Shown here: positions 1 to 64,000 of the stretch, piece after piece
How positions within the stretch are numbered: the first letter of the stretch is position 1
How the letters are laid out: every line of letters starts with the position of its first letter
Virus record (IMG/VR): IMGVR_UViG_3300027705_000005
Coordinates: 1 to 64,000 of that record
Strand: one strand, 5' to 3'
DNA from: a virus
Lineage: Duplodnaviria; Caudoviricetes
DNA length: 64,000 nucleotides
Made by a program: the position numbers and the translations under genes
Notes under the pieces: generated by a model
What the model was told of the DNA's origin: nothing
Seen by the model: only the letters and a program-made list of their open reading frames with translations
Databases searched by the model: none

Positions 1-76
1 ATTATTGGTAGTGGATTTGGTCCTATATACAATCATATAAAGAGTTTATATTAAAGTTTAAAAGGTTATTAAATTG

Positions 77-110
77 AAAAAGCCAGAGTTGTTTAAGCTC
101 TGGCTTTCTT
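77..110 (-). terminator. Intrinsic terminator downstream of the tRNA / leftward block
   Basis: AAAGCCAGAG (79-88) / CTCTGGCTTT (98-107) inverted repeat flanked by A/T runs. Confidence 0.6.
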
Positions 111-198
111 GTAAGATCAACTAACATGTGATCCTTACATACTCTTTAAAAAGACTCCCTCATTTGAGCATTGTTAAGAGGCTTAGGAAGTATATTAG

Positions 199-271
199 TA
201 GCGGGGAGTGGACTTGAACCACTGACCTCAAGGTTATGAGCCTTGCAAGCTACCAACTGCTCTACCCCGCT
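199..271 (-). tRNA. tRNA-Met(CAT), initiator-like scaffold, no encoded CCA
   Basis: Minus strand reads AGCGGGG-TA-GAGC-AGTTGGTA-GCTT-G-CAAGG-CTCATAA-CCTTG-AGGTC-AGTGG-TTCAAGT-CCACT-CCCCGCT-A; full cloverleaf, followed by CTA rather than CCA. Confidence 0.95.
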
Positions 272-279
272 ATATTTCT

Positions 280-474
280 TTAAAAGAAATCAGATATATT
301 TGGTGGTATATCTTCATCCTCTATTTCATTATTCTGTTCTTGTATCATGCTATAAGGCATTATCTCCCAGTTATTTAAGTTAGTATCATGTGATGATATA
401 AACATAATAACCTGATCTAAAGATGTAACATCATCTATTATAGCTATCTTCCTCTTTAAATCTAATCTTATCAT
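280..474 (-). CDS. Small acidic hypothetical protein, paralog of 471-674
   Basis: ORF overlapping its neighbour by ATGA; shared IIDD motif and acidic C-terminus. Confidence 0.65.
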   Translation of the reverse strand: MIRLDLKRKIAIIDDVTSLDQVIMFISSHDTNLNNWEIMPYSMIQEQNNEIEDEDIPPNISDFF

Positions 475-674
475 TCTAATTCTTCATAAAAGTTAGCTAC
501 AGAAGTAGTAGGTAACAAGTCATCTGTAATATCTATCTCTTCATCATCTTGTAATATTCCAGCAAATGTGAAATCTCCAAGTTTGTGATTAAAAGCAATC
601 ATATTAAAGTCAGTAACATTTAAGTCATCTATAATATGAATCATTTTACTTTCAAAATCAATCTGTAATCTCAT
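471..674 (-). CDS. Small acidic hypothetical protein
   Basis: ORF with A-rich leader; similar to 280-474. Confidence 0.65.
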   Translation of the reverse strand: MRLQIDFESKMIHIIDDLNVTDFNMIAFNHKLGDFTFAGILQDDEEIDITDDLLPTTSVANFYEELE

Positions 675-711
675 TAGTTTTTGTTTTAGTTATTTATTTG
701 TGTGGGAAGTA

Positions 712-756
712 TTATTTAGTACCTCCACAACCACATCCATTTGGTTTTTTCATCAT
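712..756 (-). CDS. Candidate 14-aa micropeptide MMKKPNGCGCGGTK
   Basis: ATG...TAA with A-rich leader that fills the gap between two same-strand genes; below the ORF-track size cut-off. Confidence 0.4.
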   Translation of the reverse strand: MMKKPNGCGCGGTK

Positions 757-764
757 TTTAGCTT

Positions 765-1349
765 TTAAGAGTTATTAAATTTAAGTTTTAAATCTTCCTT
801 TATTTTAGCAGAATTATCTTTCTTCCATAAAGGTCTCATATTAGAATGATGAAAGCATTTATAAAGTTCCTCTTCTTTAGTTAAATCAAAAGAACAAATT
901 GGTATTATATGATCTATATCCCATAAATTTCTATTCTCCCAATTCATACCATTTAAAAATAAAGATTCTATATAATCTCTAAAATAGTTATATGTACATC
1001 CCAAATATTCTACAGAACTTCCTTCTTTTTTGGTTTTAGCTTTTGTTAAAGCTTTCCATATTCTATTTCTGTGTCTCTTTTCAACCAGAAAAATAGAATC
1101 TTGTTGTGTTTTTAATCTTCTTAATTCATTTCTTCTTTTATTATAAGCAATTCCTCTTTTTTTAGCTGCTAATGCAACTTTTTCTTTATTACTATTAATA
1201 TATTTTTCTTTCTGTTCTTTTACGCAATCTTTACATCTACCATGATAATCATTTATTCTATTTTCAAACCAAAAACAAATAAGTTCTTTTTCTTTCAAAC
1301 ATTTGTTACATATCTTTTTATTATTAATTATTGGATGTCTAGTTGCCAT
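765..1349 (-). CDS. Free-standing HNH homing endonuclease with N-terminal Zn-binding motifs
   Basis: CNKC...CKDC and WDIDHIIP...HHSNMRPLW..DN HNH motif. Confidence 0.85.
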   Translation of the reverse strand: MATRHPIINNKKICNKCLKEKELICFWFENRINDYHGRCKDCVKEQKEKYINSNKEKVALAAKKRGIAYNKRRNELRRLKTQQDSIFLVEKRHRNRIWKALTKAKTKKEGSSVEYLGCTYNYFRDYIESLFLNGMNWENRNLWDIDHIIPICSFDLTKEEELYKCFHHSNMRPLWKKDNSAKIKEDLKLKFNNS

Positions 1350-1702
1350 TAGTTCAATATTCCATTAAAATTTACTGGTCTTTTCCCTTCATCATAATGT
1401 TTTTGATCTCTTTGTTGTATTACAGATATAGGACTAATACCAGGACCAAGTAAATTAACCTCATGAAATCCATTATCTTCAGTAATAATAGACTCATATA
1501 AGTTAACTGCACCTTTATGTTTATCAAAACCCTTCTTTTGTTCTATATTTCCAGTAGAAGGATTATAAGATCCCCAAGGAGCAGTAGAAGTTTTAGATAT
1601 TGGTTCTACAAAATAAGTAACTCCAGTCAGTTTAGATGTTACTGTAAATCTTCCTGTATCATCTGTATTAGATAGGAAGTCTTTTAAGATTTCTTTATTC
1701 AT
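1349..1702 (-). CDS. Hypothetical phage protein
   Basis: 117-aa ORF downstream of a promoter-like motif; TAATG-coupled to the HNH gene. Confidence 0.75.
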   Translation of the reverse strand: MNKEILKDFLSNTDDTGRFTVTSKLTGVTYFVEPISKTSTAPWGSYNPSTGNIEQKKGFDKHKGAVNLYESIITEDNGFHEVNLLGPGISPISVIQQRDQKHYDEGKRPVNFNGILN

Positions 1703-1745
1703 AATATTTATTTATTTTCTCATTATGCGATATGCAAAATAAGTA

Positions 1746-1784
1746 CAAATATAAGTAAAAATTAAGATAATAGTTGTATCTTTA
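1746..1784. promoter_or_regulatory. Divergent Bacteroidota sigma70-type -7 elements
   Basis: TATATTTG on the minus strand (1746-1753) and TATCTTTA on the plus strand (1777-1784); the host consensus is TAnnTTTG. Confidence 0.55.
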
Positions 1785-1799
1785 CAAAAAATAAATAAA

Positions 1800-2096
1800 A
1801 TGGAAGATAAAAACAAACCTGATGGTTGGATCTCAAAAGAAAGAGAGTTGAAATTAATGTATGGGGAAGATTTTGATTTAGATAAATATTGGAATCAATA
1901 TGAATTATTATATGCTGATAAGTTTGGAATTAAGATAACAGAAGTTCCAAAAGAATATTCTGGTCCTGGAGGACATGTTTTAGTTTATCATAAAGATACT
2001 AATATTACAATTCAACCAGGAGATCCAAGAATAGATGAATATCTGAAAGAAGGTAAGATTGGGTATGGAATAGTTATGAAATCTGAAGAAAAATAG
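1800..2096 (+). CDS. Hypothetical protein, monocistronic
   Basis: ORF between a promoter-like motif and a terminator. Confidence 0.75.
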   Translation: MEDKNKPDGWISKERELKLMYGEDFDLDKYWNQYELLYADKFGIKITEVPKEYSGPGGHVLVYHKDTNITIQPGDPRIDEYLKEGKIGYGIVMKSEEK

Positions 2097-2115
2097 ATCA
2101 AAAATATATAAAATT

Positions 2116-2142
2116 AAGAGGTTAGAAATAATCTCTTTTTTT
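2116..2142 (+). terminator. Intrinsic terminator
   Basis: AAGAGGTTA-GAAA-TAATCTCTT followed by a T run. Confidence 0.75.
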
Positions 2143-2531
2143 ATGCTATCTTAAAAAGTTGAAAGCTATACCCTATTATTATAGCTTTTTGTATAATTTA
2201 GGTTTAATTTAATGAGATATGGGAAGGTTTGTAAAGATGGGATAGGTATTATGAAGGTATGTATATTATTATAGCTTATATGCACCCAAAAGGGTATAAT
2301 AGAAGATTATTTATAAGTAATATACCATATAGGGTATGGAACAATGTTCAATATATTAGTATGTTCAGTGACAATGAACAGTAACAGATAGTGAACAAAA
2401 TTATTTTTTAAAATATTTTTTTAGAAATGGATTTAAAAAATGATATGTAATTGTGTGTTGGTAGCCCCCCACATCAATCCCCCCTAAGACTTAGGCACTT
2501 TTGCCTATCCACGTCTATAAAATTAAGAAAG

Positions 2532-2885
2532 ATGAAAATTAAAGGTAAAGTAAATCAGTACGTTAACAAAAATGGTAACATAGTATTTGTGTATTCTCTT
2601 GAATGTGATGCAAAAGAACTCAAACAGTACAAAGACGTTCAAGGTGTCAACTATAAAGAACATGAAGATACTAAACTACCTCTTTATTGGACTATGAGAC
2701 CTGTCAACGTTGGTGATACACTACATAAGACCACTAAAGGAAACTTTCAGGTCTATGCTGATCTTGAAGAACAGACAAAGAGATTCACATCTAAGGTTGA
2801 AGACCATAGTGCTAAGTTTGAAGCCATTAAACAGTGGGCAGGATTTAGCAAACATGAGATTGCAATGATGATGATGAAGGCTTAA
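2532..2885 (+). CDS. Early hypothetical protein (possible OB-like beta fold)
   Basis: ATG at 2532 with A-rich leader is more plausible than the TTG at 2451; followed by a terminator. Confidence 0.75.
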   Translation: MKIKGKVNQYVNKNGNIVFVYSLECDAKELKQYKDVQGVNYKEHEDTKLPLYWTMRPVNVGDTLHKTTKGNFQVYADLEEQTKRFTSKVEDHSAKFEAIKQWAGFSKHEIAMMMMKA

Positions 2886-2891
2886 AGTAAC

Positions 2892-2928
2892 AATGGTGCA
2901 TACTAATAGTAGTGTGCACCATTTTTTT
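2892..2928 (+). terminator. Intrinsic terminator
   Basis: AATGGTGCATACTA / TAGTGTGCACCATT followed by a T run. Confidence 0.85.
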
Positions 2929-3353
2929 AACAGAATGCCAAGATTGTTACATTTTTTAATATGAACAAAGGGGCAAATGTACTTCTTGATTCATCTTTGT
3001 TGCTATTTATACACTGATTATCAATGTTTTATTGGTAGTTATGTGATTTACACATCTGTCATACCCTCATTTCATCCCCTTTTTACAAAACTCATTATTA
3101 ATCTCTATCTATTATTATAGCTTATTTGTTATCTTCTAAACACCATTTCTAATTCCTAAGATTAGACTGTAGTATTTACAGAGTTGTGAAGGGAAGTGCA
3201 TTTTCTTTTAAGTATCTTAAGTATCAGGGGATTAAGATATTAGTTAATGTATTTTTTAATACTACTACCAAGTAGACTAACTAGACTTGAACAAGTCTTC
3301 CCCAAGATGAGGTTCAAGATTTATATAAGTAGGTCACTCGCTTATATAAATGA

Positions 3354-3554
3354 AATAAACAAGATGTGAATAACTTATGTGTTGATAAGAAACACTTTGA
3401 TATTGATAGTACAAGTAGAGCGTACAGCATGACAACTCAAAGTCATGTAAACATAAAGAAGTGTGAGAAGCTTTGATTAATGTTTATAATTATGTTGCAA
3501 CATAATGAATTTATCTACTTGTACTATTAGTAAATAATCTTTCTTTTGTTTATT
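3354..3554 (+). ncRNA. Candidate structured RNA (long stem closing three hairpins)
   Basis: 17-bp stem 3403-3419/3514-3530 encloses CATGAC/GTCATG, TAAACAT/ATGTTTA and ATTATGTT/AACATAAT hairpins; outer stem 3354-3364/3544-3554. Confidence 0.45.
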
Positions 3555-3642
3555 AATGTAACTTACTCTCTTGAGTGAACTGTCTAAAGTCAGTGTAAAT
3601 ACAGATAGATAAACTTATTCCTCACTATTAAATTTAAACACT

Positions 3643-3873
3643 ATGTATAACTGGCAAGATAAATGTTATCAATTTCTTATTGGTAAAGGATTTAACAGAA
3701 AACAAGCTCAACATCATTTATTTAACTTTGTTAGAGACAACATGAATGAAGATTTTCATTTTGATGTTGATACAAGAGTTACTGAATTAGAATTAATTAA
3801 AGTATTAGAAATACTTACTACATATTACAATGCTGAATTGTACATATATGAGTATGAAAACACATTTAATTAA
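3643..3873 (+). CDS. Early hypothetical protein
   Basis: ORF with A-rich leader. Confidence 0.65.
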   Translation: MYNWQDKCYQFLIGKGFNRKQAQHHLFNFVRDNMNEDFHFDVDTRVTELELIKVLEILTTYYNAELYIYEYENTFN

Positions 3874-3936
3874 GATAAAAGGTTGGTAAACCATAAGCTT
3901 CCAATTTTTATTCCTCATCTTTTAAATAACATTAAA

Positions 3937-4161
3937 ATGATAACTCATAACATTTTATCATACAATCCATTTACTGTAGAGTTTATCAATTACTCTACTG
4001 GTACAACAGCAATTGAACATTATGCTGTTGTTCTAACCAAAAAAGAAATTGAAGCAGAATATGATTATGTTAGTTTTCCACCTAATAAAGTGCAACAACT
4101 AATTGATATGCAAAGTGAATCTGAATTAAATGCTCTTGAATCTCAGTCTACTGAACAATAA
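3937..4161 (+). CDS. Early hypothetical protein
   Basis: ATG at 3937 preferred over the upstream TTG; followed by a terminator. Confidence 0.65.
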   Translation: MITHNILSYNPFTVEFINYSTGTTAIEHYAVVLTKKEIEAEYDYVSFPPNKVQQLIDMQSESELNALESQSTEQ

Positions 4162-4170
4162 AAACACACA

Positions 4171-4203
4171 AAAGAGTTGAATTAAACCTCAACTCTTTTT
4201 TTT
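4171..4203 (+). terminator. Intrinsic terminator
   Basis: AAAGAGTTGA / TCAACTCTTT followed by a T run. Confidence 0.8.
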
Positions 4204-4227
4204 ATTAATAACACTAAATTTAATCCC

Positions 4228-4383
4228 ATGGATCATATAGCTAAACTTGAATCACTTATAAATGAGCTTCATAAGCTTGAACAAATACATGATAGAGATT
4301 CATTAAGACATTTAATCTATCAATATCAAAGAGAGTTAGAAGAACTAACAAGAATTAAACATGATGAATATGAAGAAATATAA
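4228..4383 (+). CDS. 51-aa coiled-coil hypothetical protein (not in the ORF track)
   Basis: MDHIAKLESLINELHKLEQ... ending head-to-head with the GIY-YIG gene. Confidence 0.5.
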   Translation: MDHIAKLESLINELHKLEQIHDRDSLRHLIYQYQRELEELTRIKHDEYEEI

Positions 4384-4384
4384 A

Positions 4385-4822
4385 TTATTTCAACCATTTA
4401 ATATCAGGAGGAATGCCATTAATAGCTACTAAATCTTCAGCTTTTAAGTCTTTGGCTTTCTTCTGATATTTATTTAACTTCTTGTATTTAGATTGTTTCT
4501 TGGTTATTTTCCTTTCAGCAATCAATACAATGTTATATTTTGGTTTTAATGTATCCATCCAATATTGTTCCCTTTCAACTAACATTTTGAATGGTACATA
4601 CTCTATTACTTCAAATAATAGTTTAATGCCTGAATTAAAAGCATTTTGTAACTTATAATTACAATGTGTCTTTTTATTTAAGTCTTTTAAATGATACCAT
4701 TTTCTCAAACCTAGTGATACTGTTGAACCAATATAAATATCATTATTAACTTGGTTATAAATTTTGTATATACATGGATTATTCATAGTACCCAAACGTA
4801 AATAAATTGACACTAATTCCAT
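4385..4822 (-). CDS. Free-standing GIY-YIG endonuclease, antisense to the early operon
   Basis: CIYKIYN...IYIGST...R...H...EREQYWMD...YNI. Confidence 0.85.
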   Translation of the reverse strand: MELVSIYLRLGTMNNPCIYKIYNQVNNDIYIGSTVSLGLRKWYHLKDLNKKTHCNYKLQNAFNSGIKLLFEVIEYVPFKMLVEREQYWMDTLKPKYNIVLIAERKITKKQSKYKKLNKYQKKAKDLKAEDLVAINGIPPDIKWLK

Positions 4823-4890
4823 AAATTTAACTTCTTTTTACAAAGTACTTTGAATTACAAAGTAGATTTTATAACACTAAATAAATAATC

Positions 4891-5211
4891 ATGAAAAGAG
4901 CTGAACATAAAGATAGAATACTATTATATGATACAACTAAGGGAGGAATGCAAATATATTCAAACTCTCAATGGTTTACTAATGAGAAGAAAGTTCAAGT
5001 ATTGACATTACCTAATAAAATAGTAATTAAAAAGAACTATTCTAACATGTCAGGAGCAAAAGAATATAAATTAAATAGAAACACTACATTTCATCCTGGA
5101 ATACATGTTTATATTAGTTATAAATATCCAGTTGGAGAAATATATCTTGATATGGATGAAAGTAATGATGATCAATTAGTATTTTATATTGAAGATTTAA
5201 CCACTAAATAA
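4891..5211 (+). CDS. Hypothetical protein
   Basis: ORF in same-strand gene array. Confidence 0.7.
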   Translation: MKRAEHKDRILLYDTTKGGMQIYSNSQWFTNEKKVQVLTLPNKIVIKKNYSNMSGAKEYKLNRNTTFHPGIHVYISYKYPVGEIYLDMDESNDDQLVFYIEDLTTK

Positions 5212-5216
5212 ATAAC

Positions 5217-5444
5217 ATGAAACACATTAAAAAATATCAAGCTGGTTATTTTTTATTACTAACAGTAATATACTTAACCTATCAATCATTTATCTGCTTA
5301 AATCCAATGGAAATAGCAGCAATGATGTTTTTAAACTTGTTTATCTTATTCTTATCTATATCTTTCTTTAAACAAAGTTATAGAATAGGTAAAATACAAC
5401 AAGAATATGATCATGGTGATCTAACACAATATAAAGATTACTAA
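5217..5444 (+). CDS. Small two-TM membrane protein
   Basis: Two hydrophobic segments. Confidence 0.65.
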   Translation: MKHIKKYQAGYFLLLTVIYLTYQSFICLNPMEIAAMMFLNLFILFLSISFFKQSYRIGKIQQEYDHGDLTQYKDY

Positions 5445-5741
5445 AAAACAACCACTATTTATCATCATATGATCTCATAACTTATGTGTACATTAACAGC
5501 CTTCTTTAAGGTGAGAAGTTATCTGTGAATATGATAGATATTTAGTGGTTTATAATATAACAGTAGATTTTATAATATCCAAATATCATGCAATCTGGTT
5601 AGTCAGATGTATTATAATTTCTACTGTTTTTAAGATGTATACCTGAATAGAACAGACTTCTATGATGATTAGTGATGGTAATTGAAGTAAGGTAAAAAAC
5701 ATCCCTTACATTTTTTAAATAACAATATAAATAACAATATT

Positions 5742-6071
5742 ATGCAACACAAAATAGGAGATACAATATATGTTCATGGATCTATGAGTATATCTAATGG
5801 ATCATCTGATACAGTTGGTGGATTAGCTACAATTGAATCATTTAATGTATCTAAAACATTACCAGAAGGTCATATGAATAGTATATTTGTAAGATTTAAA
5901 GAATTACCTGGACATTCTTATAATTATTTATCATTACTTGATAAACAAGATGAATTAAAAGAAAGATATAATGAATCTTATGCTTATCCAGATCCTGATA
6001 TTGATACACCTTGGATAGAATCAGGTGATATAGTTAATGGTGAGAAATATACTGGACCACCAATTTGGTAA
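5742..6071 (+). CDS. Hypothetical protein
   Basis: ORF with A-rich leader. Confidence 0.75.
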   Translation: MQHKIGDTIYVHGSMSISNGSSDTVGGLATIESFNVSKTLPEGHMNSIFVRFKELPGHSYNYLSLLDKQDELKERYNESYAYPDPDIDTPWIESGDIVNGEKYTGPPIW

Positions 6072-6088
6072 CAATATAAATAAACAAA

Positions 6089-6307
6089 ATGGAAGATTTA
6101 ATCAAAATAGCAATATTAATTTGGATATTAGTATTTATAAAAGATGTTAGAAAAGATATTCAAGAAACTAATAGGATATTAGAATCTATTAGAATAACAC
6201 AAACTACAGTATATAAAGATTCAGTATCATCTCATAGAGATCTTATAAGATTAAATAAGCAAGAGATAGAAGATCTTGAATACATTAGAAATAAACAATA
6301 TAAATAA
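6089..6307 (+). CDS. Small membrane-anchored coiled-coil protein
   Basis: N-terminal hydrophobic helix. Confidence 0.6.
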   Translation: MEDLIKIAILIWILVFIKDVRKDIQETNRILESIRITQTTVYKDSVSSHRDLIRLNKQEIEDLEYIRNKQYK

Positions 6308-6707
6308 ACTATACAATAACACTACAATGTATAAAACTAAATATTATAAACTAAGAAAACATATCAATCCAGATATTAAAGTTGGAGATCAACTATATTT
6401 AATTGATGGTTCTGGATTACTTCCTGTTAAAGAATATAAAGATCCAATATTTATAGTTTCATCATATCCAGAATTATTTGGTACTGAAGAAATAATAAAA
6501 GACTTAAAGTTTACTGTTGTTCAAACAAATATTGAGGATATAATAACTCCATCAGTAGTTGGTACAGCATTATTATTAGATTGTTTAATTGAATATAATG
6601 GCTGTCAATTATATACATGTTCTTATTTTCTATCAGATAAAACTTCAGATGGAGATTATTTTATGGACATGTATGAAGATGATTCTAACTTTGTAGGAGA
6701 ATATTAA
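6276..6707 (+). CDS. Hypothetical protein (true start probably the second Met)
   Basis: ORF in array. Confidence 0.7.
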   Translation: MNTLEINNINKLYNNTTMYKTKYYKLRKHINPDIKVGDQLYLIDGSGLLPVKEYKDPIFIVSSYPELFGTEEIIKDLKFTVVQTNIEDIITPSVVGTALLLDCLIEYNGCQLYTCSYFLSDKTSDGDYFMDMYEDDSNFVGEY

Positions 6708-6976
6708 ATAAAACATAACTACTGCTTTTAATCTAAATAGTGATATAGTGGGTTGTAAATCAGTAGATACTAAGCTAAGTGATTGGAAGAAAATATATGA
6801 TGAAATTAAACCATCATCAGATAATCATCCAGGAGCATATGCTTGTTAAAGATATGGTAGCTACAGGTGACAAATTTAATAATAATAATCAAATTAATAA
6901 CCAGATAATTAAAGTTAAAGTTGGTTGAGGAACACCTGTAGCCTACTATTTTATTAAACACTAATTAAATAATACA

Positions 6977-7303
6977 ATGAAAAAACTATTACAACAATTA
7001 CTAAGAGATCTAAATAATGATATAGAAAAATATCCAAAATCAAGTGCCTTTTTATGTCACTTAATTCATAATCATGATGAATTATATAATTATTTTATAT
7101 CTCAAATGCCTACTGAAGAATTACATCCTGAATTTTATAATCATAATTTATTTACAGGAGAATTTAGTTGGTGGAATCCCAGTAGTATAATGAAAGCAAG
7201 AAATCTTAATATAGTAGCATATACTGATGAATGGTATGCTTTAATTAAAGAATGTAATCAAGAAAGAGTAAAATTTATAGAAAAATTAATATCTATAAAT
7301 TAA
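6977..7303 (+). CDS. Hypothetical protein
   Basis: ORF with A-rich leader. Confidence 0.7.
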   Translation: MKKLLQQLLRDLNNDIEKYPKSSAFLCHLIHNHDELYNYFISQMPTEELHPEFYNHNLFTGEFSWWNPSSIMKARNLNIVAYTDEWYALIKECNQERVKFIEKLISIN

Positions 7304-7388
7304 AGATACTGACAATATTTTTTAGCAACCTTGACTCAGGTATATGAGTTACTAAGTTGTATCATGAAGCGTGAGTGCTATGATCTTT

Positions 7389-7416
7389 GATAGGATACTT
7401 GAAAGCCTATCTTTTT
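7389..7416 (+). terminator. Possible intrinsic terminator
   Basis: GATAGG / CCTATC followed by TTTTT. Confidence 0.5.
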
Positions 7417-7442
7417 AATTAAATAACATAAATATAATAACA

Positions 7443-7796
7443 ATGAGTTTAGTATTAATTTTAACATTTATATGGATATTATGTATTATATTAATATCTG
7501 TTTCAGAAGAAGGTAGTACTTTATACTTCTTATCAATCGTATTTTCAATCATAGGAGTAGTATTTGTGCCAGCTATAATGGCTACTTATCCTATAAAGAC
7601 AATATCTTCAGATATTAAACCTGATTATATAGCAATAGGTAAAGGTATAGCTACTATAAAAATAGGTGATGATGAAACTATATTTACTGATTACAATACT
7701 ATAACAAATATAAAAGATACTTCTACATTTATTAAAACAGAAGGATTTAACATATTTGATTATTCTGTAAGTAGAAAGTATGAACTAAAGAAATAG
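7443..7796 (+). CDS. Membrane protein (two N-terminal TM helices)
   Basis: Hydrophobic N-terminal segments. Confidence 0.7.
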   Translation: MSLVLILTFIWILCIILISVSEEGSTLYFLSIVFSIIGVVFVPAIMATYPIKTISSDIKPDYIAIGKGIATIKIGDDETIFTDYNTITNIKDTSTFIKTEGFNIFDYSVSRKYELKK

Positions 7797-7809
7797 TGTT
7801 ATTTAATAT

Positions 7810-7844
7810 TAAGAGGGTATCAGGAATGGTACTCTCTTATTTTT
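7810..7844 (+). terminator. Intrinsic terminator
   Basis: TAAGAGGGTATC / GGTACTCTCTTA followed by a T run. Confidence 0.7.
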
Positions 7845-7885
7845 ATAATACATAAATTAAATAACATGAAAAAAGATAATTACAT

Positions 7886-8323
7886 ATGATGTGGATATCA
7901 ATATTATTACTTCTAATAATCTTTGGTTATGTATGGATACCAGAATGGACTAAAAAAACAGTATCTCAATATCCATGTATTAAACATACAAATAAAGGAT
8001 ATGTGATATATAATAAAAATGGTGAATATAAAACAACAGGTGGTAATTGGTGGAGTTATTCAGATATGGAACATTGTCATTATATTCAAACTTTAGATAA
8101 AGCAATTGAAATATTTCATAAGTTAGGATTGGCTGTAGTTGATGAAGTTCCTTTAGGTAGAGTATATGAATTAGAACATATTCAAAAGGAAAAAGAGATT
8201 AAAGCTAAGACTGCATTACTTGAAGAAATAATAGCTGTTGATAAAAAGAATGGAGAAAATACTGAAGTATTAGAATCAATATTATTAAGACAAAAAGAAG
8301 AATTATTAATACAAACAAAATAA
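7886..8323 (+). CDS. Membrane-anchored hypothetical protein
   Basis: N-terminal TM helix. Confidence 0.7.
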   Translation: MMWISILLLLIIFGYVWIPEWTKKTVSQYPCIKHTNKGYVIYNKNGEYKTTGGNWWSYSDMEHCHYIQTLDKAIEIFHKLGLAVVDEVPLGRVYELEHIQKEKEIKAKTALLEEIIAVDKKNGENTEVLESILLRQKEELLIQTK

Positions 8324-8324
8324 A

Positions 8325-8705
8325 ATGATATTTGGATCAATATTTAAATCAAATAAAGATATGAAAAAGACAAAAGTATTTGCACATGAAGGTAAAATAG
8401 GTATTATACCTGGTGATCTAAACATATCTATGGATATGGAAAATGATGAATTAATATCAATTGAAAACTTAGAAATAACTAAGGAAGCATTTGATATTAT
8501 TACTGAAAATATTTCAGCTGAAATATTAGTAATTAGTGGATACTTTGGTTTTCCTGGTATTAATTCAAAAGTTCTTTCTAAAGGGAAATCAATTAGTGAA
8601 TATAAAAGATCTGAACTTAAAGAACAGATTGTTGAAGACATTAAATTTGAAGAAGAAGAAGAAGATATTTATCAAGAAATGGTAAAAGAGATGACACAAG
8701 ATTAA
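8325..8705 (+). CDS. Acidic hypothetical protein
   Basis: ORF adjacent to the upstream stop. Confidence 0.7.
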   Translation: MIFGSIFKSNKDMKKTKVFAHEGKIGIIPGDLNISMDMENDELISIENLEITKEAFDIITENISAEILVISGYFGFPGINSKVLSKGKSISEYKRSELKEQIVEDIKFEEEEEDIYQEMVKEMTQD

Positions 8706-8826
8706 ACTTATTTACTTATTATACAAAAGGAGGTTGGTTGTGTGGGTGATAGTAAGTAATTCAAGTAACAATGAATAAATCTGGGAGATGTTATATTCTC
8801 CTGGATTTATATTAAAAACAAATAAA

Positions 8827-9699
8827 ATGAAACAATTTTTAACAATTTTATTATGTATTTTACTATTTACTATAAATAGTAAAGCACAATGTCACGATTA
8901 TAATTGCAATCTTAGTTTTTATCTTCCTATTTTAGCAGGAGATGTAAACACAATTAATAATATTCCTGGAAACAAATGTTTTATAAACAATACAAGTACT
9001 ACACAAGTAGTGTCTACTGCTATCAATTTTAATAATTGGACAAAAATGACATTTGCAGCTGAGAATACAGGTAGTATTATAGTTGAACAGACACTTAATA
9101 TTAATTCTGGACAAGAAGTATATCTAAAGGGAGAAATAGTCTTAAATCAGCTTAATATGAGTGCTGGAACAGATAGTTCTATTATTTATGTAGAAGATAA
9201 TGCTAATATAGAAGTTAATTCAATACATTTTGCTAATAATACACATAATTATGTATATTTAGGTGAAGGAGCATTATTTTATATTAATAGTGAATCATAT
9301 GAAGTTGGTGATATATTTCAATTGGGGTCTAATCCAACTAATATAATTACATTTGTACAATGTCAACAACCTATTATATTAGCTCCTGCATTTGAGAAGT
9401 TCTTTATTAATGATCTAATTATATATTGGGTAGTTAATGGAAATAGTGTTATTATACAAAAGAAAGAAGGAGATAATTGGATAGATTTATACCAAGAAGT
9501 AGGAGAATCTAAAGGTACATATGTACCTAAAGAAGAAGGATATTATAGAGGAATGTCTGAATATGGACCATCTGATATAGTATATTTCAAATCTAATATT
9601 GAAAATATATTGTATAATCTAAAAGGACAAAGAATACTTAATCCAGAAGCTAATATACCATATATTAGAAATGGTAAAAAATACATTATTATAAACTAA
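8827..9699 (+). CDS. Secreted beta-rich protein with Sec signal peptide and T9SS (Por) C-terminal sorting-like domain
   Basis: MKQFLTILLCILLFTINSKA-Q signal; C-terminus LYNLKGQRI...YIRNGKKYIIIN; start 8827 preferred because 8788 lies inside a hairpin. Confidence 0.7.
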   Translation: MKQFLTILLCILLFTINSKAQCHDYNCNLSFYLPILAGDVNTINNIPGNKCFINNTSTTQVVSTAINFNNWTKMTFAAENTGSIIVEQTLNINSGQEVYLKGEIVLNQLNMSAGTDSSIIYVEDNANIEVNSIHFANNTHNYVYLGEGALFYINSESYEVGDIFQLGSNPTNIITFVQCQQPIILAPAFEKFFINDLIIYWVVNGNSVIIQKKEGDNWIDLYQEVGESKGTYVPKEEGYYRGMSEYGPSDIVYFKSNIENILYNLKGQRILNPEANIPYIRNGKKYIIIN

Positions 9700-9718
9700 A
9701 TTAAACTTATTAAATCTT

Positions 9719-9907
9719 ATGAAAAATTTACAACAAAGAGTTACAATATTGGAATCTAAATTCCAAGGAAGGATTAATATTCCTGCACCAACAAAAATGT
9801 TTATATCTAATGCTAAACAAGCAATTAAAGATAATCAAATTGTATCTTTAATAGATTTTGAAGAGAATGTAAGTAGAAAGAAAAAAGAATTTCTACTTAG
9901 AAGATAA
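9719..9907 (+). CDS. Small hypothetical protein
   Basis: ORF followed by a terminator. Confidence 0.6.
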   Translation: MKNLQQRVTILESKFQGRINIPAPTKMFISNAKQAIKDNQIVSLIDFEENVSRKKKEFLLRR

Positions 9908-9918
9908 ATGTGTTATTT

Positions 9919-9957
9919 ACCTGGATAATGAAATAGTAGTAGTTATCCAGGGTTTTT
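9919..9957 (+). terminator. Intrinsic terminator
   Basis: CCTGGATAAT / GTTATCCAGG followed by a T run. Confidence 0.65.
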
Positions 9958-9974
9958 AATTAAAAAATAAATAC

Positions 9975-10730
9975 ATGAGAAGTGAAATAATACAGAGAAT
10001 ATTAGATAATATTACTCCAGAAGATTACATGAGAGTGGAAAGAGAAATGGATATTTGGTCACCTGAATATATCTATTCTGATTGGTATGATGTTGACTAT
10101 GATTGGACATTAGCAGATTTTGAACAAACTTGTGGCTATCATTTAGATGTGCAATATTGTTTACCATATAGAGAATCCATTCAGAAAGTTAATGAATATG
10201 CTAGGACTTGGGATACAAGAAGAAAATCAGATTATCATAAAGTAGATGGTTATTATCCATATAAAAGAATAGAAAGAATATTAGAAAATAATATAGGTAA
10301 ATCATTTGATGGAGCATTTTCATATTATTGTAGAAAATCACCTAAATATCAACAAAAACTATTTGAAGAAACTATTAATAGAAATTGGAGTAGAAGATGG
10401 GGAAAAGATTATATAGTTGATGAAAATGGTTTAATACAAGGTAATCCAGATAGACATAAGAAATGGTATAATTGGATTAATCCACCCTATAAAGTAAAAT
10501 CTTGGGATCATAAAGGTGAAAATCAATGGATTCATAATATTACTGGACAAATTGGATTTGAACCTTATAGTTGGGAAGATGCAATTGAATTTAGAAAGAA
10601 ACATAAGTTTAAATATATAAATACTCAAGGTAAAATATATGAATTTCAGTCTAAAGATTACAGATATTATAGATGTAAGAAAGAACAAGAACAGAAAAGA
10701 AAGAAATATAATAGACAACTTCCAGATTAA
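9975..10730 (+). CDS. Hypothetical protein, aromatic- and basic-rich
   Basis: 251-aa ORF. Confidence 0.75.
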   Translation: MRSEIIQRILDNITPEDYMRVEREMDIWSPEYIYSDWYDVDYDWTLADFEQTCGYHLDVQYCLPYRESIQKVNEYARTWDTRRKSDYHKVDGYYPYKRIERILENNIGKSFDGAFSYYCRKSPKYQQKLFEETINRNWSRRWGKDYIVDENGLIQGNPDRHKKWYNWINPPYKVKSWDHKGENQWIHNITGQIGFEPYSWEDAIEFRKKHKFKYINTQGKIYEFQSKDYRYYRCKKEQEQKRKKYNRQLPD

Positions 10731-10935
10731 CAAATTGTATTTAGTTATTTTCAACTGGAAGTATGTATTGATCAGCAACATTGCAATAACTTAAATTTTA
10801 AATATTATGCGTTAGGTAAATAAAAAATTAATACCATATTAGAGCTATGGTTGGATTATCCTATTGTTTGGGATTATTTTATGTGGACATCATTAACAAC
10901 TGTAAAAAGTTACAGTAATTAATAACTGAATATGA

Positions 10936-10943
10936 TATATTTG
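10936..10943 (+). promoter_or_regulatory. Bacteroidota -7 promoter element TATATTTG
   Basis: Exact TAnnTTTG match in a 400-bp spacer about 200 nt upstream of 11145. Confidence 0.4.
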
Positions 10944-11144
10944 AAATAGATTAATGATAAGAAATAAAAATAGTTTAGGTGTGCTACCTAATATAAATAA
11001 AAAACCTGTATATCAATGATGGGTTCAATAGGTTGTAAGTGAAAGCTCAAATTTTTAAATAACACAAAAGAAATGCACTTGTAGGTTGAGTGTTGAAACC
11101 TTCTTTACAAATTTTTATATTTAACATTTTAAATTTTTAAAATT

Positions 11145-11561
11145 ATGGCTAATCAAGCTAATGTTGTTGAGATCAATGAAGGTCAAACAAAAATTTTCAC
11201 AGTATCTGCTGCTAATTATATTGGTTCAAAAACTAAACCAGCAACAGCAGATAAGAACCAATTAATGCCAATAGTAATACCAACTATTGAAGGTGGACAA
11301 TTACCAGAAACAGCAAGAATATTGCCTGGTACTATTGCTCAAAGAGCTGGAATTGAAGCTGGTAAATCTTATCAATTATCAGTAACAAATGGTGGACCAA
11401 GACCATATGTTGACAAACAAACTGGTGAAGAAAAAGTTGGTACTCAGTGGAATTACTTAGTTCTACACACATTATCATTTAAAGATTTGCGTGATATTCA
11501 GAATGAGCAATCTTCTGTATCAGTCTCAGCTAAAGTTAAAGCAGAGAATCCATTTGCATAA
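11145..11561 (+). CDS. Hypothetical protein, possible OB-fold nucleic-acid-binding protein
   Basis: Beta-rich with a flexible tail ending ENPFA; has its own terminator. Confidence 0.7.
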   Translation: MANQANVVEINEGQTKIFTVSAANYIGSKTKPATADKNQLMPIVIPTIEGGQLPETARILPGTIAQRAGIEAGKSYQLSVTNGGPRPYVDKQTGEEKVGTQWNYLVLHTLSFKDLRDIQNEQSSVSVSAKVKAENPFA

Positions 11562-11583
11562 GGATTAAATCTTATTTTAGTTT

Positions 11584-11621
11584 AAGAAAGGGAGAGTAGT
11601 AATATTCTCCTTTTCTTTTTT
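11584..11621 (+). terminator. Intrinsic terminator
   Basis: AAGAAAGGGAGAGTA-GTAA-TATTCTCCTTTTCTT followed by a T run. Confidence 0.85.
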
Positions 11622-11649
11622 ATTTATTAAATAACACAAAAAATAAAAT

Positions 11650-12066
11650 ATGACAGATATATTAGATGAAATCAGAAAAGAAGTAAAAGGGAAAACACAA
11701 GTTTCTATTGAATATTTTCATAAAGCAATAGCTATGGTAAATCCTACTATATTAAGAAATTTAAAACCAGATATATTAAAAGTAGGAGATATATTAAGAG
11801 TAGATAATAGTGGATCAGTACAACATCCTGGAGTTATATTTAAAATAAAAGGAGATGATGTATATTGTCTTGTAGCATCAAATAGTGAAGTACATAGTAT
11901 AAAAAAAATAACTAATTCCAGATTTCTTAAAGGGTATTATACTTATACTATAATTAGATATAATAAAAATATGGTATTAGACAGGTGGGTTGGTACATTT
12001 GATAATATGAAAGAATTAAGAGTAGCATTAAAAGAAGTTAAACAATTTTACAATAAAATATTGTAA
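11650..12066 (+). CDS. Hypothetical protein (SH3-like beta-barrel possible)
   Basis: LKVGDILRV...HPGVIFK pattern. Confidence 0.7.
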   Translation: MTDILDEIRKEVKGKTQVSIEYFHKAIAMVNPTILRNLKPDILKVGDILRVDNSGSVQHPGVIFKIKGDDVYCLVASNSEVHSIKKITNSRFLKGYYTYTIIRYNKNMVLDRWVGTFDNMKELRVALKEVKQFYNKIL

Positions 12067-12073
12067 TGATATA

Positions 12074-12148
12074 AGATGTGAAGCTCAGGTTGGTAAGAGC
12101 ACCTGAAGATTAATCAGGAGGTTGGAGGTTCAATCCCTCTCACATCTA
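12074..12148 (+). tRNA. tRNA-like RNA with non-canonical anticodon loop (AGATTAA; nominal anticodon ATT)
   Basis: AGATGTG-AA-GCTC-AGGTTGGTAA-GAGC-A-CCTGA-AGATTAA-TCAGG-AGGTT-GGAGG-TTCAATC-CCTCT-CACATCT-A; all four stems pair, but positions 8, 32 and 33 are A, A and G. Confidence 0.85.
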
Positions 12149-12179
12149 CAAATTTTAAATAACATATAAAAAGTAAATA

Positions 12180-13430
12180 ATGAAAGATCCAAGAGATTTA
12201 TTAGCATTAGAAGTAGTAGAATTAAGTAATACACATAAGGCAATGTTATTAAATCATTCTACAGGAGTTGGTAAGACTCTTACATCTCTTAAAATATCAG
12301 AAACTACTGTAAATAATAAACATTTAATAGTACATGCTGAAACTACACATAAGGATAATATTTTAGCTGATATAATTAAATTTGGATATGATCCTGAAAA
12401 TTATGTATTTAAAACATATAGAGGATTAAAACAAGAAGCTGGAAATAGTTATGGATGTATAATTCTTGATGAAGCTCATAGGATAACATCACTTAATTCA
12501 ACATCTCTTAGAAAAATTATTTGTGAGAAATTTATAGCATTAAGTGCTGAAGTTCCATCTCCCAAATTACAACTATTACAGTTATTAGCTCCTAAATTAT
12601 ATACACATAAAGTAGATTTAAAATTAGCTATAGAACTTGGTATATTACCAACTCCTAAGATTAAATTACATTGGTTAGATTTAGATAATGAAATAAGAAA
12701 AGAAGTAGTATTATCTAATTTATCTAAAACTGGTAATAGTAAATATGTAAAATCTTTTGAAGAATATATGTTTTTTATGGATGGACCTGGAAAATGGGTA
12801 TTTACTATTAAAGCATATCTTACAGATAAAGAACATTATGATTACATTAATAATCTGTATGCTAATTATGATAATAAGATTAAAGAATTATATAATGAAA
12901 TAGTTAAGAAGAATCAAGAAATTAGATTAAATCCTTCTTTAAGATATGTATATGACATAAATGGTCTTTATGAAGAACAATCTAAAATTAGAAGAATAAA
13001 GAAATTACTTGGTGGTAGAAGAAAGAATTTTGTATGTGATACTAAAAATGATTATGTAAATACATTATTTCATAGTCTTAAAGGTAAAAAGATTGCATTT
13101 ACTAATTCTATAGCCTCTGCTACATCTTTATCTAAAAATCATATACATAGTAAAGTAAAGGATAAAAAGCTTGTTACAAGGAGGATAAGTGACTTTAAAG
13201 AAGGTATTATTAATGAGTTATCATGTTCCAACATGATGAAAGAATCACATAATATACCTGATTTAAAACATGTAATACTACAACAGATGGATATATCTAC
13301 TTTTATTGGATTTATTCAAGTAAGAGGGAGAGCATTAAGATCAGATAAAACAATACTGCATTTGATATTACAGAGTAATACAATTGACACAGAAATCATA
13401 AAACAGTTACAAGAAAATAAATTATTATGA
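12180..13430 (+). CDS. Superfamily 2 (DEAH) helicase
   Basis: STGVGKT Walker A, ILDEAH motif II, LSA motif III, QVRGRALR motif VI. Confidence 0.9.
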   Translation: MKDPRDLLALEVVELSNTHKAMLLNHSTGVGKTLTSLKISETTVNNKHLIVHAETTHKDNILADIIKFGYDPENYVFKTYRGLKQEAGNSYGCIILDEAHRITSLNSTSLRKIICEKFIALSAEVPSPKLQLLQLLAPKLYTHKVDLKLAIELGILPTPKIKLHWLDLDNEIRKEVVLSNLSKTGNSKYVKSFEEYMFFMDGPGKWVFTIKAYLTDKEHYDYINNLYANYDNKIKELYNEIVKKNQEIRLNPSLRYVYDINGLYEEQSKIRRIKKLLGGRRKNFVCDTKNDYVNTLFHSLKGKKIAFTNSIASATSLSKNHIHSKVKDKKLVTRRISDFKEGIINELSCSNMMKESHNIPDLKHVILQQMDISTFIGFIQVRGRALRSDKTILHLILQSNTIDTEIIKQLQENKLL

Positions 13431-14806
13431 TGGAATTTAAAATAGGAGATATAGTTTCTAAGAAATCTGGAAAACCATTTAAAAATGGAGAGAAGATTGA
13501 TGAAATAGAATATTTTACAACTAATGAATTACATCCTAAAAAATCAGATGCTGCATTCATGAAAAATAGTAAGACTATTGTAACATTAAATACTTTAAAA
13601 ATAAAAGAAAAAATGAGTAAATTTATAACACCAGTCTCCATGAAGGTGACAAGAGAAGAGTTTAATTATTTAGAAAAAGAATTAGAAAAATTAGGATATG
13701 AAAGTTCATTAATAGGGCTTATATATCCAGTGGATAATTATATTGCTACTAATTTAGGTAATACAAATAATTTGTTTTCCAACATAGATAATGAAACTAT
13801 TAATAGACATGACAGATATTACATAGATAGTTATAATCCTGAATTATTTCTTGCTTTAGCTGCTATGACAGATAATTATGATCCAATAGTTAGAGAATAT
13901 ATGATTTGTATTTATGATACAGTTAATTGTGAAATCAATAGTAAAGTAGGAGATATTATAAAAATTTTAAGTTTTAATGATAATTCAAAATGGAAACCTA
14001 AACAAACAGAAAAAGGTCATTTTGGTACTGATTGGTCAAGAAATCATTATAGAAAAGCTACTAAAGAAGAATTAATTTCTCATTTCTCTAAAGATACTTT
14101 TGTATTACCTGAAAGATGGGTAGTTAAAGCAGATGGTAAAGGACCTATTGGAAAATATTTTGATAAACAATGCAATACTTGTATATATGATTTTAGAGAT
14201 GGTTATTATCATAGATTTGGAAAAAATGGAGATGATATAACAAATCCTAATAAATTATCAAATTTACAATTTCATAGTTATTCAATAATAGATGATCATA
14301 CTGAAATTACACAAGAACAATTTGAAAAATATGTATTAAATTCAAATAATAAACAAACTAAAATAAAAATGAAACATACAATAACATTAGATCAATTAAG
14401 ATTAATCTTTAATGTAGCTTGTGCTAATTGGCAAGAAAAGATTAAAGTATATGCTGGTAGAGCAGTATTTCCACAAGTAACAGTTGATTTTACAAATGAT
14501 GAAGTAAAAACAATGTATAGTGCTTCTAATTCAGAACAAAAAGCAGTATTAGATAGTATATTTACTGAATATAATAAGGATAATAATCCATTTATAGAAC
14601 ATAAAGATAATGCAAAACTAATAGCTGAATTATCTAATACTTGTTTTGGAGGAAGTGATACAATTGAACTTTCACAATCTATTATTTCAATGAGAAAATT
14701 ACCTAGTAATTTAAGAAATAGATCTTTCTTTGTAAGAGGTTCATATCAAGTGATATTACATGAGAAAGAAGGAGCTGGAACAATAATTGAATTCCAGAAA
14801 AGATAA
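13427..14806 (+). CDS. Mosaic hypothetical protein (probable fusion of several small modules)
   Basis: In-frame internal ATGs at 13613 and 14369 preceded by leader-like A-rich runs. Confidence 0.7.
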   Translation: MMEFKIGDIVSKKSGKPFKNGEKIDEIEYFTTNELHPKKSDAAFMKNSKTIVTLNTLKIKEKMSKFITPVSMKVTREEFNYLEKELEKLGYESSLIGLIYPVDNYIATNLGNTNNLFSNIDNETINRHDRYYIDSYNPELFLALAAMTDNYDPIVREYMICIYDTVNCEINSKVGDIIKILSFNDNSKWKPKQTEKGHFGTDWSRNHYRKATKEELISHFSKDTFVLPERWVVKADGKGPIGKYFDKQCNTCIYDFRDGYYHRFGKNGDDITNPNKLSNLQFHSYSIIDDHTEITQEQFEKYVLNSNNKQTKIKMKHTITLDQLRLIFNVACANWQEKIKVYAGRAVFPQVTVDFTNDEVKTMYSASNSEQKAVLDSIFTEYNKDNNPFIEHKDNAKLIAELSNTCFGGSDTIELSQSIISMRKLPSNLRNRSFFVRGSYQVILHEKEGAGTIIEFQKR

Positions 14807-14926
14807 TGTTTAATTTAACATATAAGGAACTTATTAAACTTCTTAAAGCAGCAATTGAATACTGTAGTGGTAGAGAGATTAATGAAAAGAAGTTTAGTGA
14901 GTTCCTTAAATATAAAAAGATAAAAG

Positions 14927-15124
14927 ATGAAGACAATTAATATTATAAAATTAATAGTTTTAATATGTGTAGCATTTATGCTTGTAGCATTTATATTAGA
15001 ATGGAATGATAAGATCAATATTGGATATTGGATGATATTCTCTCCTATATTAGTAGTACTTGGATTATTAGGAGTAGCTACTTTAGCTTGGGTAATATTT
15101 TTATTAATAATGAATTTTAAATAA
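14927..15124 (+). CDS. Small two-TM membrane protein
   Basis: Two long hydrophobic segments. Confidence 0.7.
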   Translation: MKTINIIKLIVLICVAFMLVAFILEWNDKINIGYWMIFSPILVVLGLLGVATLAWVIFLLIMNFK

Positions 15125-15579
15125 TGAAAAGAAAAGAAAAATTTCCATTTACTAAATTACAATTACTTTGGCTTAAAAGATTAGAAAAATATCCAGAAAG
15201 ACAAATGAGTTTTAGATTAGGTGAATTATCAAAAGAAGATACTGGTAAAGGTGCAATGAAATATAGAGCTTGTTGCTTAGGAGAAGCAGCAATATGTATG
15301 GTAATGGTAAATAAAAAGTCACCAAGAATATTATTAGATAAATCAAATGGAAGAGAATTACATGAACAACCTAATGCTAATGGATCATCAACTGCTTTAA
15401 CTCATACATATCAAAAATTAAATTTAAGAGATAATACTGGAGCATTTAAAAAGAAATATCTTTCATATGGATGTTTAATGGATATGAATGATTCTACTAA
15501 AATGTCTTGGACTGATATAGCTAAATATATTAGAGAAAATCCTGAAAATGTATTTACTAATTTAAATAAAGTTAAATAA
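15124..15579 (+). CDS. CCLG-motif hypothetical protein
   Basis: RACCLGE...MDMND...SWTDIA; TAATG-coupled. Confidence 0.75.
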   Translation: MKRKEKFPFTKLQLLWLKRLEKYPERQMSFRLGELSKEDTGKGAMKYRACCLGEAAICMVMVNKKSPRILLDKSNGRELHEQPNANGSSTALTHTYQKLNLRDNTGAFKKKYLSYGCLMDMNDSTKMSWTDIAKYIRENPENVFTNLNKVK

Positions 15580-16010
15580 TGGATGAATTTTTAATACCTA
15601 ATGCATCATTGAAAAGATTAATTAATGAATATATAAAATATGAACAATTAATAATATTAGTAGATTTTGATAATGTTTTGTATGATTATTATAATATTGG
15701 ATCAACTCATAACATGGTAATTGAATTAGTTAAAGAAGCTAAATTAATACTAAATGCAGAAATTGTAATATGGACAGGAAACATTAATATAGACTTTGTA
15801 AAAGAATATTGTACAAATAATAATATTATTTTTGATGGAATTAATGAACATAGCCAAAAATCAGTAAATTATTATAATAAATTAGGTTCAGAACCAACAA
15901 GGAAGATCTTCGGAAATATTTTAATTGATGACAGATCGGGAGCCATACAAGTTTATCAGGAGTTAGAATTATTAATTTGGCTGGTTAAACAAGGAATATT
16001 AAAGAAATAA
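15579..16010 (+). CDS. HAD-superfamily phosphatase (capless)
   Basis: ILVDFDNVL motif I, IWTG motif II, K..G.ILIDDR motifs III/IV. Confidence 0.85.
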   Translation: MDEFLIPNASLKRLINEYIKYEQLIILVDFDNVLYDYYNIGSTHNMVIELVKEAKLILNAEIVIWTGNINIDFVKEYCTNNNIIFDGINEHSQKSVNYYNKLGSEPTRKIFGNILIDDRSGAIQVYQELELLIWLVKQGILKK

Positions 16011-16136
16011 TAGAATAAGGTTTTGTTCAAAAAAAACACAAGTTTTCTTATTAAAGAGTGCTGTAAAATGAAGTGGTAAGACGAAAAGACATGGATTTTT
16101 ATGGCACTCACTTTTAAATTAAACAAAACAAATAAA

Positions 16137-16553
16137 ATGGAAATAAAACAAACTTTTACAATAGATTGTAATACATGGAGATGTGGAGATAATGGAAAAT
16201 ATAAATTAGGTGAAGGAAATACTGCATTACTTAATGATGAAGGTTTTATGTGCTGTCTTGGACAAGTAGCATTACAATTAGATGTTCATGAAGCTGATTT
16301 ATTAGGTGTTGGAGAGCCAGAAGGAGTTGAATCAGATACCATACTTGGATTATTGGTAACAAATGAATGGGATGAGGATTCTGAAAATGATATAAAACAT
16401 AATACAGTATTATCTTCAGAAGCTATGGGAATTAATGATAATGGCAATACAACTATTGAAACTAAAATAAATGATCTTAAAGAATTATTTAAAGCTGATG
16501 GATATGGTCTTGAATTTATAAATATACCAGCAGATGTCAAACAACAACAGTGA
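16137..16553 (+). CDS. CCLG-motif hypothetical protein
   Basis: GFMCCLGQ...MGIND; start 16137 preferred because 16101 is inside a stem. Confidence 0.75.
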   Translation: MEIKQTFTIDCNTWRCGDNGKYKLGEGNTALLNDEGFMCCLGQVALQLDVHEADLLGVGEPEGVESDTILGLLVTNEWDEDSENDIKHNTVLSSEAMGINDNGNTTIETKINDLKELFKADGYGLEFINIPADVKQQQ

Positions 16554-16788
16554 TATAGGATTTGAAATATTTCTTACATTAGTCATTTTATTATGGATGT
16601 TTGTAGGATATAGAGCTAGTGATAAAGTAGATATTTTAAGAAAGGAAATTAAGACCCTTAAATATCAATACCAATTCAAAGATTTAGAAATAGAGGCTTG
16701 GAAGAATAAACATGAAGAAGATTCAATAAGTATATTAGAATGTATAGAACAAAGAGAAGAATTAATTAATATTTTAAACAAAAAATAA
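16534..16788 (+). CDS. Membrane-anchored coiled-coil protein
   Basis: TM helix followed by heptad pattern. Confidence 0.65.
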   Translation: MSNNNSDIGFEIFLTLVILLWMFVGYRASDKVDILRKEIKTLKYQYQFKDLEIEAWKNKHEEDSISILECIEQREELINILNKK

Positions 16789-17513
16789 TGTCTAAAGAAA
16801 TAGCATTAATTACACCAAATCAACTAATTGATGAAGGAATTAAACATCAGTTAACACAAGGAGATCTATTAGAAATAGTAGCTGATAATAGAATATCAGA
16901 AATTAACAGACAAATAAATATATTTAATAAAAGAGCAGATGTAATAAGAGAAAATATAAGATATAAAAATGTATTTTCTTCATTTATTGATACTTTTAAA
17001 TTAGAGCTTGAAAAAATATTAGAAAGAGAAATTGATATTAATAATATATCTATTGATACTCATAGCTCAGATAGAGAAGATTATGTTTCTTTATATAGAG
17101 CACATATATATCAACAAAATGCTAAAACAGAAATATTAAGAACACAACATGAATCTTTTTATTTATGTAAAAATATTAATTTTACTTTAGTTTTAAAATA
17201 TACAGATAGTAAAAAATTAACTAATGTATATGGAGACATAATTGTTAATGGTTCTTCAACAGAAATTTATGAAAGACATGTTAAAATAACTCCTAAATAT
17301 ATTAAATTATATCAAGGTTATCAGAAAGAAATGAAAGAACATAATGAAGAAGTTAAAGCATATGCTGAAACATTTAAAGGAGTTAATTTAAATCAAGATA
17401 AGTTTATTAGAGATACAAGAATAGCATTCAATAAACAATTATTATCTTCTAAATCTCCAGATTTCAAAAAGAAATTAAAATCATTTTTTAACCTTGAATT
17501 AAATGCAGGATAA
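16788..17513 (+). CDS. Hypothetical protein
   Basis: 241-aa ORF, TAATG-coupled. Confidence 0.75.
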   Translation: MSKEIALITPNQLIDEGIKHQLTQGDLLEIVADNRISEINRQINIFNKRADVIRENIRYKNVFSSFIDTFKLELEKILEREIDINNISIDTHSSDREDYVSLYRAHIYQQNAKTEILRTQHESFYLCKNINFTLVLKYTDSKKLTNVYGDIIVNGSSTEIYERHVKITPKYIKLYQGYQKEMKEHNEEVKAYAETFKGVNLNQDKFIRDTRIAFNKQLLSSKSPDFKKKLKSFFNLELNAG

Positions 17514-17714
17514 TAATGGATAAATTATATGACATAATGATGATTTTAATAGTAGTTTGTGTAATATGTATGTTTATTACATTTTTCTTTATGATTTGGA
17601 ATTATAATCCAGTTCAATGGAAAGTATTAGCTACATTATTTTTGTCAATTTTTGTACTATTTAATGCTACTAAAATAATTGAAGATGAAATTTAATAATT
17701 AAAAACAATAAACA

Positions 17715-18080
17715 ATGATAACATTAGCGACATTAAATGAAGCAACAGAGCAGGAGATTTTTAATCAAGTCAGTAATCATTTATTAACACAGAATAAAAA
17801 ATCTGAAAGAAATAATAAATGTGTATATAGAAGTCCAGAAGGTTTAAAATGTGCAGCTGGTTGTTTAATATCAGATGAAGAATATAATCCAGCAATGGAT
17901 TCATTTGGAGAAGGTACTTCCTGGGAATCTTTAATAAAAAGAGAATTAATAGGAACAGACAAACATCAATTTATTATCGGAGACCTTCAAAGAATACACG
18001 ATGATTATTATCCTGATAGATGGAAAAGTAGATTACAAGATTTTGCTGAAACAAACAATCTTCAATGGACATTGAATTAA
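17715..18080 (+). CDS. Cys-motif phage hypothetical protein
   Basis: CVYR..GLKCAAGCLI...LQRIHD. Confidence 0.75.
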   Translation: MITLATLNEATEQEIFNQVSNHLLTQNKKSERNNKCVYRSPEGLKCAAGCLISDEEYNPAMDSFGEGTSWESLIKRELIGTDKHQFIIGDLQRIHDDYYPDRWKSRLQDFAETNNLQWTLN

Positions 18081-18556
18081 AACAAAAATTAGTTGCATTA
18101 GATGTTAAAGATCTTACAGCAGCTGAACTCTATCTACATGCTATTGATAATAAATTAGATTATACTAAAGTAAAAATTACAGCAGCAGATAGAAAAAGAT
18201 TAGAATCAATGAATAGTAATGATCCTATAACTGATATTATTAATAATAGAGTTAAAGAATACAGATTATTATTCAAAGATACAAGAGGTGAAGGAGAACA
18301 AGGACAATTAAGACTTGTTCTTCAGAATCTTTTAAAATTCTTCAAACAGAATCCAGAATATGATTTTGATGGTTTATTAAAGATTACTAATCAATACATA
18401 AATAGTTTTTATGGTGATTATAAATTAATGAGACAAGCAGATTATTTCCTTTATAAGTTTAAAGGAGGAACATGGATTAGTCCAATAGAAGAATATATAG
18501 AGTTAAATAAGAATGGTAATAAAGAAACAGGAGGGAAAAAGTTTATATTAAAATGA
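18065..18556 (+). CDS. Replication-associated protein upstream of DnaB (possible initiator/loader)
   Basis: Position directly before the helicase; function inferred only from context. Confidence 0.55.
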   Translation: MDIELKQKLVALDVKDLTAAELYLHAIDNKLDYTKVKITAADRKRLESMNSNDPITDIINNRVKEYRLLFKDTRGEGEQGQLRLVLQNLLKFFKQNPEYDFDGLLKITNQYINSFYGDYKLMRQADYFLYKFKGGTWISPIEEYIELNKNGNKETGGKKFILK

Positions 18557-18585
18557 GAATATTACTTAATTATTAAATCCATTAA

Positions 18586-19533
18586 ATGGAGTTTGAATAC
18601 AAGACCATAAGTCAAGCAGGACAAGAGGCTTATGCTTACATGAAAGCCAGGAAAGAAGGAACAGTTAAATCTTTAAAAACTGGCTGGGGAAAATTTGATA
18701 AAGAAACACTTGATGGATTAGAATGGCATACTATTGTATTAGCAGCTGGAATGAGTGGTTCAGGCAAAACATTGTTCTTAAATCAACTTGAAACTAATCT
18801 ACATGATATGAATCCAGAACAGGATTTTATATCAATTTCTATGAATTTTGAAATGCTCTCAAGAACTCTAATGATCAGAAAGATGAGTTCATCAAGAGAA
18901 TTAACAATGAAACAATTACTATCTGCTGATGATGATCATAAAATGACAGATAAAGAGTTAGCATCTATTAAAGATGAATTATTAGCTATGGCTAAATACA
19001 ATATATTTTATATTGATAAGCCACAATCCATAGCACAGTTAAAGTATATTATAAATCAGTTTTGGATAAAGTATAAGAAGCCAATGGTAGTTTCTTTAGA
19101 TCATACTATTCTTGTTAGAAGAAGTGCTTCTGATTTAAATACAAATGATATGTTGTATAATTTAGGAGAAGCTTTAAATGAAATGAAGAAAGAATATCCA
19201 ATCATATTTGTTATTGCATCTCAACTTAACAGAGAAATAGAAGATGTTGATAGGATGAAAAGACCATCAGCATTACAGTTTCCCAAAAAATCTGACGTAT
19301 TTGGAAGTGATAGTATATATATGTATAGTGATACTGTAATTATAAATCATAGACCATCACAACTTAATATAACACATTATGGACCAGAAAGATGGGAAAT
19401 AACAGAAAATGATATATTCTGGCATATATTAAAGAATAGACAAGGGTCTACTCCAATACTTAAAATGATAGCTGATTTTAAACATATGAGAATTGTTGAA
19501 GATCAGTATTTTGAAACAAAATTAACAGGATAA
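18586..19533 (+). CDS. dnaB: DnaB-like replicative helicase (C-terminal ATPase domain only)
   Basis: AGMSGSGKT, NFEM, LDH, SQLNR, SD.FGSD, KNRQG motifs. Confidence 0.92.
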   Translation: MEFEYKTISQAGQEAYAYMKARKEGTVKSLKTGWGKFDKETLDGLEWHTIVLAAGMSGSGKTLFLNQLETNLHDMNPEQDFISISMNFEMLSRTLMIRKMSSSRELTMKQLLSADDDHKMTDKELASIKDELLAMAKYNIFYIDKPQSIAQLKYIINQFWIKYKKPMVVSLDHTILVRRSASDLNTNDMLYNLGEALNEMKKEYPIIFVIASQLNREIEDVDRMKRPSALQFPKKSDVFGSDSIYMYSDTVIINHRPSQLNITHYGPERWEITENDIFWHILKNRQGSTPILKMIADFKHMRIVEDQYFETKLTG

Positions 19534-19809
19534 ATGATAGAAAGATTTGAAGAAAGGACATATAATGAACCAGGAATTAGAGAGTCCAAACATATTAAAA
19601 ATGGTAAAATTCAATTAGAATTAGAATGCAGAGGAAATGATGTTAAATCATTAATAGAATTTAAAAGAATTGTTGGAAAATTATTTCCAAAAGACATTAC
19701 TACTTCTATTATGACAGGACATTCTATTAAAGTATATATAGCTGCATGGAAAGAAGGAATGTGGAAAACAAGTGATACTTCATTTAATATTCCAATATTT
19801 AAGATATGA
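19534..19809 (+). CDS. Hypothetical protein
   Basis: Coupled ORF. Confidence 0.65.
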   Translation: MIERFEERTYNEPGIRESKHIKNGKIQLELECRGNDVKSLIEFKRIVGKLFPKDITTSIMTGHSIKVYIAAWKEGMWKTSDTSFNIPIFKI

Positions 19810-20186
19810 CAACTAAAAAACCATTTACATTAAATAAGAAAATTCATATTGGTTTCTTTCCTAAAGAATTGGAAATATTACCATTTAGTTTCTCTATAAC
19901 TGGTAGAGAAGGTATATTTACAGTAACAAAAGAATTAAAGGACAAATATCCTTATAAAGAAACTGGCATAGGGCAAAGACATGAAATACCAATAGATGAG
20001 TTTGAGTTCTCATATACTTTTGAACCTTGGAGTCCAGGAATACCTAAAATGGAGGCTCCAGTAGAACATGAAGATGCTTTTATGGAAAGATGGAGTTTAA
20101 GAGATTTATTCTCTATATATAATAATGTTCCTGAATCTAATAAAATATGGCTTAACAATTTAATAAACAAATATAATAAAAAATGA
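19806..20186 (+). CDS. Hypothetical protein
   Basis: Coupled ORF. Confidence 0.7.
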   Translation: MTTKKPFTLNKKIHIGFFPKELEILPFSFSITGREGIFTVTKELKDKYPYKETGIGQRHEIPIDEFEFSYTFEPWSPGIPKMEAPVEHEDAFMERWSLRDLFSIYNNVPESNKIWLNNLINKYNKK

Positions 20187-21061
20187 GTAAACAACAGGAA
20201 GCAGCTTTAGATCTATTAAATAGATTAAAGAGAGCTAACAAAAAAGCCAGGGAAACAATGGCAATTAATAATGGATATACTTCATTCTCTGATGCTAAAT
20301 TACAGTTAGAGACAGTGATAGCTGGTAAGAGAAGGAAAACTCCACCAAAGGCTTCTAAAGAGCTTACAGATATGGTTATTGCATTTGATACTACTGGATC
20401 AATGTCAAGTTATATTGAAGCTGTTAAACAACATGTGAGAGAATTAATACCAAAATTATTTAAAGAAAATCCTAATCTATTAATATCTATAGTTGCATTT
20501 GGTGATTATTGTGATATGAAAGGAAGAGGAGTATTTGGTGATGCTTATCAAGTTATTGATTTAACAAATGATGAAAATAAACTAATCAATTTTGTTAAGA
20601 ATGCTAAAGATACAACTGGAGGAGATGGAGATGAATTTTATGAATTAGTAATTAGAAAGATTAATACAGAAACATCATGGAGAAAAGGTAGTAACAGAAA
20701 TGTATTACTTATTGGTGATTGTTCACCACATGGTGTTAATTATCAATATGAAAATTATGTAGAAAGTAAAATTGATTGGAAGAGTGAAGCAGATAAAGCA
20801 AGTAAATTAGGTATTGTTTATGATACATTAAGTATTTTAGGTGCTAAATTTTATGTAGAGTTAGCTAAATTAACCAATGGTGTTTGTTTACCATTTAGTA
20901 ATTCTAATAAAATGTCTGATGTAGTTTATGCAACTTCTATGGCAAGAGGTGGTGAAACAACCAAATCTGCATTTATGTCAACAATGAAATCTAAATCAAT
21001 AGTTGAAGATGTAGAAATGTCAGCTGTGTATAGTACTTATTCAAAAGAAATAATTAAATAA
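20183..21061 (+). CDS. von Willebrand factor A (vWA) domain protein
   Basis: MIDAS motif DTTGSMS, FGDYCD, GGDGDE, LIGDCSPH. Confidence 0.9.
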   Translation: MSKQQEAALDLLNRLKRANKKARETMAINNGYTSFSDAKLQLETVIAGKRRKTPPKASKELTDMVIAFDTTGSMSSYIEAVKQHVRELIPKLFKENPNLLISIVAFGDYCDMKGRGVFGDAYQVIDLTNDENKLINFVKNAKDTTGGDGDEFYELVIRKINTETSWRKGSNRNVLLIGDCSPHGVNYQYENYVESKIDWKSEADKASKLGIVYDTLSILGAKFYVELAKLTNGVCLPFSNSNKMSDVVYATSMARGGETTKSAFMSTMKSKSIVEDVEMSAVYSTYSKEIIK

Positions 21062-21063
21062 AT

Positions 21064-21630
21064 ATGAGTAAATTAAAAAGTTTAAAGGTAAATTCAGTAC
21101 TTTCAGAAAATTCTTATTTTAAGGTTTTATCTATTAATAAAGATAATGTAACAGTTATTGATACTAATGGTATTAAATCTAATATTAGTAATGATTATGT
21201 AGAACAAATATTGGATTCTGCTGATTATTTTACTAAAGAAGAAAAGAAAACTAAAACTGAATTAGCCGATCTTCTTATAAATAATCCAAGAGTAGCAATG
21301 ACAGTTGCTTTTTATAAACAAGATACTCCTAAAACTGCTAAGGCTTACAAAGCGGAAAAGGATGCTAAAATTAATCAGATAATTAATGCATCTTTAGGTA
21401 ATACACAAAAGTTATTAGAAGAACTTGTAGATAACCCTATTCTTAAATATGTACCTGGTGCATTAAGAGTAATTAAAGGATTTCATAGATCTTCAGATGT
21501 AGATGAATTAGGAAGAATAACATTTATTGATATGGAATTGGATGGAGAAATAGATTCTAGAAAAAGACTTATTGATACAAGGACTATTCAGTCTATTATT
21601 TTCAATAATGTTAAGTATAATTTAAAATAA
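21064..21630 (+). CDS. Hypothetical phage protein
   Basis: 188-aa ORF. Confidence 0.75.
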   Translation: MSKLKSLKVNSVLSENSYFKVLSINKDNVTVIDTNGIKSNISNDYVEQILDSADYFTKEEKKTKTELADLLINNPRVAMTVAFYKQDTPKTAKAYKAEKDAKINQIINASLGNTQKLLEELVDNPILKYVPGALRVIKGFHRSSDVDELGRITFIDMELDGEIDSRKRLIDTRTIQSIIFNNVKYNLK

Positions 21631-21637
21631 AAAATTA

Positions 21638-22336
21638 ATGGCTAATTTAATAGCAGTAATGGGAATGTCTGGAGGTGGGAAAAGTACCTCAATGTTAAAA
21701 AATGATGAATTTAACATTAAAGGATTAGATCCAAAAGAAACATTTGTAATTAATGTTTCAGGTAAACCTCTTCCAGGAAGAGGAAGTATGAAACTTTATT
21801 CTTTGGATAAAACACCAAATGATGGAGGAAATCATATTATTTTAAAAGATCCACATAAAATAGCACAAACAATAACTTATGTTGATCAGTCAAGAAAAGA
21901 TATCAAAAATCTTATAGTGGATGATGCAGGGTATATCATGGGATTTGATGTAATGGACAATATCAACACTAAAGGTTTTGATAAATGGACAGGTTTGGCA
22001 GCAAATTTTATGAAAGTTATTAATGCTGCTAAATCAGCAAGAATGGATCTTAATGTTATCTTTACTTTTCATACAGAAATGGGAAAGGATGAGAAATTAA
22101 AGATAAAAACTGCTGGAGCAATGATAGATAACACCATATATTTAGATGGTTTATTTACTATAATTTTAGAAGCAGCAATAAGGAAAGAAGGAGAGGTAAT
22201 TAAATTTGGATTTCTTACAAGAACAAATGGAAATTCAACTTGTAAATCACCAGCAGGAATGTTTTCAGAAGAATTTATTCCTAATGATCTAGGATTTGTC
22301 TTAGATGAAGTAGAAAGTTATTATAATGGAGAATAG
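21638..22336 (+). CDS. AAA_24 / Sak4-like P-loop ATPase (recombination/annealing)
   Basis: GMSGGGKST, LIVDD, FTFH, CKSPAGMF...IPNDL. Confidence 0.85.
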   Translation: MANLIAVMGMSGGGKSTSMLKNDEFNIKGLDPKETFVINVSGKPLPGRGSMKLYSLDKTPNDGGNHIILKDPHKIAQTITYVDQSRKDIKNLIVDDAGYIMGFDVMDNINTKGFDKWTGLAANFMKVINAAKSARMDLNVIFTFHTEMGKDEKLKIKTAGAMIDNTIYLDGLFTIILEAAIRKEGEVIKFGFLTRTNGNSTCKSPAGMFSEEFIPNDLGFVLDEVESYYNGE

Positions 22337-22387
22337 TTTAAGAGAAAATAGAATAAATAATAATTTTAATATTAAAACAAACAAACA

Positions 22388-22660
22388 ATGCAACTAAGCA
22401 AAAAAAGATTGACAGAGCTTTGCTCAAATGGTACCTTTAATGAGGTACATTCAACATTAGAATCAGAACAAGGTATTACAATACCTAAAATGACATTGAA
22501 AAATGCAATTAAAAATTGTGGACTTTCTTGTAAAAATGCAAGAATTTCTATTAGTATCATAGATGATACAGAAAGTGATGGAGATATTATTGGATCAACC
22601 AATACATATTTTGAAGAAACAGAAGTTTCTCATCCAGCATCACAAGTAAATAATTATTAA
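22388..22660 (+). CDS. Hypothetical protein
   Basis: ORF with A-rich leader. Confidence 0.6.
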   Translation: MQLSKKRLTELCSNGTFNEVHSTLESEQGITIPKMTLKNAIKNCGLSCKNARISISIIDDTESDGDIIGSTNTYFEETEVSHPASQVNNY

Positions 22661-22694
22661 TTAAATCAATCTTAAAAATAAAAATATAATATAT

Positions 22695-23339
22695 ATGAGT
22701 AATCAGAATCCATTTATTACACCCAACAAAGAATACATGAAAGCTGGGATAAATGAAAATGTAGTAATTAAAGAATTTAGATATGAGTTTACTGAGAAGT
22801 ATGAAGCATGTGTAATTGTATATGGTATGGGAGAAGCAACAATGAAAGATATGATCTTTCCTGTTAAACCAGAATATGCAAATCCATTAAAAAGGAAAAA
22901 TAGAGAAACTGGAGAAGAAGAAGAGGAAACTAAAGATGAAGCTATCAATAGAAATTGGGGATATAAAAATAATAAATTAAGAAGTATTATTACCAATTTT
23001 GTTACTGATGCTCAATTAGATGAAGCAATGAACAAAGCTAAACCAGCTACTTACAAAGAAGCAATTGAGGTTTATGTTAGTTTATTACCAGCAGATTTCT
23101 CTACAAGAAAAGGTAGATTATTTACTTGGTATAAGAAAAATGGTTTTCTTGAAGTTCCTGATAGAAATGATGCATTAGTAGGTAAAAGATTATTTACTTT
23201 AGATCCAGAGAACAACATGACTATTAGTTATGCTCCAAATCAAAGTAAATTAACAAGACCAGCACCATTAGATCAAGCTAATACTGCTACAGCAGATGTA
23301 GCTACAACAGGTAATGCTGATGACCTCCCTTGGGGTTAA
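22695..23339 (+). CDS. Probable single-stranded DNA-binding protein
   Basis: Acidic-aromatic tail ADDLPWG; lies between the Sak4-like ATPase and primase. Confidence 0.65.
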   Translation: MSNQNPFITPNKEYMKAGINENVVIKEFRYEFTEKYEACVIVYGMGEATMKDMIFPVKPEYANPLKRKNRETGEEEEETKDEAINRNWGYKNNKLRSIITNFVTDAQLDEAMNKAKPATYKEAIEVYVSLLPADFSTRKGRLFTWYKKNGFLEVPDRNDALVGKRLFTLDPENNMTISYAPNQSKLTRPAPLDQANTATADVATTGNADDLPWG

Positions 23340-24294
23340 TATTCTTTGGCAACCTTATATAAATATTAATGAATTAATGCCACAAATAGATCAGATGAAA
23401 GTCTGGTCTATTTTATGTGGCTATTCTGTTAAACCAGATGAAAAGATCACAAATCCATTAAGAGGAGATGAACATCCTGATTGCTGGATTAGTAAAAGAG
23501 GAATATGGTATAGATTATTTGATTATGCTGATCAAACATTTAATAGTATGTCTATTATTGCAGCAATACAATATAAATATAACTGTAATGTTATTAATGC
23601 TTTAAATAAACTTAAAGAACTTAATAATGGAGTAGTTGATAATTATATTAAAATTGAATATGATACATACCATGATAAGTCTAAATTTAACTTTAAATTA
23701 GATTACACACCAAGACACTTTATTGTAAGAGATAAGAAATATTGGGAATTAAGAGGAGTAAGTAAAGAACAATTAGAAGATGATGGATTACAAGCTATAT
23801 ATAACTATAGATGTAATACTAAAAGATTCCCTGATGATTATTTTTATGCTTATCCATTACAAGCATTTGTTATTAAATTTGAATCTGGTAATGTTAAGAT
23901 ATTCTTACCTGAAACAAAACAAAGATTTATAACAAATTGTACACAAGAAGATATTGGTGGAAAATTTAATAAAGAAGGTGATCAATTAATTGTAGCTAAA
24001 TCATATAAAGATTATAGACAATTAAAGAATCTTGGTTATAACACTTGCTGGACTATGAATGAGGGATGTCAACCTAAATCATTAATTAATTTAGCAACAC
24101 AATTTAAAGAAGTTGTGATTTTCTATGATAATGACAAAGCTGGAATAAAAGCAGCACATAAATTATCAGAGAAAATACCTAATTCAAGAACAGTATTTAT
24201 ACCAGAAGATTTTGGATCAAAAGATCCAGATGACCTAAAGGTTATGTACTGGGATATTGAAGAAATAATAAATAATATTATAAACAACAAATAA
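23314..24294 (+). CDS. dnaG: DnaG-type primase (TOPRIM)
   Basis: NPLRGDEHPDC N-terminal remnant; KSYKD, FYDNDKAG, SKDPDD; exact start uncertain. Confidence 0.88.
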   Translation: MLMTSLGVNILWQPYININELMPQIDQMKVWSILCGYSVKPDEKITNPLRGDEHPDCWISKRGIWYRLFDYADQTFNSMSIIAAIQYKYNCNVINALNKLKELNNGVVDNYIKIEYDTYHDKSKFNFKLDYTPRHFIVRDKKYWELRGVSKEQLEDDGLQAIYNYRCNTKRFPDDYFYAYPLQAFVIKFESGNVKIFLPETKQRFITNCTQEDIGGKFNKEGDQLIVAKSYKDYRQLKNLGYNTCWTMNEGCQPKSLINLATQFKEVVIFYDNDKAGIKAAHKLSEKIPNSRTVFIPEDFGSKDPDDLKVMYWDIEEIINNIINNK

Positions 24295-24307
24295 TTAAAT
24301 TCTTATA

Positions 24308-24829
24308 ATGAGAAAAGTAAAAGTAATGTCACCTAACAAAAATGTGACTTTTGAAACATCCTCTAATACATGGGGAGAATTATCCAGTGAAATATCAGGA
24401 ACACATGGTATATCATTAACTAACATGGTTGCCATTTGTGGTAATAATAAATTATCATTTGAACTTCCACAAGCTAAATTACCAGTATTTGATGGTCCTG
24501 TAGATTTAGTAGTTATGATTGTACAAGGTAAAACCAATAAAGGTTCTGATTACTCAGAAGCTAAAGAATTTATTAGACAAGAAAGAGTTGATAATCCTGA
24601 TAAAGCCAAAGATTTCTTTGGTAATTATACACAATTATCTACAGAAAAAATGCTTAATTTAGTTAAACTATATAAAGCAAAATATAAAAATAGAAAAACT
24701 GTTGCTTCTACTCCTACTGAAACTAAAACAAAAAGTAAAGTAGAAACTGTAGTAACAGATATTAATCATTATGATCAAATAGATAAAGAAGTATATGCAG
24801 AGGTTTCTAAATCAGCTAAAAAAAGATAA
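24308..24829 (+). CDS. Ubiquitin-like (beta-grasp) domain ending ...KTNKG79 plus a C-terminal extension
   Basis: Strand-strand-helix pattern (KVKVM / VTFET / TWGELSSEI) and final strand VDLVVMIV; about 79 aa to a KG; first gene of the E2/JAB/E1 cluster. Confidence 0.6.
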   Translation: MRKVKVMSPNKNVTFETSSNTWGELSSEISGTHGISLTNMVAICGNNKLSFELPQAKLPVFDGPVDLVVMIVQGKTNKGSDYSEAKEFIRQERVDNPDKAKDFFGNYTQLSTEKMLNLVKLYKAKYKNRKTVASTPTETKTKSKVETVVTDINHYDQIDKEVYAEVSKSAKKR

Positions 24830-25622
24830 TAGTCTTTTATATAATAAGTTAAAAAGAGTAGATTATAGTAATCATATTAATGTATTAAATTACTTAGATG
24901 AAAACTTTGATTTATATGTATATCAATCAGAAGATGATTTTATTTATAAGAAATATAGAATAGGGTTTAAGGTTCCTGATTTTGAAATAACTAATTCAAA
25001 AGGTTATAATACTAAAATTACTGATTTTATTATAATGCCATTTAAGATAACTAATAATAAATTAATTGCAGATCATTCTTATTTAAGAGAAACATGGGAT
25101 TACAAACAAAATAATATGAACTATGTACATTCACATGTAAATACAATGTTTGGTATTATGTGTCTTGGTTCTAGTGACCATCTTAAATCTGCTTTTTATG
25201 AATTTGATGATGTAGATACAATACATTATAATATTACTCAGTTCATAGAAGCTCTAAAATGGGAATCTGTAGAAGGAGGACCTTATAAAAAAATATCTGC
25301 TAATGATAATATTAATTTAGAAATAGATGATATAGAAATAGATCCTGATTCTGTAAGTTATGATAATAAAGAAATTAAAATAACTCTTGATGATTCAAGG
25401 TATAGATCTAGTGAATTTAAAGTACAAAGGTTTCCTAATAACCAATATAAAGATAGAATTTATTATAAAAATGGTCATAAGAAACATATTAAAACATTAG
25501 CTAAATATGAAGTACAGACATTTGATTCAATTAAAAAACAATTAACAGAAAAGTATTATGGAGAAGCAATTACAGAGCGAATCAAAGCTGATAGAGAACA
25601 ACATGTTCTCACCAACAGTTAA
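24795..25622 (+). CDS. Prokaryotic E2-like (UBC-fold) protein
   Basis: YVHSHVNTMFGIMCLG parallels the E2 HPN(I/V)...G.(I/V)CL active-site signature; gene context. Confidence 0.65.
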   Translation: MQRFLNQLKKDNSLLYNKLKRVDYSNHINVLNYLDENFDLYVYQSEDDFIYKKYRIGFKVPDFEITNSKGYNTKITDFIIMPFKITNNKLIADHSYLRETWDYKQNNMNYVHSHVNTMFGIMCLGSSDHLKSAFYEFDDVDTIHYNITQFIEALKWESVEGGPYKKISANDNINLEIDDIEIDPDSVSYDNKEIKITLDDSRYRSSEFKVQRFPNNQYKDRIYYKNGHKKHIKTLAKYEVQTFDSIKKQLTEKYYGEAITERIKADREQHVLTNS

Positions 25623-26469
25623 AATATCAGAAGAATTTGTTAAAAAATGTGATTATTTATGTAAAAAGATTAGTAAATTAGAATGGTCTGGAGTTCTATT
25701 TTATGAATTATTAAATCAAAATTCTAAAGATTTATCAGATTTAGTATTTGAAGTAAAAGATATTTACTTGTTAGATATTGGTACAGCAGGTAGTACATCA
25801 TATGAGGAAAAGAATGATGATGCTTATTTAGACTACTTAATGACAGTTCCTGATACTTGGCAAAGGGGCAGTATTCATAGTCATAATAGCATGAACGTAT
25901 TTTTCAGCAGTATTGATATTTCAGATTTAGCTATATTTGCTGATGGTTTAAATATGTATTTAAGTTTAGTAGTAAACAATAAACTAGAATTTGATGCAAG
26001 AATTACACATAAGTGTAGAGCAAAGACAGAAATTGTAGATTCATTAGGTAATAAATTTACTGGTAATGAAAATTTAATTTATGTTTATGATCCATATATT
26101 GAAGTTGATGTAGAATCTAATCCAGAATTAGATGCATTAATTGATAATTTATATATGATAAATGCAGCAAGAAAACCAGTATATACACAAAAGTCTATAT
26201 TTGAAGCAGATAAGAAACCTACGAATGCAATACAAGAGGATTCTCTTTATGATTCAATTATAGAAGATTTTGCAGAAGAATGGTTAGAATTAGATGATGA
26301 TAAGAAATCATTAAGTAATACAAATATATTATCAAAACAATATTTTCAAACAACAATTGACGATATAGATGAAGGTTTATTTAATGATGTACATGCTGCA
26401 ATATCTGCTATAGGAGATGAAAAAGATGAGAAATTATTTTATGATTTAATAATGACAGTAGGTGTATGA
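25558..26469 (+). CDS. JAB/MPN+ (JAMM) metallo-isopeptidase
   Basis: EWSGVLFY...GSIHSHNSMNVFFSSID = E...HxH-x7-S-x2-D. Confidence 0.88.
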   Translation: MEKQLQSESKLIENNMFSPTVKISEEFVKKCDYLCKKISKLEWSGVLFYELLNQNSKDLSDLVFEVKDIYLLDIGTAGSTSYEEKNDDAYLDYLMTVPDTWQRGSIHSHNSMNVFFSSIDISDLAIFADGLNMYLSLVVNNKLEFDARITHKCRAKTEIVDSLGNKFTGNENLIYVYDPYIEVDVESNPELDALIDNLYMINAARKPVYTQKSIFEADKKPTNAIQEDSLYDSIIEDFAEEWLELDDDKKSLSNTNILSKQYFQTTIDDIDEGLFNDVHAAISAIGDEKDEKLFYDLIMTVGV

Positions 26470-27155
26470 GTAAAGAAACTTATTTAGAGAGGTGTAAGGG
26501 AGCTATATGGTTCCCTTTTACATCTCAACAAGAAGTATTAATAGTAGGTGCTGGAGGATCAGGTTCATTTACTGCATTAGCTATTTCAAGACTTGGATGT
26601 GATCTAATTGTCTATGACTTAGATAGCTATGAAAGTCATAATATGACTGGTCAGTTAGCACAAATTAATGATATTGGCATTAATAAAGCTGTAGCTATTA
26701 GAGAAACATTACATGGATTTAGTCCATCTTGTAGAATTAATGCAATAGAGAAGATGTATGATGATAATTCTATGACTTGCCCTATTACAGTATGTTGTCC
26801 TGATAATAATGCAACCAGGAGGCTTGTATTTAATAAATGGATTGAACAGCAATGGGAAAATCCATATGCTATCTATTTAGATATTAGAATTGGCTGGGAT
26901 ATCATAGAAATATTTTGTGTAACCAGAGATAAAGCTGAAGATTATAGAAATACATTATTGGATGATTCTAATTATGGAGATGATATGTGTACTACTAAAC
27001 AAACTACATATACAGCACAAATAGGTGGAGGAATGATTGCTAATTATTTAAAAAATTATATTATGCAAGTTGAAGAAGCTACTATATTTGATATACCTTT
27101 TTATACTAATTATAATTTAACTAAAATGGAAATAAGTCATGATTTGGGATATTAA
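26466..27155 (+). CDS. ThiF/E1-like adenylating enzyme
   Basis: VLIVGAGGSGS, YDLDSYESHNMTGQ, GINKA, DNNATR; candidate catalytic Cys in DDMCT. Confidence 0.92.
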   Translation: MSKETYLERCKGAIWFPFTSQQEVLIVGAGGSGSFTALAISRLGCDLIVYDLDSYESHNMTGQLAQINDIGINKAVAIRETLHGFSPSCRINAIEKMYDDNSMTCPITVCCPDNNATRRLVFNKWIEQQWENPYAIYLDIRIGWDIIEIFCVTRDKAEDYRNTLLDDSNYGDDMCTTKQTTYTAQIGGGMIANYLKNYIMQVEEATIFDIPFYTNYNLTKMEISHDLGY

Positions 27156-27534
27156 AAATATAAAGAAATGTGATAATCCACAACCTCTTTTAAAGTCCAT
27201 GAAGATGAAGAAATATAAATATTTTTATAGTAGAAGGGCAGGAGTAAATGTAATTACTGGACATAATAAATTATTTGTTATAGATAGAAATAATATTAAA
27301 TTAGGAGCTTTTGTGAATGAGGATGGTTCAGTAATAAAGGAGAATAACTTAAATTATTATTTAGAAAGAATGATTCAAGGTAGAGGTAATTGGAGTAGTT
27401 TAGAAGGTTTTACAAATCTTGAAAAGCATATAAAAGGTGAAATAATATTTAATAATACAGAAGAAAAAAATAAAGCAATAAAAAATGCAACAAAAGCAAT
27501 TAACTCTAGAATTAGATCAGTTACTATTAGGTAA
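27139..27534 (+). CDS. Hypothetical protein coupled to the E1 gene
   Basis: Overlapping ORF. Confidence 0.65.
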   Translation: MIWDIKNIKKCDNPQPLLKSMKMKKYKYFYSRRAGVNVITGHNKLFVIDRNNIKLGAFVNEDGSVIKENNLNYYLERMIQGRGNWSSLEGFTNLEKHIKGEIIFNNTEEKNKAIKNATKAINSRIRSVTIR

Positions 27535-28255
27535 GAAATACCAAAGAGGTGGATCAATATATCCAAGTACATCAGAATTAGTGAGTCCATTTATAGACAA
27601 TCTTTCTAAATACACAACTGATTTTAAAATTACAGTAGTTGAACCGAATGAGGGTACAGCTACAACAGAAGAAGATATAGATAAGACTTATACAAGAGTA
27701 CTTATTGAAGGTTACATGCCTAATATCTTACAAGAAAATCATAGAAAAACTATTAGCATGCTTTACGGATTGGATGTACAAACTCCAGTTGTAAAGATAT
27801 ATTCTGGTTGGGAAAACATGGCTTGTTTAAATTTAAGTGTATTTTCTCCTAAGAATATTGCTATTAGTAGATTATCTGATACAAACTTCAGTTCTATTTA
27901 TGACCATGTTGCAGAATATGGTGATCAGATAGGTGAAGAGCAAGAACAGTTAGAAAATGCAATAACAGATCTTAATGCTGAACAATATGGTACAAGAGCA
28001 GAACTTAATGAAAGAATAGGAAGATTGGCACATTCTTGTTTAACATCACAAGGTTTATCTTCAGCTTATTGTAATATGGTTTCTTTTATTAATTCTCCTA
28101 AAGAGAAGAATGGAGTTAAGAACATATATTACAAACCAGCACAAGATTATACTGGTTGGGATTTATATCAAGCATTAACAGCAACACCATCTAATAAGTC
28201 ATTGGATAAAGCAAATGATGTATTAAAGATATGGAAATTATTTAGTGAGAACTAA
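27485..28255 (+). CDS. DUF932-like phage protein
   Basis: GWENMACLNL motif and TGWDLYQALT C-terminal helix. Confidence 0.6.
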   Translation: MQQKQLTLELDQLLLGKKYQRGGSIYPSTSELVSPFIDNLSKYTTDFKITVVEPNEGTATTEEDIDKTYTRVLIEGYMPNILQENHRKTISMLYGLDVQTPVVKIYSGWENMACLNLSVFSPKNIAISRLSDTNFSSIYDHVAEYGDQIGEEQEQLENAITDLNAEQYGTRAELNERIGRLAHSCLTSQGLSSAYCNMVSFINSPKEKNGVKNIYYKPAQDYTGWDLYQALTATPSNKSLDKANDVLKIWKLFSEN

Positions 28256-28276
28256 TCATTTTATAGAATTTATTCT

Positions 28277-28309
28277 AGAGTTGGGTTATCGGCAAACCCA
28301 ACTCTTTTT
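28277..28309 (+). terminator. Intrinsic terminator ending the Ubl operon
   Basis: AGAGTTGGGTT / AACCCAACTCT followed by a T run. Confidence 0.85.
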
Positions 28310-28337
28310 ATTAACAGTTACATCAAATTCAAACAAA

Positions 28338-28742
28338 ATGAAAGAATCAGAAGAAGACATCTCTGCAAGAGCGGAGGAATATGTAAGAAAATATATAAAA
28401 GGCAATGTTATAGATTTTTCAGTTGAGGTAGAAGTCGTAAAAAGTTTCATCGAAGGCTACAAATCCTGTTTAAAAGCAATAGACCAAGTAAAGCAAAAAC
28501 ACGGAAGTATTTTTGAAAATAAAACTTACGAAGAATTAAAAAGCGAAACATTAGAGGTTAAAAAACTATCTCCAATAGAAAGGATAGGCTATTTAATTGA
28601 AATGTACGAAAAAGAAAGAGAACGGTTAATGGTTATTTTAAAGCCATATTATCAAAAACAACAGTATGCAGAGGCAAAAGAATATCAAGACAGAATGAAT
28701 CATATAACTGAATTTATAGCACAATTAAAAATAATAAAATGA
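28338..28742 (+). CDS. Hypothetical protein (CG-rich insert)
   Basis: ATG at 28338 after the terminator; the ORF-track start runs through the terminator. Confidence 0.7.
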   Translation: MKESEEDISARAEEYVRKYIKGNVIDFSVEVEVVKSFIEGYKSCLKAIDQVKQKHGSIFENKTYEELKSETLEVKKLSPIERIGYLIEMYEKERERLMVILKPYYQKQQYAEAKEYQDRMNHITEFIAQLKIIK

Positions 28743-28966
28743 ACACACCAGTAGATGTAATGTATAGTTCATTTCTGATTAGACTTGAATTAACGCCAAA
28801 ACAACAAATGATATTAAATCAACACTATGAACACGCTAAAGAGTTGGAAAAAGATGAGATAGAGAGAGCATTTTGCAAAGGTATGTTTGACCCTGATGAT
28901 GAGGAAGATGAAGTTTGGAGTAGTGAAGCTGCTTTAAATTACTATGAAAATAGATTTGATTTATAA
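28739..28966 (+). CDS. Small Bacteroidota-phage-type hypothetical protein
   Basis: TPV...AKELEK..I..AF..G...YYE pattern. Confidence 0.7.
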   Translation: MNTPVDVMYSSFLIRLELTPKQQMILNQHYEHAKELEKDEIERAFCKGMFDPDDEEDEVWSSEAALNYYENRFDL

Positions 28967-28985
28967 CATAAAAAACAGATAAATT

Positions 28986-29357
28986 ATGGAAACAGAATTA
29001 GAAAAATATTCAATAATAACTTATGAAGGTTCACAAAAATATGAAGGTGATAAAGTTTTTTCAGTAGAATTTAAACCTTTCCTTATTAGTCAAATTGGAT
29101 GTACGACAGTAATTAATAATATTTATCAATTATACGATAGGCATATTTTTTTCTCCAAACACGAAAACGCAATAAATTATATTTTATTAAACAAACCTTG
29201 CCTTAATGTTAAAGAAATAGCCGAAGAGTTAGGCTGGTTTTTTGAAAAAGAAAAGACACAAGTTAATTTTGAGGAAATGGTAAGTTTATTAAAATCTCTT
29301 GTTTTTGGTAAAATTCCTGTCAATAGAAAAGAAGAGCAAGGGCAAGAAAATATTTAA
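28986..29357 (+). CDS. Hypothetical protein
   Basis: ORF; ends with an FS..E.A..YI..NKPCL-type module. Confidence 0.7.
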   Translation: METELEKYSIITYEGSQKYEGDKVFSVEFKPFLISQIGCTTVINNIYQLYDRHIFFSKHENAINYILLNKPCLNVKEIAEELGWFFEKEKTQVNFEEMVSLLKSLVFGKIPVNRKEEQGQENI

Positions 29358-29491
29358 TTATGGTATCAGAAGCACTAAACTTGAATATCAGCACTAATGT
29401 AGCACTTGCCACTAACTAATCGCTTGGTATGACAAGAAATGTAATTAAACTTAGAGATTATTTAAATAATGTAATAAATACAATAAAATAA

Positions 29492-29806
29492 ATGGAAAAA
29501 GTAATAAGAGATGGTAAAGTAGCAATACTTTATTCACCAGGATTGGGAGCAGGTTGGTATTCATGGAATACTGATCATAAAGAACTAATATTTCATCCTA
29601 AATTAGTTGAACTTGTAGAAGCTGGAAGAGAAAAAGAAATAGATGAGGAATTTGTTAAAGATCTTCTTGGAATAGAACATATATATACTGGTGGAGCAAG
29701 AGATTTAGAAATAATATGGCTTGATGAAGGAACTGCTTTTACAATATCGGAATATGATGGAAGTGAAAGTGTAGAAATAATAGATGATTTAACAATAGTG
29801 GCATAA
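29492..29806 (+). CDS. Conserved phage hypothetical protein
   Basis: GKVAILYSPG.GAGW...EYDGSE pattern. Confidence 0.8.
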   Translation: MEKVIRDGKVAILYSPGLGAGWYSWNTDHKELIFHPKLVELVEAGREKEIDEEFVKDLLGIEHIYTGGARDLEIIWLDEGTAFTISEYDGSESVEIIDDLTIVA

Positions 29807-29840
29807 TTTTTTTAATTTATAACCAATAAAATTTATAAGT

Positions 29841-30020
29841 ATGAGCAACATTGATAGGCAATTAATTGAAGAGAATGAGTGGGGATATAGTTTTGATGAT
29901 TATTGGGAATTAAAAGACCAAGAAATGAGAGAAAGAATGGAAGCATTTGAAGAAATGAGGGAAATTACAGGAAAAGAAATAATAGATATAGAGTACGAAG
30001 ACATAGAGTTATATTTCTAA
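29841..30020 (+). CDS. Small acidic protein (not in the ORF track)
   Basis: MSNIDRQLIEENEWGYSFDDYW... fills the intergenic gap. Confidence 0.5.
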   Translation: MSNIDRQLIEENEWGYSFDDYWELKDQEMRERMEAFEEMREITGKEIIDIEYEDIELYF

Positions 30021-30035
30021 TTTTAAAAAGTCTCA

Positions 30036-30434
30036 ATGACAAAAACAAAAAGTAGTATTGGTAAAACTAATAAAACTAAGGGGAGCAACTTGGAAAGATT
30101 AGTAGCCAAGAACATGAGAGAAATTGTTGGATATACATTTGCAAAAACTACAAGAGCTACATCTAAATTACTAGATGCCTCTAAAATAGATATTGCATTT
30201 GTACCATACAATATACAAACGAAGAATGGGTATGCTAAAAGTTACCCTAAATATGATATTGTATTTAAAGAAATGGAGGAAGGTTTAAAAAAGAACTTTC
30301 CTCCTGAAGAGAAGTATCATAATTATCCAAAGATACTAATACATAAATTACCAGAAAAAGGAACGTTTGCAACAATAACATATGATTTTTTATTAACTTT
30401 GTTAAAAATAAAATTTGATTATGAGCAAAAGTGA
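30036..30434 (+). CDS. Holliday junction resolvase-like PD-(D/E)XK nuclease
   Basis: KGSNLERLVA...DASKIDI...NIQTK. Confidence 0.75.
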   Translation: MTKTKSSIGKTNKTKGSNLERLVAKNMREIVGYTFAKTTRATSKLLDASKIDIAFVPYNIQTKNGYAKSYPKYDIVFKEMEEGLKKNFPPEEKYHNYPKILIHKLPEKGTFATITYDFLLTLLKIKFDYEQK

Positions 30435-31398
30435 TAGAGTAAAAGCATATTTTAAGAATCCAGCATTATCTCAATCTGAGATTAAAGGAATACTTAAAGG
30501 ACCACATCTGGTTAAATTATTAGAAAAGAATCCTAATTACTTTGAAGAAAGTGAAGCAATGTTAATAGGATCTTTAGTAGATGATATGTTTACTTATGAT
30601 ACAGAAGAATTAATGGAATTGTATTATGTTGGTGATATTGAAAATAAACCATCTGATACAATGGTATCCATTATTAGAAAAGTGTTTGATAATAGAATCA
30701 ATAATGACCTTTCTGATTGTAATAACAATCAATTGATATTAGATTCTGCTAATGAACATGGACATGGAAAAGGTAAGTATAAAGATGAAAGAATTATTAG
30801 TGATGTATTAAAAGCAGAAGGATATTGGAATGATCTTTTAAAAATTGGTACTAAAACATTAGTATCAGTATATGAATATAACTTAGCATGTAAGATCAAT
30901 AACAGTATCAGAGAACATGAATATACTAAAGAAATATTTGATAATCCTCATAAGTTTCAAGTAGATTTATATTTTAAAACAGAAGAATTTGAATGTAAAG
31001 CATTATTAGATTTAATTACATATGACGAGAAAAGAAACGCAATATGTCCTTTTGATTTTAAAGTAACTGGTTTTAATACATTATTTCATATACCATTTAA
31101 TAAATTCAAATATGGAATCCAAAGTGAGTTCTACACAGAAGCAATATATGCTAACAGAGATCATATATCAAACCTGTTTAATATTGATAATACTTTTACA
31201 GTAGATCCTTTTAAATTTATTGTGGAATCTTTTAATAATCCAGGAATACCATTGGTATATGAATTAAAATTAGAAACTATTGTAGATGCACAATTAATGA
31301 TTAAAGAAGGTATAGAGTTATACAGATGGCATTCAGTAAATAATATATGGGATACAACTAAAGAGATTTTTAACTCTAAAGGGCAACTATCTATATGA
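30415..31398 (+). CDS. PD-(D/E)XK exonuclease (RecE/ExoVIII-like)
   Basis: LSQSEIK, GSLVD, KALLD, DFK, YGIQSEFY. Confidence 0.8.
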   Translation: MIMSKSDRVKAYFKNPALSQSEIKGILKGPHLVKLLEKNPNYFEESEAMLIGSLVDDMFTYDTEELMELYYVGDIENKPSDTMVSIIRKVFDNRINNDLSDCNNNQLILDSANEHGHGKGKYKDERIISDVLKAEGYWNDLLKIGTKTLVSVYEYNLACKINNSIREHEYTKEIFDNPHKFQVDLYFKTEEFECKALLDLITYDEKRNAICPFDFKVTGFNTLFHIPFNKFKYGIQSEFYTEAIYANRDHISNLFNIDNTFTVDPFKFIVESFNNPGIPLVYELKLETIVDAQLMIKEGIELYRWHSVNNIWDTTKEIFNSKGQLSI

Positions 31399-31955
31399 AA
31401 TTACCAATTAACAGAACCCTTCAGTATTTAGCAATGAGTATTCAGACTTTACCTGAAGTACAGAATTGTTTAAAAATAATATTAGAAAAGAAACCATTAG
31501 ACTATATGGGAATTTTCATTAATGATGCAAGATACATAGCAACATCTGAATCAGACACATATTTATTTTTAAAAGTATCACAAGCAGCTTGTGATTATAT
31601 AGTGAGTAAAGCAGATAATGAGGTAATAGATTATTACAAGAATCCAGATAAGACAGCTATAATAGTAATAGAACCAAAAATGGATATAGAAGGATGGAAA
31701 ATGCACTTTGTTAAAGGTGAATATTCTAAAATCTATACAGATAAACAATTAAGAAAATTTAATTTAAATGATGATACTGATCTTGGTAAGATAAGAAATT
31801 CAGTATTATTTAAGAGAAAAGAATACTGGGATGATTTTAAACTAGTATTAGATAAAGAATTTGGAGGAATAAATTTAAATGAAGGATATGATGGAAGAGA
31901 ATTAGATCTTCCACCAAAATTAAGTGAAGAAATTTTAAACTATAAACCAATGTAA
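31395..31955 (+). CDS. Hypothetical protein
   Basis: F..GEYSKIY...ELDLPP...EIL pattern; coupled ORF. Confidence 0.75.
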   Translation: MKLPINRTLQYLAMSIQTLPEVQNCLKIILEKKPLDYMGIFINDARYIATSESDTYLFLKVSQAACDYIVSKADNEVIDYYKNPDKTAIIVIEPKMDIEGWKMHFVKGEYSKIYTDKQLRKFNLNDDTDLGKIRNSVLFKRKEYWDDFKLVLDKEFGGINLNEGYDGRELDLPPKLSEEILNYKPM

Positions 31956-32215
31956 TGGAAAAAATAAATTTTAAAGAACTACCAAGTAATCCAATTCATG
32001 GTGGAATACAATATGTATATTTAGCTGAAAATGGTTATGGGGCATCAATTGTTAAACATAGTTTTTCTTATGGCAATGATCAAGGACTATGGGAATTGGC
32101 AGTTTTAGGTAAAGATGGTAGTTTAACTTATGATATTGAAATAACAGATGATGTATTAGGTTATTTATCGGAAGAAGATGTCAATGAGACATTATTAAGA
32201 ATATCAAAATTATGA
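31955..32215 (+). CDS. Conserved phage hypothetical protein
   Basis: NGYGASIV..SYG..GLWELAVL..DDVLGYL. Confidence 0.8.
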   Translation: MEKINFKELPSNPIHGGIQYVYLAENGYGASIVKHSFSYGNDQGLWELAVLGKDGSLTYDIEITDDVLGYLSEEDVNETLLRISKL

Positions 32216-32216
32216 T

Positions 32217-32393
32217 ATGGAAAAAGAAATAAAAAAATGTGAGAAATGTGGATGGAGAGGATATGAAGATGAATTACAAGTTAATCCAGTATCATTAGAT
32301 GGAGGAGAAGATGTAACATTTATTAAAGTATGTCCTAAATGTAATGATGAAGATTATTTAATAGATCCTTGGGAAGATGATTCAGAAGGTTAA
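32217..32393 (+). CDS. Small zinc-ribbon protein (not in the ORF track)
   Basis: CEKCGW...CPKC in a 58-aa ORF. Confidence 0.65.
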   Translation: MEKEIKKCEKCGWRGYEDELQVNPVSLDGGEDVTFIKVCPKCNDEDYLIDPWEDDSEG

Positions 32394-32586
32394 TATAGAT
32401 GATTTAATTCATGACTTAGCAGTTAATGAATTAATGGGAGAAATGGATGACTTCTTCCATGAGGAGTTTACTCTTTATATAAATGGAGATTCTGATATTA
32501 AAGAAATTAAACCAGAATATGAAGATTTATATCATAATTATCTTAGAAAGTATAGAGAGATAGTTCAAAAAAATGTAATAAAATAA
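32377..32586 (+). CDS. Small hypothetical protein
   Basis: Overlapping ORF. Confidence 0.6.
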   Translation: MIQKVNIDDLIHDLAVNELMGEMDDFFHEEFTLYINGDSDIKEIKPEYEDLYHNYLRKYREIVQKNVIK

Positions 32587-32605
32587 TAGAATAAAATAAA
32601 TTAAA

Positions 32606-32992
32606 ATGAACAGATTATTAGTAATTTGTTTCTTGTGCTTATGCTCCTTTGTGGGTATAAGTCAGGAAACTAAGATATATCCAGAGAAAACTGTATATTA
32701 TAAAGAAAATTCCAAAGGTGAAATGGAATACATAAATACTGAATTGTATGTAAAAGAATTACTTATGTTTCAATACAATGATACATATGTTAGTTTAAAC
32801 TTTTATATAGGAGAGTATAGATATACTTACTTTTTTGATTATGAATATTCAGAAAATAAAGGAATAGATGAAGAAGTACAATATTGGAGAAGTAATGTAA
32901 ATGAATGTTTAATGATATTAGAAGATAGTACTATTACTATTTACAGTTTTAAGTATAAATTTTCAATTGTATATCATATTATTGATAATTAA
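32606..32992 (+). CDS. Exported protein with signal peptide
   Basis: MNRLLVICFLCLCSFVGIS-Q. Confidence 0.7.
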   Translation: MNRLLVICFLCLCSFVGISQETKIYPEKTVYYKENSKGEMEYINTELYVKELLMFQYNDTYVSLNFYIGEYRYTYFFDYEYSENKGIDEEVQYWRSNVNECLMILEDSTITIYSFKYKFSIVYHIIDN

Positions 32993-32998
32993 TTATAT

Positions 32999-34149
32999 AT
33001 GAGTAATATCAAATGTGAAATATATGACTTAGAAACTTATAGAAATCAATTCTTATATTGTTCTATGGATTTTCTTACTAAAGAGACTATTGTTTTTGAA
33101 GTAAGTACTGAAGTAGATGATAGATTATTGATCTATGAGCATCTAAGTCATGTTACACATCAAATTGGTTATAATAATAAAGGTTTTGATTATCCAATAA
33201 TTGAATATGTTCTTCTTAATAAATCTAAATTATTGTTAGTAAAACCAGAAGATTTTAGTTGGATGATACATGAGAAAGCCCAAGAATTAATAGGTAATGA
33301 TTCCTGGTATAAACCTCAGTTAAAAATAGCACAATTAGATCTTTATAAACTTAATCATTTTGATAGATTTAAAATATCATTAAAGTATTGTGGATTTGGT
33401 CTTAGGATGCCTGTACTGCAAGATTTACCTGTAAGGTATGATGCAATGCTATCTTCAGAAGAAATGGCTGTAATGAGGAAGTATGTTATTAATGATGTAG
33501 AAACTACTTATGCTTTGTATATACATTCTAAGCCATTAATTGAATTAAGAAAACAATCTAAAATAGATTATAATTTTGATTGTAGTTCAATGTCCAATAC
33601 TGCTGTAGCTAGAAATGTATTTATTAAAGATTATTGTGCAGCAACTGGAATAAGTAGATATGAATTAAAGGAACTTAAAACAGATTATCACTTCTTATAT
33701 CCAAGAGATGTAATTTCAAATAAGATAAAATTTGAAACACCAAAGTATCAAGAATTACTTAACAAACTTATGTTAGATAATACTAATTTAATAGAAAGTA
33801 ATTTAAAATATACTTTTAATTGCAATACAATAGTTACTGCATTGGGTAAGGGAGGTGCACATAGTATAAATAATCCAAGCTATTATGATAATAAAAATAT
33901 GTTACTTTGGGACTGGGATTGGAGTGCATTTTATCCAAATATCATATTATTCTTAAAACTTGCTCCAAAGCATATTAATAGAGATATTTATCTAAATATA
34001 ATTAGAAAGTTATTACAAGCAAAAATAGATTATCAAGCAGCAGGAGATAAGTTAAGAACATTAGCAAGTAAAATTAGCATAAATAGTAGTTTTGGGATGT
34101 TATCGTCAGAAGGATCACCAACTAAAGATATCTCAGTATTATATTCCGT
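32999..34149 (+). CDS. polB: Family B DNA polymerase, exon 1 (3'-5' exonuclease plus motifs A/B)
   Basis: YDLET ExoI, GYNNKGFD ExoII, YVINDV ExoIII, DWSAFYP motif A, KISINSSFG motif B. Confidence 0.92.
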
Positions 34150-35245
34150 TTCAAATGTGGCGGAATTAAAAGGTTGTTAATTGCTGGAATCTCCTAAAGA
34201 TTTTGTCACTACAACATAAGTTTGAAATAAAACTAAGTGTGAATGTTTAAAAAGACAAAATATTATAGTATATTTGTGAAAAAATATATTATAAATGGAT
34301 AATCAGCAGCCAAGTTCCGAAAAGGAAAAGGTTCAGAGACTATCTCGCAAGAGAGTACTTAACAATGAAGTATTAAAAAACATTGTTTGGGAAACGCAAC
34401 CCATTAAAAATGCAGTTTATATTTATACTTTAAGTTCTTCAAAAGACCACATACCAAGATATGTTGGATCAACCATTACTCCTTTAGTAAGATTAAAAAA
34501 TCATATGAAATCTAAAGAAAATGGATACAAAGCTAATTGGGTTAATAGTATTTTTAATAATAATCATGAATTAATCATGACTGTTATTGATTACTCTTTA
34601 ACTGTTAAAGAAGCTTTAATCAAAGAAGAACATTATATTAAATCAATTCCTAATTTAACCAATTATGAATTATTTCCTACAAAACCCAGATACAAAGAAT
34701 GTTACTTATACAATATTATAACAGGAGTATCTAAAAAATATGAATCTTTACAATTAGCTGCTTCGGATATTAATTTAAAAGGAAGTGTGTTGACTAATAT
34801 TGTTTTGAAACATTTATATTTATTTAATTATATAGATGATTTTGAAAACATAATAGAAAAACATCATACAATTTTAATTAAAAGAGAAGAAGTTATTAAA
34901 AAATTTATAACACAAAGACAAGTCTCTATTTATTTAAATTGCAGTATGGGATTAGTAAATTTTTGTCTTATGGGACAAAGAAAAAGTTGTAAGGGATGGA
35001 AAATAATTAAAAAGGGAGGAGATTTTAATAAAATTGAAAAGAATTTGCGTTATAAATCAGTAAAATGTTTAAACGATAATAAAATATTTGATACTGGTAA
35101 AATAGCATCTCAATATTATAATATTGACAATTCAAGTTTATTGAAATGTTGCAAAGGATTAAGAAAAAGTGTAGGTGGATATAAATTTGTATATTTTAAT
35201 GATGATATAGTCCAACCATAATTGAAAAATTATGGATTTTTAAAG
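34150..35245 (+). mobile_element. Group I (IA-type) self-splicing intron in polB carrying a homing endonuclease
   Basis: P1 TTCCGT/GCGGAA with a U-G pair at the 5' splice site; P10 TGTG/CACA; P AATTGCTGGAA, Q AATCAGCAG, R GTTCAGAGACTA, S GATATAGTCC; P3 TTGTTAA/TTAACAA; P9 CCATAATT-GAAA-AATTATGG; terminal G35245. Confidence 0.93.
34295..35221 (+). CDS. Intron-encoded GIY-YIG-like endonuclease with NUMOD1-type repeats
   Basis: VYIYTL...RYVGST...RLKNH...EEHYI; C-terminal VKCLND..IF...A..YY.I.....KCCKG.RKSVGGYKF. Confidence 0.85.
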   Translation: MDNQQPSSEKEKVQRLSRKRVLNNEVLKNIVWETQPIKNAVYIYTLSSSKDHIPRYVGSTITPLVRLKNHMKSKENGYKANWVNSIFNNNHELIMTVIDYSLTVKEALIKEEHYIKSIPNLTNYELFPTKPRYKECYLYNIITGVSKKYESLQLAASDINLKGSVLTNIVLKHLYLFNYIDDFENIIEKHHTILIKREEVIKKFITQRQVSIYLNCSMGLVNFCLMGQRKSCKGWKIIKKGGDFNKIEKNLRYKSVKCLNDNKIFDTGKIASQYYNIDNSSLLKCCKGLRKSVGGYKFVYFNDDIVQP

Positions 35246-35960
35246 CACAATTAATGGACAATTATTACTATTAATGTTATGTGAAAAGTTAGAGAAGTTA
35301 GAGCGATTAAAGATAAGATACCAAAATACAGATGGTGTAATGATACAATTTCCAAAAGAATTAGTTACTGATGTAGAAAAAATTAGAGAAGATTTTCTAA
35401 AAGAAATAACAATTCCTTTAGAATCTGTTCCAATGAAAGCTATATATATGGAAAATGTTTCTTCTTATATTGCAATAACTGAGAAAGGAGAAGTAAAAAG
35501 AAAAGGGTCTTTTAAATTACTTAAAGATAGAGAGTTAAAGGATGATAGTTCTGCTATGATAGTTCCTATTGCCTTAGAACAATACTTTGTAAATAATATT
35601 CCTATCAGACAAACAATAGAAAATCATACAGATATATTTGATTTTTATATTGGAGTTAAAAAGATTGATCATGGAACCTATTATAGATATGCTGAATTAG
35701 TCAATGGAGAGTCTGTAACAACAGATTACCATGATAAGGTACTTAGATTCTATGTAACAAAGCAATCCTCTACTATAACTAAAATATATGGATCAGGTAA
35801 GACAGAAGCTGTAATCAAAGGTTATAATACAAAAATAGCTCAAATCCATGAAGATAAACCAATGAATCAGTATAAAATTAATTATAACTATTATGTAAAT
35901 CAATGTAATAAGATTATTGATAAAATATTTTTATCTGATTCAGAGATAAAATTTGAATAA
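35246..35960 (+). CDS. polB: Family B DNA polymerase, exon 2
   Basis: Splicing gives ...VLYS-V-TINGQLLLLMLCE...YQNTDG (motif C)...KRKG; 621 aa in total. Confidence 0.92.
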
Positions 35961-35966
35961 TAATTA

Positions 35967-35974
35967 TATGTTTG
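35967..35974 (+). promoter_or_regulatory. Bacteroidota -7 element TATGTTTG
   Basis: TAnnTTTG match 16 nt upstream of the ClpP-like gene. Confidence 0.5.
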
Positions 35975-35990
35975 TAAAAAAAAATAAAAT

Positions 35991-36485
35991 ATGAGTAAAT
36001 TTAATTTACTATCAGGAGAAATTGATTCTAACATGGTTAGACAAGTAATGGAAGTGTATAATTCTCATGAACTTGATTACATATTCTATCTTGATTCACC
36101 AGGTGGAGAAGCATGTAATGGTAGAATTATAAATGATCTTTTAGATATGCATAAAGAATCCACAACATTAATTGCAAGTGGATCTATTGCTTCTATGGCT
36201 TTAATACTATTCTTTCAAAGTAAATGTCATAAGATATTACTTCCAGAAACAGTAGGACTTGCACATAAAACAATGGTTTATACTAGTTTTAATAGTAGTG
36301 GACCAACACAGATATATGATAGAATGATTTATGAGAATTTAGTAAATAGTGATGAAAAACATTATGAATTATATAAGAAAATAGGATTTAATAAAAAAGA
36401 ACTTAAAGATTTTGAAAGTGGAATAGATATCCACTTACCATATAAAAGAATGAAAGAGTTATTAGAAATAAATAAAAAATCATAA
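35991..36485 (+). CDS. ClpP-like serine protease
   Basis: LSGEID, YLDSPGG, IASMA (catalytic Ser), LAH (His). Confidence 0.8.
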   Translation: MSKFNLLSGEIDSNMVRQVMEVYNSHELDYIFYLDSPGGEACNGRIINDLLDMHKESTTLIASGSIASMALILFFQSKCHKILLPETVGLAHKTMVYTSFNSSGPTQIYDRMIYENLVNSDEKHYELYKKIGFNKKELKDFESGIDIHLPYKRMKELLEINKKS

Positions 36486-36503
36486 ACATTTAAAAATAAA
36501 TAA

Positions 36504-37040
36504 ATGAAATTATCAGAATATCAAATTGAATGCCATAAAACATTGGCACATTTAGAAGGTAAGGAAGCTAACATTAATCATATGAGAGCTGGACTTATGA
36601 CAGAATTGGGAGAATTAATAGATTGTTTTAAGAAATGGTATGCTTATGGAAAAGAATTTGATAGAATTAATGCAAAAGAAGAAGTAGGAGACAGTTTTTG
36701 GTATATTGGTAATTTGGCTAACATATTGGGATATAAATTAGATGATCTATTAGTTGCACAAAAAGAAGATATTAAATTAGACTTAGATTTTGCTTTTAGG
36801 TTATCTATGAATGCAATGGATCAATTATCTCAATTATTTAACTATCATAATCCAGAAGAATATCAACTAAAGTATATGATTTATTCTTTAGTTAGAATAT
36901 CAGATTTGTTAAATTTTAAAGTAGAGGAGCTATTAGAGAACAATATTGAAAAACTTAGGGTGAGATATAGTGATAAATTTACTGCTCATGAAGCTTTAAA
37001 TAGAGATTTAAAAAGTGAATTAGTAGTTCTATCTAAATAA
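36504..37040 (+). CDS. MazG-like nucleotide pyrophosphohydrolase
   Basis: GLMTELGELID..KK...EEVGDSFWY...NIEKLRVRY. Confidence 0.88.
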   Translation: MKLSEYQIECHKTLAHLEGKEANINHMRAGLMTELGELIDCFKKWYAYGKEFDRINAKEEVGDSFWYIGNLANILGYKLDDLLVAQKEDIKLDLDFAFRLSMNAMDQLSQLFNYHNPEEYQLKYMIYSLVRISDLLNFKVEELLENNIEKLRVRYSDKFTAHEALNRDLKSELVVLSK

Positions 37041-37136
37041 GTATGAAAAAATTAGATATTGTAGATTATATAATGATTCAGAATTATATATTCATAGAAA
37101 AAAATATCCATACAAATAATAATTAAAAATAAATAA

Positions 37137-38447
37137 ATGTTTAGATTAAGTTCAGATTACAATGAAAACTATATAGGACAGATAGTAAAACTAGATACTC
37201 CAGAGAAACATAACAATGCTGATTCTCTTCAAATATTCTATGTTAATAATCATCAGATTATTACTAATATGGATTATAAAAAAGGAGATTTAGTTGCTTT
37301 CTTTCCTGTTGGTTCTTGTATAAATAAAGATTTTGTAAAGTCTTTTAATGGTTATTCCAATCCTTTATTAAATGTTGATACAACAATTAAAGGTTATTTT
37401 TGTGACAAAGCAAGAGTACGTGCCATATCATTACGTGGCTCAAAAGTTGAAGGATTTGCAATTCCAATAAAAGTATTATTAGATTTCTTAGGTACTTCAG
37501 AACCTGTTATTCCAGGAATATTATTTGATAGTTATGGAGATATATTATTGGTTGAGAAGTATATTATTAAAACAAGAGAAAAAGGTACTAATTTAGGTAA
37601 TACTAATAAGAAAGTATCTAATTCCCTTAGAGGTAGAATGATAGAAAATCAGTTCCAATTTCATATAAGAACTCCAGCACTAAAGAATAATACTACTAAA
37701 ATATTAGGTTTATCTGATACAGATGTTAATATCTCTATCACAAATAAAATACATGGAACATCAGCAATTATATCTAATGTGCTTGTAGAGAGCAAATTAA
37801 GCTGGTTTCAGAGACTTTTAAGAAGATGTGGAGTTAACATACCAACTACTGAATATCTACCTGTGTACTCAAGCAGACAAGTTATTAAAGGTAGTATTGA
37901 TGATGAAAATACTAAAGAGGGATTTTATAAATCAAATGTCTGGAAAGAAGTATTTGATGATATAATGTCAAAGAGAGGTATACCAAAAGGTTACAGCATA
38001 TTTTTTGAGATAGCAGGATTTACATCTACTGGGGAAGCTATTCAAGGACAATGGGATTATGGGTGTGAACCAAAAGAAAAGAAGATATTTGTATACAGAG
38101 TAACCAATACTAATCCAGATGGAAAATGTATTGAATTATCCTGGAATCAAATTAAACAATTCTGTAATGATTATAATTTACAACATGTTCCTGAATTATA
38201 TAATGGTAAATTATATGACTTCTTAAAGAAACATAAGATTAAGAGTGATAAAGTATTAGTCAATAGATTATCAGATTTATATAATATTGAAGGAGATTGT
38301 ACTATGTGTAAAAATAAAGTACCAACAGAAGGTATTGTGTTAAGAATAGATGATTTAAATGAGTTTAATGTCTTTAAACTTAAAGGACACCGTTTTTTAA
38401 TAAAGGAATCTTCACTAGAAGAAGCAACAATGGAAGATGAAAATTAA
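37137..38447 (+). CDS. ATP-dependent RNA ligase with N-terminal OB/tRNA-binding domain (DRB0094-like)
   Basis: KHNNADSL...LRGSKVEG N-domain; TNKIHGTS motif I, FFEIAG, HVPELY, EGIVLR, FKLK. Confidence 0.88.
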   Translation: MFRLSSDYNENYIGQIVKLDTPEKHNNADSLQIFYVNNHQIITNMDYKKGDLVAFFPVGSCINKDFVKSFNGYSNPLLNVDTTIKGYFCDKARVRAISLRGSKVEGFAIPIKVLLDFLGTSEPVIPGILFDSYGDILLVEKYIIKTREKGTNLGNTNKKVSNSLRGRMIENQFQFHIRTPALKNNTTKILGLSDTDVNISITNKIHGTSAIISNVLVESKLSWFQRLLRRCGVNIPTTEYLPVYSSRQVIKGSIDDENTKEGFYKSNVWKEVFDDIMSKRGIPKGYSIFFEIAGFTSTGEAIQGQWDYGCEPKEKKIFVYRVTNTNPDGKCIELSWNQIKQFCNDYNLQHVPELYNGKLYDFLKKHKIKSDKVLVNRLSDLYNIEGDCTMCKNKVPTEGIVLRIDDLNEFNVFKLKGHRFLIKESSLEEATMEDEN

Positions 38448-38477
38448 GTTTAATAAGTTTAAGTTTAGAATGTTTTT

Positions 38478-38505
38478 AAGAGTGGGTTTTCTCCCACTCT
38501 TTTTT
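38478..38505 (+). terminator. Intrinsic terminator
   Basis: AAGAGTGGG / CCCACTCTT followed by a T run. Confidence 0.85.
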
Positions 38506-38526
38506 AATTAAAAAAATAAATAATCA

Positions 38527-39081
38527 ATGAAGAAAGATAGATATTTACAAGATATACCAAATGAATTAACTGATGTGGGAATGCAAAAAGTATTATTAGT
38601 CAGAAGAGAAATGATACATTTAAAGCATATTAGAAAAGAAATATTTATTAATAGAACAATTAATATAGAATCCATATTAGATTCTTTAGGATTATCTTTA
38701 TTTGAATATACACAATTTATGTCCAATAGAGAAAGACAGATATTTAAAATATCAAGAGATTATCAATTGGATGATATTAATAAAGTAGTAAAACTACAAG
38801 AAACATATGGTGCTATTAGTAGATTATATAGTTCTTTAAAAGAAGTTATTTATTTTACAACAGATTTATTAGATACACATAATAATTCATATCTTTATAA
38901 AGATAGCACAATACTTGAATTTGATATTAAAAAGATATTATCAGCAACACAAAAATATAAAATAGTTATATTATTAAGTTCTGATCCTGAAATATTAACA
39001 ACAGCTTGGTGTTTTGGTATTAAAACTTTCCTACTATCTGATAATGATAAAATTGCTCACTTTAGTTTAAAAACAGAATAA
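38527..39081 (+). CDS. Hypothetical protein
   Basis: 184-aa ORF, TAATG-coupled to the next gene. Confidence 0.65.
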   Translation: MKKDRYLQDIPNELTDVGMQKVLLVRREMIHLKHIRKEIFINRTINIESILDSLGLSLFEYTQFMSNRERQIFKISRDYQLDDINKVVKLQETYGAISRLYSSLKEVIYFTTDLLDTHNNSYLYKDSTILEFDIKKILSATQKYKIVILLSSDPEILTTAWCFGIKTFLLSDNDKIAHFSLKTE

Positions 39082-39791
39082 TGAACATACACATAAATAA
39101 AGAAGAACATGAAATTCTTCAAAAGAAAGTTATAGAACAAGTACTTATTGGATCTCAAATGTATGGCATTGATACACCAAATAGTGATACAGATTATTTA
39201 TGCTGGATAACATCATGGTATGTTGAAGAGACTATAGGATGTCCATCAATACATCAATTTCAATATAAAGATGTTGAGAACAATATTGATTATGTATATA
39301 CTACAGAATTACAATTTGCTAAGAATTTTATGTCTGGAGATTCTACTATTAATGTGGATGTAGTTTTATTTCATGCTGATATAGATGATGAAATAAGATT
39401 AAAAATGTGTAGAACTTATAAGATCATTAAATCTTATCTTGGAATGGCTAGGAGAGATCTTAAACATCTACATAAAGATCCTTCTAAAAGAAGACATATT
39501 GTTAGAGGAATATATTGCGCTGGAGAATTATTAGATAATAAATTACCAACTATTAAAGGTATTCAAGATGTAATTAAATTAGATGATAATTTAAGTGTAG
39601 ATATGACAGAGAAAAACTATTTAGTTAATTTCAGTGTAAATTATGTGTCTATGGAAAAAGAATTAAGACAAATGTGTAATACGATGTATGAAAAAGGAGA
39701 ATTAGAGAATTATTATATTCCAGAAGTTAATGATCCTTTATTACAAAAATTATTAAATGCAAATAACATAAGAGAATTTAGATATGAGTAA
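39081..39791 (+). CDS. Pol-beta-superfamily nucleotidyltransferase (RlaP/YcgL-like), copy 1
   Basis: GSQMYGIDTPNSDTDY; SYLGMA...HIVR. Confidence 0.82.
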   Translation: MNIHINKEEHEILQKKVIEQVLIGSQMYGIDTPNSDTDYLCWITSWYVEETIGCPSIHQFQYKDVENNIDYVYTTELQFAKNFMSGDSTINVDVVLFHADIDDEIRLKMCRTYKIIKSYLGMARRDLKHLHKDPSKRRHIVRGIYCAGELLDNKLPTIKGIQDVIKLDDNLSVDMTEKNYLVNFSVNYVSMEKELRQMCNTMYEKGELENYYIPEVNDPLLQKLLNANNIREFRYE

Positions 39792-40275
39792 AACAATAAC
39801 AATTCTTGTTGCTAAATCAGGTTCAGGTAAATCAACATATGCTAATCGGATTGTAATATCTAATCCATGGACATTTATTATTAATAGAGATTCAATAAGA
39901 AGAGCTATTGTAGGAAACTTAGATAATTACTATGAAAGAGATAACATCAATGGATTAGAAATGATAGTTAATAATATAGAAGATGCATTATTTGAGAATT
40001 ATGCTGAAAGAAATTATTCTATTATTATTGATAATACAAATCTAAAACAGAAGTTTGTTAAGAAATGGATTGATTTAGCTAGATATTATCATTACAATGT
40101 AAGATTTAAGATATTTGATCTTCCTGCTGAAATATGTAAGGAAAGAGTAATGGAAAGAGATTTTGCTGGTAGAACAACACCACAATTAGTTGAATATATA
40201 GATATTCAAGATAAACAATTTCATTCTATTGTAGAATGGATTAATAAAAACTATAAAGATAAAATAATAGAATAA
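39784..40275 (+). CDS. Polynucleotide 5'-kinase domain (PseT/AAA_33-like)
   Basis: AKSGSGKST, INRDSIR, IIDNTN, C.ERV..R. Confidence 0.88.
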   Translation: MSKTITILVAKSGSGKSTYANRIVISNPWTFIINRDSIRRAIVGNLDNYYERDNINGLEMIVNNIEDALFENYAERNYSIIIDNTNLKQKFVKKWIDLARYYHYNVRFKIFDLPAEICKERVMERDFAGRTTPQLVEYIDIQDKQFHSIVEWINKNYKDKIIE

Positions 40276-40955
40276 TGGAAAAGCAACAAGTGTGGCTGAG
40301 TAGTGATTTCCATGGGTATCACAAAAATATTTGTAAAGGTTCATCTTCTTGGGATAGTAATAGAAATGATAATAATGGTCAATCTTGTAGAGATTTCAAA
40401 GATGAATTTGAAATGACAGATGTGTTAATTGATACAATTAATAAATATGTTAAAGAAAATGATATTATATATTTTCTGGGAGATTTTACCTTCGGAGGCT
40501 TAGATAAAATATATAAATTTAGAAAGAGAATAAACTGTAGAACAATACATTTCTTCTATGGCAACCATGACCATCACATTGAAAATAATAGATTTATATT
40601 AGATGATAATGGAGATAAGATACAAATAGATAATCATGGAAATTTCTTAAGAACTCAAGATCTTTTTGCATCTGTTCAATATGTTGGAGAAATTAAAGTA
40701 AATGGAATTACTGTGTTTTGTTCGCACTATGCTCATAGATGTTGGAACAAGTCTCACAAAGGCAGACCACATGCATATGGACATTCACATAATTCATTAG
40801 AATATGAAGAATGGGGCAAGAGCCTTGACGTAGGAATTGATTCTGCTTTTGCTAGATTTGGAGAATATAGACCATTTAATTTTAATGAATTTATGGAAAT
40901 TGTAAACAAGAGAGATGTTAAAATTATAGATCATCATCAGTCACATACAAACTAA
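40275..40955 (+). CDS. Calcineurin-like metallophosphoesterase
   Basis: SDFH, LGDF, GNHD, HY, GHSH motifs. Confidence 0.9.
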   Translation: MEKQQVWLSSDFHGYHKNICKGSSSWDSNRNDNNGQSCRDFKDEFEMTDVLIDTINKYVKENDIIYFLGDFTFGGLDKIYKFRKRINCRTIHFFYGNHDHHIENNRFILDDNGDKIQIDNHGNFLRTQDLFASVQYVGEIKVNGITVFCSHYAHRCWNKSHKGRPHAYGHSHNSLEYEEWGKSLDVGIDSAFARFGEYRPFNFNEFMEIVNKRDVKIIDHHQSHTN

Positions 40956-40960
40956 ACAAT

Positions 40961-42244
40961 ATGAAAGAATTTAAAGATATAAATGGTAATGAATTAGTAG
41001 ATGGTAAATGGTATTGTGGAATAGCTGGAATTGAATTTACTAAATTTAAAAAGTTAAATTCAGAAGGTACTAATATTCATTTTTATGAATACATAACAAA
41101 TGGTAGGCATGATAATGGTGATAGTGATAGACATGGTTCATTTTATGGTACTTTTGATAAAATGTATCCAGCTAACTATGATGATTATTCTAAATATTTA
41201 CCAGAAGGACATTCTGATTTAAAACCAAAAGAATTAAAAGATACTTTAAAAGTAGGAACATGGTATTTTCATGGACATTTAGCTCAAGATAAACCAATGT
41301 ATTTAGGTAAATTTGAAAGAATTGCTGATAAAACATTTCATGCATCTGAATATATGTATTATTTAGGAGGAGACATATATTCTGGAATTACATGCAATTT
41401 ATGGACAACAGGTGGTTGGAGAGAAAATCTAAGAGAAGCTACTCAAATAGAATTAAATAGATATCTTCCTGAAGGACATAAAGATAGAGATGATAATACT
41501 CCTAAATCTAAATTTAAGGTAGGAGATATTGTAGATTTAAATGGTGCTTATATGCTCTCTGGTGGAGGAACATCAGAAAGTTATCCTTTAGAAAATGTTT
41601 TTGATTTAAAATGTTTAGCTAGAAGTAAAAAAGCTAAAATACGTAAAGTCTTTTACAATAAAGAACATCAAAGATATTGGTATGATACTGATTATTGCGG
41701 TAATCATGTATTAGAAGGACCTGAAATTACACTACATGGAGAAGTTGTTGCATCAGGAACTTTACCAGAATTAACAGAAGATAATATAAGAGATTATCAT
41801 GGTTATGAAATAGAGTTTGAATATCTTACGAAATATACTGGAAAATTAAGTATTGAACAAGGAAGAATATTTCTTTTAGAAAATGAACATGGACATAATA
41901 ATGGACATAAATTATTTAGAGATGAATATAAATATAGTGTTGTACTTGATATATCAAATAGTAATATCAAACAACATAAGATTAAATTAATCAAATTTGA
42001 TAAATTTATTCCTTCTTATTATACACCAACACCTAAATTATATTCTGCAATAAAAGATGAAGAGATTAGATTACACAAAGTACCTAATTCAAACATACAG
42101 ATAAGAACAATTAACATACCAACAGTTGAAATACAAAGAGTTGATTTAAAACAACAAAATCAATTAAGAATACAAATACCAGAGGTTAAACCTCAAAGCA
42201 TCCAAAGAGTAATAATTAATAACAAACATTTAAAATTAAATTAA
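40961..42244 (+). CDS. Mosaic hypothetical protein with an internal repeat
   Basis: Two modules ending YLPEGH(S/K)D. Confidence 0.75.
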   Translation: MKEFKDINGNELVDGKWYCGIAGIEFTKFKKLNSEGTNIHFYEYITNGRHDNGDSDRHGSFYGTFDKMYPANYDDYSKYLPEGHSDLKPKELKDTLKVGTWYFHGHLAQDKPMYLGKFERIADKTFHASEYMYYLGGDIYSGITCNLWTTGGWRENLREATQIELNRYLPEGHKDRDDNTPKSKFKVGDIVDLNGAYMLSGGGTSESYPLENVFDLKCLARSKKAKIRKVFYNKEHQRYWYDTDYCGNHVLEGPEITLHGEVVASGTLPELTEDNIRDYHGYEIEFEYLTKYTGKLSIEQGRIFLLENEHGHNNGHKLFRDEYKYSVVLDISNSNIKQHKIKLIKFDKFIPSYYTPTPKLYSAIKDEEIRLHKVPNSNIQIRTINIPTVEIQRVDLKQQNQLRIQIPEVKPQSIQRVIINNKHLKLN

Positions 42245-42246
42245 AC

Positions 42247-42624
42247 ATGGCTAAGGCTAAAACAACAAACAACACGTACAGAGGATTAGTAACAAGATCA
42301 AAAGAAGAAATTGATAATGATCAATTGGATATTAATGTAGCACATGCAGAGAATGATCTGGATATAGGTATTAATAATGTTTATGGTCAAGTAATTACTG
42401 CTGAAGGTAATCTTAAAAAGAACAGAAGTAGAATAGTAAAAGCAGAGCAATTATTAAATGATGCTAAAGCTGCTTTTCCTTTTAATGTTCAGACTATTCT
42501 TGATAGAAGAACTGAATTATTACAAGAAAGAGCTAATATTACAGCTGAAGAGATAAGACTTGAATCTATCAAAGAAACTCATCAATATCTTTTAGATTTG
42601 AAAACAGAGTTATTCCCTTCATAA
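42247..42624 (+). CDS. Coiled-coil hypothetical protein
   Basis: ORF followed by a terminator. Confidence 0.75.
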   Translation: MAKAKTTNNTYRGLVTRSKEEIDNDQLDINVAHAENDLDIGINNVYGQVITAEGNLKKNRSRIVKAEQLLNDAKAAFPFNVQTILDRRTELLQERANITAEEIRLESIKETHQYLLDLKTELFPS

Positions 42625-42651
42625 AAACTTGTTTTTTATGTTAATAATTGT

Positions 42652-42685
42652 AGAAAGGATACTGTAACAGGTATCCTTTCTTTTT
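42652..42685 (+). terminator. Intrinsic terminator
   Basis: AGAAAGGATACTG-TAA-CAGGTATCCTTTCT followed by a T run. Confidence 0.85.
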
Positions 42686-42699
42686 AAAAAGAAAATATT

Positions 42700-42915
42700 A
42701 TGAATGATAGACATATTTATGAAGGTTGGAAAATTTCAGATTTTATTGAAGCATTAGAACCACAGTTCAATATGATAAATCAAAACTCCAGTTGGCAGAA
42801 AGGATTTGAATCATATGATGATTTAAAGAAATGGTGTAAGGATAACCAACCTTATTATAAGAAACATATACCAGAAGTATATAACTATTTTAAGAAGAAA
42901 GTAAAGTTATTATGA
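42700..42915 (+). CDS. Small hypothetical protein
   Basis: YEGW...WCKDNQPYYKK. Confidence 0.7.
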   Translation: MNDRHIYEGWKISDFIEALEPQFNMINQNSSWQKGFESYDDLKKWCKDNQPYYKKHIPEVYNYFKKKVKLL

Positions 42916-43634
42916 GTTATAAAACATACCTTACAGGAGGTGCGGTAAGGGATCAATTACTAGGATTAAAGTCTAAAGACTTAGATTATGTATTTGTTTT
43001 TGATAATCCCAAACAGTTTACATCAGCAGAAGAAGCATTTCAAGAAATGGAAAGAATAATAATAGCTGATGGAGGAGAGATATATTTATCAACTCCAGAT
43101 TGTTATACTATTAGATATAAAGATGGTGTTACAGGAGAAGCTAAAGATGTAGTACTTGCAAGAAAAGAAACTTCTTATATTCCAGGTACAAGAAAACCAG
43201 TTGTAGAACTTGGTACATTGTGGGATGATATGAGCAGGAGAGATGCAACTTTAAATGCTTTAGCTATGGATTCAGAAGGTAATATTATAGATTATTTTGG
43301 TGGACAAGAAGATCTTAAATATGGTATTATGAAAACTCCTCTTGATCCAAATATAACATTTTCAGACGATAATCTAAGATTGCTAAGGTTTTTTAGATTT
43401 TTTATTACAAAGAATTTTAGAACAACTGATGAAATATTAGATATTATTACTAACTTTGACTATGTAAACAACTTTAAGCATGTTTCAGAAGAAAGAATAA
43501 GGGAAGAATTATTTAAATGTTTTAGACATGATACTTATAAAACATTAACATTATTGGCTTCTTTTCCTAAATTAGAAAATTATATATTTACTAAAACAAA
43601 CCTTTGGTTAATGCCAACATTAAAAGATAAATAA
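42912..43634 (+). CDS. cca: Class II tRNA nucleotidyltransferase (CCA-adding/PAP family), short form
   Basis: GGAVRD.LLG...KDLDY, ARKE, RRDAT.NA, DD.LR..RF, S.ERIREE. Confidence 0.88.
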   Translation: MSYKTYLTGGAVRDQLLGLKSKDLDYVFVFDNPKQFTSAEEAFQEMERIIIADGGEIYLSTPDCYTIRYKDGVTGEAKDVVLARKETSYIPGTRKPVVELGTLWDDMSRRDATLNALAMDSEGNIIDYFGGQEDLKYGIMKTPLDPNITFSDDNLRLLRFFRFFITKNFRTTDEILDIITNFDYVNNFKHVSEERIREELFKCFRHDTYKTLTLLASFPKLENYIFTKTNLWLMPTLKDK

Positions 43635-43892
43635 ATGCAAGAAACAGAAGAAATAGAACATGTAGAATTACCAGTAGAAGACTTAAAACCTCCTACAAGA
43701 AAAGAAGTAAATGATACTAATAAGTTTAGTAGAATGCACTTTAGAGTAAGTAATTATCTATATTTAAACCAAAGATCCTTTCAAGAAGAATATATATTAA
43801 TATATAATAAAGAAAGTAAATTATCAAGAGTAGAAAGAGATTATGTAATACATGTAGTTGAACAATCAATGCAGTTAAATGAGGAAGAATGA
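43635..43892 (+). CDS. Hypothetical protein
   Basis: Coupled ORF. Confidence 0.65.
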   Translation: MQETEEIEHVELPVEDLKPPTRKEVNDTNKFSRMHFRVSNYLYLNQRSFQEEYILIYNKESKLSRVERDYVIHVVEQSMQLNEEE

Positions 43893-44197
43893 GTTTAGAA
43901 GAGTTTTTAAATGGTCTTGAAGTACAAACTTTAACCGATGAATTAAAAGAAGAAATATTAGACTATCATAATGATGATTTAGCAGATAAGAAAACAGATT
44001 TAGATGATGTAAATTATGAAGTAATAATAGAACATATTATATACAGATATGATAATAAATTACATCTTTATCAAACTGAATTATTAGAGTTGGTAGCAGA
44101 ATCATATAAAGATTTAGCAAGTAAACAGAAATTTGAATTTTTAATAACTAAAATAGATGATTATACTTTAGAACAATTAAAAGAAAGATTAGAATGA
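43889..44197 (+). CDS. Acidic hypothetical protein
   Basis: Coupled ORF. Confidence 0.65.
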   Translation: MSLEEFLNGLEVQTLTDELKEEILDYHNDDLADKKTDLDDVNYEVIIEHIIYRYDNKLHLYQTELLELVAESYKDLASKQKFEFLITKIDDYTLEQLKERLE

Positions 44198-44466
44198 GTA
44201 GAAAATATATAGATGCTAAAACAACTGTCTGGGAAAGAATATATCTTAAAGATGATGCAGATATGGATATTATTATCAAACAAATAGAAGAAGGTAATAT
44301 AGAAGATGGTTTTGATGAAAAATATTTTGATGAATGTGAAGCATTATATGAAACATCTGAATATATGACAATTGAAGAAAATGCTGGTAATAATACAATA
44401 GAAGTGTATGTAGATGATAAATGTATTTGGGATAATGTTGATAAACATGAAACAATTGTAGGATGA
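44194..44466 (+). CDS. Acidic hypothetical protein
   Basis: Coupled ORF. Confidence 0.65.
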   Translation: MSRKYIDAKTTVWERIYLKDDADMDIIIKQIEEGNIEDGFDEKYFDECEALYETSEYMTIEENAGNNTIEVYVDDKCIWDNVDKHETIVG

Positions 44467-44513
44467 TACCTTTATTAAGAACATTAAAAGGAAGCCAGGT
44501 TTTGTTTTATTAA
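44463..44513 (+). pseudogene. Orphaned original 5' end of the downstream nucleotidyltransferase gene (MIPLLRTLKGSQVLFY*)
   Basis: 24/29 nt identity between 44472-44500 and 45261-45289; ATGA-coupled to the upstream gene. Confidence 0.75.
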
Positions 44514-44523
44514 AATAATTTTG

Positions 44524-44531
44524 TATCTTTA
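44524..44531 (+). promoter_or_regulatory. Promoter-like TATCTTTA carried by the endonuclease insert
   Basis: TTGTATCTTTACA is identical to the motif at 1774-1786. Confidence 0.55.
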
Positions 44532-44545
44532 CACAAAAAAATAAT

Positions 44546-45286
44546 ATGTGTGAAAGAAAAGAATACAAAATTGTAGATACTATTGGTGTAACAAGAGTTA
44601 AAAAACCAAGTGGTAAGTATCATCATGTTCAATTATTTATATTTATGTGTCCTATTTGTAGAAATGTTACAAAAAGTAGGTCTTTTAGCAAAATATATAA
44701 GAAATGTAAAAATTGTTGGTCTACAAATTATTTAAATTTAGAATTTGATAATGGATCTAAAGTAATAGAGGTGGATGATGAGCATAGAAAATTTAAAATA
44801 TTGTGTCATTGTGGAAATACTCATCTAATGCAAAGAATTAATTTATTTCGTAGAATAAAACATAAAGAAGATATAGTTTGTAAAGAATGTGGTAGAATAA
44901 AGACAGATAAATCTCATGCAAAAACTGATTATCCAACTTTTGTAAAACGTGTTAGTAGACTTATAAAAGTTGGTGCAACAGTAAGAAAATTAGATTTTAA
45001 TCTATCGTTAATTGAAATAGAGAAATTAATAAATCAAGATTGTTTTTATTGTGGAAATAAACCAATTTTATATTTTAATCCAAGACAATATACTACTGAA
45101 TATAAAAGGAATGGAATTGATAGAATTGACAGTAGTATTGGATACAATATTAATAATTGTGTGTCTTCATGTAAACTATGTAATTCTATGAAATTAGATA
45201 GTAGGCAGAAAGAATTTTTAGAACAAGTAAACAAAATATATAAATATCAAAATGGAGATATTATTAAAAACATTAAAGGGAAGTAA
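44546..45286 (+). CDS. HNH-type homing endonuclease with Zn-binding repeats
   Basis: CPIC/CKNC/CHCG/CKEC N-terminal motifs; CFYCG...NGIDRIDS..GY...NCV..C..CN.MK. Confidence 0.85.
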   Translation: MCERKEYKIVDTIGVTRVKKPSGKYHHVQLFIFMCPICRNVTKSRSFSKIYKKCKNCWSTNYLNLEFDNGSKVIEVDDEHRKFKILCHCGNTHLMQRINLFRRIKHKEDIVCKECGRIKTDKSHAKTDYPTFVKRVSRLIKVGATVRKLDFNLSLIEIEKLINQDCFYCGNKPILYFNPRQYTTEYKRNGIDRIDSSIGYNINNCVSSCKLCNSMKLDSRQKEFLEQVNKIYKYQNGDIIKNIKGK

Positions 45287-46328
45287 TGTATATGGTACAA
45301 ATATTCCTGGATCAGACGAAGATTACTTTGATCTTTATAAATATTCATTGGATGATTATTTGGGTTTAAATTACTCTAGTCAAATAGATTTAAATAGTGA
45401 TCATGTGCAAATGGAAATAGGAAGATATTGCAGTCTTTTACTTAAGGGCAGTCCAGTACAAATAGAAACTCTATTTACACCAGAAAAGTACTTTCTATTT
45501 AAAGATAAGTCTTTAGATATATTATTTGATAATAAGAAAGAGTTTTTAACTAAGAAATTAAAAGCTCCATATATTGGATTTATACATAGTCAGTTATCAA
45601 AGAGCCAGAACATTACCAAAAGATTAGACTGGGAATCCCAAGCTGTGGAAAGACTAGATATACTTGACTTTGTTACTGTTCTTGGAAGGAATGGTAAGAC
45701 TAAAAGATTTAAAGAATTAATGAATGGTAATTCATATTGGGCATTTAATGAATTTGTATCTGATAAAACTAAAGTTCCTTCTTTAACTCATATTACAGAA
45801 CAACATTTAGGTTTAGCTAAAGGAGATGCTAAAGATATTTATTCAGTTTATTATTTACAAGATAGGTCTGGAGGTTTAATAGGTGAAGATTCTAATGATG
45901 TTCAATTAAGAAGTATTCCTAAAGATGCTCCTTTTATGTTTCATATTGTTTGTAATCTTTCAGCATATAGTCAACATTGTAAGAAATATAGAGAATATAC
46001 TGATTGGCTCCTTAAAAGAAATCCACAAAGATACCAAGCAATTAAAGACACTGGTTCTATTGTAGATCTTAAATTCTTTTATCATACTATTAGATTACTT
46101 AATACTGCAATAGAAATATTTAGAGATGGTGAATTAGTAGTAGATAGAAGAGGTAGAGATGCTGATTATTTAATTAAAATCAGAGAAGGGAAAGTATCAT
46201 TAGAAGAATTAAATGAAAAAGCAGAACAAGGATTAAAACTAATAGATGAATTATATTTAACAAGTACATTAAAAGAAGAGCCAAATTATGACTTTGTGGA
46301 TAATTTATGTAAAACATTAAGAAAATGA
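45252..46328 (+). CDS. Pol-beta-superfamily nucleotidyltransferase (RlaP/YcgL-like), copy 2
   Basis: GSNVYGTNIPGSDEDY; D.KFFYHTIRLL...L..IREG. Confidence 0.88.
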   Translation: MEILLKTLKGSNVYGTNIPGSDEDYFDLYKYSLDDYLGLNYSSQIDLNSDHVQMEIGRYCSLLLKGSPVQIETLFTPEKYFLFKDKSLDILFDNKKEFLTKKLKAPYIGFIHSQLSKSQNITKRLDWESQAVERLDILDFVTVLGRNGKTKRFKELMNGNSYWAFNEFVSDKTKVPSLTHITEQHLGLAKGDAKDIYSVYYLQDRSGGLIGEDSNDVQLRSIPKDAPFMFHIVCNLSAYSQHCKKYREYTDWLLKRNPQRYQAIKDTGSIVDLKFFYHTIRLLNTAIEIFRDGELVVDRRGRDADYLIKIREGKVSLEELNEKAEQGLKLIDELYLTSTLKEEPNYDFVDNLCKTLRK

Positions 46329-46594
46329 TAAAAGGATTAAAAAATACAATAATAGATTTTATAGAATCTGAAGAAGATTTAGAAATATCAGTTCCAAGAT
46401 TAGCTATTGAAGAATATGAATTAATATTTGCAGAGCTTGGATATGAATTAAATAATGATGATGATGACACTAGTACTAATGGTTGGCAAGTAGATTTTTG
46501 GTATTCTTTTATTAATGGTAATAAAGAAATAACATTGTCAGGATCATTATGGCATGGTGATGATTATTCATTATCAAAAGATGAAGATGAATGA
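46325..46594 (+). CDS. Acidic hypothetical protein
   Basis: TNGWQVDFW...LSGSLWHG. Confidence 0.7.
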   Translation: MIKGLKNTIIDFIESEEDLEISVPRLAIEEYELIFAELGYELNNDDDDTSTNGWQVDFWYSFINGNKEITLSGSLWHGDDYSLSKDEDE

Positions 46595-46941
46595 TACAAA
46601 CATTTGAATTAAATAGTAAAGTAATATTAATATCTAATATAGATCCATTAATAGAATACTTTGTACTTAAATTTGATAAACCAAATAGTTTATGGCATAG
46701 AGTAGGTAATGGTGAAATATCCATTACTACTTTACCAGAAGGACAATGGAAAATAATAGATAGATTAAGAAACTTAGATATTTCTACAGATGATAAGTTT
46801 CATAAAGTAGAAGCATTTAGAAAGAAAGTAAAAGAATTAACTAAATTAATGAATGAACCAACAGTAGAAAATGTAATTAAATTTGAAAATCTACTAATAA
46901 TGGAAAGATATGACAGAATTACAATTGAATCACCAAAGTAA
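46591..46941 (+). CDS. Hypothetical protein
   Basis: Coupled ORF. Confidence 0.65.
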   Translation: MIQTFELNSKVILISNIDPLIEYFVLKFDKPNSLWHRVGNGEISITTLPEGQWKIIDRLRNLDISTDDKFHKVEAFRKKVKELTKLMNEPTVENVIKFENLLIMERYDRITIESPK

Positions 46942-47230
46942 TGTTAAAGAAATCTTAGATAAGATTAATGAATTGAGTGGACAAAAAGCTTTAGAATATC
47001 AAAGAGAAGGAAATCCTTTTCATAATTTTGAAGCTGGAGGTAGACAATCAGGAAAAGATCCATTAGAAGTATTAAATGGATTTAAACTCAAACATGATGT
47101 ATCCTACAAAGATATATGTAATGATTTTATGACTGATAAACCAGTTAATATAGAACAATTAAAAGAGAAAACAGTAGATATTATTATTTATCACATTTTA
47201 GCTTATTCATTAATAAAAGAAAACATATAA
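46910..47230 (+). CDS. All-alpha nucleotide-modification-associated / MazG-fold-like protein (DUF1599-like)
   Basis: K..EY....PFHNF...KH...EK.VDII.Y..L. Confidence 0.55.
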   Translation: MTELQLNHQSNVKEILDKINELSGQKALEYQREGNPFHNFEAGGRQSGKDPLEVLNGFKLKHDVSYKDICNDFMTDKPVNIEQLKEKTVDIIIYHILAYSLIKENI

Positions 47231-48072
47231 TGAAATTAGTTAAAATAGTTGAATTAGTTTTCTTCTGTGATGATGCTAATGGTGAATATGGATTAACACA
47301 TGAAGAAACTGTAGATGAAGGGTTTAATGCTTTTTATAATGGAATCCAACTCTGGCATGACATAGCAGAACATTCACATGAATATACTCATAAATATTTT
47401 AAAGGAAAATATGCAATGAATGTTGGAGGAGAAATGGCAGCTATGGGAGCAATGTGGTATTATTATTATGTTTTAGGTGTTTATAATAGATTAACTCCAC
47501 GTTGGTACTCAGCAGAAGATATAACAAGATTAGGAACACAAGATTTAGTTCAAGAAGCAATAACATATGGATATTGTAACTTTGGACATGAATTAGAATG
47601 TAATATTCCTTATCAAAAACCTTCTGAGGATGCTTCTTTAGAATACATTATTGAAGAATTTAATTCTAAAGTTAAAACATTTAGATTTGAAAAACATAAA
47701 TATTCTTCTAAAGAAGAAAATGAGTATGCTAATCAATATAAAAGATCTGTAACTAAAAGTAAAATAGCAAGATTACATAGGTATGGTTATAATATGGCTA
47801 AAAGATTAGTTCCTGATTGTTGGCAAAATACAGAAACAATAATTAATTTTATAACATTCTGGAATGAGTTTTGTAAGAATAATCCAGCAGAAGAATTACA
47901 ACAATTTTATAAAGGTGTTACTTTTAGAATATATAAAAATAAAGGAATAATACATTGGACAGCTACTTTAATACCTATTTATAGAAATGATATAAAACAA
48001 ATTAAATTGAATAAAGAATCAAATACACAAACAATGGAAATAATGGATTATTACTTAACAAATGAATATTAA
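47230..48072 (+). CDS. Hypothetical protein with a possible metal-binding HDxxEH...E motif
   Basis: WHDIAEH...GGEMAAMGA. Confidence 0.7.
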   Translation: MKLVKIVELVFFCDDANGEYGLTHEETVDEGFNAFYNGIQLWHDIAEHSHEYTHKYFKGKYAMNVGGEMAAMGAMWYYYYVLGVYNRLTPRWYSAEDITRLGTQDLVQEAITYGYCNFGHELECNIPYQKPSEDASLEYIIEEFNSKVKTFRFEKHKYSSKEENEYANQYKRSVTKSKIARLHRYGYNMAKRLVPDCWQNTETIINFITFWNEFCKNNPAEELQQFYKGVTFRIYKNKGIIHWTATLIPIYRNDIKQIKLNKESNTQTMEIMDYYLTNEY

Positions 48073-48075
48073 ATT

Positions 48076-48675
48076 ATGATTATATCTTATGAAAAATTTG
48101 TAGATGATTTTGAACCTTATACTAATACAATGTCTGATGATAGGGGATATAATAATACAATGTATGAAACATTTTCTCCAGAAATAGATCATGTTAAAGC
48201 ACAAAATCCAGAATATATATGGACATTAATTGATGGAGAAAACAATAACTCCTGGATTATTCCTGGATTTCATTTTGTTAATAGACTTGGTTATTTCATA
48301 ACCAAAAATCCTTGGACAGATGAAGATCTTTTAGTTAATGATAATGAGTTAATACCTGTTAATAAATGTCCAGAATTAGGATTTGACTTTATAGAAAAAG
48401 TTTTAAGTATTAATAGAATAACAATTAAGGACAATTGGATGTTATCTATGAAATTTACTGCTTTCTACATGGCTGAATATGCAGAAGATGATGGATGCAT
48501 GGCATTCTATATTACAGAAAATGATTTTAAAGCAGTTTTAACAGAGTATATAGAGGATGTATTAGGATTTGAATCTGATACCTTTGATGACTTATTAGCT
48601 GATTATCAAATTAATTATGCAGAAAATACTATTAATATTAGGACTATTACTCTTAATCCCTCTTCGGGTAAGTAA
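48076..48675 (+). CDS. Hypothetical phage protein
   Basis: YETF..E...V.....IWT..DG......G.HFVNRLGY.IT..PW. Confidence 0.75.
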   Translation: MIISYEKFVDDFEPYTNTMSDDRGYNNTMYETFSPEIDHVKAQNPEYIWTLIDGENNNSWIIPGFHFVNRLGYFITKNPWTDEDLLVNDNELIPVNKCPELGFDFIEKVLSINRITIKDNWMLSMKFTAFYMAEYAEDDGCMAFYITENDFKAVLTEYIEDVLGFESDTFDDLLADYQINYAENTINIRTITLNPSSGK

Positions 48676-49033
48676 AAGTAATAAGACAATTATAATAACG
48701 GAACCATCAAGAGTTGATATAAAGCTCTTAGCAAGATTATTAGAATCTGAATGTTCTATCTGTCCAGTATCAGAGAAAAAGCTTGTAGGAGCTACTGTAT
48801 TGAATAGAATAGGACATTCAGATTTTCCTGATGATCTTAAATCTGTTATTAATCAAAAAAATCAATATTATATTACTGATCAAAAACCAAGTAAAGAATC
48901 TTTTATTATTGCAAGAGATTTACTTAACTGTGGTAAAAGAAATCAAAAAATATTGTATTTTTACAAACCAGGAAATGGATTTAAAAGAAAAAATGTAATG
49001 TATAAAACAAAATATCATCACTATGCAACTTAA
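48617..49033 (+). CDS. SleB/Hydrolase_2-type cell wall hydrolase with N-terminal anchor
   Basis: LLARLLESE...VGATVLNR....FP.....VI.QKNQY...LYFY...H.Y. Confidence 0.85.
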   Translation: MQKILLILGLLLLIPLRVSKSNKTIIITEPSRVDIKLLARLLESECSICPVSEKKLVGATVLNRIGHSDFPDDLKSVINQKNQYYITDQKPSKESFIIARDLLNCGKRNQKILYFYKPGNGFKRKNVMYKTKYHHYAT

Positions 49034-49163
49034 AGAATATTTGAATTTATTTAACCAAATGACTTTAATTGAGAAAATTATACAAATATTAGGTACACAA
49101 TTTTTAATTGGATTTTTTCTTCTTGGTTTCTACTTAGTATATAATGTTATAAAAAAGAATTAA
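49023..49163 (+). CDS. 46-aa single-TM protein (not in the ORF track)
   Basis: ...ILGTQFLIGFFLLGFYLVYNVIKKN; overlaps the hydrolase stop. Confidence 0.5.
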   Translation: MQLKEYLNLFNQMTLIEKIIQILGTQFLIGFFLLGFYLVYNVIKKN

Positions 49164-49436
49164 TGGGAGCTTTACATAAAATATTAACTGAAATGTTAAA
49201 TAGAATATTATATAATAAAAAAAGCTTCTGATAACAGAATATCAAATCTTGAAAAGAGAGTTAAAAATCTGGAAAGAATAGTTAAAAATATTACTAGAAC
49301 TGAATGAAAGATAACAAACTAAAACATAAAAATAAGACCAGGATGATGAATCCTAATGGTGGATACAAAAGACAACAGGAAGAACATAAATTAGATAAAC
49401 ATAAAGAAAAGTATAAATTTAATAAAAATAAAATAG

Positions 49437-50147
49437 ATGAAGAAGAATAATCTCCTACATGTATCTGACACCCATGCCCAAGAATTATCATTAATTATTC
49501 CAGATAATATAGATATTATATGTCATACGGGAGATGAAAGTAATTATTGGCAAGTAGCATTAAATGAAAATGAATTTTTTAATTTTATAGATTGGTATTC
49601 TAAACTTAATATAAAACATAAATTATTTATTCCAGGTAATCATTCTTCTTATGTTTATAAATATGAAAAAGAAGCAAGAAGAATTTGTAAAGAAAATAAT
49701 ATTATCTTTTTACATAAAGAGGAAATTACAATAAATGGATTAAAATATTATGGTGATGCAACTACTCCTACTTTTGGAGAATGGTTTTATATGTGTAATA
49801 GAGGAACAATAGTAAGACATTGGGAACAAATACCTGATGATACAAATGTACTACTAGTACATGGTCCTGCTAAGAATACATTAGATCTTTCTTTTGATAG
49901 AATGAATAACTTAGAATTTTGTGGTTGTAGTGCTTTAGCTAAAAGAATTAATAATCTTAAAGATATAAAATTAGTGTTAAATGGTCATATTCATAACATG
50001 AGATCTTGTAATAATCAAGGAGTATTATATAGAAATGGAGTAATATATTCTAATGCTAGTTGTGTTACAGATGGTATAATAGAAAGTGGAGTTACTAGTC
50101 ATGGTAATTTATTTGAAATTAATAATAAAGAAATAAAAATAATATGA
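49437..50147 (+). CDS. Metallophosphoesterase
   Basis: SDTH, HTGD, PGNH, VHGP, GHIH. Confidence 0.9.
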   Translation: MKKNNLLHVSDTHAQELSLIIPDNIDIICHTGDESNYWQVALNENEFFNFIDWYSKLNIKHKLFIPGNHSSYVYKYEKEARRICKENNIIFLHKEEITINGLKYYGDATTPTFGEWFYMCNRGTIVRHWEQIPDDTNVLLVHGPAKNTLDLSFDRMNNLEFCGCSALAKRINNLKDIKLVLNGHIHNMRSCNNQGVLYRNGVIYSNASCVTDGIIESGVTSHGNLFEINNKEIKII

Positions 50148-50788
50148 AAGTAGAATTATTATCTCATTTTGGAGATGATTTAATGGTTGCTAATTGTGCA
50201 AGAGTTAGCTATGGAAAAAGTAAAATTAAATTAGATGATAAAGATTCTAAATTAATTAAATATTTAGTTGAACATAAACATACAGCTCCTTTTAGACATC
50301 CACAATTACAATTTAGAATAACTTGTCCTATATATGTAGAAAGACAATTATTTAAACATCAAGTAGGAATGTCAGCTAATAGTATTAGTGGAAGATATGT
50401 TGATTTTAGTGATAGTTATACTACTATTTCAGAATGGAGAAAACAATCCATAAATAGTAAACAAGGAAGTGATGGAGTATTAAATCCTTTTGAACAAGAT
50501 ATGGCTAATAAAATACAAGAGGATGTAATTAATTATTGTAAATTTAGATATGATCAATTAATAGAACTTGATGTATCTAAAGAACAAGCTAGATCTGTTT
50601 TACCTTTAAACCTAAATACAACATTTATATGGACTGGGAGTATTTTATCTTTTATTCATTTGTTTAATTTAAGATTAAAACCAGATGCTCAAGCAGAGAC
50701 AAGAAATGTTGCAATGTTAATGTTAGATTGTATTAAGTCCATTGAAGGAAATTCATTTAAAAATACATTAAAAGCTTTTGGAATATGA
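50144..50788 (+). CDS. thyX: Flavin-dependent thymidylate synthase
   Basis: ARVSY, HTAPF, RQLFKH.......SGRY, EQARSVLP, LRL...AQ.E.R. Confidence 0.95.
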   Translation: MKVELLSHFGDDLMVANCARVSYGKSKIKLDDKDSKLIKYLVEHKHTAPFRHPQLQFRITCPIYVERQLFKHQVGMSANSISGRYVDFSDSYTTISEWRKQSINSKQGSDGVLNPFEQDMANKIQEDVINYCKFRYDQLIELDVSKEQARSVLPLNLNTTFIWTGSILSFIHLFNLRLKPDAQAETRNVAMLMLDCIKSIEGNSFKNTLKAFGI

Positions 50789-51012
50789 ATAATAGAAGTT
50801 TAAGCAGAGATGCAGATAATATTAAATCTAGTGTTGAAGATGTTATAGATAATTTAATATCTGAAATAGAAGATTTAGAAGAACAAGTTAGAAAACTAAC
50901 AGATGAAATTGAAGAATCAGATAATCAAATAAATAGATTAGAAGATAAAGTTTTAGAATTACAAGAAGAAATAGATCAAAATTATTCAGATAATTATAGA
51001 AGAAATGATTAA
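50785..51012 (+). CDS. Acidic coiled-coil protein
   Basis: Heptad repeat; coupled on both sides. Confidence 0.7.
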   Translation: MNNRSLSRDADNIKSSVEDVIDNLISEIEDLEEQVRKLTDEIEESDNQINRLEDKVLELQEEIDQNYSDNYRRND

Positions 51013-51565
51013 TTATAAAATTATTAATGATTCAATTGCATATTATAATAATTGGGGATTTGAAAGAATAGAAGTTCCTTGGACAGTATCTGAATATGTT
51101 GAAAATTTAACTAAACCTAAAGAGGCAGTAAGTTGTAAATTACAATATAATGATAAATGTTTAGTTGGATCTGGAGAACAATCTTTCTTATATTTGTATC
51201 TTAAAGAGTTTTTACCTAAAGGTCAATACCAAGCGGTTACTCCTTGTTTTAGATTTGAAAATTATGATTACCTTCATAATAAATACTTTATTAAAAATGA
51301 GTTAATTAAAACAGATATAGTTAATCATAATGAATTAGTACATATTGTAGATCATTGCTTAAAATTCTTTAGAAATTATTTACCAGATTGTGTATCTATA
51401 GTTACAGAACAAGGATTTGATATTGAATGGAATGGTTATGAACTTGGTAGTTATGGTATAAGGAAGAATGAATTTCTTGAATACATTTATGCAACTGGTG
51501 TAGCAGAACCAAGATTAAGTAAATTAATAAATATAAAGAATGGGATATCACATAAAGAAGATTGA
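51005..51565 (+). CDS. Stand-alone class II aminoacyl-tRNA synthetase-like (SerRS-type) catalytic domain
   Basis: GFERIEVP (motif 1), LVGSGE, PCFRFE...F.K.EL (motif 2), ELGS, TGVAEPRL (motif 3); no tRNA-binding arm. Confidence 0.78.
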   Translation: MINYKIINDSIAYYNNWGFERIEVPWTVSEYVENLTKPKEAVSCKLQYNDKCLVGSGEQSFLYLYLKEFLPKGQYQAVTPCFRFENYDYLHNKYFIKNELIKTDIVNHNELVHIVDHCLKFFRNYLPDCVSIVTEQGFDIEWNGYELGSYGIRKNEFLEYIYATGVAEPRLSKLINIKNGISHKED

Positions 51566-51785
51566 GAAAGGAGAGTACGGCACATTCTCTAAGATTAAAG
51601 AAGAATTTGAAGAGTTTGAAGATGCTGTTAATCAACAAGATGCTATTCTACAACTTATAGAACTTAGTGATTTAATTGGAGCAATTGAAGAATATATAAG
51701 ACCTCAAGGATTTATAATAAAAGATTTAATTGACTTCTCTGATAAAACTAAATCTGCTTTTGTAGATGGAAGTAGAACAAAATAA
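51540..51785 (+). CDS. Small MazG/HisE-like NTP pyrophosphatase
   Basis: KIKEEFEEFEDA...ELSDLIGAI (ExxE...ExxD). Confidence 0.75.
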   Translation: MGYHIKKIEKGEYGTFSKIKEEFEEFEDAVNQQDAILQLIELSDLIGAIEEYIRPQGFIIKDLIDFSDKTKSAFVDGSRTK

Positions 51786-51794
51786 ACAAAAAAT

Positions 51795-52325
51795 ATGGAT
51801 TTAACAAAAGTAACAAATTTAGAAGAAAGTAAATATCTTTCTGAAATGACATTTCCATGTGCAATGGATGCTAAAGCTGGATATTGGATAAATGCATCTA
51901 ACGGAGAATATGAATTTATAAATTCAGAAGAAGGTGAAACTGTTCACAAGGAAGGTAGTCTTTGTTGGAGAGATATATCTGACACATATCCTGCATATTA
52001 TTATAACAAAATATCCAAAGAACCATTAATTAAATATACTAAATCAATTAGATATGGTTATTTATCTAAGAATTTTAATGTTGGAGAAATATATGCTAAA
52101 TGTTTAGAATCAACCCCAACTAAAACTAAAAAATCTAAATATATAACGCAAGAATCATACACAATAGATCATCTAACAGTAGAAATATTTAGAGATAACA
52201 TTCAACCTCTTAGCACACCAAGAATTGAAATTTATAAAGATTGGAAATTAATAATTAAAGGAGGAATTATTAGAGATAATGAAGAATGGGGATATGTATT
52301 TCAAGAAGATATTCCATTTTTTTAA
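51795..52325 (+). CDS. Hypothetical protein
   Basis: 176-aa ORF. Confidence 0.65.
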   Translation: MDLTKVTNLEESKYLSEMTFPCAMDAKAGYWINASNGEYEFINSEEGETVHKEGSLCWRDISDTYPAYYYNKISKEPLIKYTKSIRYGYLSKNFNVGEIYAKCLESTPTKTKKSKYITQESYTIDHLTVEIFRDNIQPLSTPRIEIYKDWKLIIKGGIIRDNEEWGYVFQEDIPFF

Positions 52326-52388
52326 TATAAAAAATAGATAAAATAATATTTTTTAGCAATATTGCAATTACCATGAAAAATAAAGAAA

Positions 52389-52646
52389 ATGGTAACAAGT
52401 TTTAACAGAAAGGATCTAGTGTCTTTTGGAAATTATTTATTAAGTGAAGAAAGAAGAGAATTATTTAAACAACATCCTGATCTTGGTGAAAATCAATTAG
52501 AGGAGAGACTGGCTAATGTTCATCATGCAGATTTTTCCAATTGGATGTATAAAGTAACAAAAGGAAATACTGATTATTTATTTGAAGATATTAAATATCC
52601 TGTATCTACATTTGGTGAAATAATTAAAATAGAAGTAATCAAATGA
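52389..52646 (+). CDS. Hypothetical phage protein
   Basis: FNRKDLVSFGNYLLS...V.HAD..NW. Confidence 0.7.
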   Translation: MVTSFNRKDLVSFGNYLLSEERRELFKQHPDLGENQLEERLANVHHADFSNWMYKVTKGNTDYLFEDIKYPVSTFGEIIKIEVIK

Positions 52647-52873
52647 CAGTTTATTATGTAATTAAAAAATGTCCTGGAGATATTTATTTTACAGGAGATA
52701 ATTGGGATTTTGATTTTTGGAATGCTGAAAGATACAATTCTTATGATAATGCACAAAGAGTTGTAACTAAAGGATTATATCCAGAAAATACATATGAAAC
52801 AAATATTTTTCAACAAAAACTAACATTTAGATTAGCAGTTGAAATAAAGAAAATCTATTCTAACTTATGTTAG
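52643..52873 (+). CDS. Hypothetical protein
   Basis: Coupled ORF. Confidence 0.6.
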   Translation: MTVYYVIKKCPGDIYFTGDNWDFDFWNAERYNSYDNAQRVVTKGLYPENTYETNIFQQKLTFRLAVEIKKIYSNLC

Positions 52874-53226
52874 TTAAGATTGGAACTAGTAGAATTGTAT
52901 TTTTAATTAATAAATATGCTATAAAAATAGCAAATTTCAGAAATGGTCAACAATTATTTATTTATGGTTGTTATGGAAATATTTCAGAAAGAAAATATTA
53001 TAAACAACATAGTAAAGTAGATTATAATGACAATATGGTAGAATATATAGCACCATCTTTATTTTGTTCTTGGTTTGGATTAATACAAATTCAAATAAGA
53101 GCAGAACCATTAACAAGAAAAATGAGTAATAAAGAATTTAACTTCTTCAGAAATTTAACTACTGATAATAAAGAAGAAAATTTTGGAATAATTAACAATA
53201 AAATTGTTTGTATAGATTATGTATAA
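52867..53226 (+). CDS. Minimal protein-kinase-like fold protein
   Basis: GTSRIV, YAIK, N.SE, DNKEENFG, VCIDY. Confidence 0.65.
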   Translation: MLVKIGTSRIVFLINKYAIKIANFRNGQQLFIYGCYGNISERKYYKQHSKVDYNDNMVEYIAPSLFCSWFGLIQIQIRAEPLTRKMSNKEFNFFRNLTTDNKEENFGIINNKIVCIDYV

Positions 53227-53230
53227 TTAT

Positions 53231-53265
53231 AAAAAGGAAAGTAAATAAATTTACTTTCCTTTTTT
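53231..53265. terminator. Bidirectional terminator at the convergence of the two genome arms
   Basis: AAAAAGGAAAGTAAA-TAAA-TTTACTTTCCTTTTT. Confidence 0.9.
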
Positions 53266-53286
53266 ATTGTCTCTTTTTTTTACTAG

Positions 53287-56200
53287 TTATTGTGCATTAT
53301 AATCTTCATAACTATCTACAGCTGAGTTATATGTAGAAACCCCAGATCTTGATAATGGTATTGTTTTTGCCCAATTTCTACCCAATCTATTAATATCTTC
53401 TTGATCAGTATCATTTATTGGATTCAATACCTCTATAGTACTCCAAGCAGCTTTAGAGAAATCTGTCCATACTCTTAATGCAGGAACTGGATTTCTAATA
53501 ACATCAGATAGTGTACCAGGTAAAGCATAAAAAGATATATCAGATCTTAATCTATAAATTAAATTTAAGGCTAATGTAGCACTACCTTTAGAGAATTTAT
53601 CATCATCATCTAATTCTGCTTTTAACATTTTTAAACCTATCATCATTGCCCATAATGATAAAAAGAATACCATCTCTGCTGCTATCTTTCTAATATCAGC
53701 CTGATCTGTTTTATCTAAATTAGTAAAAGCATCTTTCCATCTTTCCATTGTTGAACCAGCACCAGAATTTCTTAAAAAGTTATTATATTCTTTAAACATT
53801 CTTGGCATAGCCATATATCTTCCTTGTACTCTAACACCAGTAATTTCATCAGGTCTTGATACACCAAATCTGCTATTTATACCTTCTGTAATCCAAGATA
53901 ATTTAAATTGTCCTAATAATGCTCCTAATACTTTTGATTTAATCCATACAGGACTATTGGGATCTGTGTTACCATGTACTTTTTTGACAATAGAATTTAA
54001 TTTTTGGATCATGTCTATTTGATTTTCAGAACTCCAATTCTCTATTTCATTTGAATTAATTGTACCATCTGCATTAATTAAGGACCACATAGACTTCTCA
54101 GTACCATCTTTCATTTTAACCTTATCATGCATTAAAGCTGCTACAATAGTTTGTCCTTTCATAAAGAAATCTGAACCTCTCATCCATGTGTACATCATTT
54201 CTGTATTAACAATTTGACCCTTACCATAATGTGATTCCATCATATCTTTAATCAAGTTATTTTGCTCAAAGAAATTTACTATTTTATTTCTCTTATCACT
54301 TGATTTTACTTTACCCATAGAAAAGAAATTTGCCATAGTTGATCTCATTTCTCCAAATGCTGCATGTGCTTCTTTTACATTAAAATATAATCCCCCAATA
54401 GCTTCCATGTAGTTAGATGCTACACCAAAGTTTAAGTTGGTAATAGGAGATAATATAGAAAATCCCATTGATTTAGCTTGTGTTAATGCAATAGCTGAAT
54501 AAGCACCCTTAGTATAACTTGATCTCTTACCACCTAAAGCTTTATAATCTCTATATAAATTTTTATATGAAGCTATTGTATCTTTTTCATCTTTAGTTAA
54601 CTTCTCACCAGCTTTCTGTTTTAGCATTGCTGCATCAAACATTGGTTCTATTCCTTTAGCTTCTTCTTTAATTTTTCTAGCTTGTTTCTTTTTCTCAGAA
54701 GTTAAACCAAATAAATCTTTAAATTCAAATATATTATCTGCCCAGAAATCTTCTTTTTGATGTTGATCAGGTTCTGTTCTATATTTACCATAAACTAATG
54801 CATCAAATGTATAATTTACAGTTTTTTTAATTAAATCTAACCCATCATTTCTATAACCATCATTAGTTATTTCTTTTGCTTGATTAACTATATATCTCTG
54901 TAATTCAACTGCATCTGATATATCATCTAAATATTTATAAGTTTCTACTTCATGAATAATCATCTGCATTGTACTTTGTAGATCAGTTGAAAATCCTTTA
55001 TTTAATTCTTTTAATTCTTGTTGATATATCTTTCTTTCAGAATCAGTTATACCTGGTTGTTCAAGTAATCTTTCTACTTCATCTATTCTTGCATCAACAT
55101 CAAAGAATTTATCAAATCTTACTTTATTTAAAGGATTACCTAATTCATCTACTTCATTATCAAATTGATAACTATGATTAACTGAGAACCAATCTGTAGC
55201 ACCATCTAATCCTTGTACTGGTTTATATCCATTAGCTTTAAATGCTTCCCATGCTCCAGCTTTAGATCTCATTACAAAATCTGCATTAGTATTACCTCTA
55301 ATATCTTTAGGTAATCTTTTTACAGCAGCTCTCATATAACTATTTACAAAATCATAAACTGCAAATAGATCCTTATTTGCTAACATCTCCTTAAATTTAG
55401 GATTATAATGTTGATCACCCACTGGTGCATATGGAACATATCTAAGCTTATCTTTATCTTTGGTTTGATTAATAGCTTCCATGTCTGTATCTTCAGGTAA
55501 TGCTGAAGGATTATATGTAATATTATAATACAAGAATGGATTATGTCTATATTCCCATAACTTCATTTCTTCTTCAGCTAATTCTGGATTATCAATATAA
55601 GTATCTTCTAACCAATCTTTATATTGCTCTTGTTCTTCATAATACTGTTTAATCTTAGCTTGTGCTAAATCAACCATAGACATTGCATAATGTTTGTTTT
55701 TCTCTCCTACCTTATTATAAAATTCTTCAATTAATCTATCTCTTTCTTCTTCAGTAGTACCTTCAGCAAATGCTATAGGATCAATAGCAATGGTATTATC
55801 AACAAACCATTGATTCTTTAATCTTCTTGCCTCTTTAGATCCTGCATTTAATCCTTGAAAAGTTAATTCATCATTGGTATAAGATGGCTCTTTTCTACCT
55901 TCTTCTACAGCTTTAATAACACTATCCAGGATTTCTTCAGTACTTATTTTATCTTCTATCAATTGCTTTTTAGCTCTATTGGCTTTATCCATATCTCCAT
56001 CAAGATATAATTTAATATAATCAGATATATCTTCTTTATCTGATTCTTTATAGAAAGCATCAGCATAACCAGATAATTCTTTTCTTGTACCAATAAATGA
56101 ATCATCTAATTCATATATTAAATGATTCCATAAAGTTCTACCAGCAGCATCTGTTTTAAATAATTTTTTATAATCTTCTCTTTTAATTTTAGAAAATAAT

Positions 56201-57204
56201 TCATCAGACTTTTTCCACTTTTCTTTAATAGATAATTCCTTAGCAATATTAACTCTTTCAATAGCTGATCCTAAATATCTGATAAACTTTTGATCACTAT
56301 TTTTAATATCTAATATATTAAGCATCCACTTACTATCTTTCATCATAGTCATGTCATCAACAGTAAGATCAAACTTACTACCTTTAGATGCTTCAAGAAT
56401 AAAATCAGTTGTTACATTATAAATATCATGCTTTATTTGGGAAGCATCAGATTGTATTTTTTCTACTTCTTCATTAAGTTCACTTACTCCTAAAATATCT
56501 CTGAAATTAGACCATATATCACCAGTAGCAATAATATCTCTAATCTCTGAAGCATTTAATGAATTAGGATTTTGTAATGCTTCTTTAGCATCTTCTACAT
56601 CCATTCTTGCTATATTAGTTAATACTTCTAATTTATCTTGTATTGTTTCAGATTCTTTATAATCTTCTAATTCTTTATTATAATTATCTATTTTAGATTG
56701 TATAAAATATTTATTAACCCCTGGTCTTGTTAATGTAGATTGTAATCTATTAATCTTAGCTTTGGTTCTTGCTATAATCTGATTATCATCTGCTTCTGCT
56801 TTAGATATTTGTTTATTAACACTAATAGAATCACTTGTAGATAATACATTACCTACTAAGTTTTCTATTGTATCTAAATCTTCATTGTCCCTTTTTTTTA
56901 CCTGTAACTCATTTAAAGTAGCAGGATTATAACTAATAACTAATGACTTACTTGTAGGAGATACATAATTATATCTTACTGGTATTCCTATAGAGTCTTG
57001 TACAGCATTCTTAATATCTATCATAAAGTCAGATACATCACCTACTTGATCACTGATAACAAAATGTGTTACAGCATAATCATCAGTAATATAATCTGTA
57101 TAAACATTAGATGTCATACCATTACTTGAAATCAGTTCTTTTATCTTGTCTGATCTTAATAAAGATTCAATATTCTTTATATTTTGTTTATCACAATGTT
57201 GCAT
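53287..57204 (-). CDS. Giant alpha-helical protein, probable virion cargo/ejection protein
   Basis: 1305 aa, helical, with a hydrophobic segment near the C-terminus; last gene of the leftward arm as in crAss-like genomes. Confidence 0.7.
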   Translation of the reverse strand: MQHCDKQNIKNIESLLRSDKIKELISSNGMTSNVYTDYITDDYAVTHFVISDQVGDVSDFMIDIKNAVQDSIGIPVRYNYVSPTSKSLVISYNPATLNELQVKKRDNEDLDTIENLVGNVLSTSDSISVNKQISKAEADDNQIIARTKAKINRLQSTLTRPGVNKYFIQSKIDNYNKELEDYKESETIQDKLEVLTNIARMDVEDAKEALQNPNSLNASEIRDIIATGDIWSNFRDILGVSELNEEVEKIQSDASQIKHDIYNVTTDFILEASKGSKFDLTVDDMTMMKDSKWMLNILDIKNSDQKFIRYLGSAIERVNIAKELSIKEKWKKSDELFSKIKREDYKKLFKTDAAGRTLWNHLIYELDDSFIGTRKELSGYADAFYKESDKEDISDYIKLYLDGDMDKANRAKKQLIEDKISTEEILDSVIKAVEEGRKEPSYTNDELTFQGLNAGSKEARRLKNQWFVDNTIAIDPIAFAEGTTEEERDRLIEEFYNKVGEKNKHYAMSMVDLAQAKIKQYYEEQEQYKDWLEDTYIDNPELAEEEMKLWEYRHNPFLYYNITYNPSALPEDTDMEAINQTKDKDKLRYVPYAPVGDQHYNPKFKEMLANKDLFAVYDFVNSYMRAAVKRLPKDIRGNTNADFVMRSKAGAWEAFKANGYKPVQGLDGATDWFSVNHSYQFDNEVDELGNPLNKVRFDKFFDVDARIDEVERLLEQPGITDSERKIYQQELKELNKGFSTDLQSTMQMIIHEVETYKYLDDISDAVELQRYIVNQAKEITNDGYRNDGLDLIKKTVNYTFDALVYGKYRTEPDQHQKEDFWADNIFEFKDLFGLTSEKKKQARKIKEEAKGIEPMFDAAMLKQKAGEKLTKDEKDTIASYKNLYRDYKALGGKRSSYTKGAYSAIALTQAKSMGFSILSPITNLNFGVASNYMEAIGGLYFNVKEAHAAFGEMRSTMANFFSMGKVKSSDKRNKIVNFFEQNNLIKDMMESHYGKGQIVNTEMMYTWMRGSDFFMKGQTIVAALMHDKVKMKDGTEKSMWSLINADGTINSNEIENWSSENQIDMIQKLNSIVKKVHGNTDPNSPVWIKSKVLGALLGQFKLSWITEGINSRFGVSRPDEITGVRVQGRYMAMPRMFKEYNNFLRNSGAGSTMERWKDAFTNLDKTDQADIRKIAAEMVFFLSLWAMMIGLKMLKAELDDDDKFSKGSATLALNLIYRLRSDISFYALPGTLSDVIRNPVPALRVWTDFSKAAWSTIEVLNPINDTDQEDINRLGRNWAKTIPLSRSGVSTYNSAVDSYEDYNAQ

Positions 57205-58292
57205 TAGTTTGATTTATTTTTCTCTGACAAATATTTTGATTGAGCATTATCAGCTCTTAACTTAGCTTCTTTTTCATCCAGCTTTCTAAATTTAATATTA
57301 TAATCTATTAATCCATCATAAGCATCTGTTATTTGAGATTTTGGATTTGCATTATTATATTCATCTATACTAGTAAACCAGTCTGCATCTTTACCTCTAT
57401 CCTCATCAACTCTACCTAGTCCTTTAACCCCAAGTCTATTATATTTATGATATTGACTATTTATTAAAGGATCTATATTATTTGTCATAAATTCTTTAGT
57501 TTTTTGAACTTTTACATCAGGTGATAATTCATCAAATGAATTATAGTATATTGAAATATCATCTTCTAACATTTTTCTTCTTTCAATATCACTTTCTGGT
57601 AATATTAATGGATTAGTTGTTTCAGATTTTGGATAATATCCATCTTTATTAGGAGTTCCTGAATTATAATGATACCCATCTGTTTCAGTCATACCAAAGA
57701 ATGGAGCATATGCATACTTAGCTATATTCCAATGTTTATCTCCTTCTGTTTCAACTTCTGGGTAATCTTTAGATATATCTGGATATAATCTTCCTTTTGA
57801 ATTAGCTTTAACAGAATATCCATCTTGTCCTTTAATTATATATGAATCTGTATATGTGGGTTTTCCTTTAGCAAATCTTGATGTTGGTTCTTCATCTTGA
57901 GTACCAGCAACAAATGATTCATTATCTCCATTTTTAAAAATCCATCCTTTTTGAATTTGATCTGGAGTTTTTTCTTGGTGTGCTCCTTTTCCACTGGCAT
58001 ATAATCTATAAAATTCAGATTCAAATCTTGCAGGAGGATCAGTAAGATCAGTAGGATTATTTTCAGTAATAATTGAATTATTATTAAATTTAGGGATTAC
58101 TGTTCCATCTTCAGCATAATCTTTAAATTGAGGTAATGTATTAACATACTCATCTATATCAGAATGTTTACCTAATAATATTCTATTTTTAACCCAATCT
58201 CTTTTATTTGCTGGAACAATAGTGTGATCTCCATGTGAATTCTTGAGTATTAACTCATTATGTTCCGCATTAATGTCAATCTTATTGTACAT
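57204..58292 (-). CDS. Modular probable virion protein
   Basis: N-module INAEHNELILKNSHGD...YAEDGTVIP followed by a DPP linker and a variable domain. Confidence 0.65.
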   Translation of the reverse strand: MYNKIDINAEHNELILKNSHGDHTIVPANKRDWVKNRILLGKHSDIDEYVNTLPQFKDYAEDGTVIPKFNNNSIITENNPTDLTDPPARFESEFYRLYASGKGAHQEKTPDQIQKGWIFKNGDNESFVAGTQDEEPTSRFAKGKPTYTDSYIIKGQDGYSVKANSKGRLYPDISKDYPEVETEGDKHWNIAKYAYAPFFGMTETDGYHYNSGTPNKDGYYPKSETTNPLILPESDIERRKMLEDDISIYYNSFDELSPDVKVQKTKEFMTNNIDPLINSQYHKYNRLGVKGLGRVDEDRGKDADWFTSIDEYNNANPKSQITDAYDGLIDYNIKFRKLDEKEAKLRADNAQSKYLSEKNKSN

Positions 58293-59007
58293 GTGTATAT
58301 GATTTATTTGTTTTTATTAAACTAATACAATATTTAGATACTCCATATTCAATGGCTAATTGAACACCTTTAATTCCACTCTTGAGTTTATCTCTTATTT
58401 CTAATATTTGATAGTCTTTTAGTTTAGATTGATTATTTCTCTCACCTTTGAAATTATAATTCTGTGATTTTGCTCTTATTCTCTTCATATTTTCACTAGC
58501 TAATTCTCTCATTTCATCAGTATAAATTTTATTTTTCATAGCTTCTCTTGCAGCATTAATTGTATTAATGTGTGGTCTTCTTCCTTTAGCAACTTTACTC
58601 ATTTTCTTTTTTGTTTCTTCACTAAATCCAACTTCTTTATGCCATTTTGAAGAGCTTATCGAGTGATTCTTTTTACATTCTTCTGACATTTTAAGACCGT
58701 AATTGCTTTGAGCTTGCTTTCTAATATTAAACTCTGGTTTTAAAGTATCTATAAACCATTGTTCTAATTTGATCAAATATTCTTTTGGACATTCTGCCAA
58801 AATTTCAAATGTAAAATATTCATGCCTATTAAACGATCTTTGTAAATGGTTATTATTATGTTTATTTTTCAGTAGACTTGATTTATGAGTATGTATTCTA
58901 TGATATAAGTTACAAGCACTACCTATATAAAATTTATTATTTATAACAATCTTATATATTCCAGATTTCTTTTTTAATTCACCTTCAATTTTAATACTTT
59001 TAAACAT
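58282..59007 (-). CDS. Free-standing GIY-YIG homing endonuclease with NUMOD3 repeats and HTH
   Basis: SGIYKI...FYIGSA; SEETKKKMS repeats; GERNNQSKL. Confidence 0.9.
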   Translation of the reverse strand: MFKSIKIEGELKKKSGIYKIVINNKFYIGSACNLYHRIHTHKSSLLKNKHNNNHLQRSFNRHEYFTFEILAECPKEYLIKLEQWFIDTLKPEFNIRKQAQSNYGLKMSEECKKNHSISSSKWHKEVGFSEETKKKMSKVAKGRRPHINTINAAREAMKNKIYTDEMRELASENMKRIRAKSQNYNFKGERNNQSKLKDYQILEIRDKLKSGIKGVQLAIEYGVSKYCISLIKTNKSYTHVQ

Positions 59008-61004
59008 TATTTCTTTTTTGAATCATTTAAATAAATTCTATCATAAATTTCAAAAGGTTTTCCTTGTTCTGGAATAGGAAATTCTAATGACGGATTTAAA
59101 TTCCATTTATCATAGTAACTAATATACTCTCCCTTTTCATCCTTACCTTTGCTAATTTTAAAGTTTCTAAATACTAAATTACTAGGTTCTTGTACTTGTT
59201 TGCTTTCACCTTGTTTTAATGTAGTTCCTTCTTTTTTAACAAAATCTACAATTTCAGGATATGATTTACTCACACTTAAATAATTAGCTTTAGGATCTGT
59301 TGAAGTACTTGGTTTATGATTAGAAACTTCAAAAGTATTAAATCTTTGTGGATTTCCAGTATATAATGCCCAAGCATCATCAGCTCTTTTAAAATGAGGT
59401 TTTGCTTCTTCTTTATAACGAGCCTGTTCTTTAGCTGAAAGTTTTCTAAAATCTTCAGGTTTACCTTTATACGTTATTGGTAATGGATTCTCTACATTAA
59501 TATCTCTATTCTTATCTGTAGTAATTAAACCTTTGACACCTTGCATTATTGGAGGCATTATGGAATTATAGGGAGTTACATTTTTATAAATTTTATCTCT
59601 CACTACTTTATTAACTCCTAACTGTTCATCTAATATTCCAGTTTCCTTTAATTGTTGAGCTGGAGTACCTTTATAATTAGTATTGTATCTATCTCCATTG
59701 TATAAAAATTGTTCATCTCCAGACTTACGAGCTTTAGCATAGGCTGAATTAAAATCTTTTTCATTACTCATATCATTTAATCCTATATTACGAGGATCTA
59801 ATTTATCTTTAATATTATCTATAATATCTTTTTTAGGTTTAATAGTTTGATTAAATTCTACTACTGGTTTAACAATATTAGTAGATTCAGAAAACATAGT
59901 ATTATCTTTAATCATTCTATCTAATCCTGGAATTTTCTTTTTAGGAGGATTAGTAGGATCTTCTCCATCAGGAACAACCATACCATCAGCAGCCATAGGG
60001 ATGACTAAACCAAAAGCAGCAGTAATTTGAGTAGTTCCATTATGCATTTTTACTCCATCTTTTCCTATAGATAGATCAACTCCTCCTTTGGCATGTGTAG
60101 GATATCCTTTCAAGTCCTTAACTATTTTCCAAGTTCCACCTTTAGTAAAACCTTTAGGTTTCATACCATCAGCAGCTTTAAATAAACCTCCTCCAGGTCC
60201 ACATTTTTTTATTTCAAGATCATTAAATAGATCTGTTATTGTTTGTTGAATTGGGTTATTTTTATTAACATATTTTTTAAATCCTTCTATATCTTGTTTA
60301 GAACCTAATATATGAATTTGTTCTTGACTTGGTATAGCATAACTTGTGCTACCTTTATCTTCACTAAGATTTATATATTCAAACCCAATGTTTTTATCTT
60401 TAAAAATTTCTTGAAGTTTTTTATTACCTGCTTTTTCTCCTTCAGGTAAAGCCATCCTATAATTTTCGTGAAAATACGGAGATTCTCGAATAGCTTTATT
60501 TTTAGCTTCATTTATACTTTTAACTTCTTCAATAGTTAAAATATTTCTACCAAGTAATTCTTTTAATAATCCTCCTTCATCTGTACCTAAAAACCACATT
60601 CCATCCTTAATGGTTTGTAAGTCTTTAACATTTAAAAGAACTTGATTTAAAACATCACCTCTTTGTAATGCTGCATTTTTACTACCAAAATGTATTAAAG
60701 GTTCTTTTTTAATTTCAAACTGATTTATTTTTTGATTACTTCCATGATAAACAATATCCTTTAATTTACTGGTTTTAAAGATTGTAGATAAATACTGCAA
60801 ATATTGAGCTTTACTACCAATCGAAGCAAGTTCAGGCGATTGACTAAATACATAATCAATACCTTCCATCTTTCTTTTAAAAGAATCTATTACATTTTTA
60901 TTTTTAGCAATAGATGTAACAAATTCTTGCTTATTATTAATAAAGTATTCTTTGAATTGTTTTTCTGAATACTTTTGACCTTTATATGTTATTATACAAC
61001 TCAT
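59007..61004 (-). CDS. Polyvalent probable virion protein with an ART-like (ART-PolyVal) domain
   Basis: IVYHGS...IHFGS...SYAI...QIHILGSKQDIEGFK; AADG linkers; FNSAYAKARK.G...F.YNG..YNT module. Confidence 0.65.
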   Translation of the reverse strand: MSCIITYKGQKYSEKQFKEYFINNKQEFVTSIAKNKNVIDSFKRKMEGIDYVFSQSPELASIGSKAQYLQYLSTIFKTSKLKDIVYHGSNQKINQFEIKKEPLIHFGSKNAALQRGDVLNQVLLNVKDLQTIKDGMWFLGTDEGGLLKELLGRNILTIEEVKSINEAKNKAIRESPYFHENYRMALPEGEKAGNKKLQEIFKDKNIGFEYINLSEDKGSTSYAIPSQEQIHILGSKQDIEGFKKYVNKNNPIQQTITDLFNDLEIKKCGPGGGLFKAADGMKPKGFTKGGTWKIVKDLKGYPTHAKGGVDLSIGKDGVKMHNGTTQITAAFGLVIPMAADGMVVPDGEDPTNPPKKKIPGLDRMIKDNTMFSESTNIVKPVVEFNQTIKPKKDIIDNIKDKLDPRNIGLNDMSNEKDFNSAYAKARKSGDEQFLYNGDRYNTNYKGTPAQQLKETGILDEQLGVNKVVRDKIYKNVTPYNSIMPPIMQGVKGLITTDKNRDINVENPLPITYKGKPEDFRKLSAKEQARYKEEAKPHFKRADDAWALYTGNPQRFNTFEVSNHKPSTSTDPKANYLSVSKSYPEIVDFVKKEGTTLKQGESKQVQEPSNLVFRNFKISKGKDEKGEYISYYDKWNLNPSLEFPIPEQGKPFEIYDRIYLNDSKKK

Positions 61005-61681
61005 ACTTCTTTCCAGATTTTATTATTTTTGATTTTATAAATTGTCATTTTAGCTACTCCATATATAGAAGATAAATTAACTACAGTATCGTTTGATTTT
61101 CTTATAGTTTTAACTATCTCCCAGTTTAATTTAGCTGAAGGATTGTTTTCACCCAACACTTTATTAGAAAGATTCTTACTTCTTTTTAAAGCAGATTCTT
61201 TTAATTTTTGTTTATGCTCTTCTGAAAAAACAATTCCTTTTTTAGCTTTAGACATTTTTTCTTTAGTCTCTTTAGATTTAGGTTGCGGTTTTCCTAATTT
61301 CGATTTGCTTAATAATTGTCTTGTTTCTTCTGAAATAATTCTACCCATAAGAGCTTTAGAAATCTTTTTTCTTGTAGATTTTTTAGGGACTCTTCCTTTA
61401 CTACTATAAGCAAAAGGACTTAGATTTACTGTATTTTTTGTATTATCAATAAACCATTGTTCAAGTTTAATTAAATATTCTGAAGGACAAGTTGCTACAA
61501 TTTTATATAAAAAAACATCAACCCCATATTTATTATAAGCTCTTTGTAATCTTGAATTAGGATGTGCATTTCTTTTTAGACAATTAAAATGTTCTCTAAT
61601 TCTTTTCTTTAAATTAGATGAACTCCCTACATAATTTTTATTATTGTAGCTGATTATATACACTCCTGAATTTAGTTGCAT
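61001..61681 (-). CDS. Free-standing GIY-YIG homing endonuclease with NUMOD3 repeats and HTH
   Basis: SGVYII...NYVGSS; SEETR/SKETK/SEEHK repeats; GENNPSAKL. Confidence 0.9.
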   Translation of the reverse strand: MQLNSGVYIISYNNKNYVGSSSNLKKRIREHFNCLKRNAHPNSRLQRAYNKYGVDVFLYKIVATCPSEYLIKLEQWFIDNTKNTVNLSPFAYSSKGRVPKKSTRKKISKALMGRIISEETRQLLSKSKLGKPQPKSKETKEKMSKAKKGIVFSEEHKQKLKESALKRSKNLSNKVLGENNPSAKLNWEIVKTIRKSNDTVVNLSSIYGVAKMTIYKIKNNKIWKEV

Positions 61682-64000
61682 TTTTTATCTATTACTTTTT
61701 CTTGTTTTAATATTTTTTCAACTTGTTCAAAGTCTTGCAAATATACATCTAAAAACTCAGAAAACATAAAAGCAGCTTGTTGTTTTTGTTGTGGGGTTAT
61801 TTGATTATTATTAAGTAATACTTCAGCATTAGCCAATAAAGCATTTAATACTGTATTTTGCTTAACTCCAAATATATTAGCAATTAATTCTACAAGTTTA
61901 TCTAAAATAGATTTGTTTCCTGTATATGGAATCTCTGCAATAGCATTTCTAAATTCTTCATTAGTAAAAGCGTAACTTATAATTTCATGTATAGAATCTG
62001 TTCTATACCCTTCTAGAGGATTTACACTTCTCGCATATCTTGTTCTATTATTCCAATACTTATCAGAAGCTTCTTTTAATACTTTTCTAATGTTTTCAAG
62101 CTCGTTTAATGCTAATGATTCTTTTTCAGAAAGACCTTTAGTATTAGTTTCAAAATAAGTTATTTTTCTAAAAGTAGCTGCATGAAGTAATTCATGCATT
62201 AACAATTCCTCTAAAGGAATATTTTTTTCACTTTTATTTATTCTTATTGTATTATACTTATCTGAATAAACAGCACCAGAATTTGCTAAAATGAATTTAT
62301 CTACATATTCTATTTTAATATTTTTTATTAGAGGTCTTATTTTTTCTAATAGTATTTTATTTGATTCTGATAAATTAATTTTATTTAATACTTCTTCCAA
62401 ATTTGTAATAGAAGGTTTAGTATATTCAGAAACATTAAATTTATTACCTATTGATAATTTGTTAAGTTTATCTTTTAATTCTGACAATTCTATATTAATA
62501 GAACCATCAAAATTATTTGTTCTAATATTTTGTAATTCTTTAGTAATAATTAATTCATCTTTAATATAAAAATCGTCATCTATTGTATTATCAGACTTAA
62601 CGAAAGCCAATTTTTTATTAAACCCTAAAGCTTCATATACAGAATTAGCTAATTCGGGATTAGATTCAAATACAAAATCTATACCATCTGTTATTGTTTC
62701 ATTTACTTTAATAGATTCAGATGTATTATTAAAATCTAATTCTGTTTGTTCTGGAGTATTATTTTGTTGTACATAATAACCTGGTTTACTTTCAATTTGA
62801 GCAGAATTAAATATAGTTAATTTATCTGTAGGTCTTGTATAAGATGTATATAACATTCTAAATGCTTCTATTTGATCCCATTTATTATATGATACAGGAT
62901 ATACATAAGTATTTTTTAATGTTTGCCCTTGTATCTTATGTGCAGTCATAGCATAAGCATATTCAATAGGAATTATAACTTTATATTTACCATATTCAGC
63001 AGCCAACTCTTTATATTTAGGAGTTTTTGTTTCACCATTTCTTTTCATTTCTCCAATAGCAGATCCAATAGAATGTAACTTAGCTTGTAGAATTTTATCT
63101 GCATTACTACCTCTAATTACCAATGGTATTCTTGCTGAAGCATCTTTACCTTGTTCATCAATATATGTAATATCTGACATTAAAACCTCTATATTTCCAA
63201 TTGTTGTTTCACTTGGTTTAGAATTAATTGTTACAATAGCACTATTGTTAATTTTGGTATCAAATCTATCTGCATATTTTTTATAAAACATTACTTTTTC
63301 ATCTTTAACCAAAACATCATTTCCTTGCACAACACTATTTCTAATAGTTTTATTAAAATCTTTGACTTCTTCATTAGTTCCAACAACTACAATAGTAGAT
63401 AATGGATCTTTTTTAAAGTCTTTTATTGCTTCATTAATAAAATTATCTTTATTATTATCAAATCTAACTCCTATTTGTGTGCTTTGATTAAAATCAGTAA
63501 ATCTATTAGATGTAATATTACTAAGATCAAATTGTTTAGTTTTATCATATTTATCTAATTCATTACCTAATATTGTAGCTAACCACAATATTGGATTATC
63601 TTTAGCTTGTCTTATAACTTCTGTTAATTCAGATGATGTATTATTATCTTCTGTTAATTTAAATATTGTAGAAATACCAGATCCACCAATTGGTTGTATT
63701 TGTGCATTATCTCCCATATACAATATTTTAATATTAGAATACTTGTTTAAATATTGCATTTCATTAGGTCCAATCATTGAACCTTCATCAAATATTAATA
63801 TTGTTTTTGGAGTATTAAATATTTTTGGATAAACATTACTAAATGGATCTTGAATATATTTAATTGTTCCATTTGGTAAATACTCTGGTGTTAATCCAAA
63901 CATTGAAGCAAAATTATATAATTCTACTTTTTCAATCTTCTCTTTTTTAAAGTTCTTAGATAATACACTTAGTGCAGCATCAGATATTGTAGTTGCATAA
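61672..64000 (-). CDS. Polyvalent protein (5' end beyond the window): Dda/RecD-like SF1B helicase fused to a zincin metallopeptidase
   Basis: Frame is open to the window edge; FDEGSM, GDNAQIQP, LTEVIRQ, YAMTAHKIQGQT, YTSYTR; later HELLH...HEIIS. Confidence 0.85.
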   Translation of the reverse strand, partial: YATTISDAALSVLSKNFKKEKIEKVELYNFASMFGLTPEYLPNGTIKYIQDPFSNVYPKIFNTPKTILIFDEGSMIGPNEMQYLNKYSNIKILYMGDNAQIQPIGGSGISTIFKLTEDNNTSSELTEVIRQAKDNPILWLATILGNELDKYDKTKQFDLSNITSNRFTDFNQSTQIGVRFDNNKDNFINEAIKDFKKDPLSTIVVVGTNEEVKDFNKTIRNSVVQGNDVLVKDEKVMFYKKYADRFDTKINNSAIVTINSKPSETTIGNIEVLMSDITYIDEQGKDASARIPLVIRGSNADKILQAKLHSIGSAIGEMKRNGETKTPKYKELAAEYGKYKVIIPIEYAYAMTAHKIQGQTLKNTYVYPVSYNKWDQIEAFRMLYTSYTRPTDKLTIFNSAQIESKPGYYVQQNNTPEQTELDFNNTSESIKVNETITDGIDFVFESNPELANSVYEALGFNKKLAFVKSDNTIDDDFYIKDELIITKELQNIRTNNFDGSINIELSELKDKLNKLSIGNKFNVSEYTKPSITNLEEVLNKINLSESNKILLEKIRPLIKNIKIEYVDKFILANSGAVYSDKYNTIRINKSEKNIPLEELLMHELLHAATFRKITYFETNTKGLSEKESLALNELENIRKVLKEASDKYWNNRTRYARSVNPLEGYRTDSIHEIISYAFTNEEFRNAIAEIPYTGNKSILDKLVELIANIFGVKQNTVLNALLANAEVLLNNNQITPQQKQQAAFMFSEFLDVYLQDFEQVEKILKQEKVIDKKCN

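Follow-up and report, generated by a model that had tools for sequence, protein, structure and literature searches.

The gene at positions 8827..9699 of the window (the whole 64,000-nucleotide stretch of viral DNA analysed here) is predicted to encode a small secreted beta-helix protein, P0001, of an uncultured phage. As judged from sequence patterns and profiles, its last 28 residues belong to a real class of C-terminal tails found in Bacteroidales. On balance, we favour a reading in which the infected cell exports P0001 to its surface, initially by the Sec pathway and then by its type IX secretion system (T9SS). This 290-residue protein is made up of a signal peptide, an Asn-rich right-handed beta-helix, an Ig-like domain, a linker and the tail, and all of the coordinates given below refer to the + strand.

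The open reading frame extends over 8788..9699 and contains an in-frame MK... start at 8827, giving 290 codons plus stop in the ORF list and translation. We take 8827 as the start because all homologues begin at the corresponding MK..., in agreement with the original prediction, and the sequence features which had been read by eye at that stage (signal peptide, Asn-rich solenoid, PI.L segment and terminal motif) all stand up to the analyses described here. The gene lies amid small genes at the head of a long rightward arm, upstream of helicase and replication genes, while a giant ORF (>4,700 codons) and adjoining large genes occupy the opposite arm.

Residues 1–20 (8827..8886) form a Sec signal peptide, assigned by direct reading and by family conservation, in which an MK n-region leads into a hydrophobic core of 13 residues, with S-K-A preceding Q21. 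Signal peptidase I is predicted to cut at S-K-A/Q-C, the KA-Q ending described originally. All 29 family members have C22 and at least 90% of them have Q21, and M1 and K2 are also conserved in the family alignment. A Gln directly after the signal-peptide cut is the Bacteroidetes Q-rule as given in PMC5837995, which agrees with the earlier statement that an N-terminal Gln is typical of secreted proteins of Bacteroidota. Four Cys residues are conserved in the family (22, 27, 51 and 179), and they probably form two disulfides. The invariant Cys22 comes directly after the hydrophobic core, as it would if signal peptidase II cut before it and left P0001 as a lipoprotein with a lipid anchor. We rejected this reading as extremely unlikely, however, as the residue at position −1 of Cys22 is Gln in nearly all family members, rather than the Gly/Ala/Ser of a lipobox; the motif L-[AST]-[GAS]-C is absent, the sequence before C22 being S-K-A-Q. 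Two disulfides also account better for the four conserved Cys than would a single lipidated Cys with three left over, and under the Bacteroidetes rule (PMC5837995) Gln is the first residue after cleavage by signal peptidase I.

The Asn-rich right-handed beta-helix, residues 21–182 (8887..9372), is defined by an AlphaFold2 monomer model (m1f3b7e3c537e), by fold matches and by its Asn content, which is 15.4% compared to 7.8% across all phage ORFs of at least 100 residues. The model is an all-beta solenoid with a pLDDT of 95.4 and a pTM of 0.90, in keeping with the beta-solenoid-like body proposed from the sequence. Its best fold match is the Tapirin C-terminal domain from Caldicellulosiruptor (PDB: 4wa0; Z 8.1, 119 residues, rmsd 3.4), which shares a compact right-handed beta-helix of ~120–160 residues. 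Further matches at Z 5–6.7 include autotransporter passengers, pectate lyases, tailspikes and putative Bacteroides adhesins; among the latter, the small beta-helix 'putative adhesins' of Bacteroides/Parabacteroides 4ygu and 3ljy match at Z 6.4 and 5.2. The likeness to 4wa0, 4ygu and 3ljy is one of fold alone (8–15% identity), and binding or catalytic residues are not transferable.

The beta-helix is followed by an Ig/Fn3-like beta-sandwich, residues 183–255 (9373..9591), defined by another AlphaFold2 monomer model covering the Ig-like domain and tail (m685b338e058f) and by VIA structural matches. Residues 186–255 are modelled as the sandwich with pLDDT >90, and the degenerate 'PI.L...F....I.W' segment noted originally corresponds to its first strands. 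VIA matches over residues 184–257 reach Z 7–8.7 to many Ig folds. The top match is the C-terminal domain (CTD) of the gingipain RgpB from Porphyromonas gingivalis (PDB: 5ag9_B; Z 8.7, rmsd 1.9, 62 residues), a protein which has the same order of functional domain, Ig-like domain and C-terminal sorting signal. This match is, however, tied with generic, unrelated Ig folds (Z 7–8.2) and the matched domain is non-terminal in P0001, which also lacks a protease domain and is not similar to RgpB in sequence. We set aside as unlikely the possibility that the Ig-like domain is a hidden long CTD, since an hhalign comparison of the family with long CTDs aligns motif B of the tail alone.

The linker between the Ig-like domain and the tail, residues 256–262 (SNIENIL; 9592..9612), is less conserved in the family than any other segment and is a candidate site for tail removal, with cleavage suggested by the work of Ye et al. 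(2025). The short T9SS-type tail itself, residues 263–290 (9613..9696), is defined by a pattern match, a bacterial-tail HMM and hhalign, and reads YNLKGQRILNPEANIPYIRNGKKYIIIN. It contains motif B (YNLKGQRI), P273, a remnant of motif D (N-I-P-Y-I) and motif E (NGKK plus YIIIN). The terminal LYNLKGQRI... pattern singled out in the original prediction is present at 9613–9681, where the motif ends five residues before the stop, and is carried by 0/100 dinucleotide shuffles of the window. The tail is conserved across the family, with a mean top-residue frequency of 0.40, compared to 0.42 and 0.39 for the two folded domains and 0.21 for the linker; 27 of the 29 members retain G267, and 26 retain Y279. 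In the AlphaFold2 model the terminal 35 residues contain short strands only, and the pLDDT of the tail is 82–94.

When P0001 is set against 117 bacterial tails, every position of its motif B (Y263-N-L-K-G267-Q-R269-I) is typical, and motif E has the basic pair K284-K285 followed by hydrophobic YIII. Motif D retains Y279-I280 but has no Gly at residues 274–278, a residue found in this motif in 114 of the 117 bacterial tails; P0001 has N276 and P278 instead, and this Pro occupies a position which is I/L/V in 97% of them. The N-x-P-Y variant is conserved among the closest relatives of P0001, and the ordinary G-x-Y form of motif D is found in more distant family members.

The bacterial tails were collected with a pattern written from P0001 and 4kca, and this type of tail occurs at 120 or more sites in GTDB genomes. 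In 118 of 120 bacterial genome matches the motif, with identical spacing, lies 3–7 residues upstream of the stop, in signal-peptide proteins of 200–2400 residues. Among the 80 record titles listed for these 120 matches, 77 name Bacteroidales, one exception being Alkalitalea from a related order, and none names a Flavobacteriales organism. P0001 scores 31.3 bits against an HMM made from 115 bacterial tails, a value which is partly circular because the collecting pattern was derived from P0001 and 4kca; the highest score among 193 other phage ORFs is 0.9 bits, and among 1100 shuffled proteins it is 6.4 bits. Family members that played no part in the design of the pattern score 39.9, 37.6, 34.9, 28.9, 27.5, 21.3, 19.7 and 17.3 bits, in matches ending 2–6 residues (mostly 2) from the C-terminus. 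At the profile level, hhalign aligns the P0001 family with the bacterial short tails end to end over 33 columns (97.2%, E 3.5e-11), the bacterial set having been collected with a partly P0001-derived pattern. The bacterial short tails in turn align at motif B with long CTDs that are positive for TIGR04183 (81%, E 1.2e-5), and the direct alignment of the P0001 family with long CTDs is weak (probability 5%).

Five tail-bearing genomes encode 1–40 short tails together with 9–87 classical CTDs and full-length SprA. SprA is present in 8/8 tail-bearing genomes tested, but this co-occurrence has no discriminating power because 40 of the 41 genomes sampled from the same order also encode it. With matches in 3 of 301 genomes, the strict DNA pattern is too narrow for phyletic profiling; strong short-tail profile matches (E ≤1e-9) occur in 2 of 71 sampled genomes.

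The standard T9SS models do not recognise P0001. With TIGR04183 and PF18962 (cut-offs 23 and 27 bits) there was no match to P0001 at E up to 10, and none in the six-frame translation of the genome, in six close relatives or in 43 relatives, so that the TIGR04183/Por_Secre_tail search put forward with the original prediction gave a negative answer. Type B sorting-domain models (TIGR04131-type) also found nothing in P0001 or the 43 relatives, even at E of 1–10, and NCBIfam and Pfam scans of P0001 returned no family. A second and shorter kind of signal has been described in Prevotella intermedia, which has 48 short CTDs per genome, 43–55 residues long, with a motif B of Y..G plus a basic residue, a motif D of GxY-I and basic residues in motif E (Ye et al., 2025, Open Biol 15:240335, PMC11969387). 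Five short CTDs had their cleavage sites located by mass spectrometry, which also showed C-terminal glycosylation on six cargo proteins of both kinds; the cleavage motif PT/GI, with Ile at +2 and located 6–11 residues before motif B, is 'preferred' and not obligatory, and beta-helix and Fn3 architectures are common among the T9SS cargo of this species (PMC11969387). The bacterial tail class defined here fits these published short CTDs, the two being equated through the verbal description of sequence logos in PMC11969387. The suggestion that the P0001 tail is a short T9SS signal therefore stands in so far as it belongs to a tail class that matches the P. intermedia short CTDs, and needs correction in that the signal is a Bacteroidales feature and not one of Bacteroidota at large. 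Flavobacterium, proposed earlier as the test host, is the wrong organism for the same reason, and because no Flavobacteriales appear in the 80 titles listed; the host is likely to be a T9SS-bearing Bacteroidales bacterium. As a side observation, short CTDs, reported earlier for P. intermedia only, occur across many Bacteroidales genera and by the dozen in some genomes, a result of practical use in genome annotation.

Searches of Pfam, NCBIfam and PHROGs gave nothing significant, and a set of 50,697 phage records contained no match to 5 kb of the sequence by megablast or to P0001 by tblastn. Scans of IMG/VR with the family alignment, P0054, P0055 and a neighbouring gene found no relatives, and of two scans of JGI metagenomes the first, made with P0055, yielded nothing and the second one contig. 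Two longer 'homologues', P0034 and P0038, were rejected as repeat-protein artefacts (MBG, ankyrin). A Foldseek search of the PDB gave no match at E ≤0.001, and a structure search of BFVD returned a single unnamed viral protein (E 9e-6) and nothing open to interpretation. The nearest clusters in the ESM Atlas consist of Bacteroidota proteins, and in two of these clusters 57–72% of members carry PF18962, at scores of just 0.77–0.79. Of 20 neighbouring and structural-arm proteins hardly any received a PHROG annotation, and tblastn with a helicase-like region and polB gave distant matches (27–29% identity) to many phage groups. The giant ORF and a weak match of the helicase to crAss002 suggest that the source phage is probably crAss-like.

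In the proposed pathway, Sec would export P0001 and signal peptidase I would cut after S-K-A to leave an N-terminal Gln, after which the beta-helix and Ig-like domains would fold in the periplasm, probably with their disulfides in place. The tail would act as a minimal short CTD, a three-strand form of the classical seven-strand domain in which motifs B, D and E are retained, and would be recognised by the PorV/SprA(Sov) route that carries P0001 across the outer membrane. It would then probably be removed within the variable linker, leaving the beta-helix–Ig body either fixed to surface lipopolysaccharide or released. That the tail class is a working T9SS signal is taken from the literature (PMC11969387); the export of P0001, its cleavage and its action outside the cell are our inferences. 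What the protein might do there is a guess: it could be a surface binding module for adhesion, or could mask receptors and thus exclude superinfecting phages.

In one alternative, P0001 is exported by Sec alone and goes no further than the periplasm or the inside of the outer membrane, with the tail as a structural hairpin or interaction motif unrelated to T9SS export. The silence of the T9SS HMMs speaks for this account, as does a phage tail lacking both the motif D Gly and the cleavage motif; these points also temper the original reading of P0001 as T9SS cargo, which keeps the support of the tail class and the Q-rule. The tail pLDDT of 82–94 could likewise mean that it packs on the body. We nevertheless regard Sec-only export as unlikely, given that the tail forms the very C-terminus and is separated from the body by an unconserved linker. 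It also appears to behave as a sorting signal and not as a structural element, because its end-to-end match is to a tail class shared by at least 118 secreted, signal-peptide Bacteroidales proteins which are otherwise unrelated. The virion offers another possible destination: tailspikes usually have beta-helix and Ig-like domains, and there is a weak match to a PHROG tail family (phrog_9983), so P0001 could be a tail fibre or spike module with an uncleaved hydrophobic N-terminus. This is very improbable, since the signal peptide is of a textbook kind with a Q-rule cut kept family-wide, and since the gene, located among small genes and upstream of those for helicase and replication, is not on the arm that holds the giant ORF and its large neighbours. 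With the phrog_9983 match not significant (E 0.036), no other significant tail-family match, no tblastn match in the phage records and a gene located outside the structural module, we rejected identification as a tail fibre or tailspike.

The deviations of the tail invite a different role within the T9SS itself. A variant tail that docks on PorV or the translocon and is poorly processed could make P0001 a decoy or jammer which slows secretion or surface renewal by the host, to the possible disadvantage of phages whose receptors are surface proteins delivered by the T9SS. The tail does depart from the published motifs where these are most conserved, it has no cleavage motif, and the N-x-P-Y variant is itself maintained in the closest relatives. 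A plug would, however, have no need of a folded and conserved passenger of 235 residues, and ordinary cargo is the simpler reading because distant family members have the G-x-Y form; we accordingly think a jamming function distinctly improbable. There is a similarly small chance that the altered short CTD, which lacks both the motif D Gly and a cleavage motif and follows a very short linker, would dock on PorV/SprA and be released slowly, acting as a T9SS brake or as a surface module bound permanently to the shuttle, and so block later phages that need T9SS-delivered receptors.

If export of P0001 as ordinary T9SS cargo is correct, phages of gut or rumen Bacteroidales display proteins of their own on infected cells through the host T9SS, using a tag of ~30 residues that is missed by current annotation models; such genes would therefore be under-counted in viromes. 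The tag could hint at host range, pointing to T9SS-bearing Bacteroidales (Prevotella, Muribaculaceae) rather than to Bacteroides proper, and, being a natural export tag of very small size, could be used to probe the recognition needs of the T9SS.

The closest known counterparts of the P0001 tail are the short CTDs of Ye et al. (2025). Both are found at the extreme C-terminus behind a coil linker in proteins with an N-terminal signal peptide, both have motif B, the Y-I of motif D and the paired basic residues of motif E, and in both a few short strands replace the seven-strand sandwich behind a body of beta-helix and Fn3/Ig-like domains. P0001 differs in being phage-encoded, in having a linker and tail of together ~35 rather than 43–55 residues, and in its motif D, where Asn stands three residues before the Tyr in place of Gly and Pro replaces I/L/V. 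PT/GI is also missing before motif B, where the linker has just S/N-I.

Altering the surface of the infected cell, the role guessed at for P0001, is also what the Llp protein of T5 and the Cor proteins do, outer-membrane exclusion lipoproteins of Enterobacteria phages that block FhuA. These phage-made envelope proteins are unrelated to P0001 in sequence, fold and secretion route.

The original prediction knew of no characterised example of T9SS cargo in a lytic phage, but phage-encoded T9SS cargo had already been reported. 'Cryophage' encodes type A T9SS cargo (Bellas et al., 2020; PMC7468147), and crAss-like cluster 2 phages contain ORFs with T9SS sorting domains (de Jonge et al., 2019; PMC6949934). 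As proposed here for P0001, these are genes of phages with a Bacteroidota host that bear the host's own export labels, and roles in superinfection or surface change have been proposed for them. They were found with the standard type A model, which detects long CTDs, whereas P0001 escapes such models, has the short Bacteroidales form of the CTD and carries as its passenger a member of an unannotated family of ~50 clusters. Phage-encoded T9SS cargo is thus already known in principle, and the one new feature of P0001 is its minimal tag, which goes undetected by the standard HMMs.

The open reading frame of P0001, a protein of 290 residues, is listed at 8788..9699 (+). We place its start at 8827, where the original prediction had correctly put it, because every homologue starts at the corresponding MK and also because the alternative ATG at 8788 is covered by an imperfect hairpin (8775-8810; arms AAATCTGGGAGA ... 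TCTCCTGGATTT) lying between the upstream gene and the 8827 start. The protein begins with a predicted signal peptide, read from the sequence as MK, 13 hydrophobic residues and S-K-A, followed by Q21, which is conserved in at least 90% of the family, and an invariant C22. Gln at +1 of the signal-peptide cut follows the Bacteroidetes 'Q-rule' (PMC5837995). A 128-aa ORF at 32606-32992 (+) also has a signal-peptide-like N-terminus with Gln as per this rule (GIS|QE), and carries no type IX secretion system (T9SS)-like tail. AlphaFold2 (29-sequence alignment) gave a confident model of the whole of P0001 (pLDDT 90.2), and the N-domain modelled by itself reached pLDDT 95.4 and pTM 0.90. Residues 21-182 are predicted to form a compact right-handed beta-helix. 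Of known structures, 4wa0, an adhesin domain of tapirin, resembles it most (Z 8.1, 119 residues, rmsd 3.4), and autotransporter passengers, pectate lyases, putative Bacteroides/Parabacteroides adhesins and phage tailspikes come next at Z 5-6.7; these matches establish the fold of the modelled region, not its function. The body contains four conserved Cys and 15.4% Asn, compared with 7.8% in the phage proteome. The Ig/Fn3-like sandwich modelled at residues 186-255 superposes best on 5ag9_B, the T9SS C-terminal domain of RgpB (Z 8.7, rmsd 1.9, 62 residues), a match that supports no inference because unrelated Ig domains rank at most 1 Z unit behind. A 7-residue linker, where conservation within the family is lowest (top-residue frequency 0.21), leads to a 28-residue tail (residues 263-290) that is conserved to the same degree as the folded domains (0.40), with G267 retained in 27/29 and Y279 in 26/29 family sequences.

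The original prediction took P0001 for T9SS cargo and proposed the standard C-terminal sorting domain (CTD) models as the check, which came back negative: neither TIGR04183 nor PF18962 matched P0001, the six-frame genome or 43 relatives, even at E 1-10. When the family profile was compared with PDB sequences, the top match (E 0.15) was the C-terminal end of 4kca, an arabinanase from a rumen metagenome, whose last residues, ...IYDLSGRLVTTPLQKGIYIRNGKKYV, have the same motif spacing as the phage tail. The deposited sequence of this GH43 enzyme (4kca_A, 650-682) still finishes with an entire short CTD. We searched DNA with the pattern Y-[DN]-x2-G-x5-P-x5-Y-[ILVFM]-x-N-G-K-K, derived partly from P0001, which has a single match in the window and none in 100 shuffles.

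With one genome per GTDB species, the pattern matched at least 120 loci, and in 118 of the 120 matches listed the motif ends 3-7 residues ahead of the stop. Among the matches listed, all but three of 80 titles name Bacteroidales (one of the three is Alkalitalea) and none names Flavobacteriales; the taxa include Prevotella, Prevotellaceae, Muribaculaceae, Alloprevotella, Paludibacteraceae, Barnesiella and Porphyromonadaceae, and Sangeribacter is also among the genera with short tails. Three tail-bearing contigs (L001, L016 and L042) come from bins named Oscillospiraceae, Clostridiales and Christensenella; finding a secretion tail of the Bacteroidales type in these Firmicutes bins suggests mis-binned contigs. 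The sole other IMG/VR contig with the strict pattern, IMGVR_UViG_3300029377_000184, encodes at 8385-11231 (+) a 948-aa product whose short CTD is near-identical to that of a GTDB locus (L101), and this 11.8-kb 'viral' contig could be a piece of bacterial DNA or the edge of a prophage. The bacterial proteins range from ~200 to 2,400 residues, nearly all complete ones starting with a signal peptide, and their tail consensus is TGI, ~14 variable residues, YDLxGRRVxxPxKGIYIxNGKKxxxK and then the stop. The standard models miss these tails too, TIGR04183 touching 1 of 60 C-terminal pieces at E 0.055. Five tail-bearing genomes gave 9, 40, 1, 19 and 39 short-tail matches against 9, 17, 87, 23 and 21 classical CTD matches, so the two forms also occur side by side in genomes other than that of Prevotella intermedia. 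Strong short-tail matches (E 1e-9 or better) were found in only 2/71 sampled genomes of the order, so the NGKK flavour is lineage-restricted. Full-length SprA was present in 8/8 tail-bearing genomes tested, a co-occurrence that is uninformative because 40/41 sampled genomes of the same order have it anyway.

As judged by profiles, the phage family fits this class very well: hhalign aligned it with the bacterial short tails at 97.2% probability (E 3.5e-11) over 33 columns to the last residue. P0001 scored 31.3 bits with an HMM of 115 bacterial tails, a partly circular score because the search pattern was derived partly from P0001. Eight relatives unused in the pattern scored 39.9, 37.6, 34.9, 28.9, 27.5, 21.3, 19.7 and 17.3 bits, with matches stopping 2-6 residues (mostly 2) short of the C-terminus, against maxima of 0.9 bits in 193 other phage ORFs and 6.4 bits in 1,100 shuffles. 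Motif B, P273, Y279-I280, NGKK and the hydrophobic end of P0001 are typical of bacterial tails. It departs from them in having E-A-N-I-P where 114/117 have a Gly shortly before the motif-D Tyr, and Pro at position 278 where 97% have I/L/V; it also lacks a TGI-type cleavage motif, and its linker has 7 residues only. The N-x-P-Y form is kept among its closest relatives, whereas distant members have the ordinary K-G-I-Y-I; the Asn occupies a position that is Gly in about half of bacterial tails, and would be a tolerated turn substitution.

When 1.84 billion cluster representatives were scanned in full, 49 proteins related to P0001 came up at E 0.001 or better, all from metagenomes, nearly all of 280-300 residues and matched along the whole or most of their length; there were none among 50,697 phage records. 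One family member, P0054 (28% identity), was traced to a JGI contig of 26-29% G+C, probably phage, with its larger ORFs (90 aa or more) on one strand throughout. Its downstream neighbour is a homologue of window ORF 13427..14806, so a P0001-type gene recurs by the same neighbour in a similar contig; with this one homologue placed on DNA, the gene is likely a conserved accessory gene. The source is a single IMG/VR virus record of 100,535 bp and ~27% G+C (47% complete by CheckV), the window being its first 64 kb. ARAGORN placed a tRNA-Met near the left end (198-271, -) and a tRNA-Asn (12074-12149, +), whose anticodon, ATT, is unusual, immediately before the helicase gene. The only signs for a crAss-like label are a giant single open frame on the opposite arm (-), which has >4,700 codons and runs from 3-14168 of the adjoining DNA (L122) into window 61672-64000, and a 29% identity match to crAss002 in the Dda-like helicase region of its N-terminal 743 aa.

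In the best-supported reading, which we consider probable, P0001 would leave the cytoplasm by Sec, be cut before Gln by signal peptidase I, fold in the periplasm, have its minimal CTD recognised by the PorV/SprA route and end attached to the surface or released. Its gene comes directly after three small ORFs with hydrophobic membrane-type segments, of 72 aa (6089-6307), 117 aa (7443-7796; two such segments) and 145 aa (7886-8323; N-terminal anchor), as read from the ORF list, an arrangement that fits an envelope-directed gene group. A Sec-only periplasmic protein is an unlikely reading, and a decoy of the T9SS a distinctly slim one. P0001 had no Pfam or NCBIfam match, its sole PHROG match, to a tail family, was insignificant (E 0.036), and the helicase and replication genes are downstream of its gene; we regard a virion fibre as very improbable. 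A lipoprotein is scarcely credible, no lipobox being present at the N-terminus. That a surface-attached or released P0001 might act in adhesion, receptor masking or exclusion is conjecture.

The closest published counterparts are in P. intermedia, whose 80 predicted T9SS cargo, with frequent beta-helix and Fn3 bodies, comprise 32 with long and 48 with short CTDs (Ye et al. 2025, PMC11969387). The short CTDs have 43-55 residues in a predicted single three-strand sheet, retain the PT/GI cleavage motif and carry motifs B (Tyr, Gly, basic), D (GxY then Ile) and E (basic plus extra basic); mass spectrometry located cleavage sites for five, six cargo, with both CTD kinds represented, bore a C-terminal glycan, and models placed short and long forms at the same site of PorV (PMC11969387). 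Our bacterial consensus, matched to this published description only, agrees at each motif. Its profile aligned at motif B with 20 TIGR04183-positive long CTDs (hhalign 81%, E 1.2e-5), consistent with the view of Ye et al. that short CTDs are long CTDs minus spacers (PMC11969387). Short CTDs, published for a single species, are spread over many Bacteroidales genera. Phage-encoded T9SS cargo has been reported in 'Cryophage' (Bellas et al. 2020, PMC7468147) and crAss-like cluster 2 (de Jonge et al. 2019, PMC6949934), and BFVD contains a protein of an uncultured phage whose name refers to the sorting domain. The novelty is modest overall: the passenger family is previously undescribed, and P0001 may be the first phage case identifiable with the short, HMM-invisible Bacteroidales tag.
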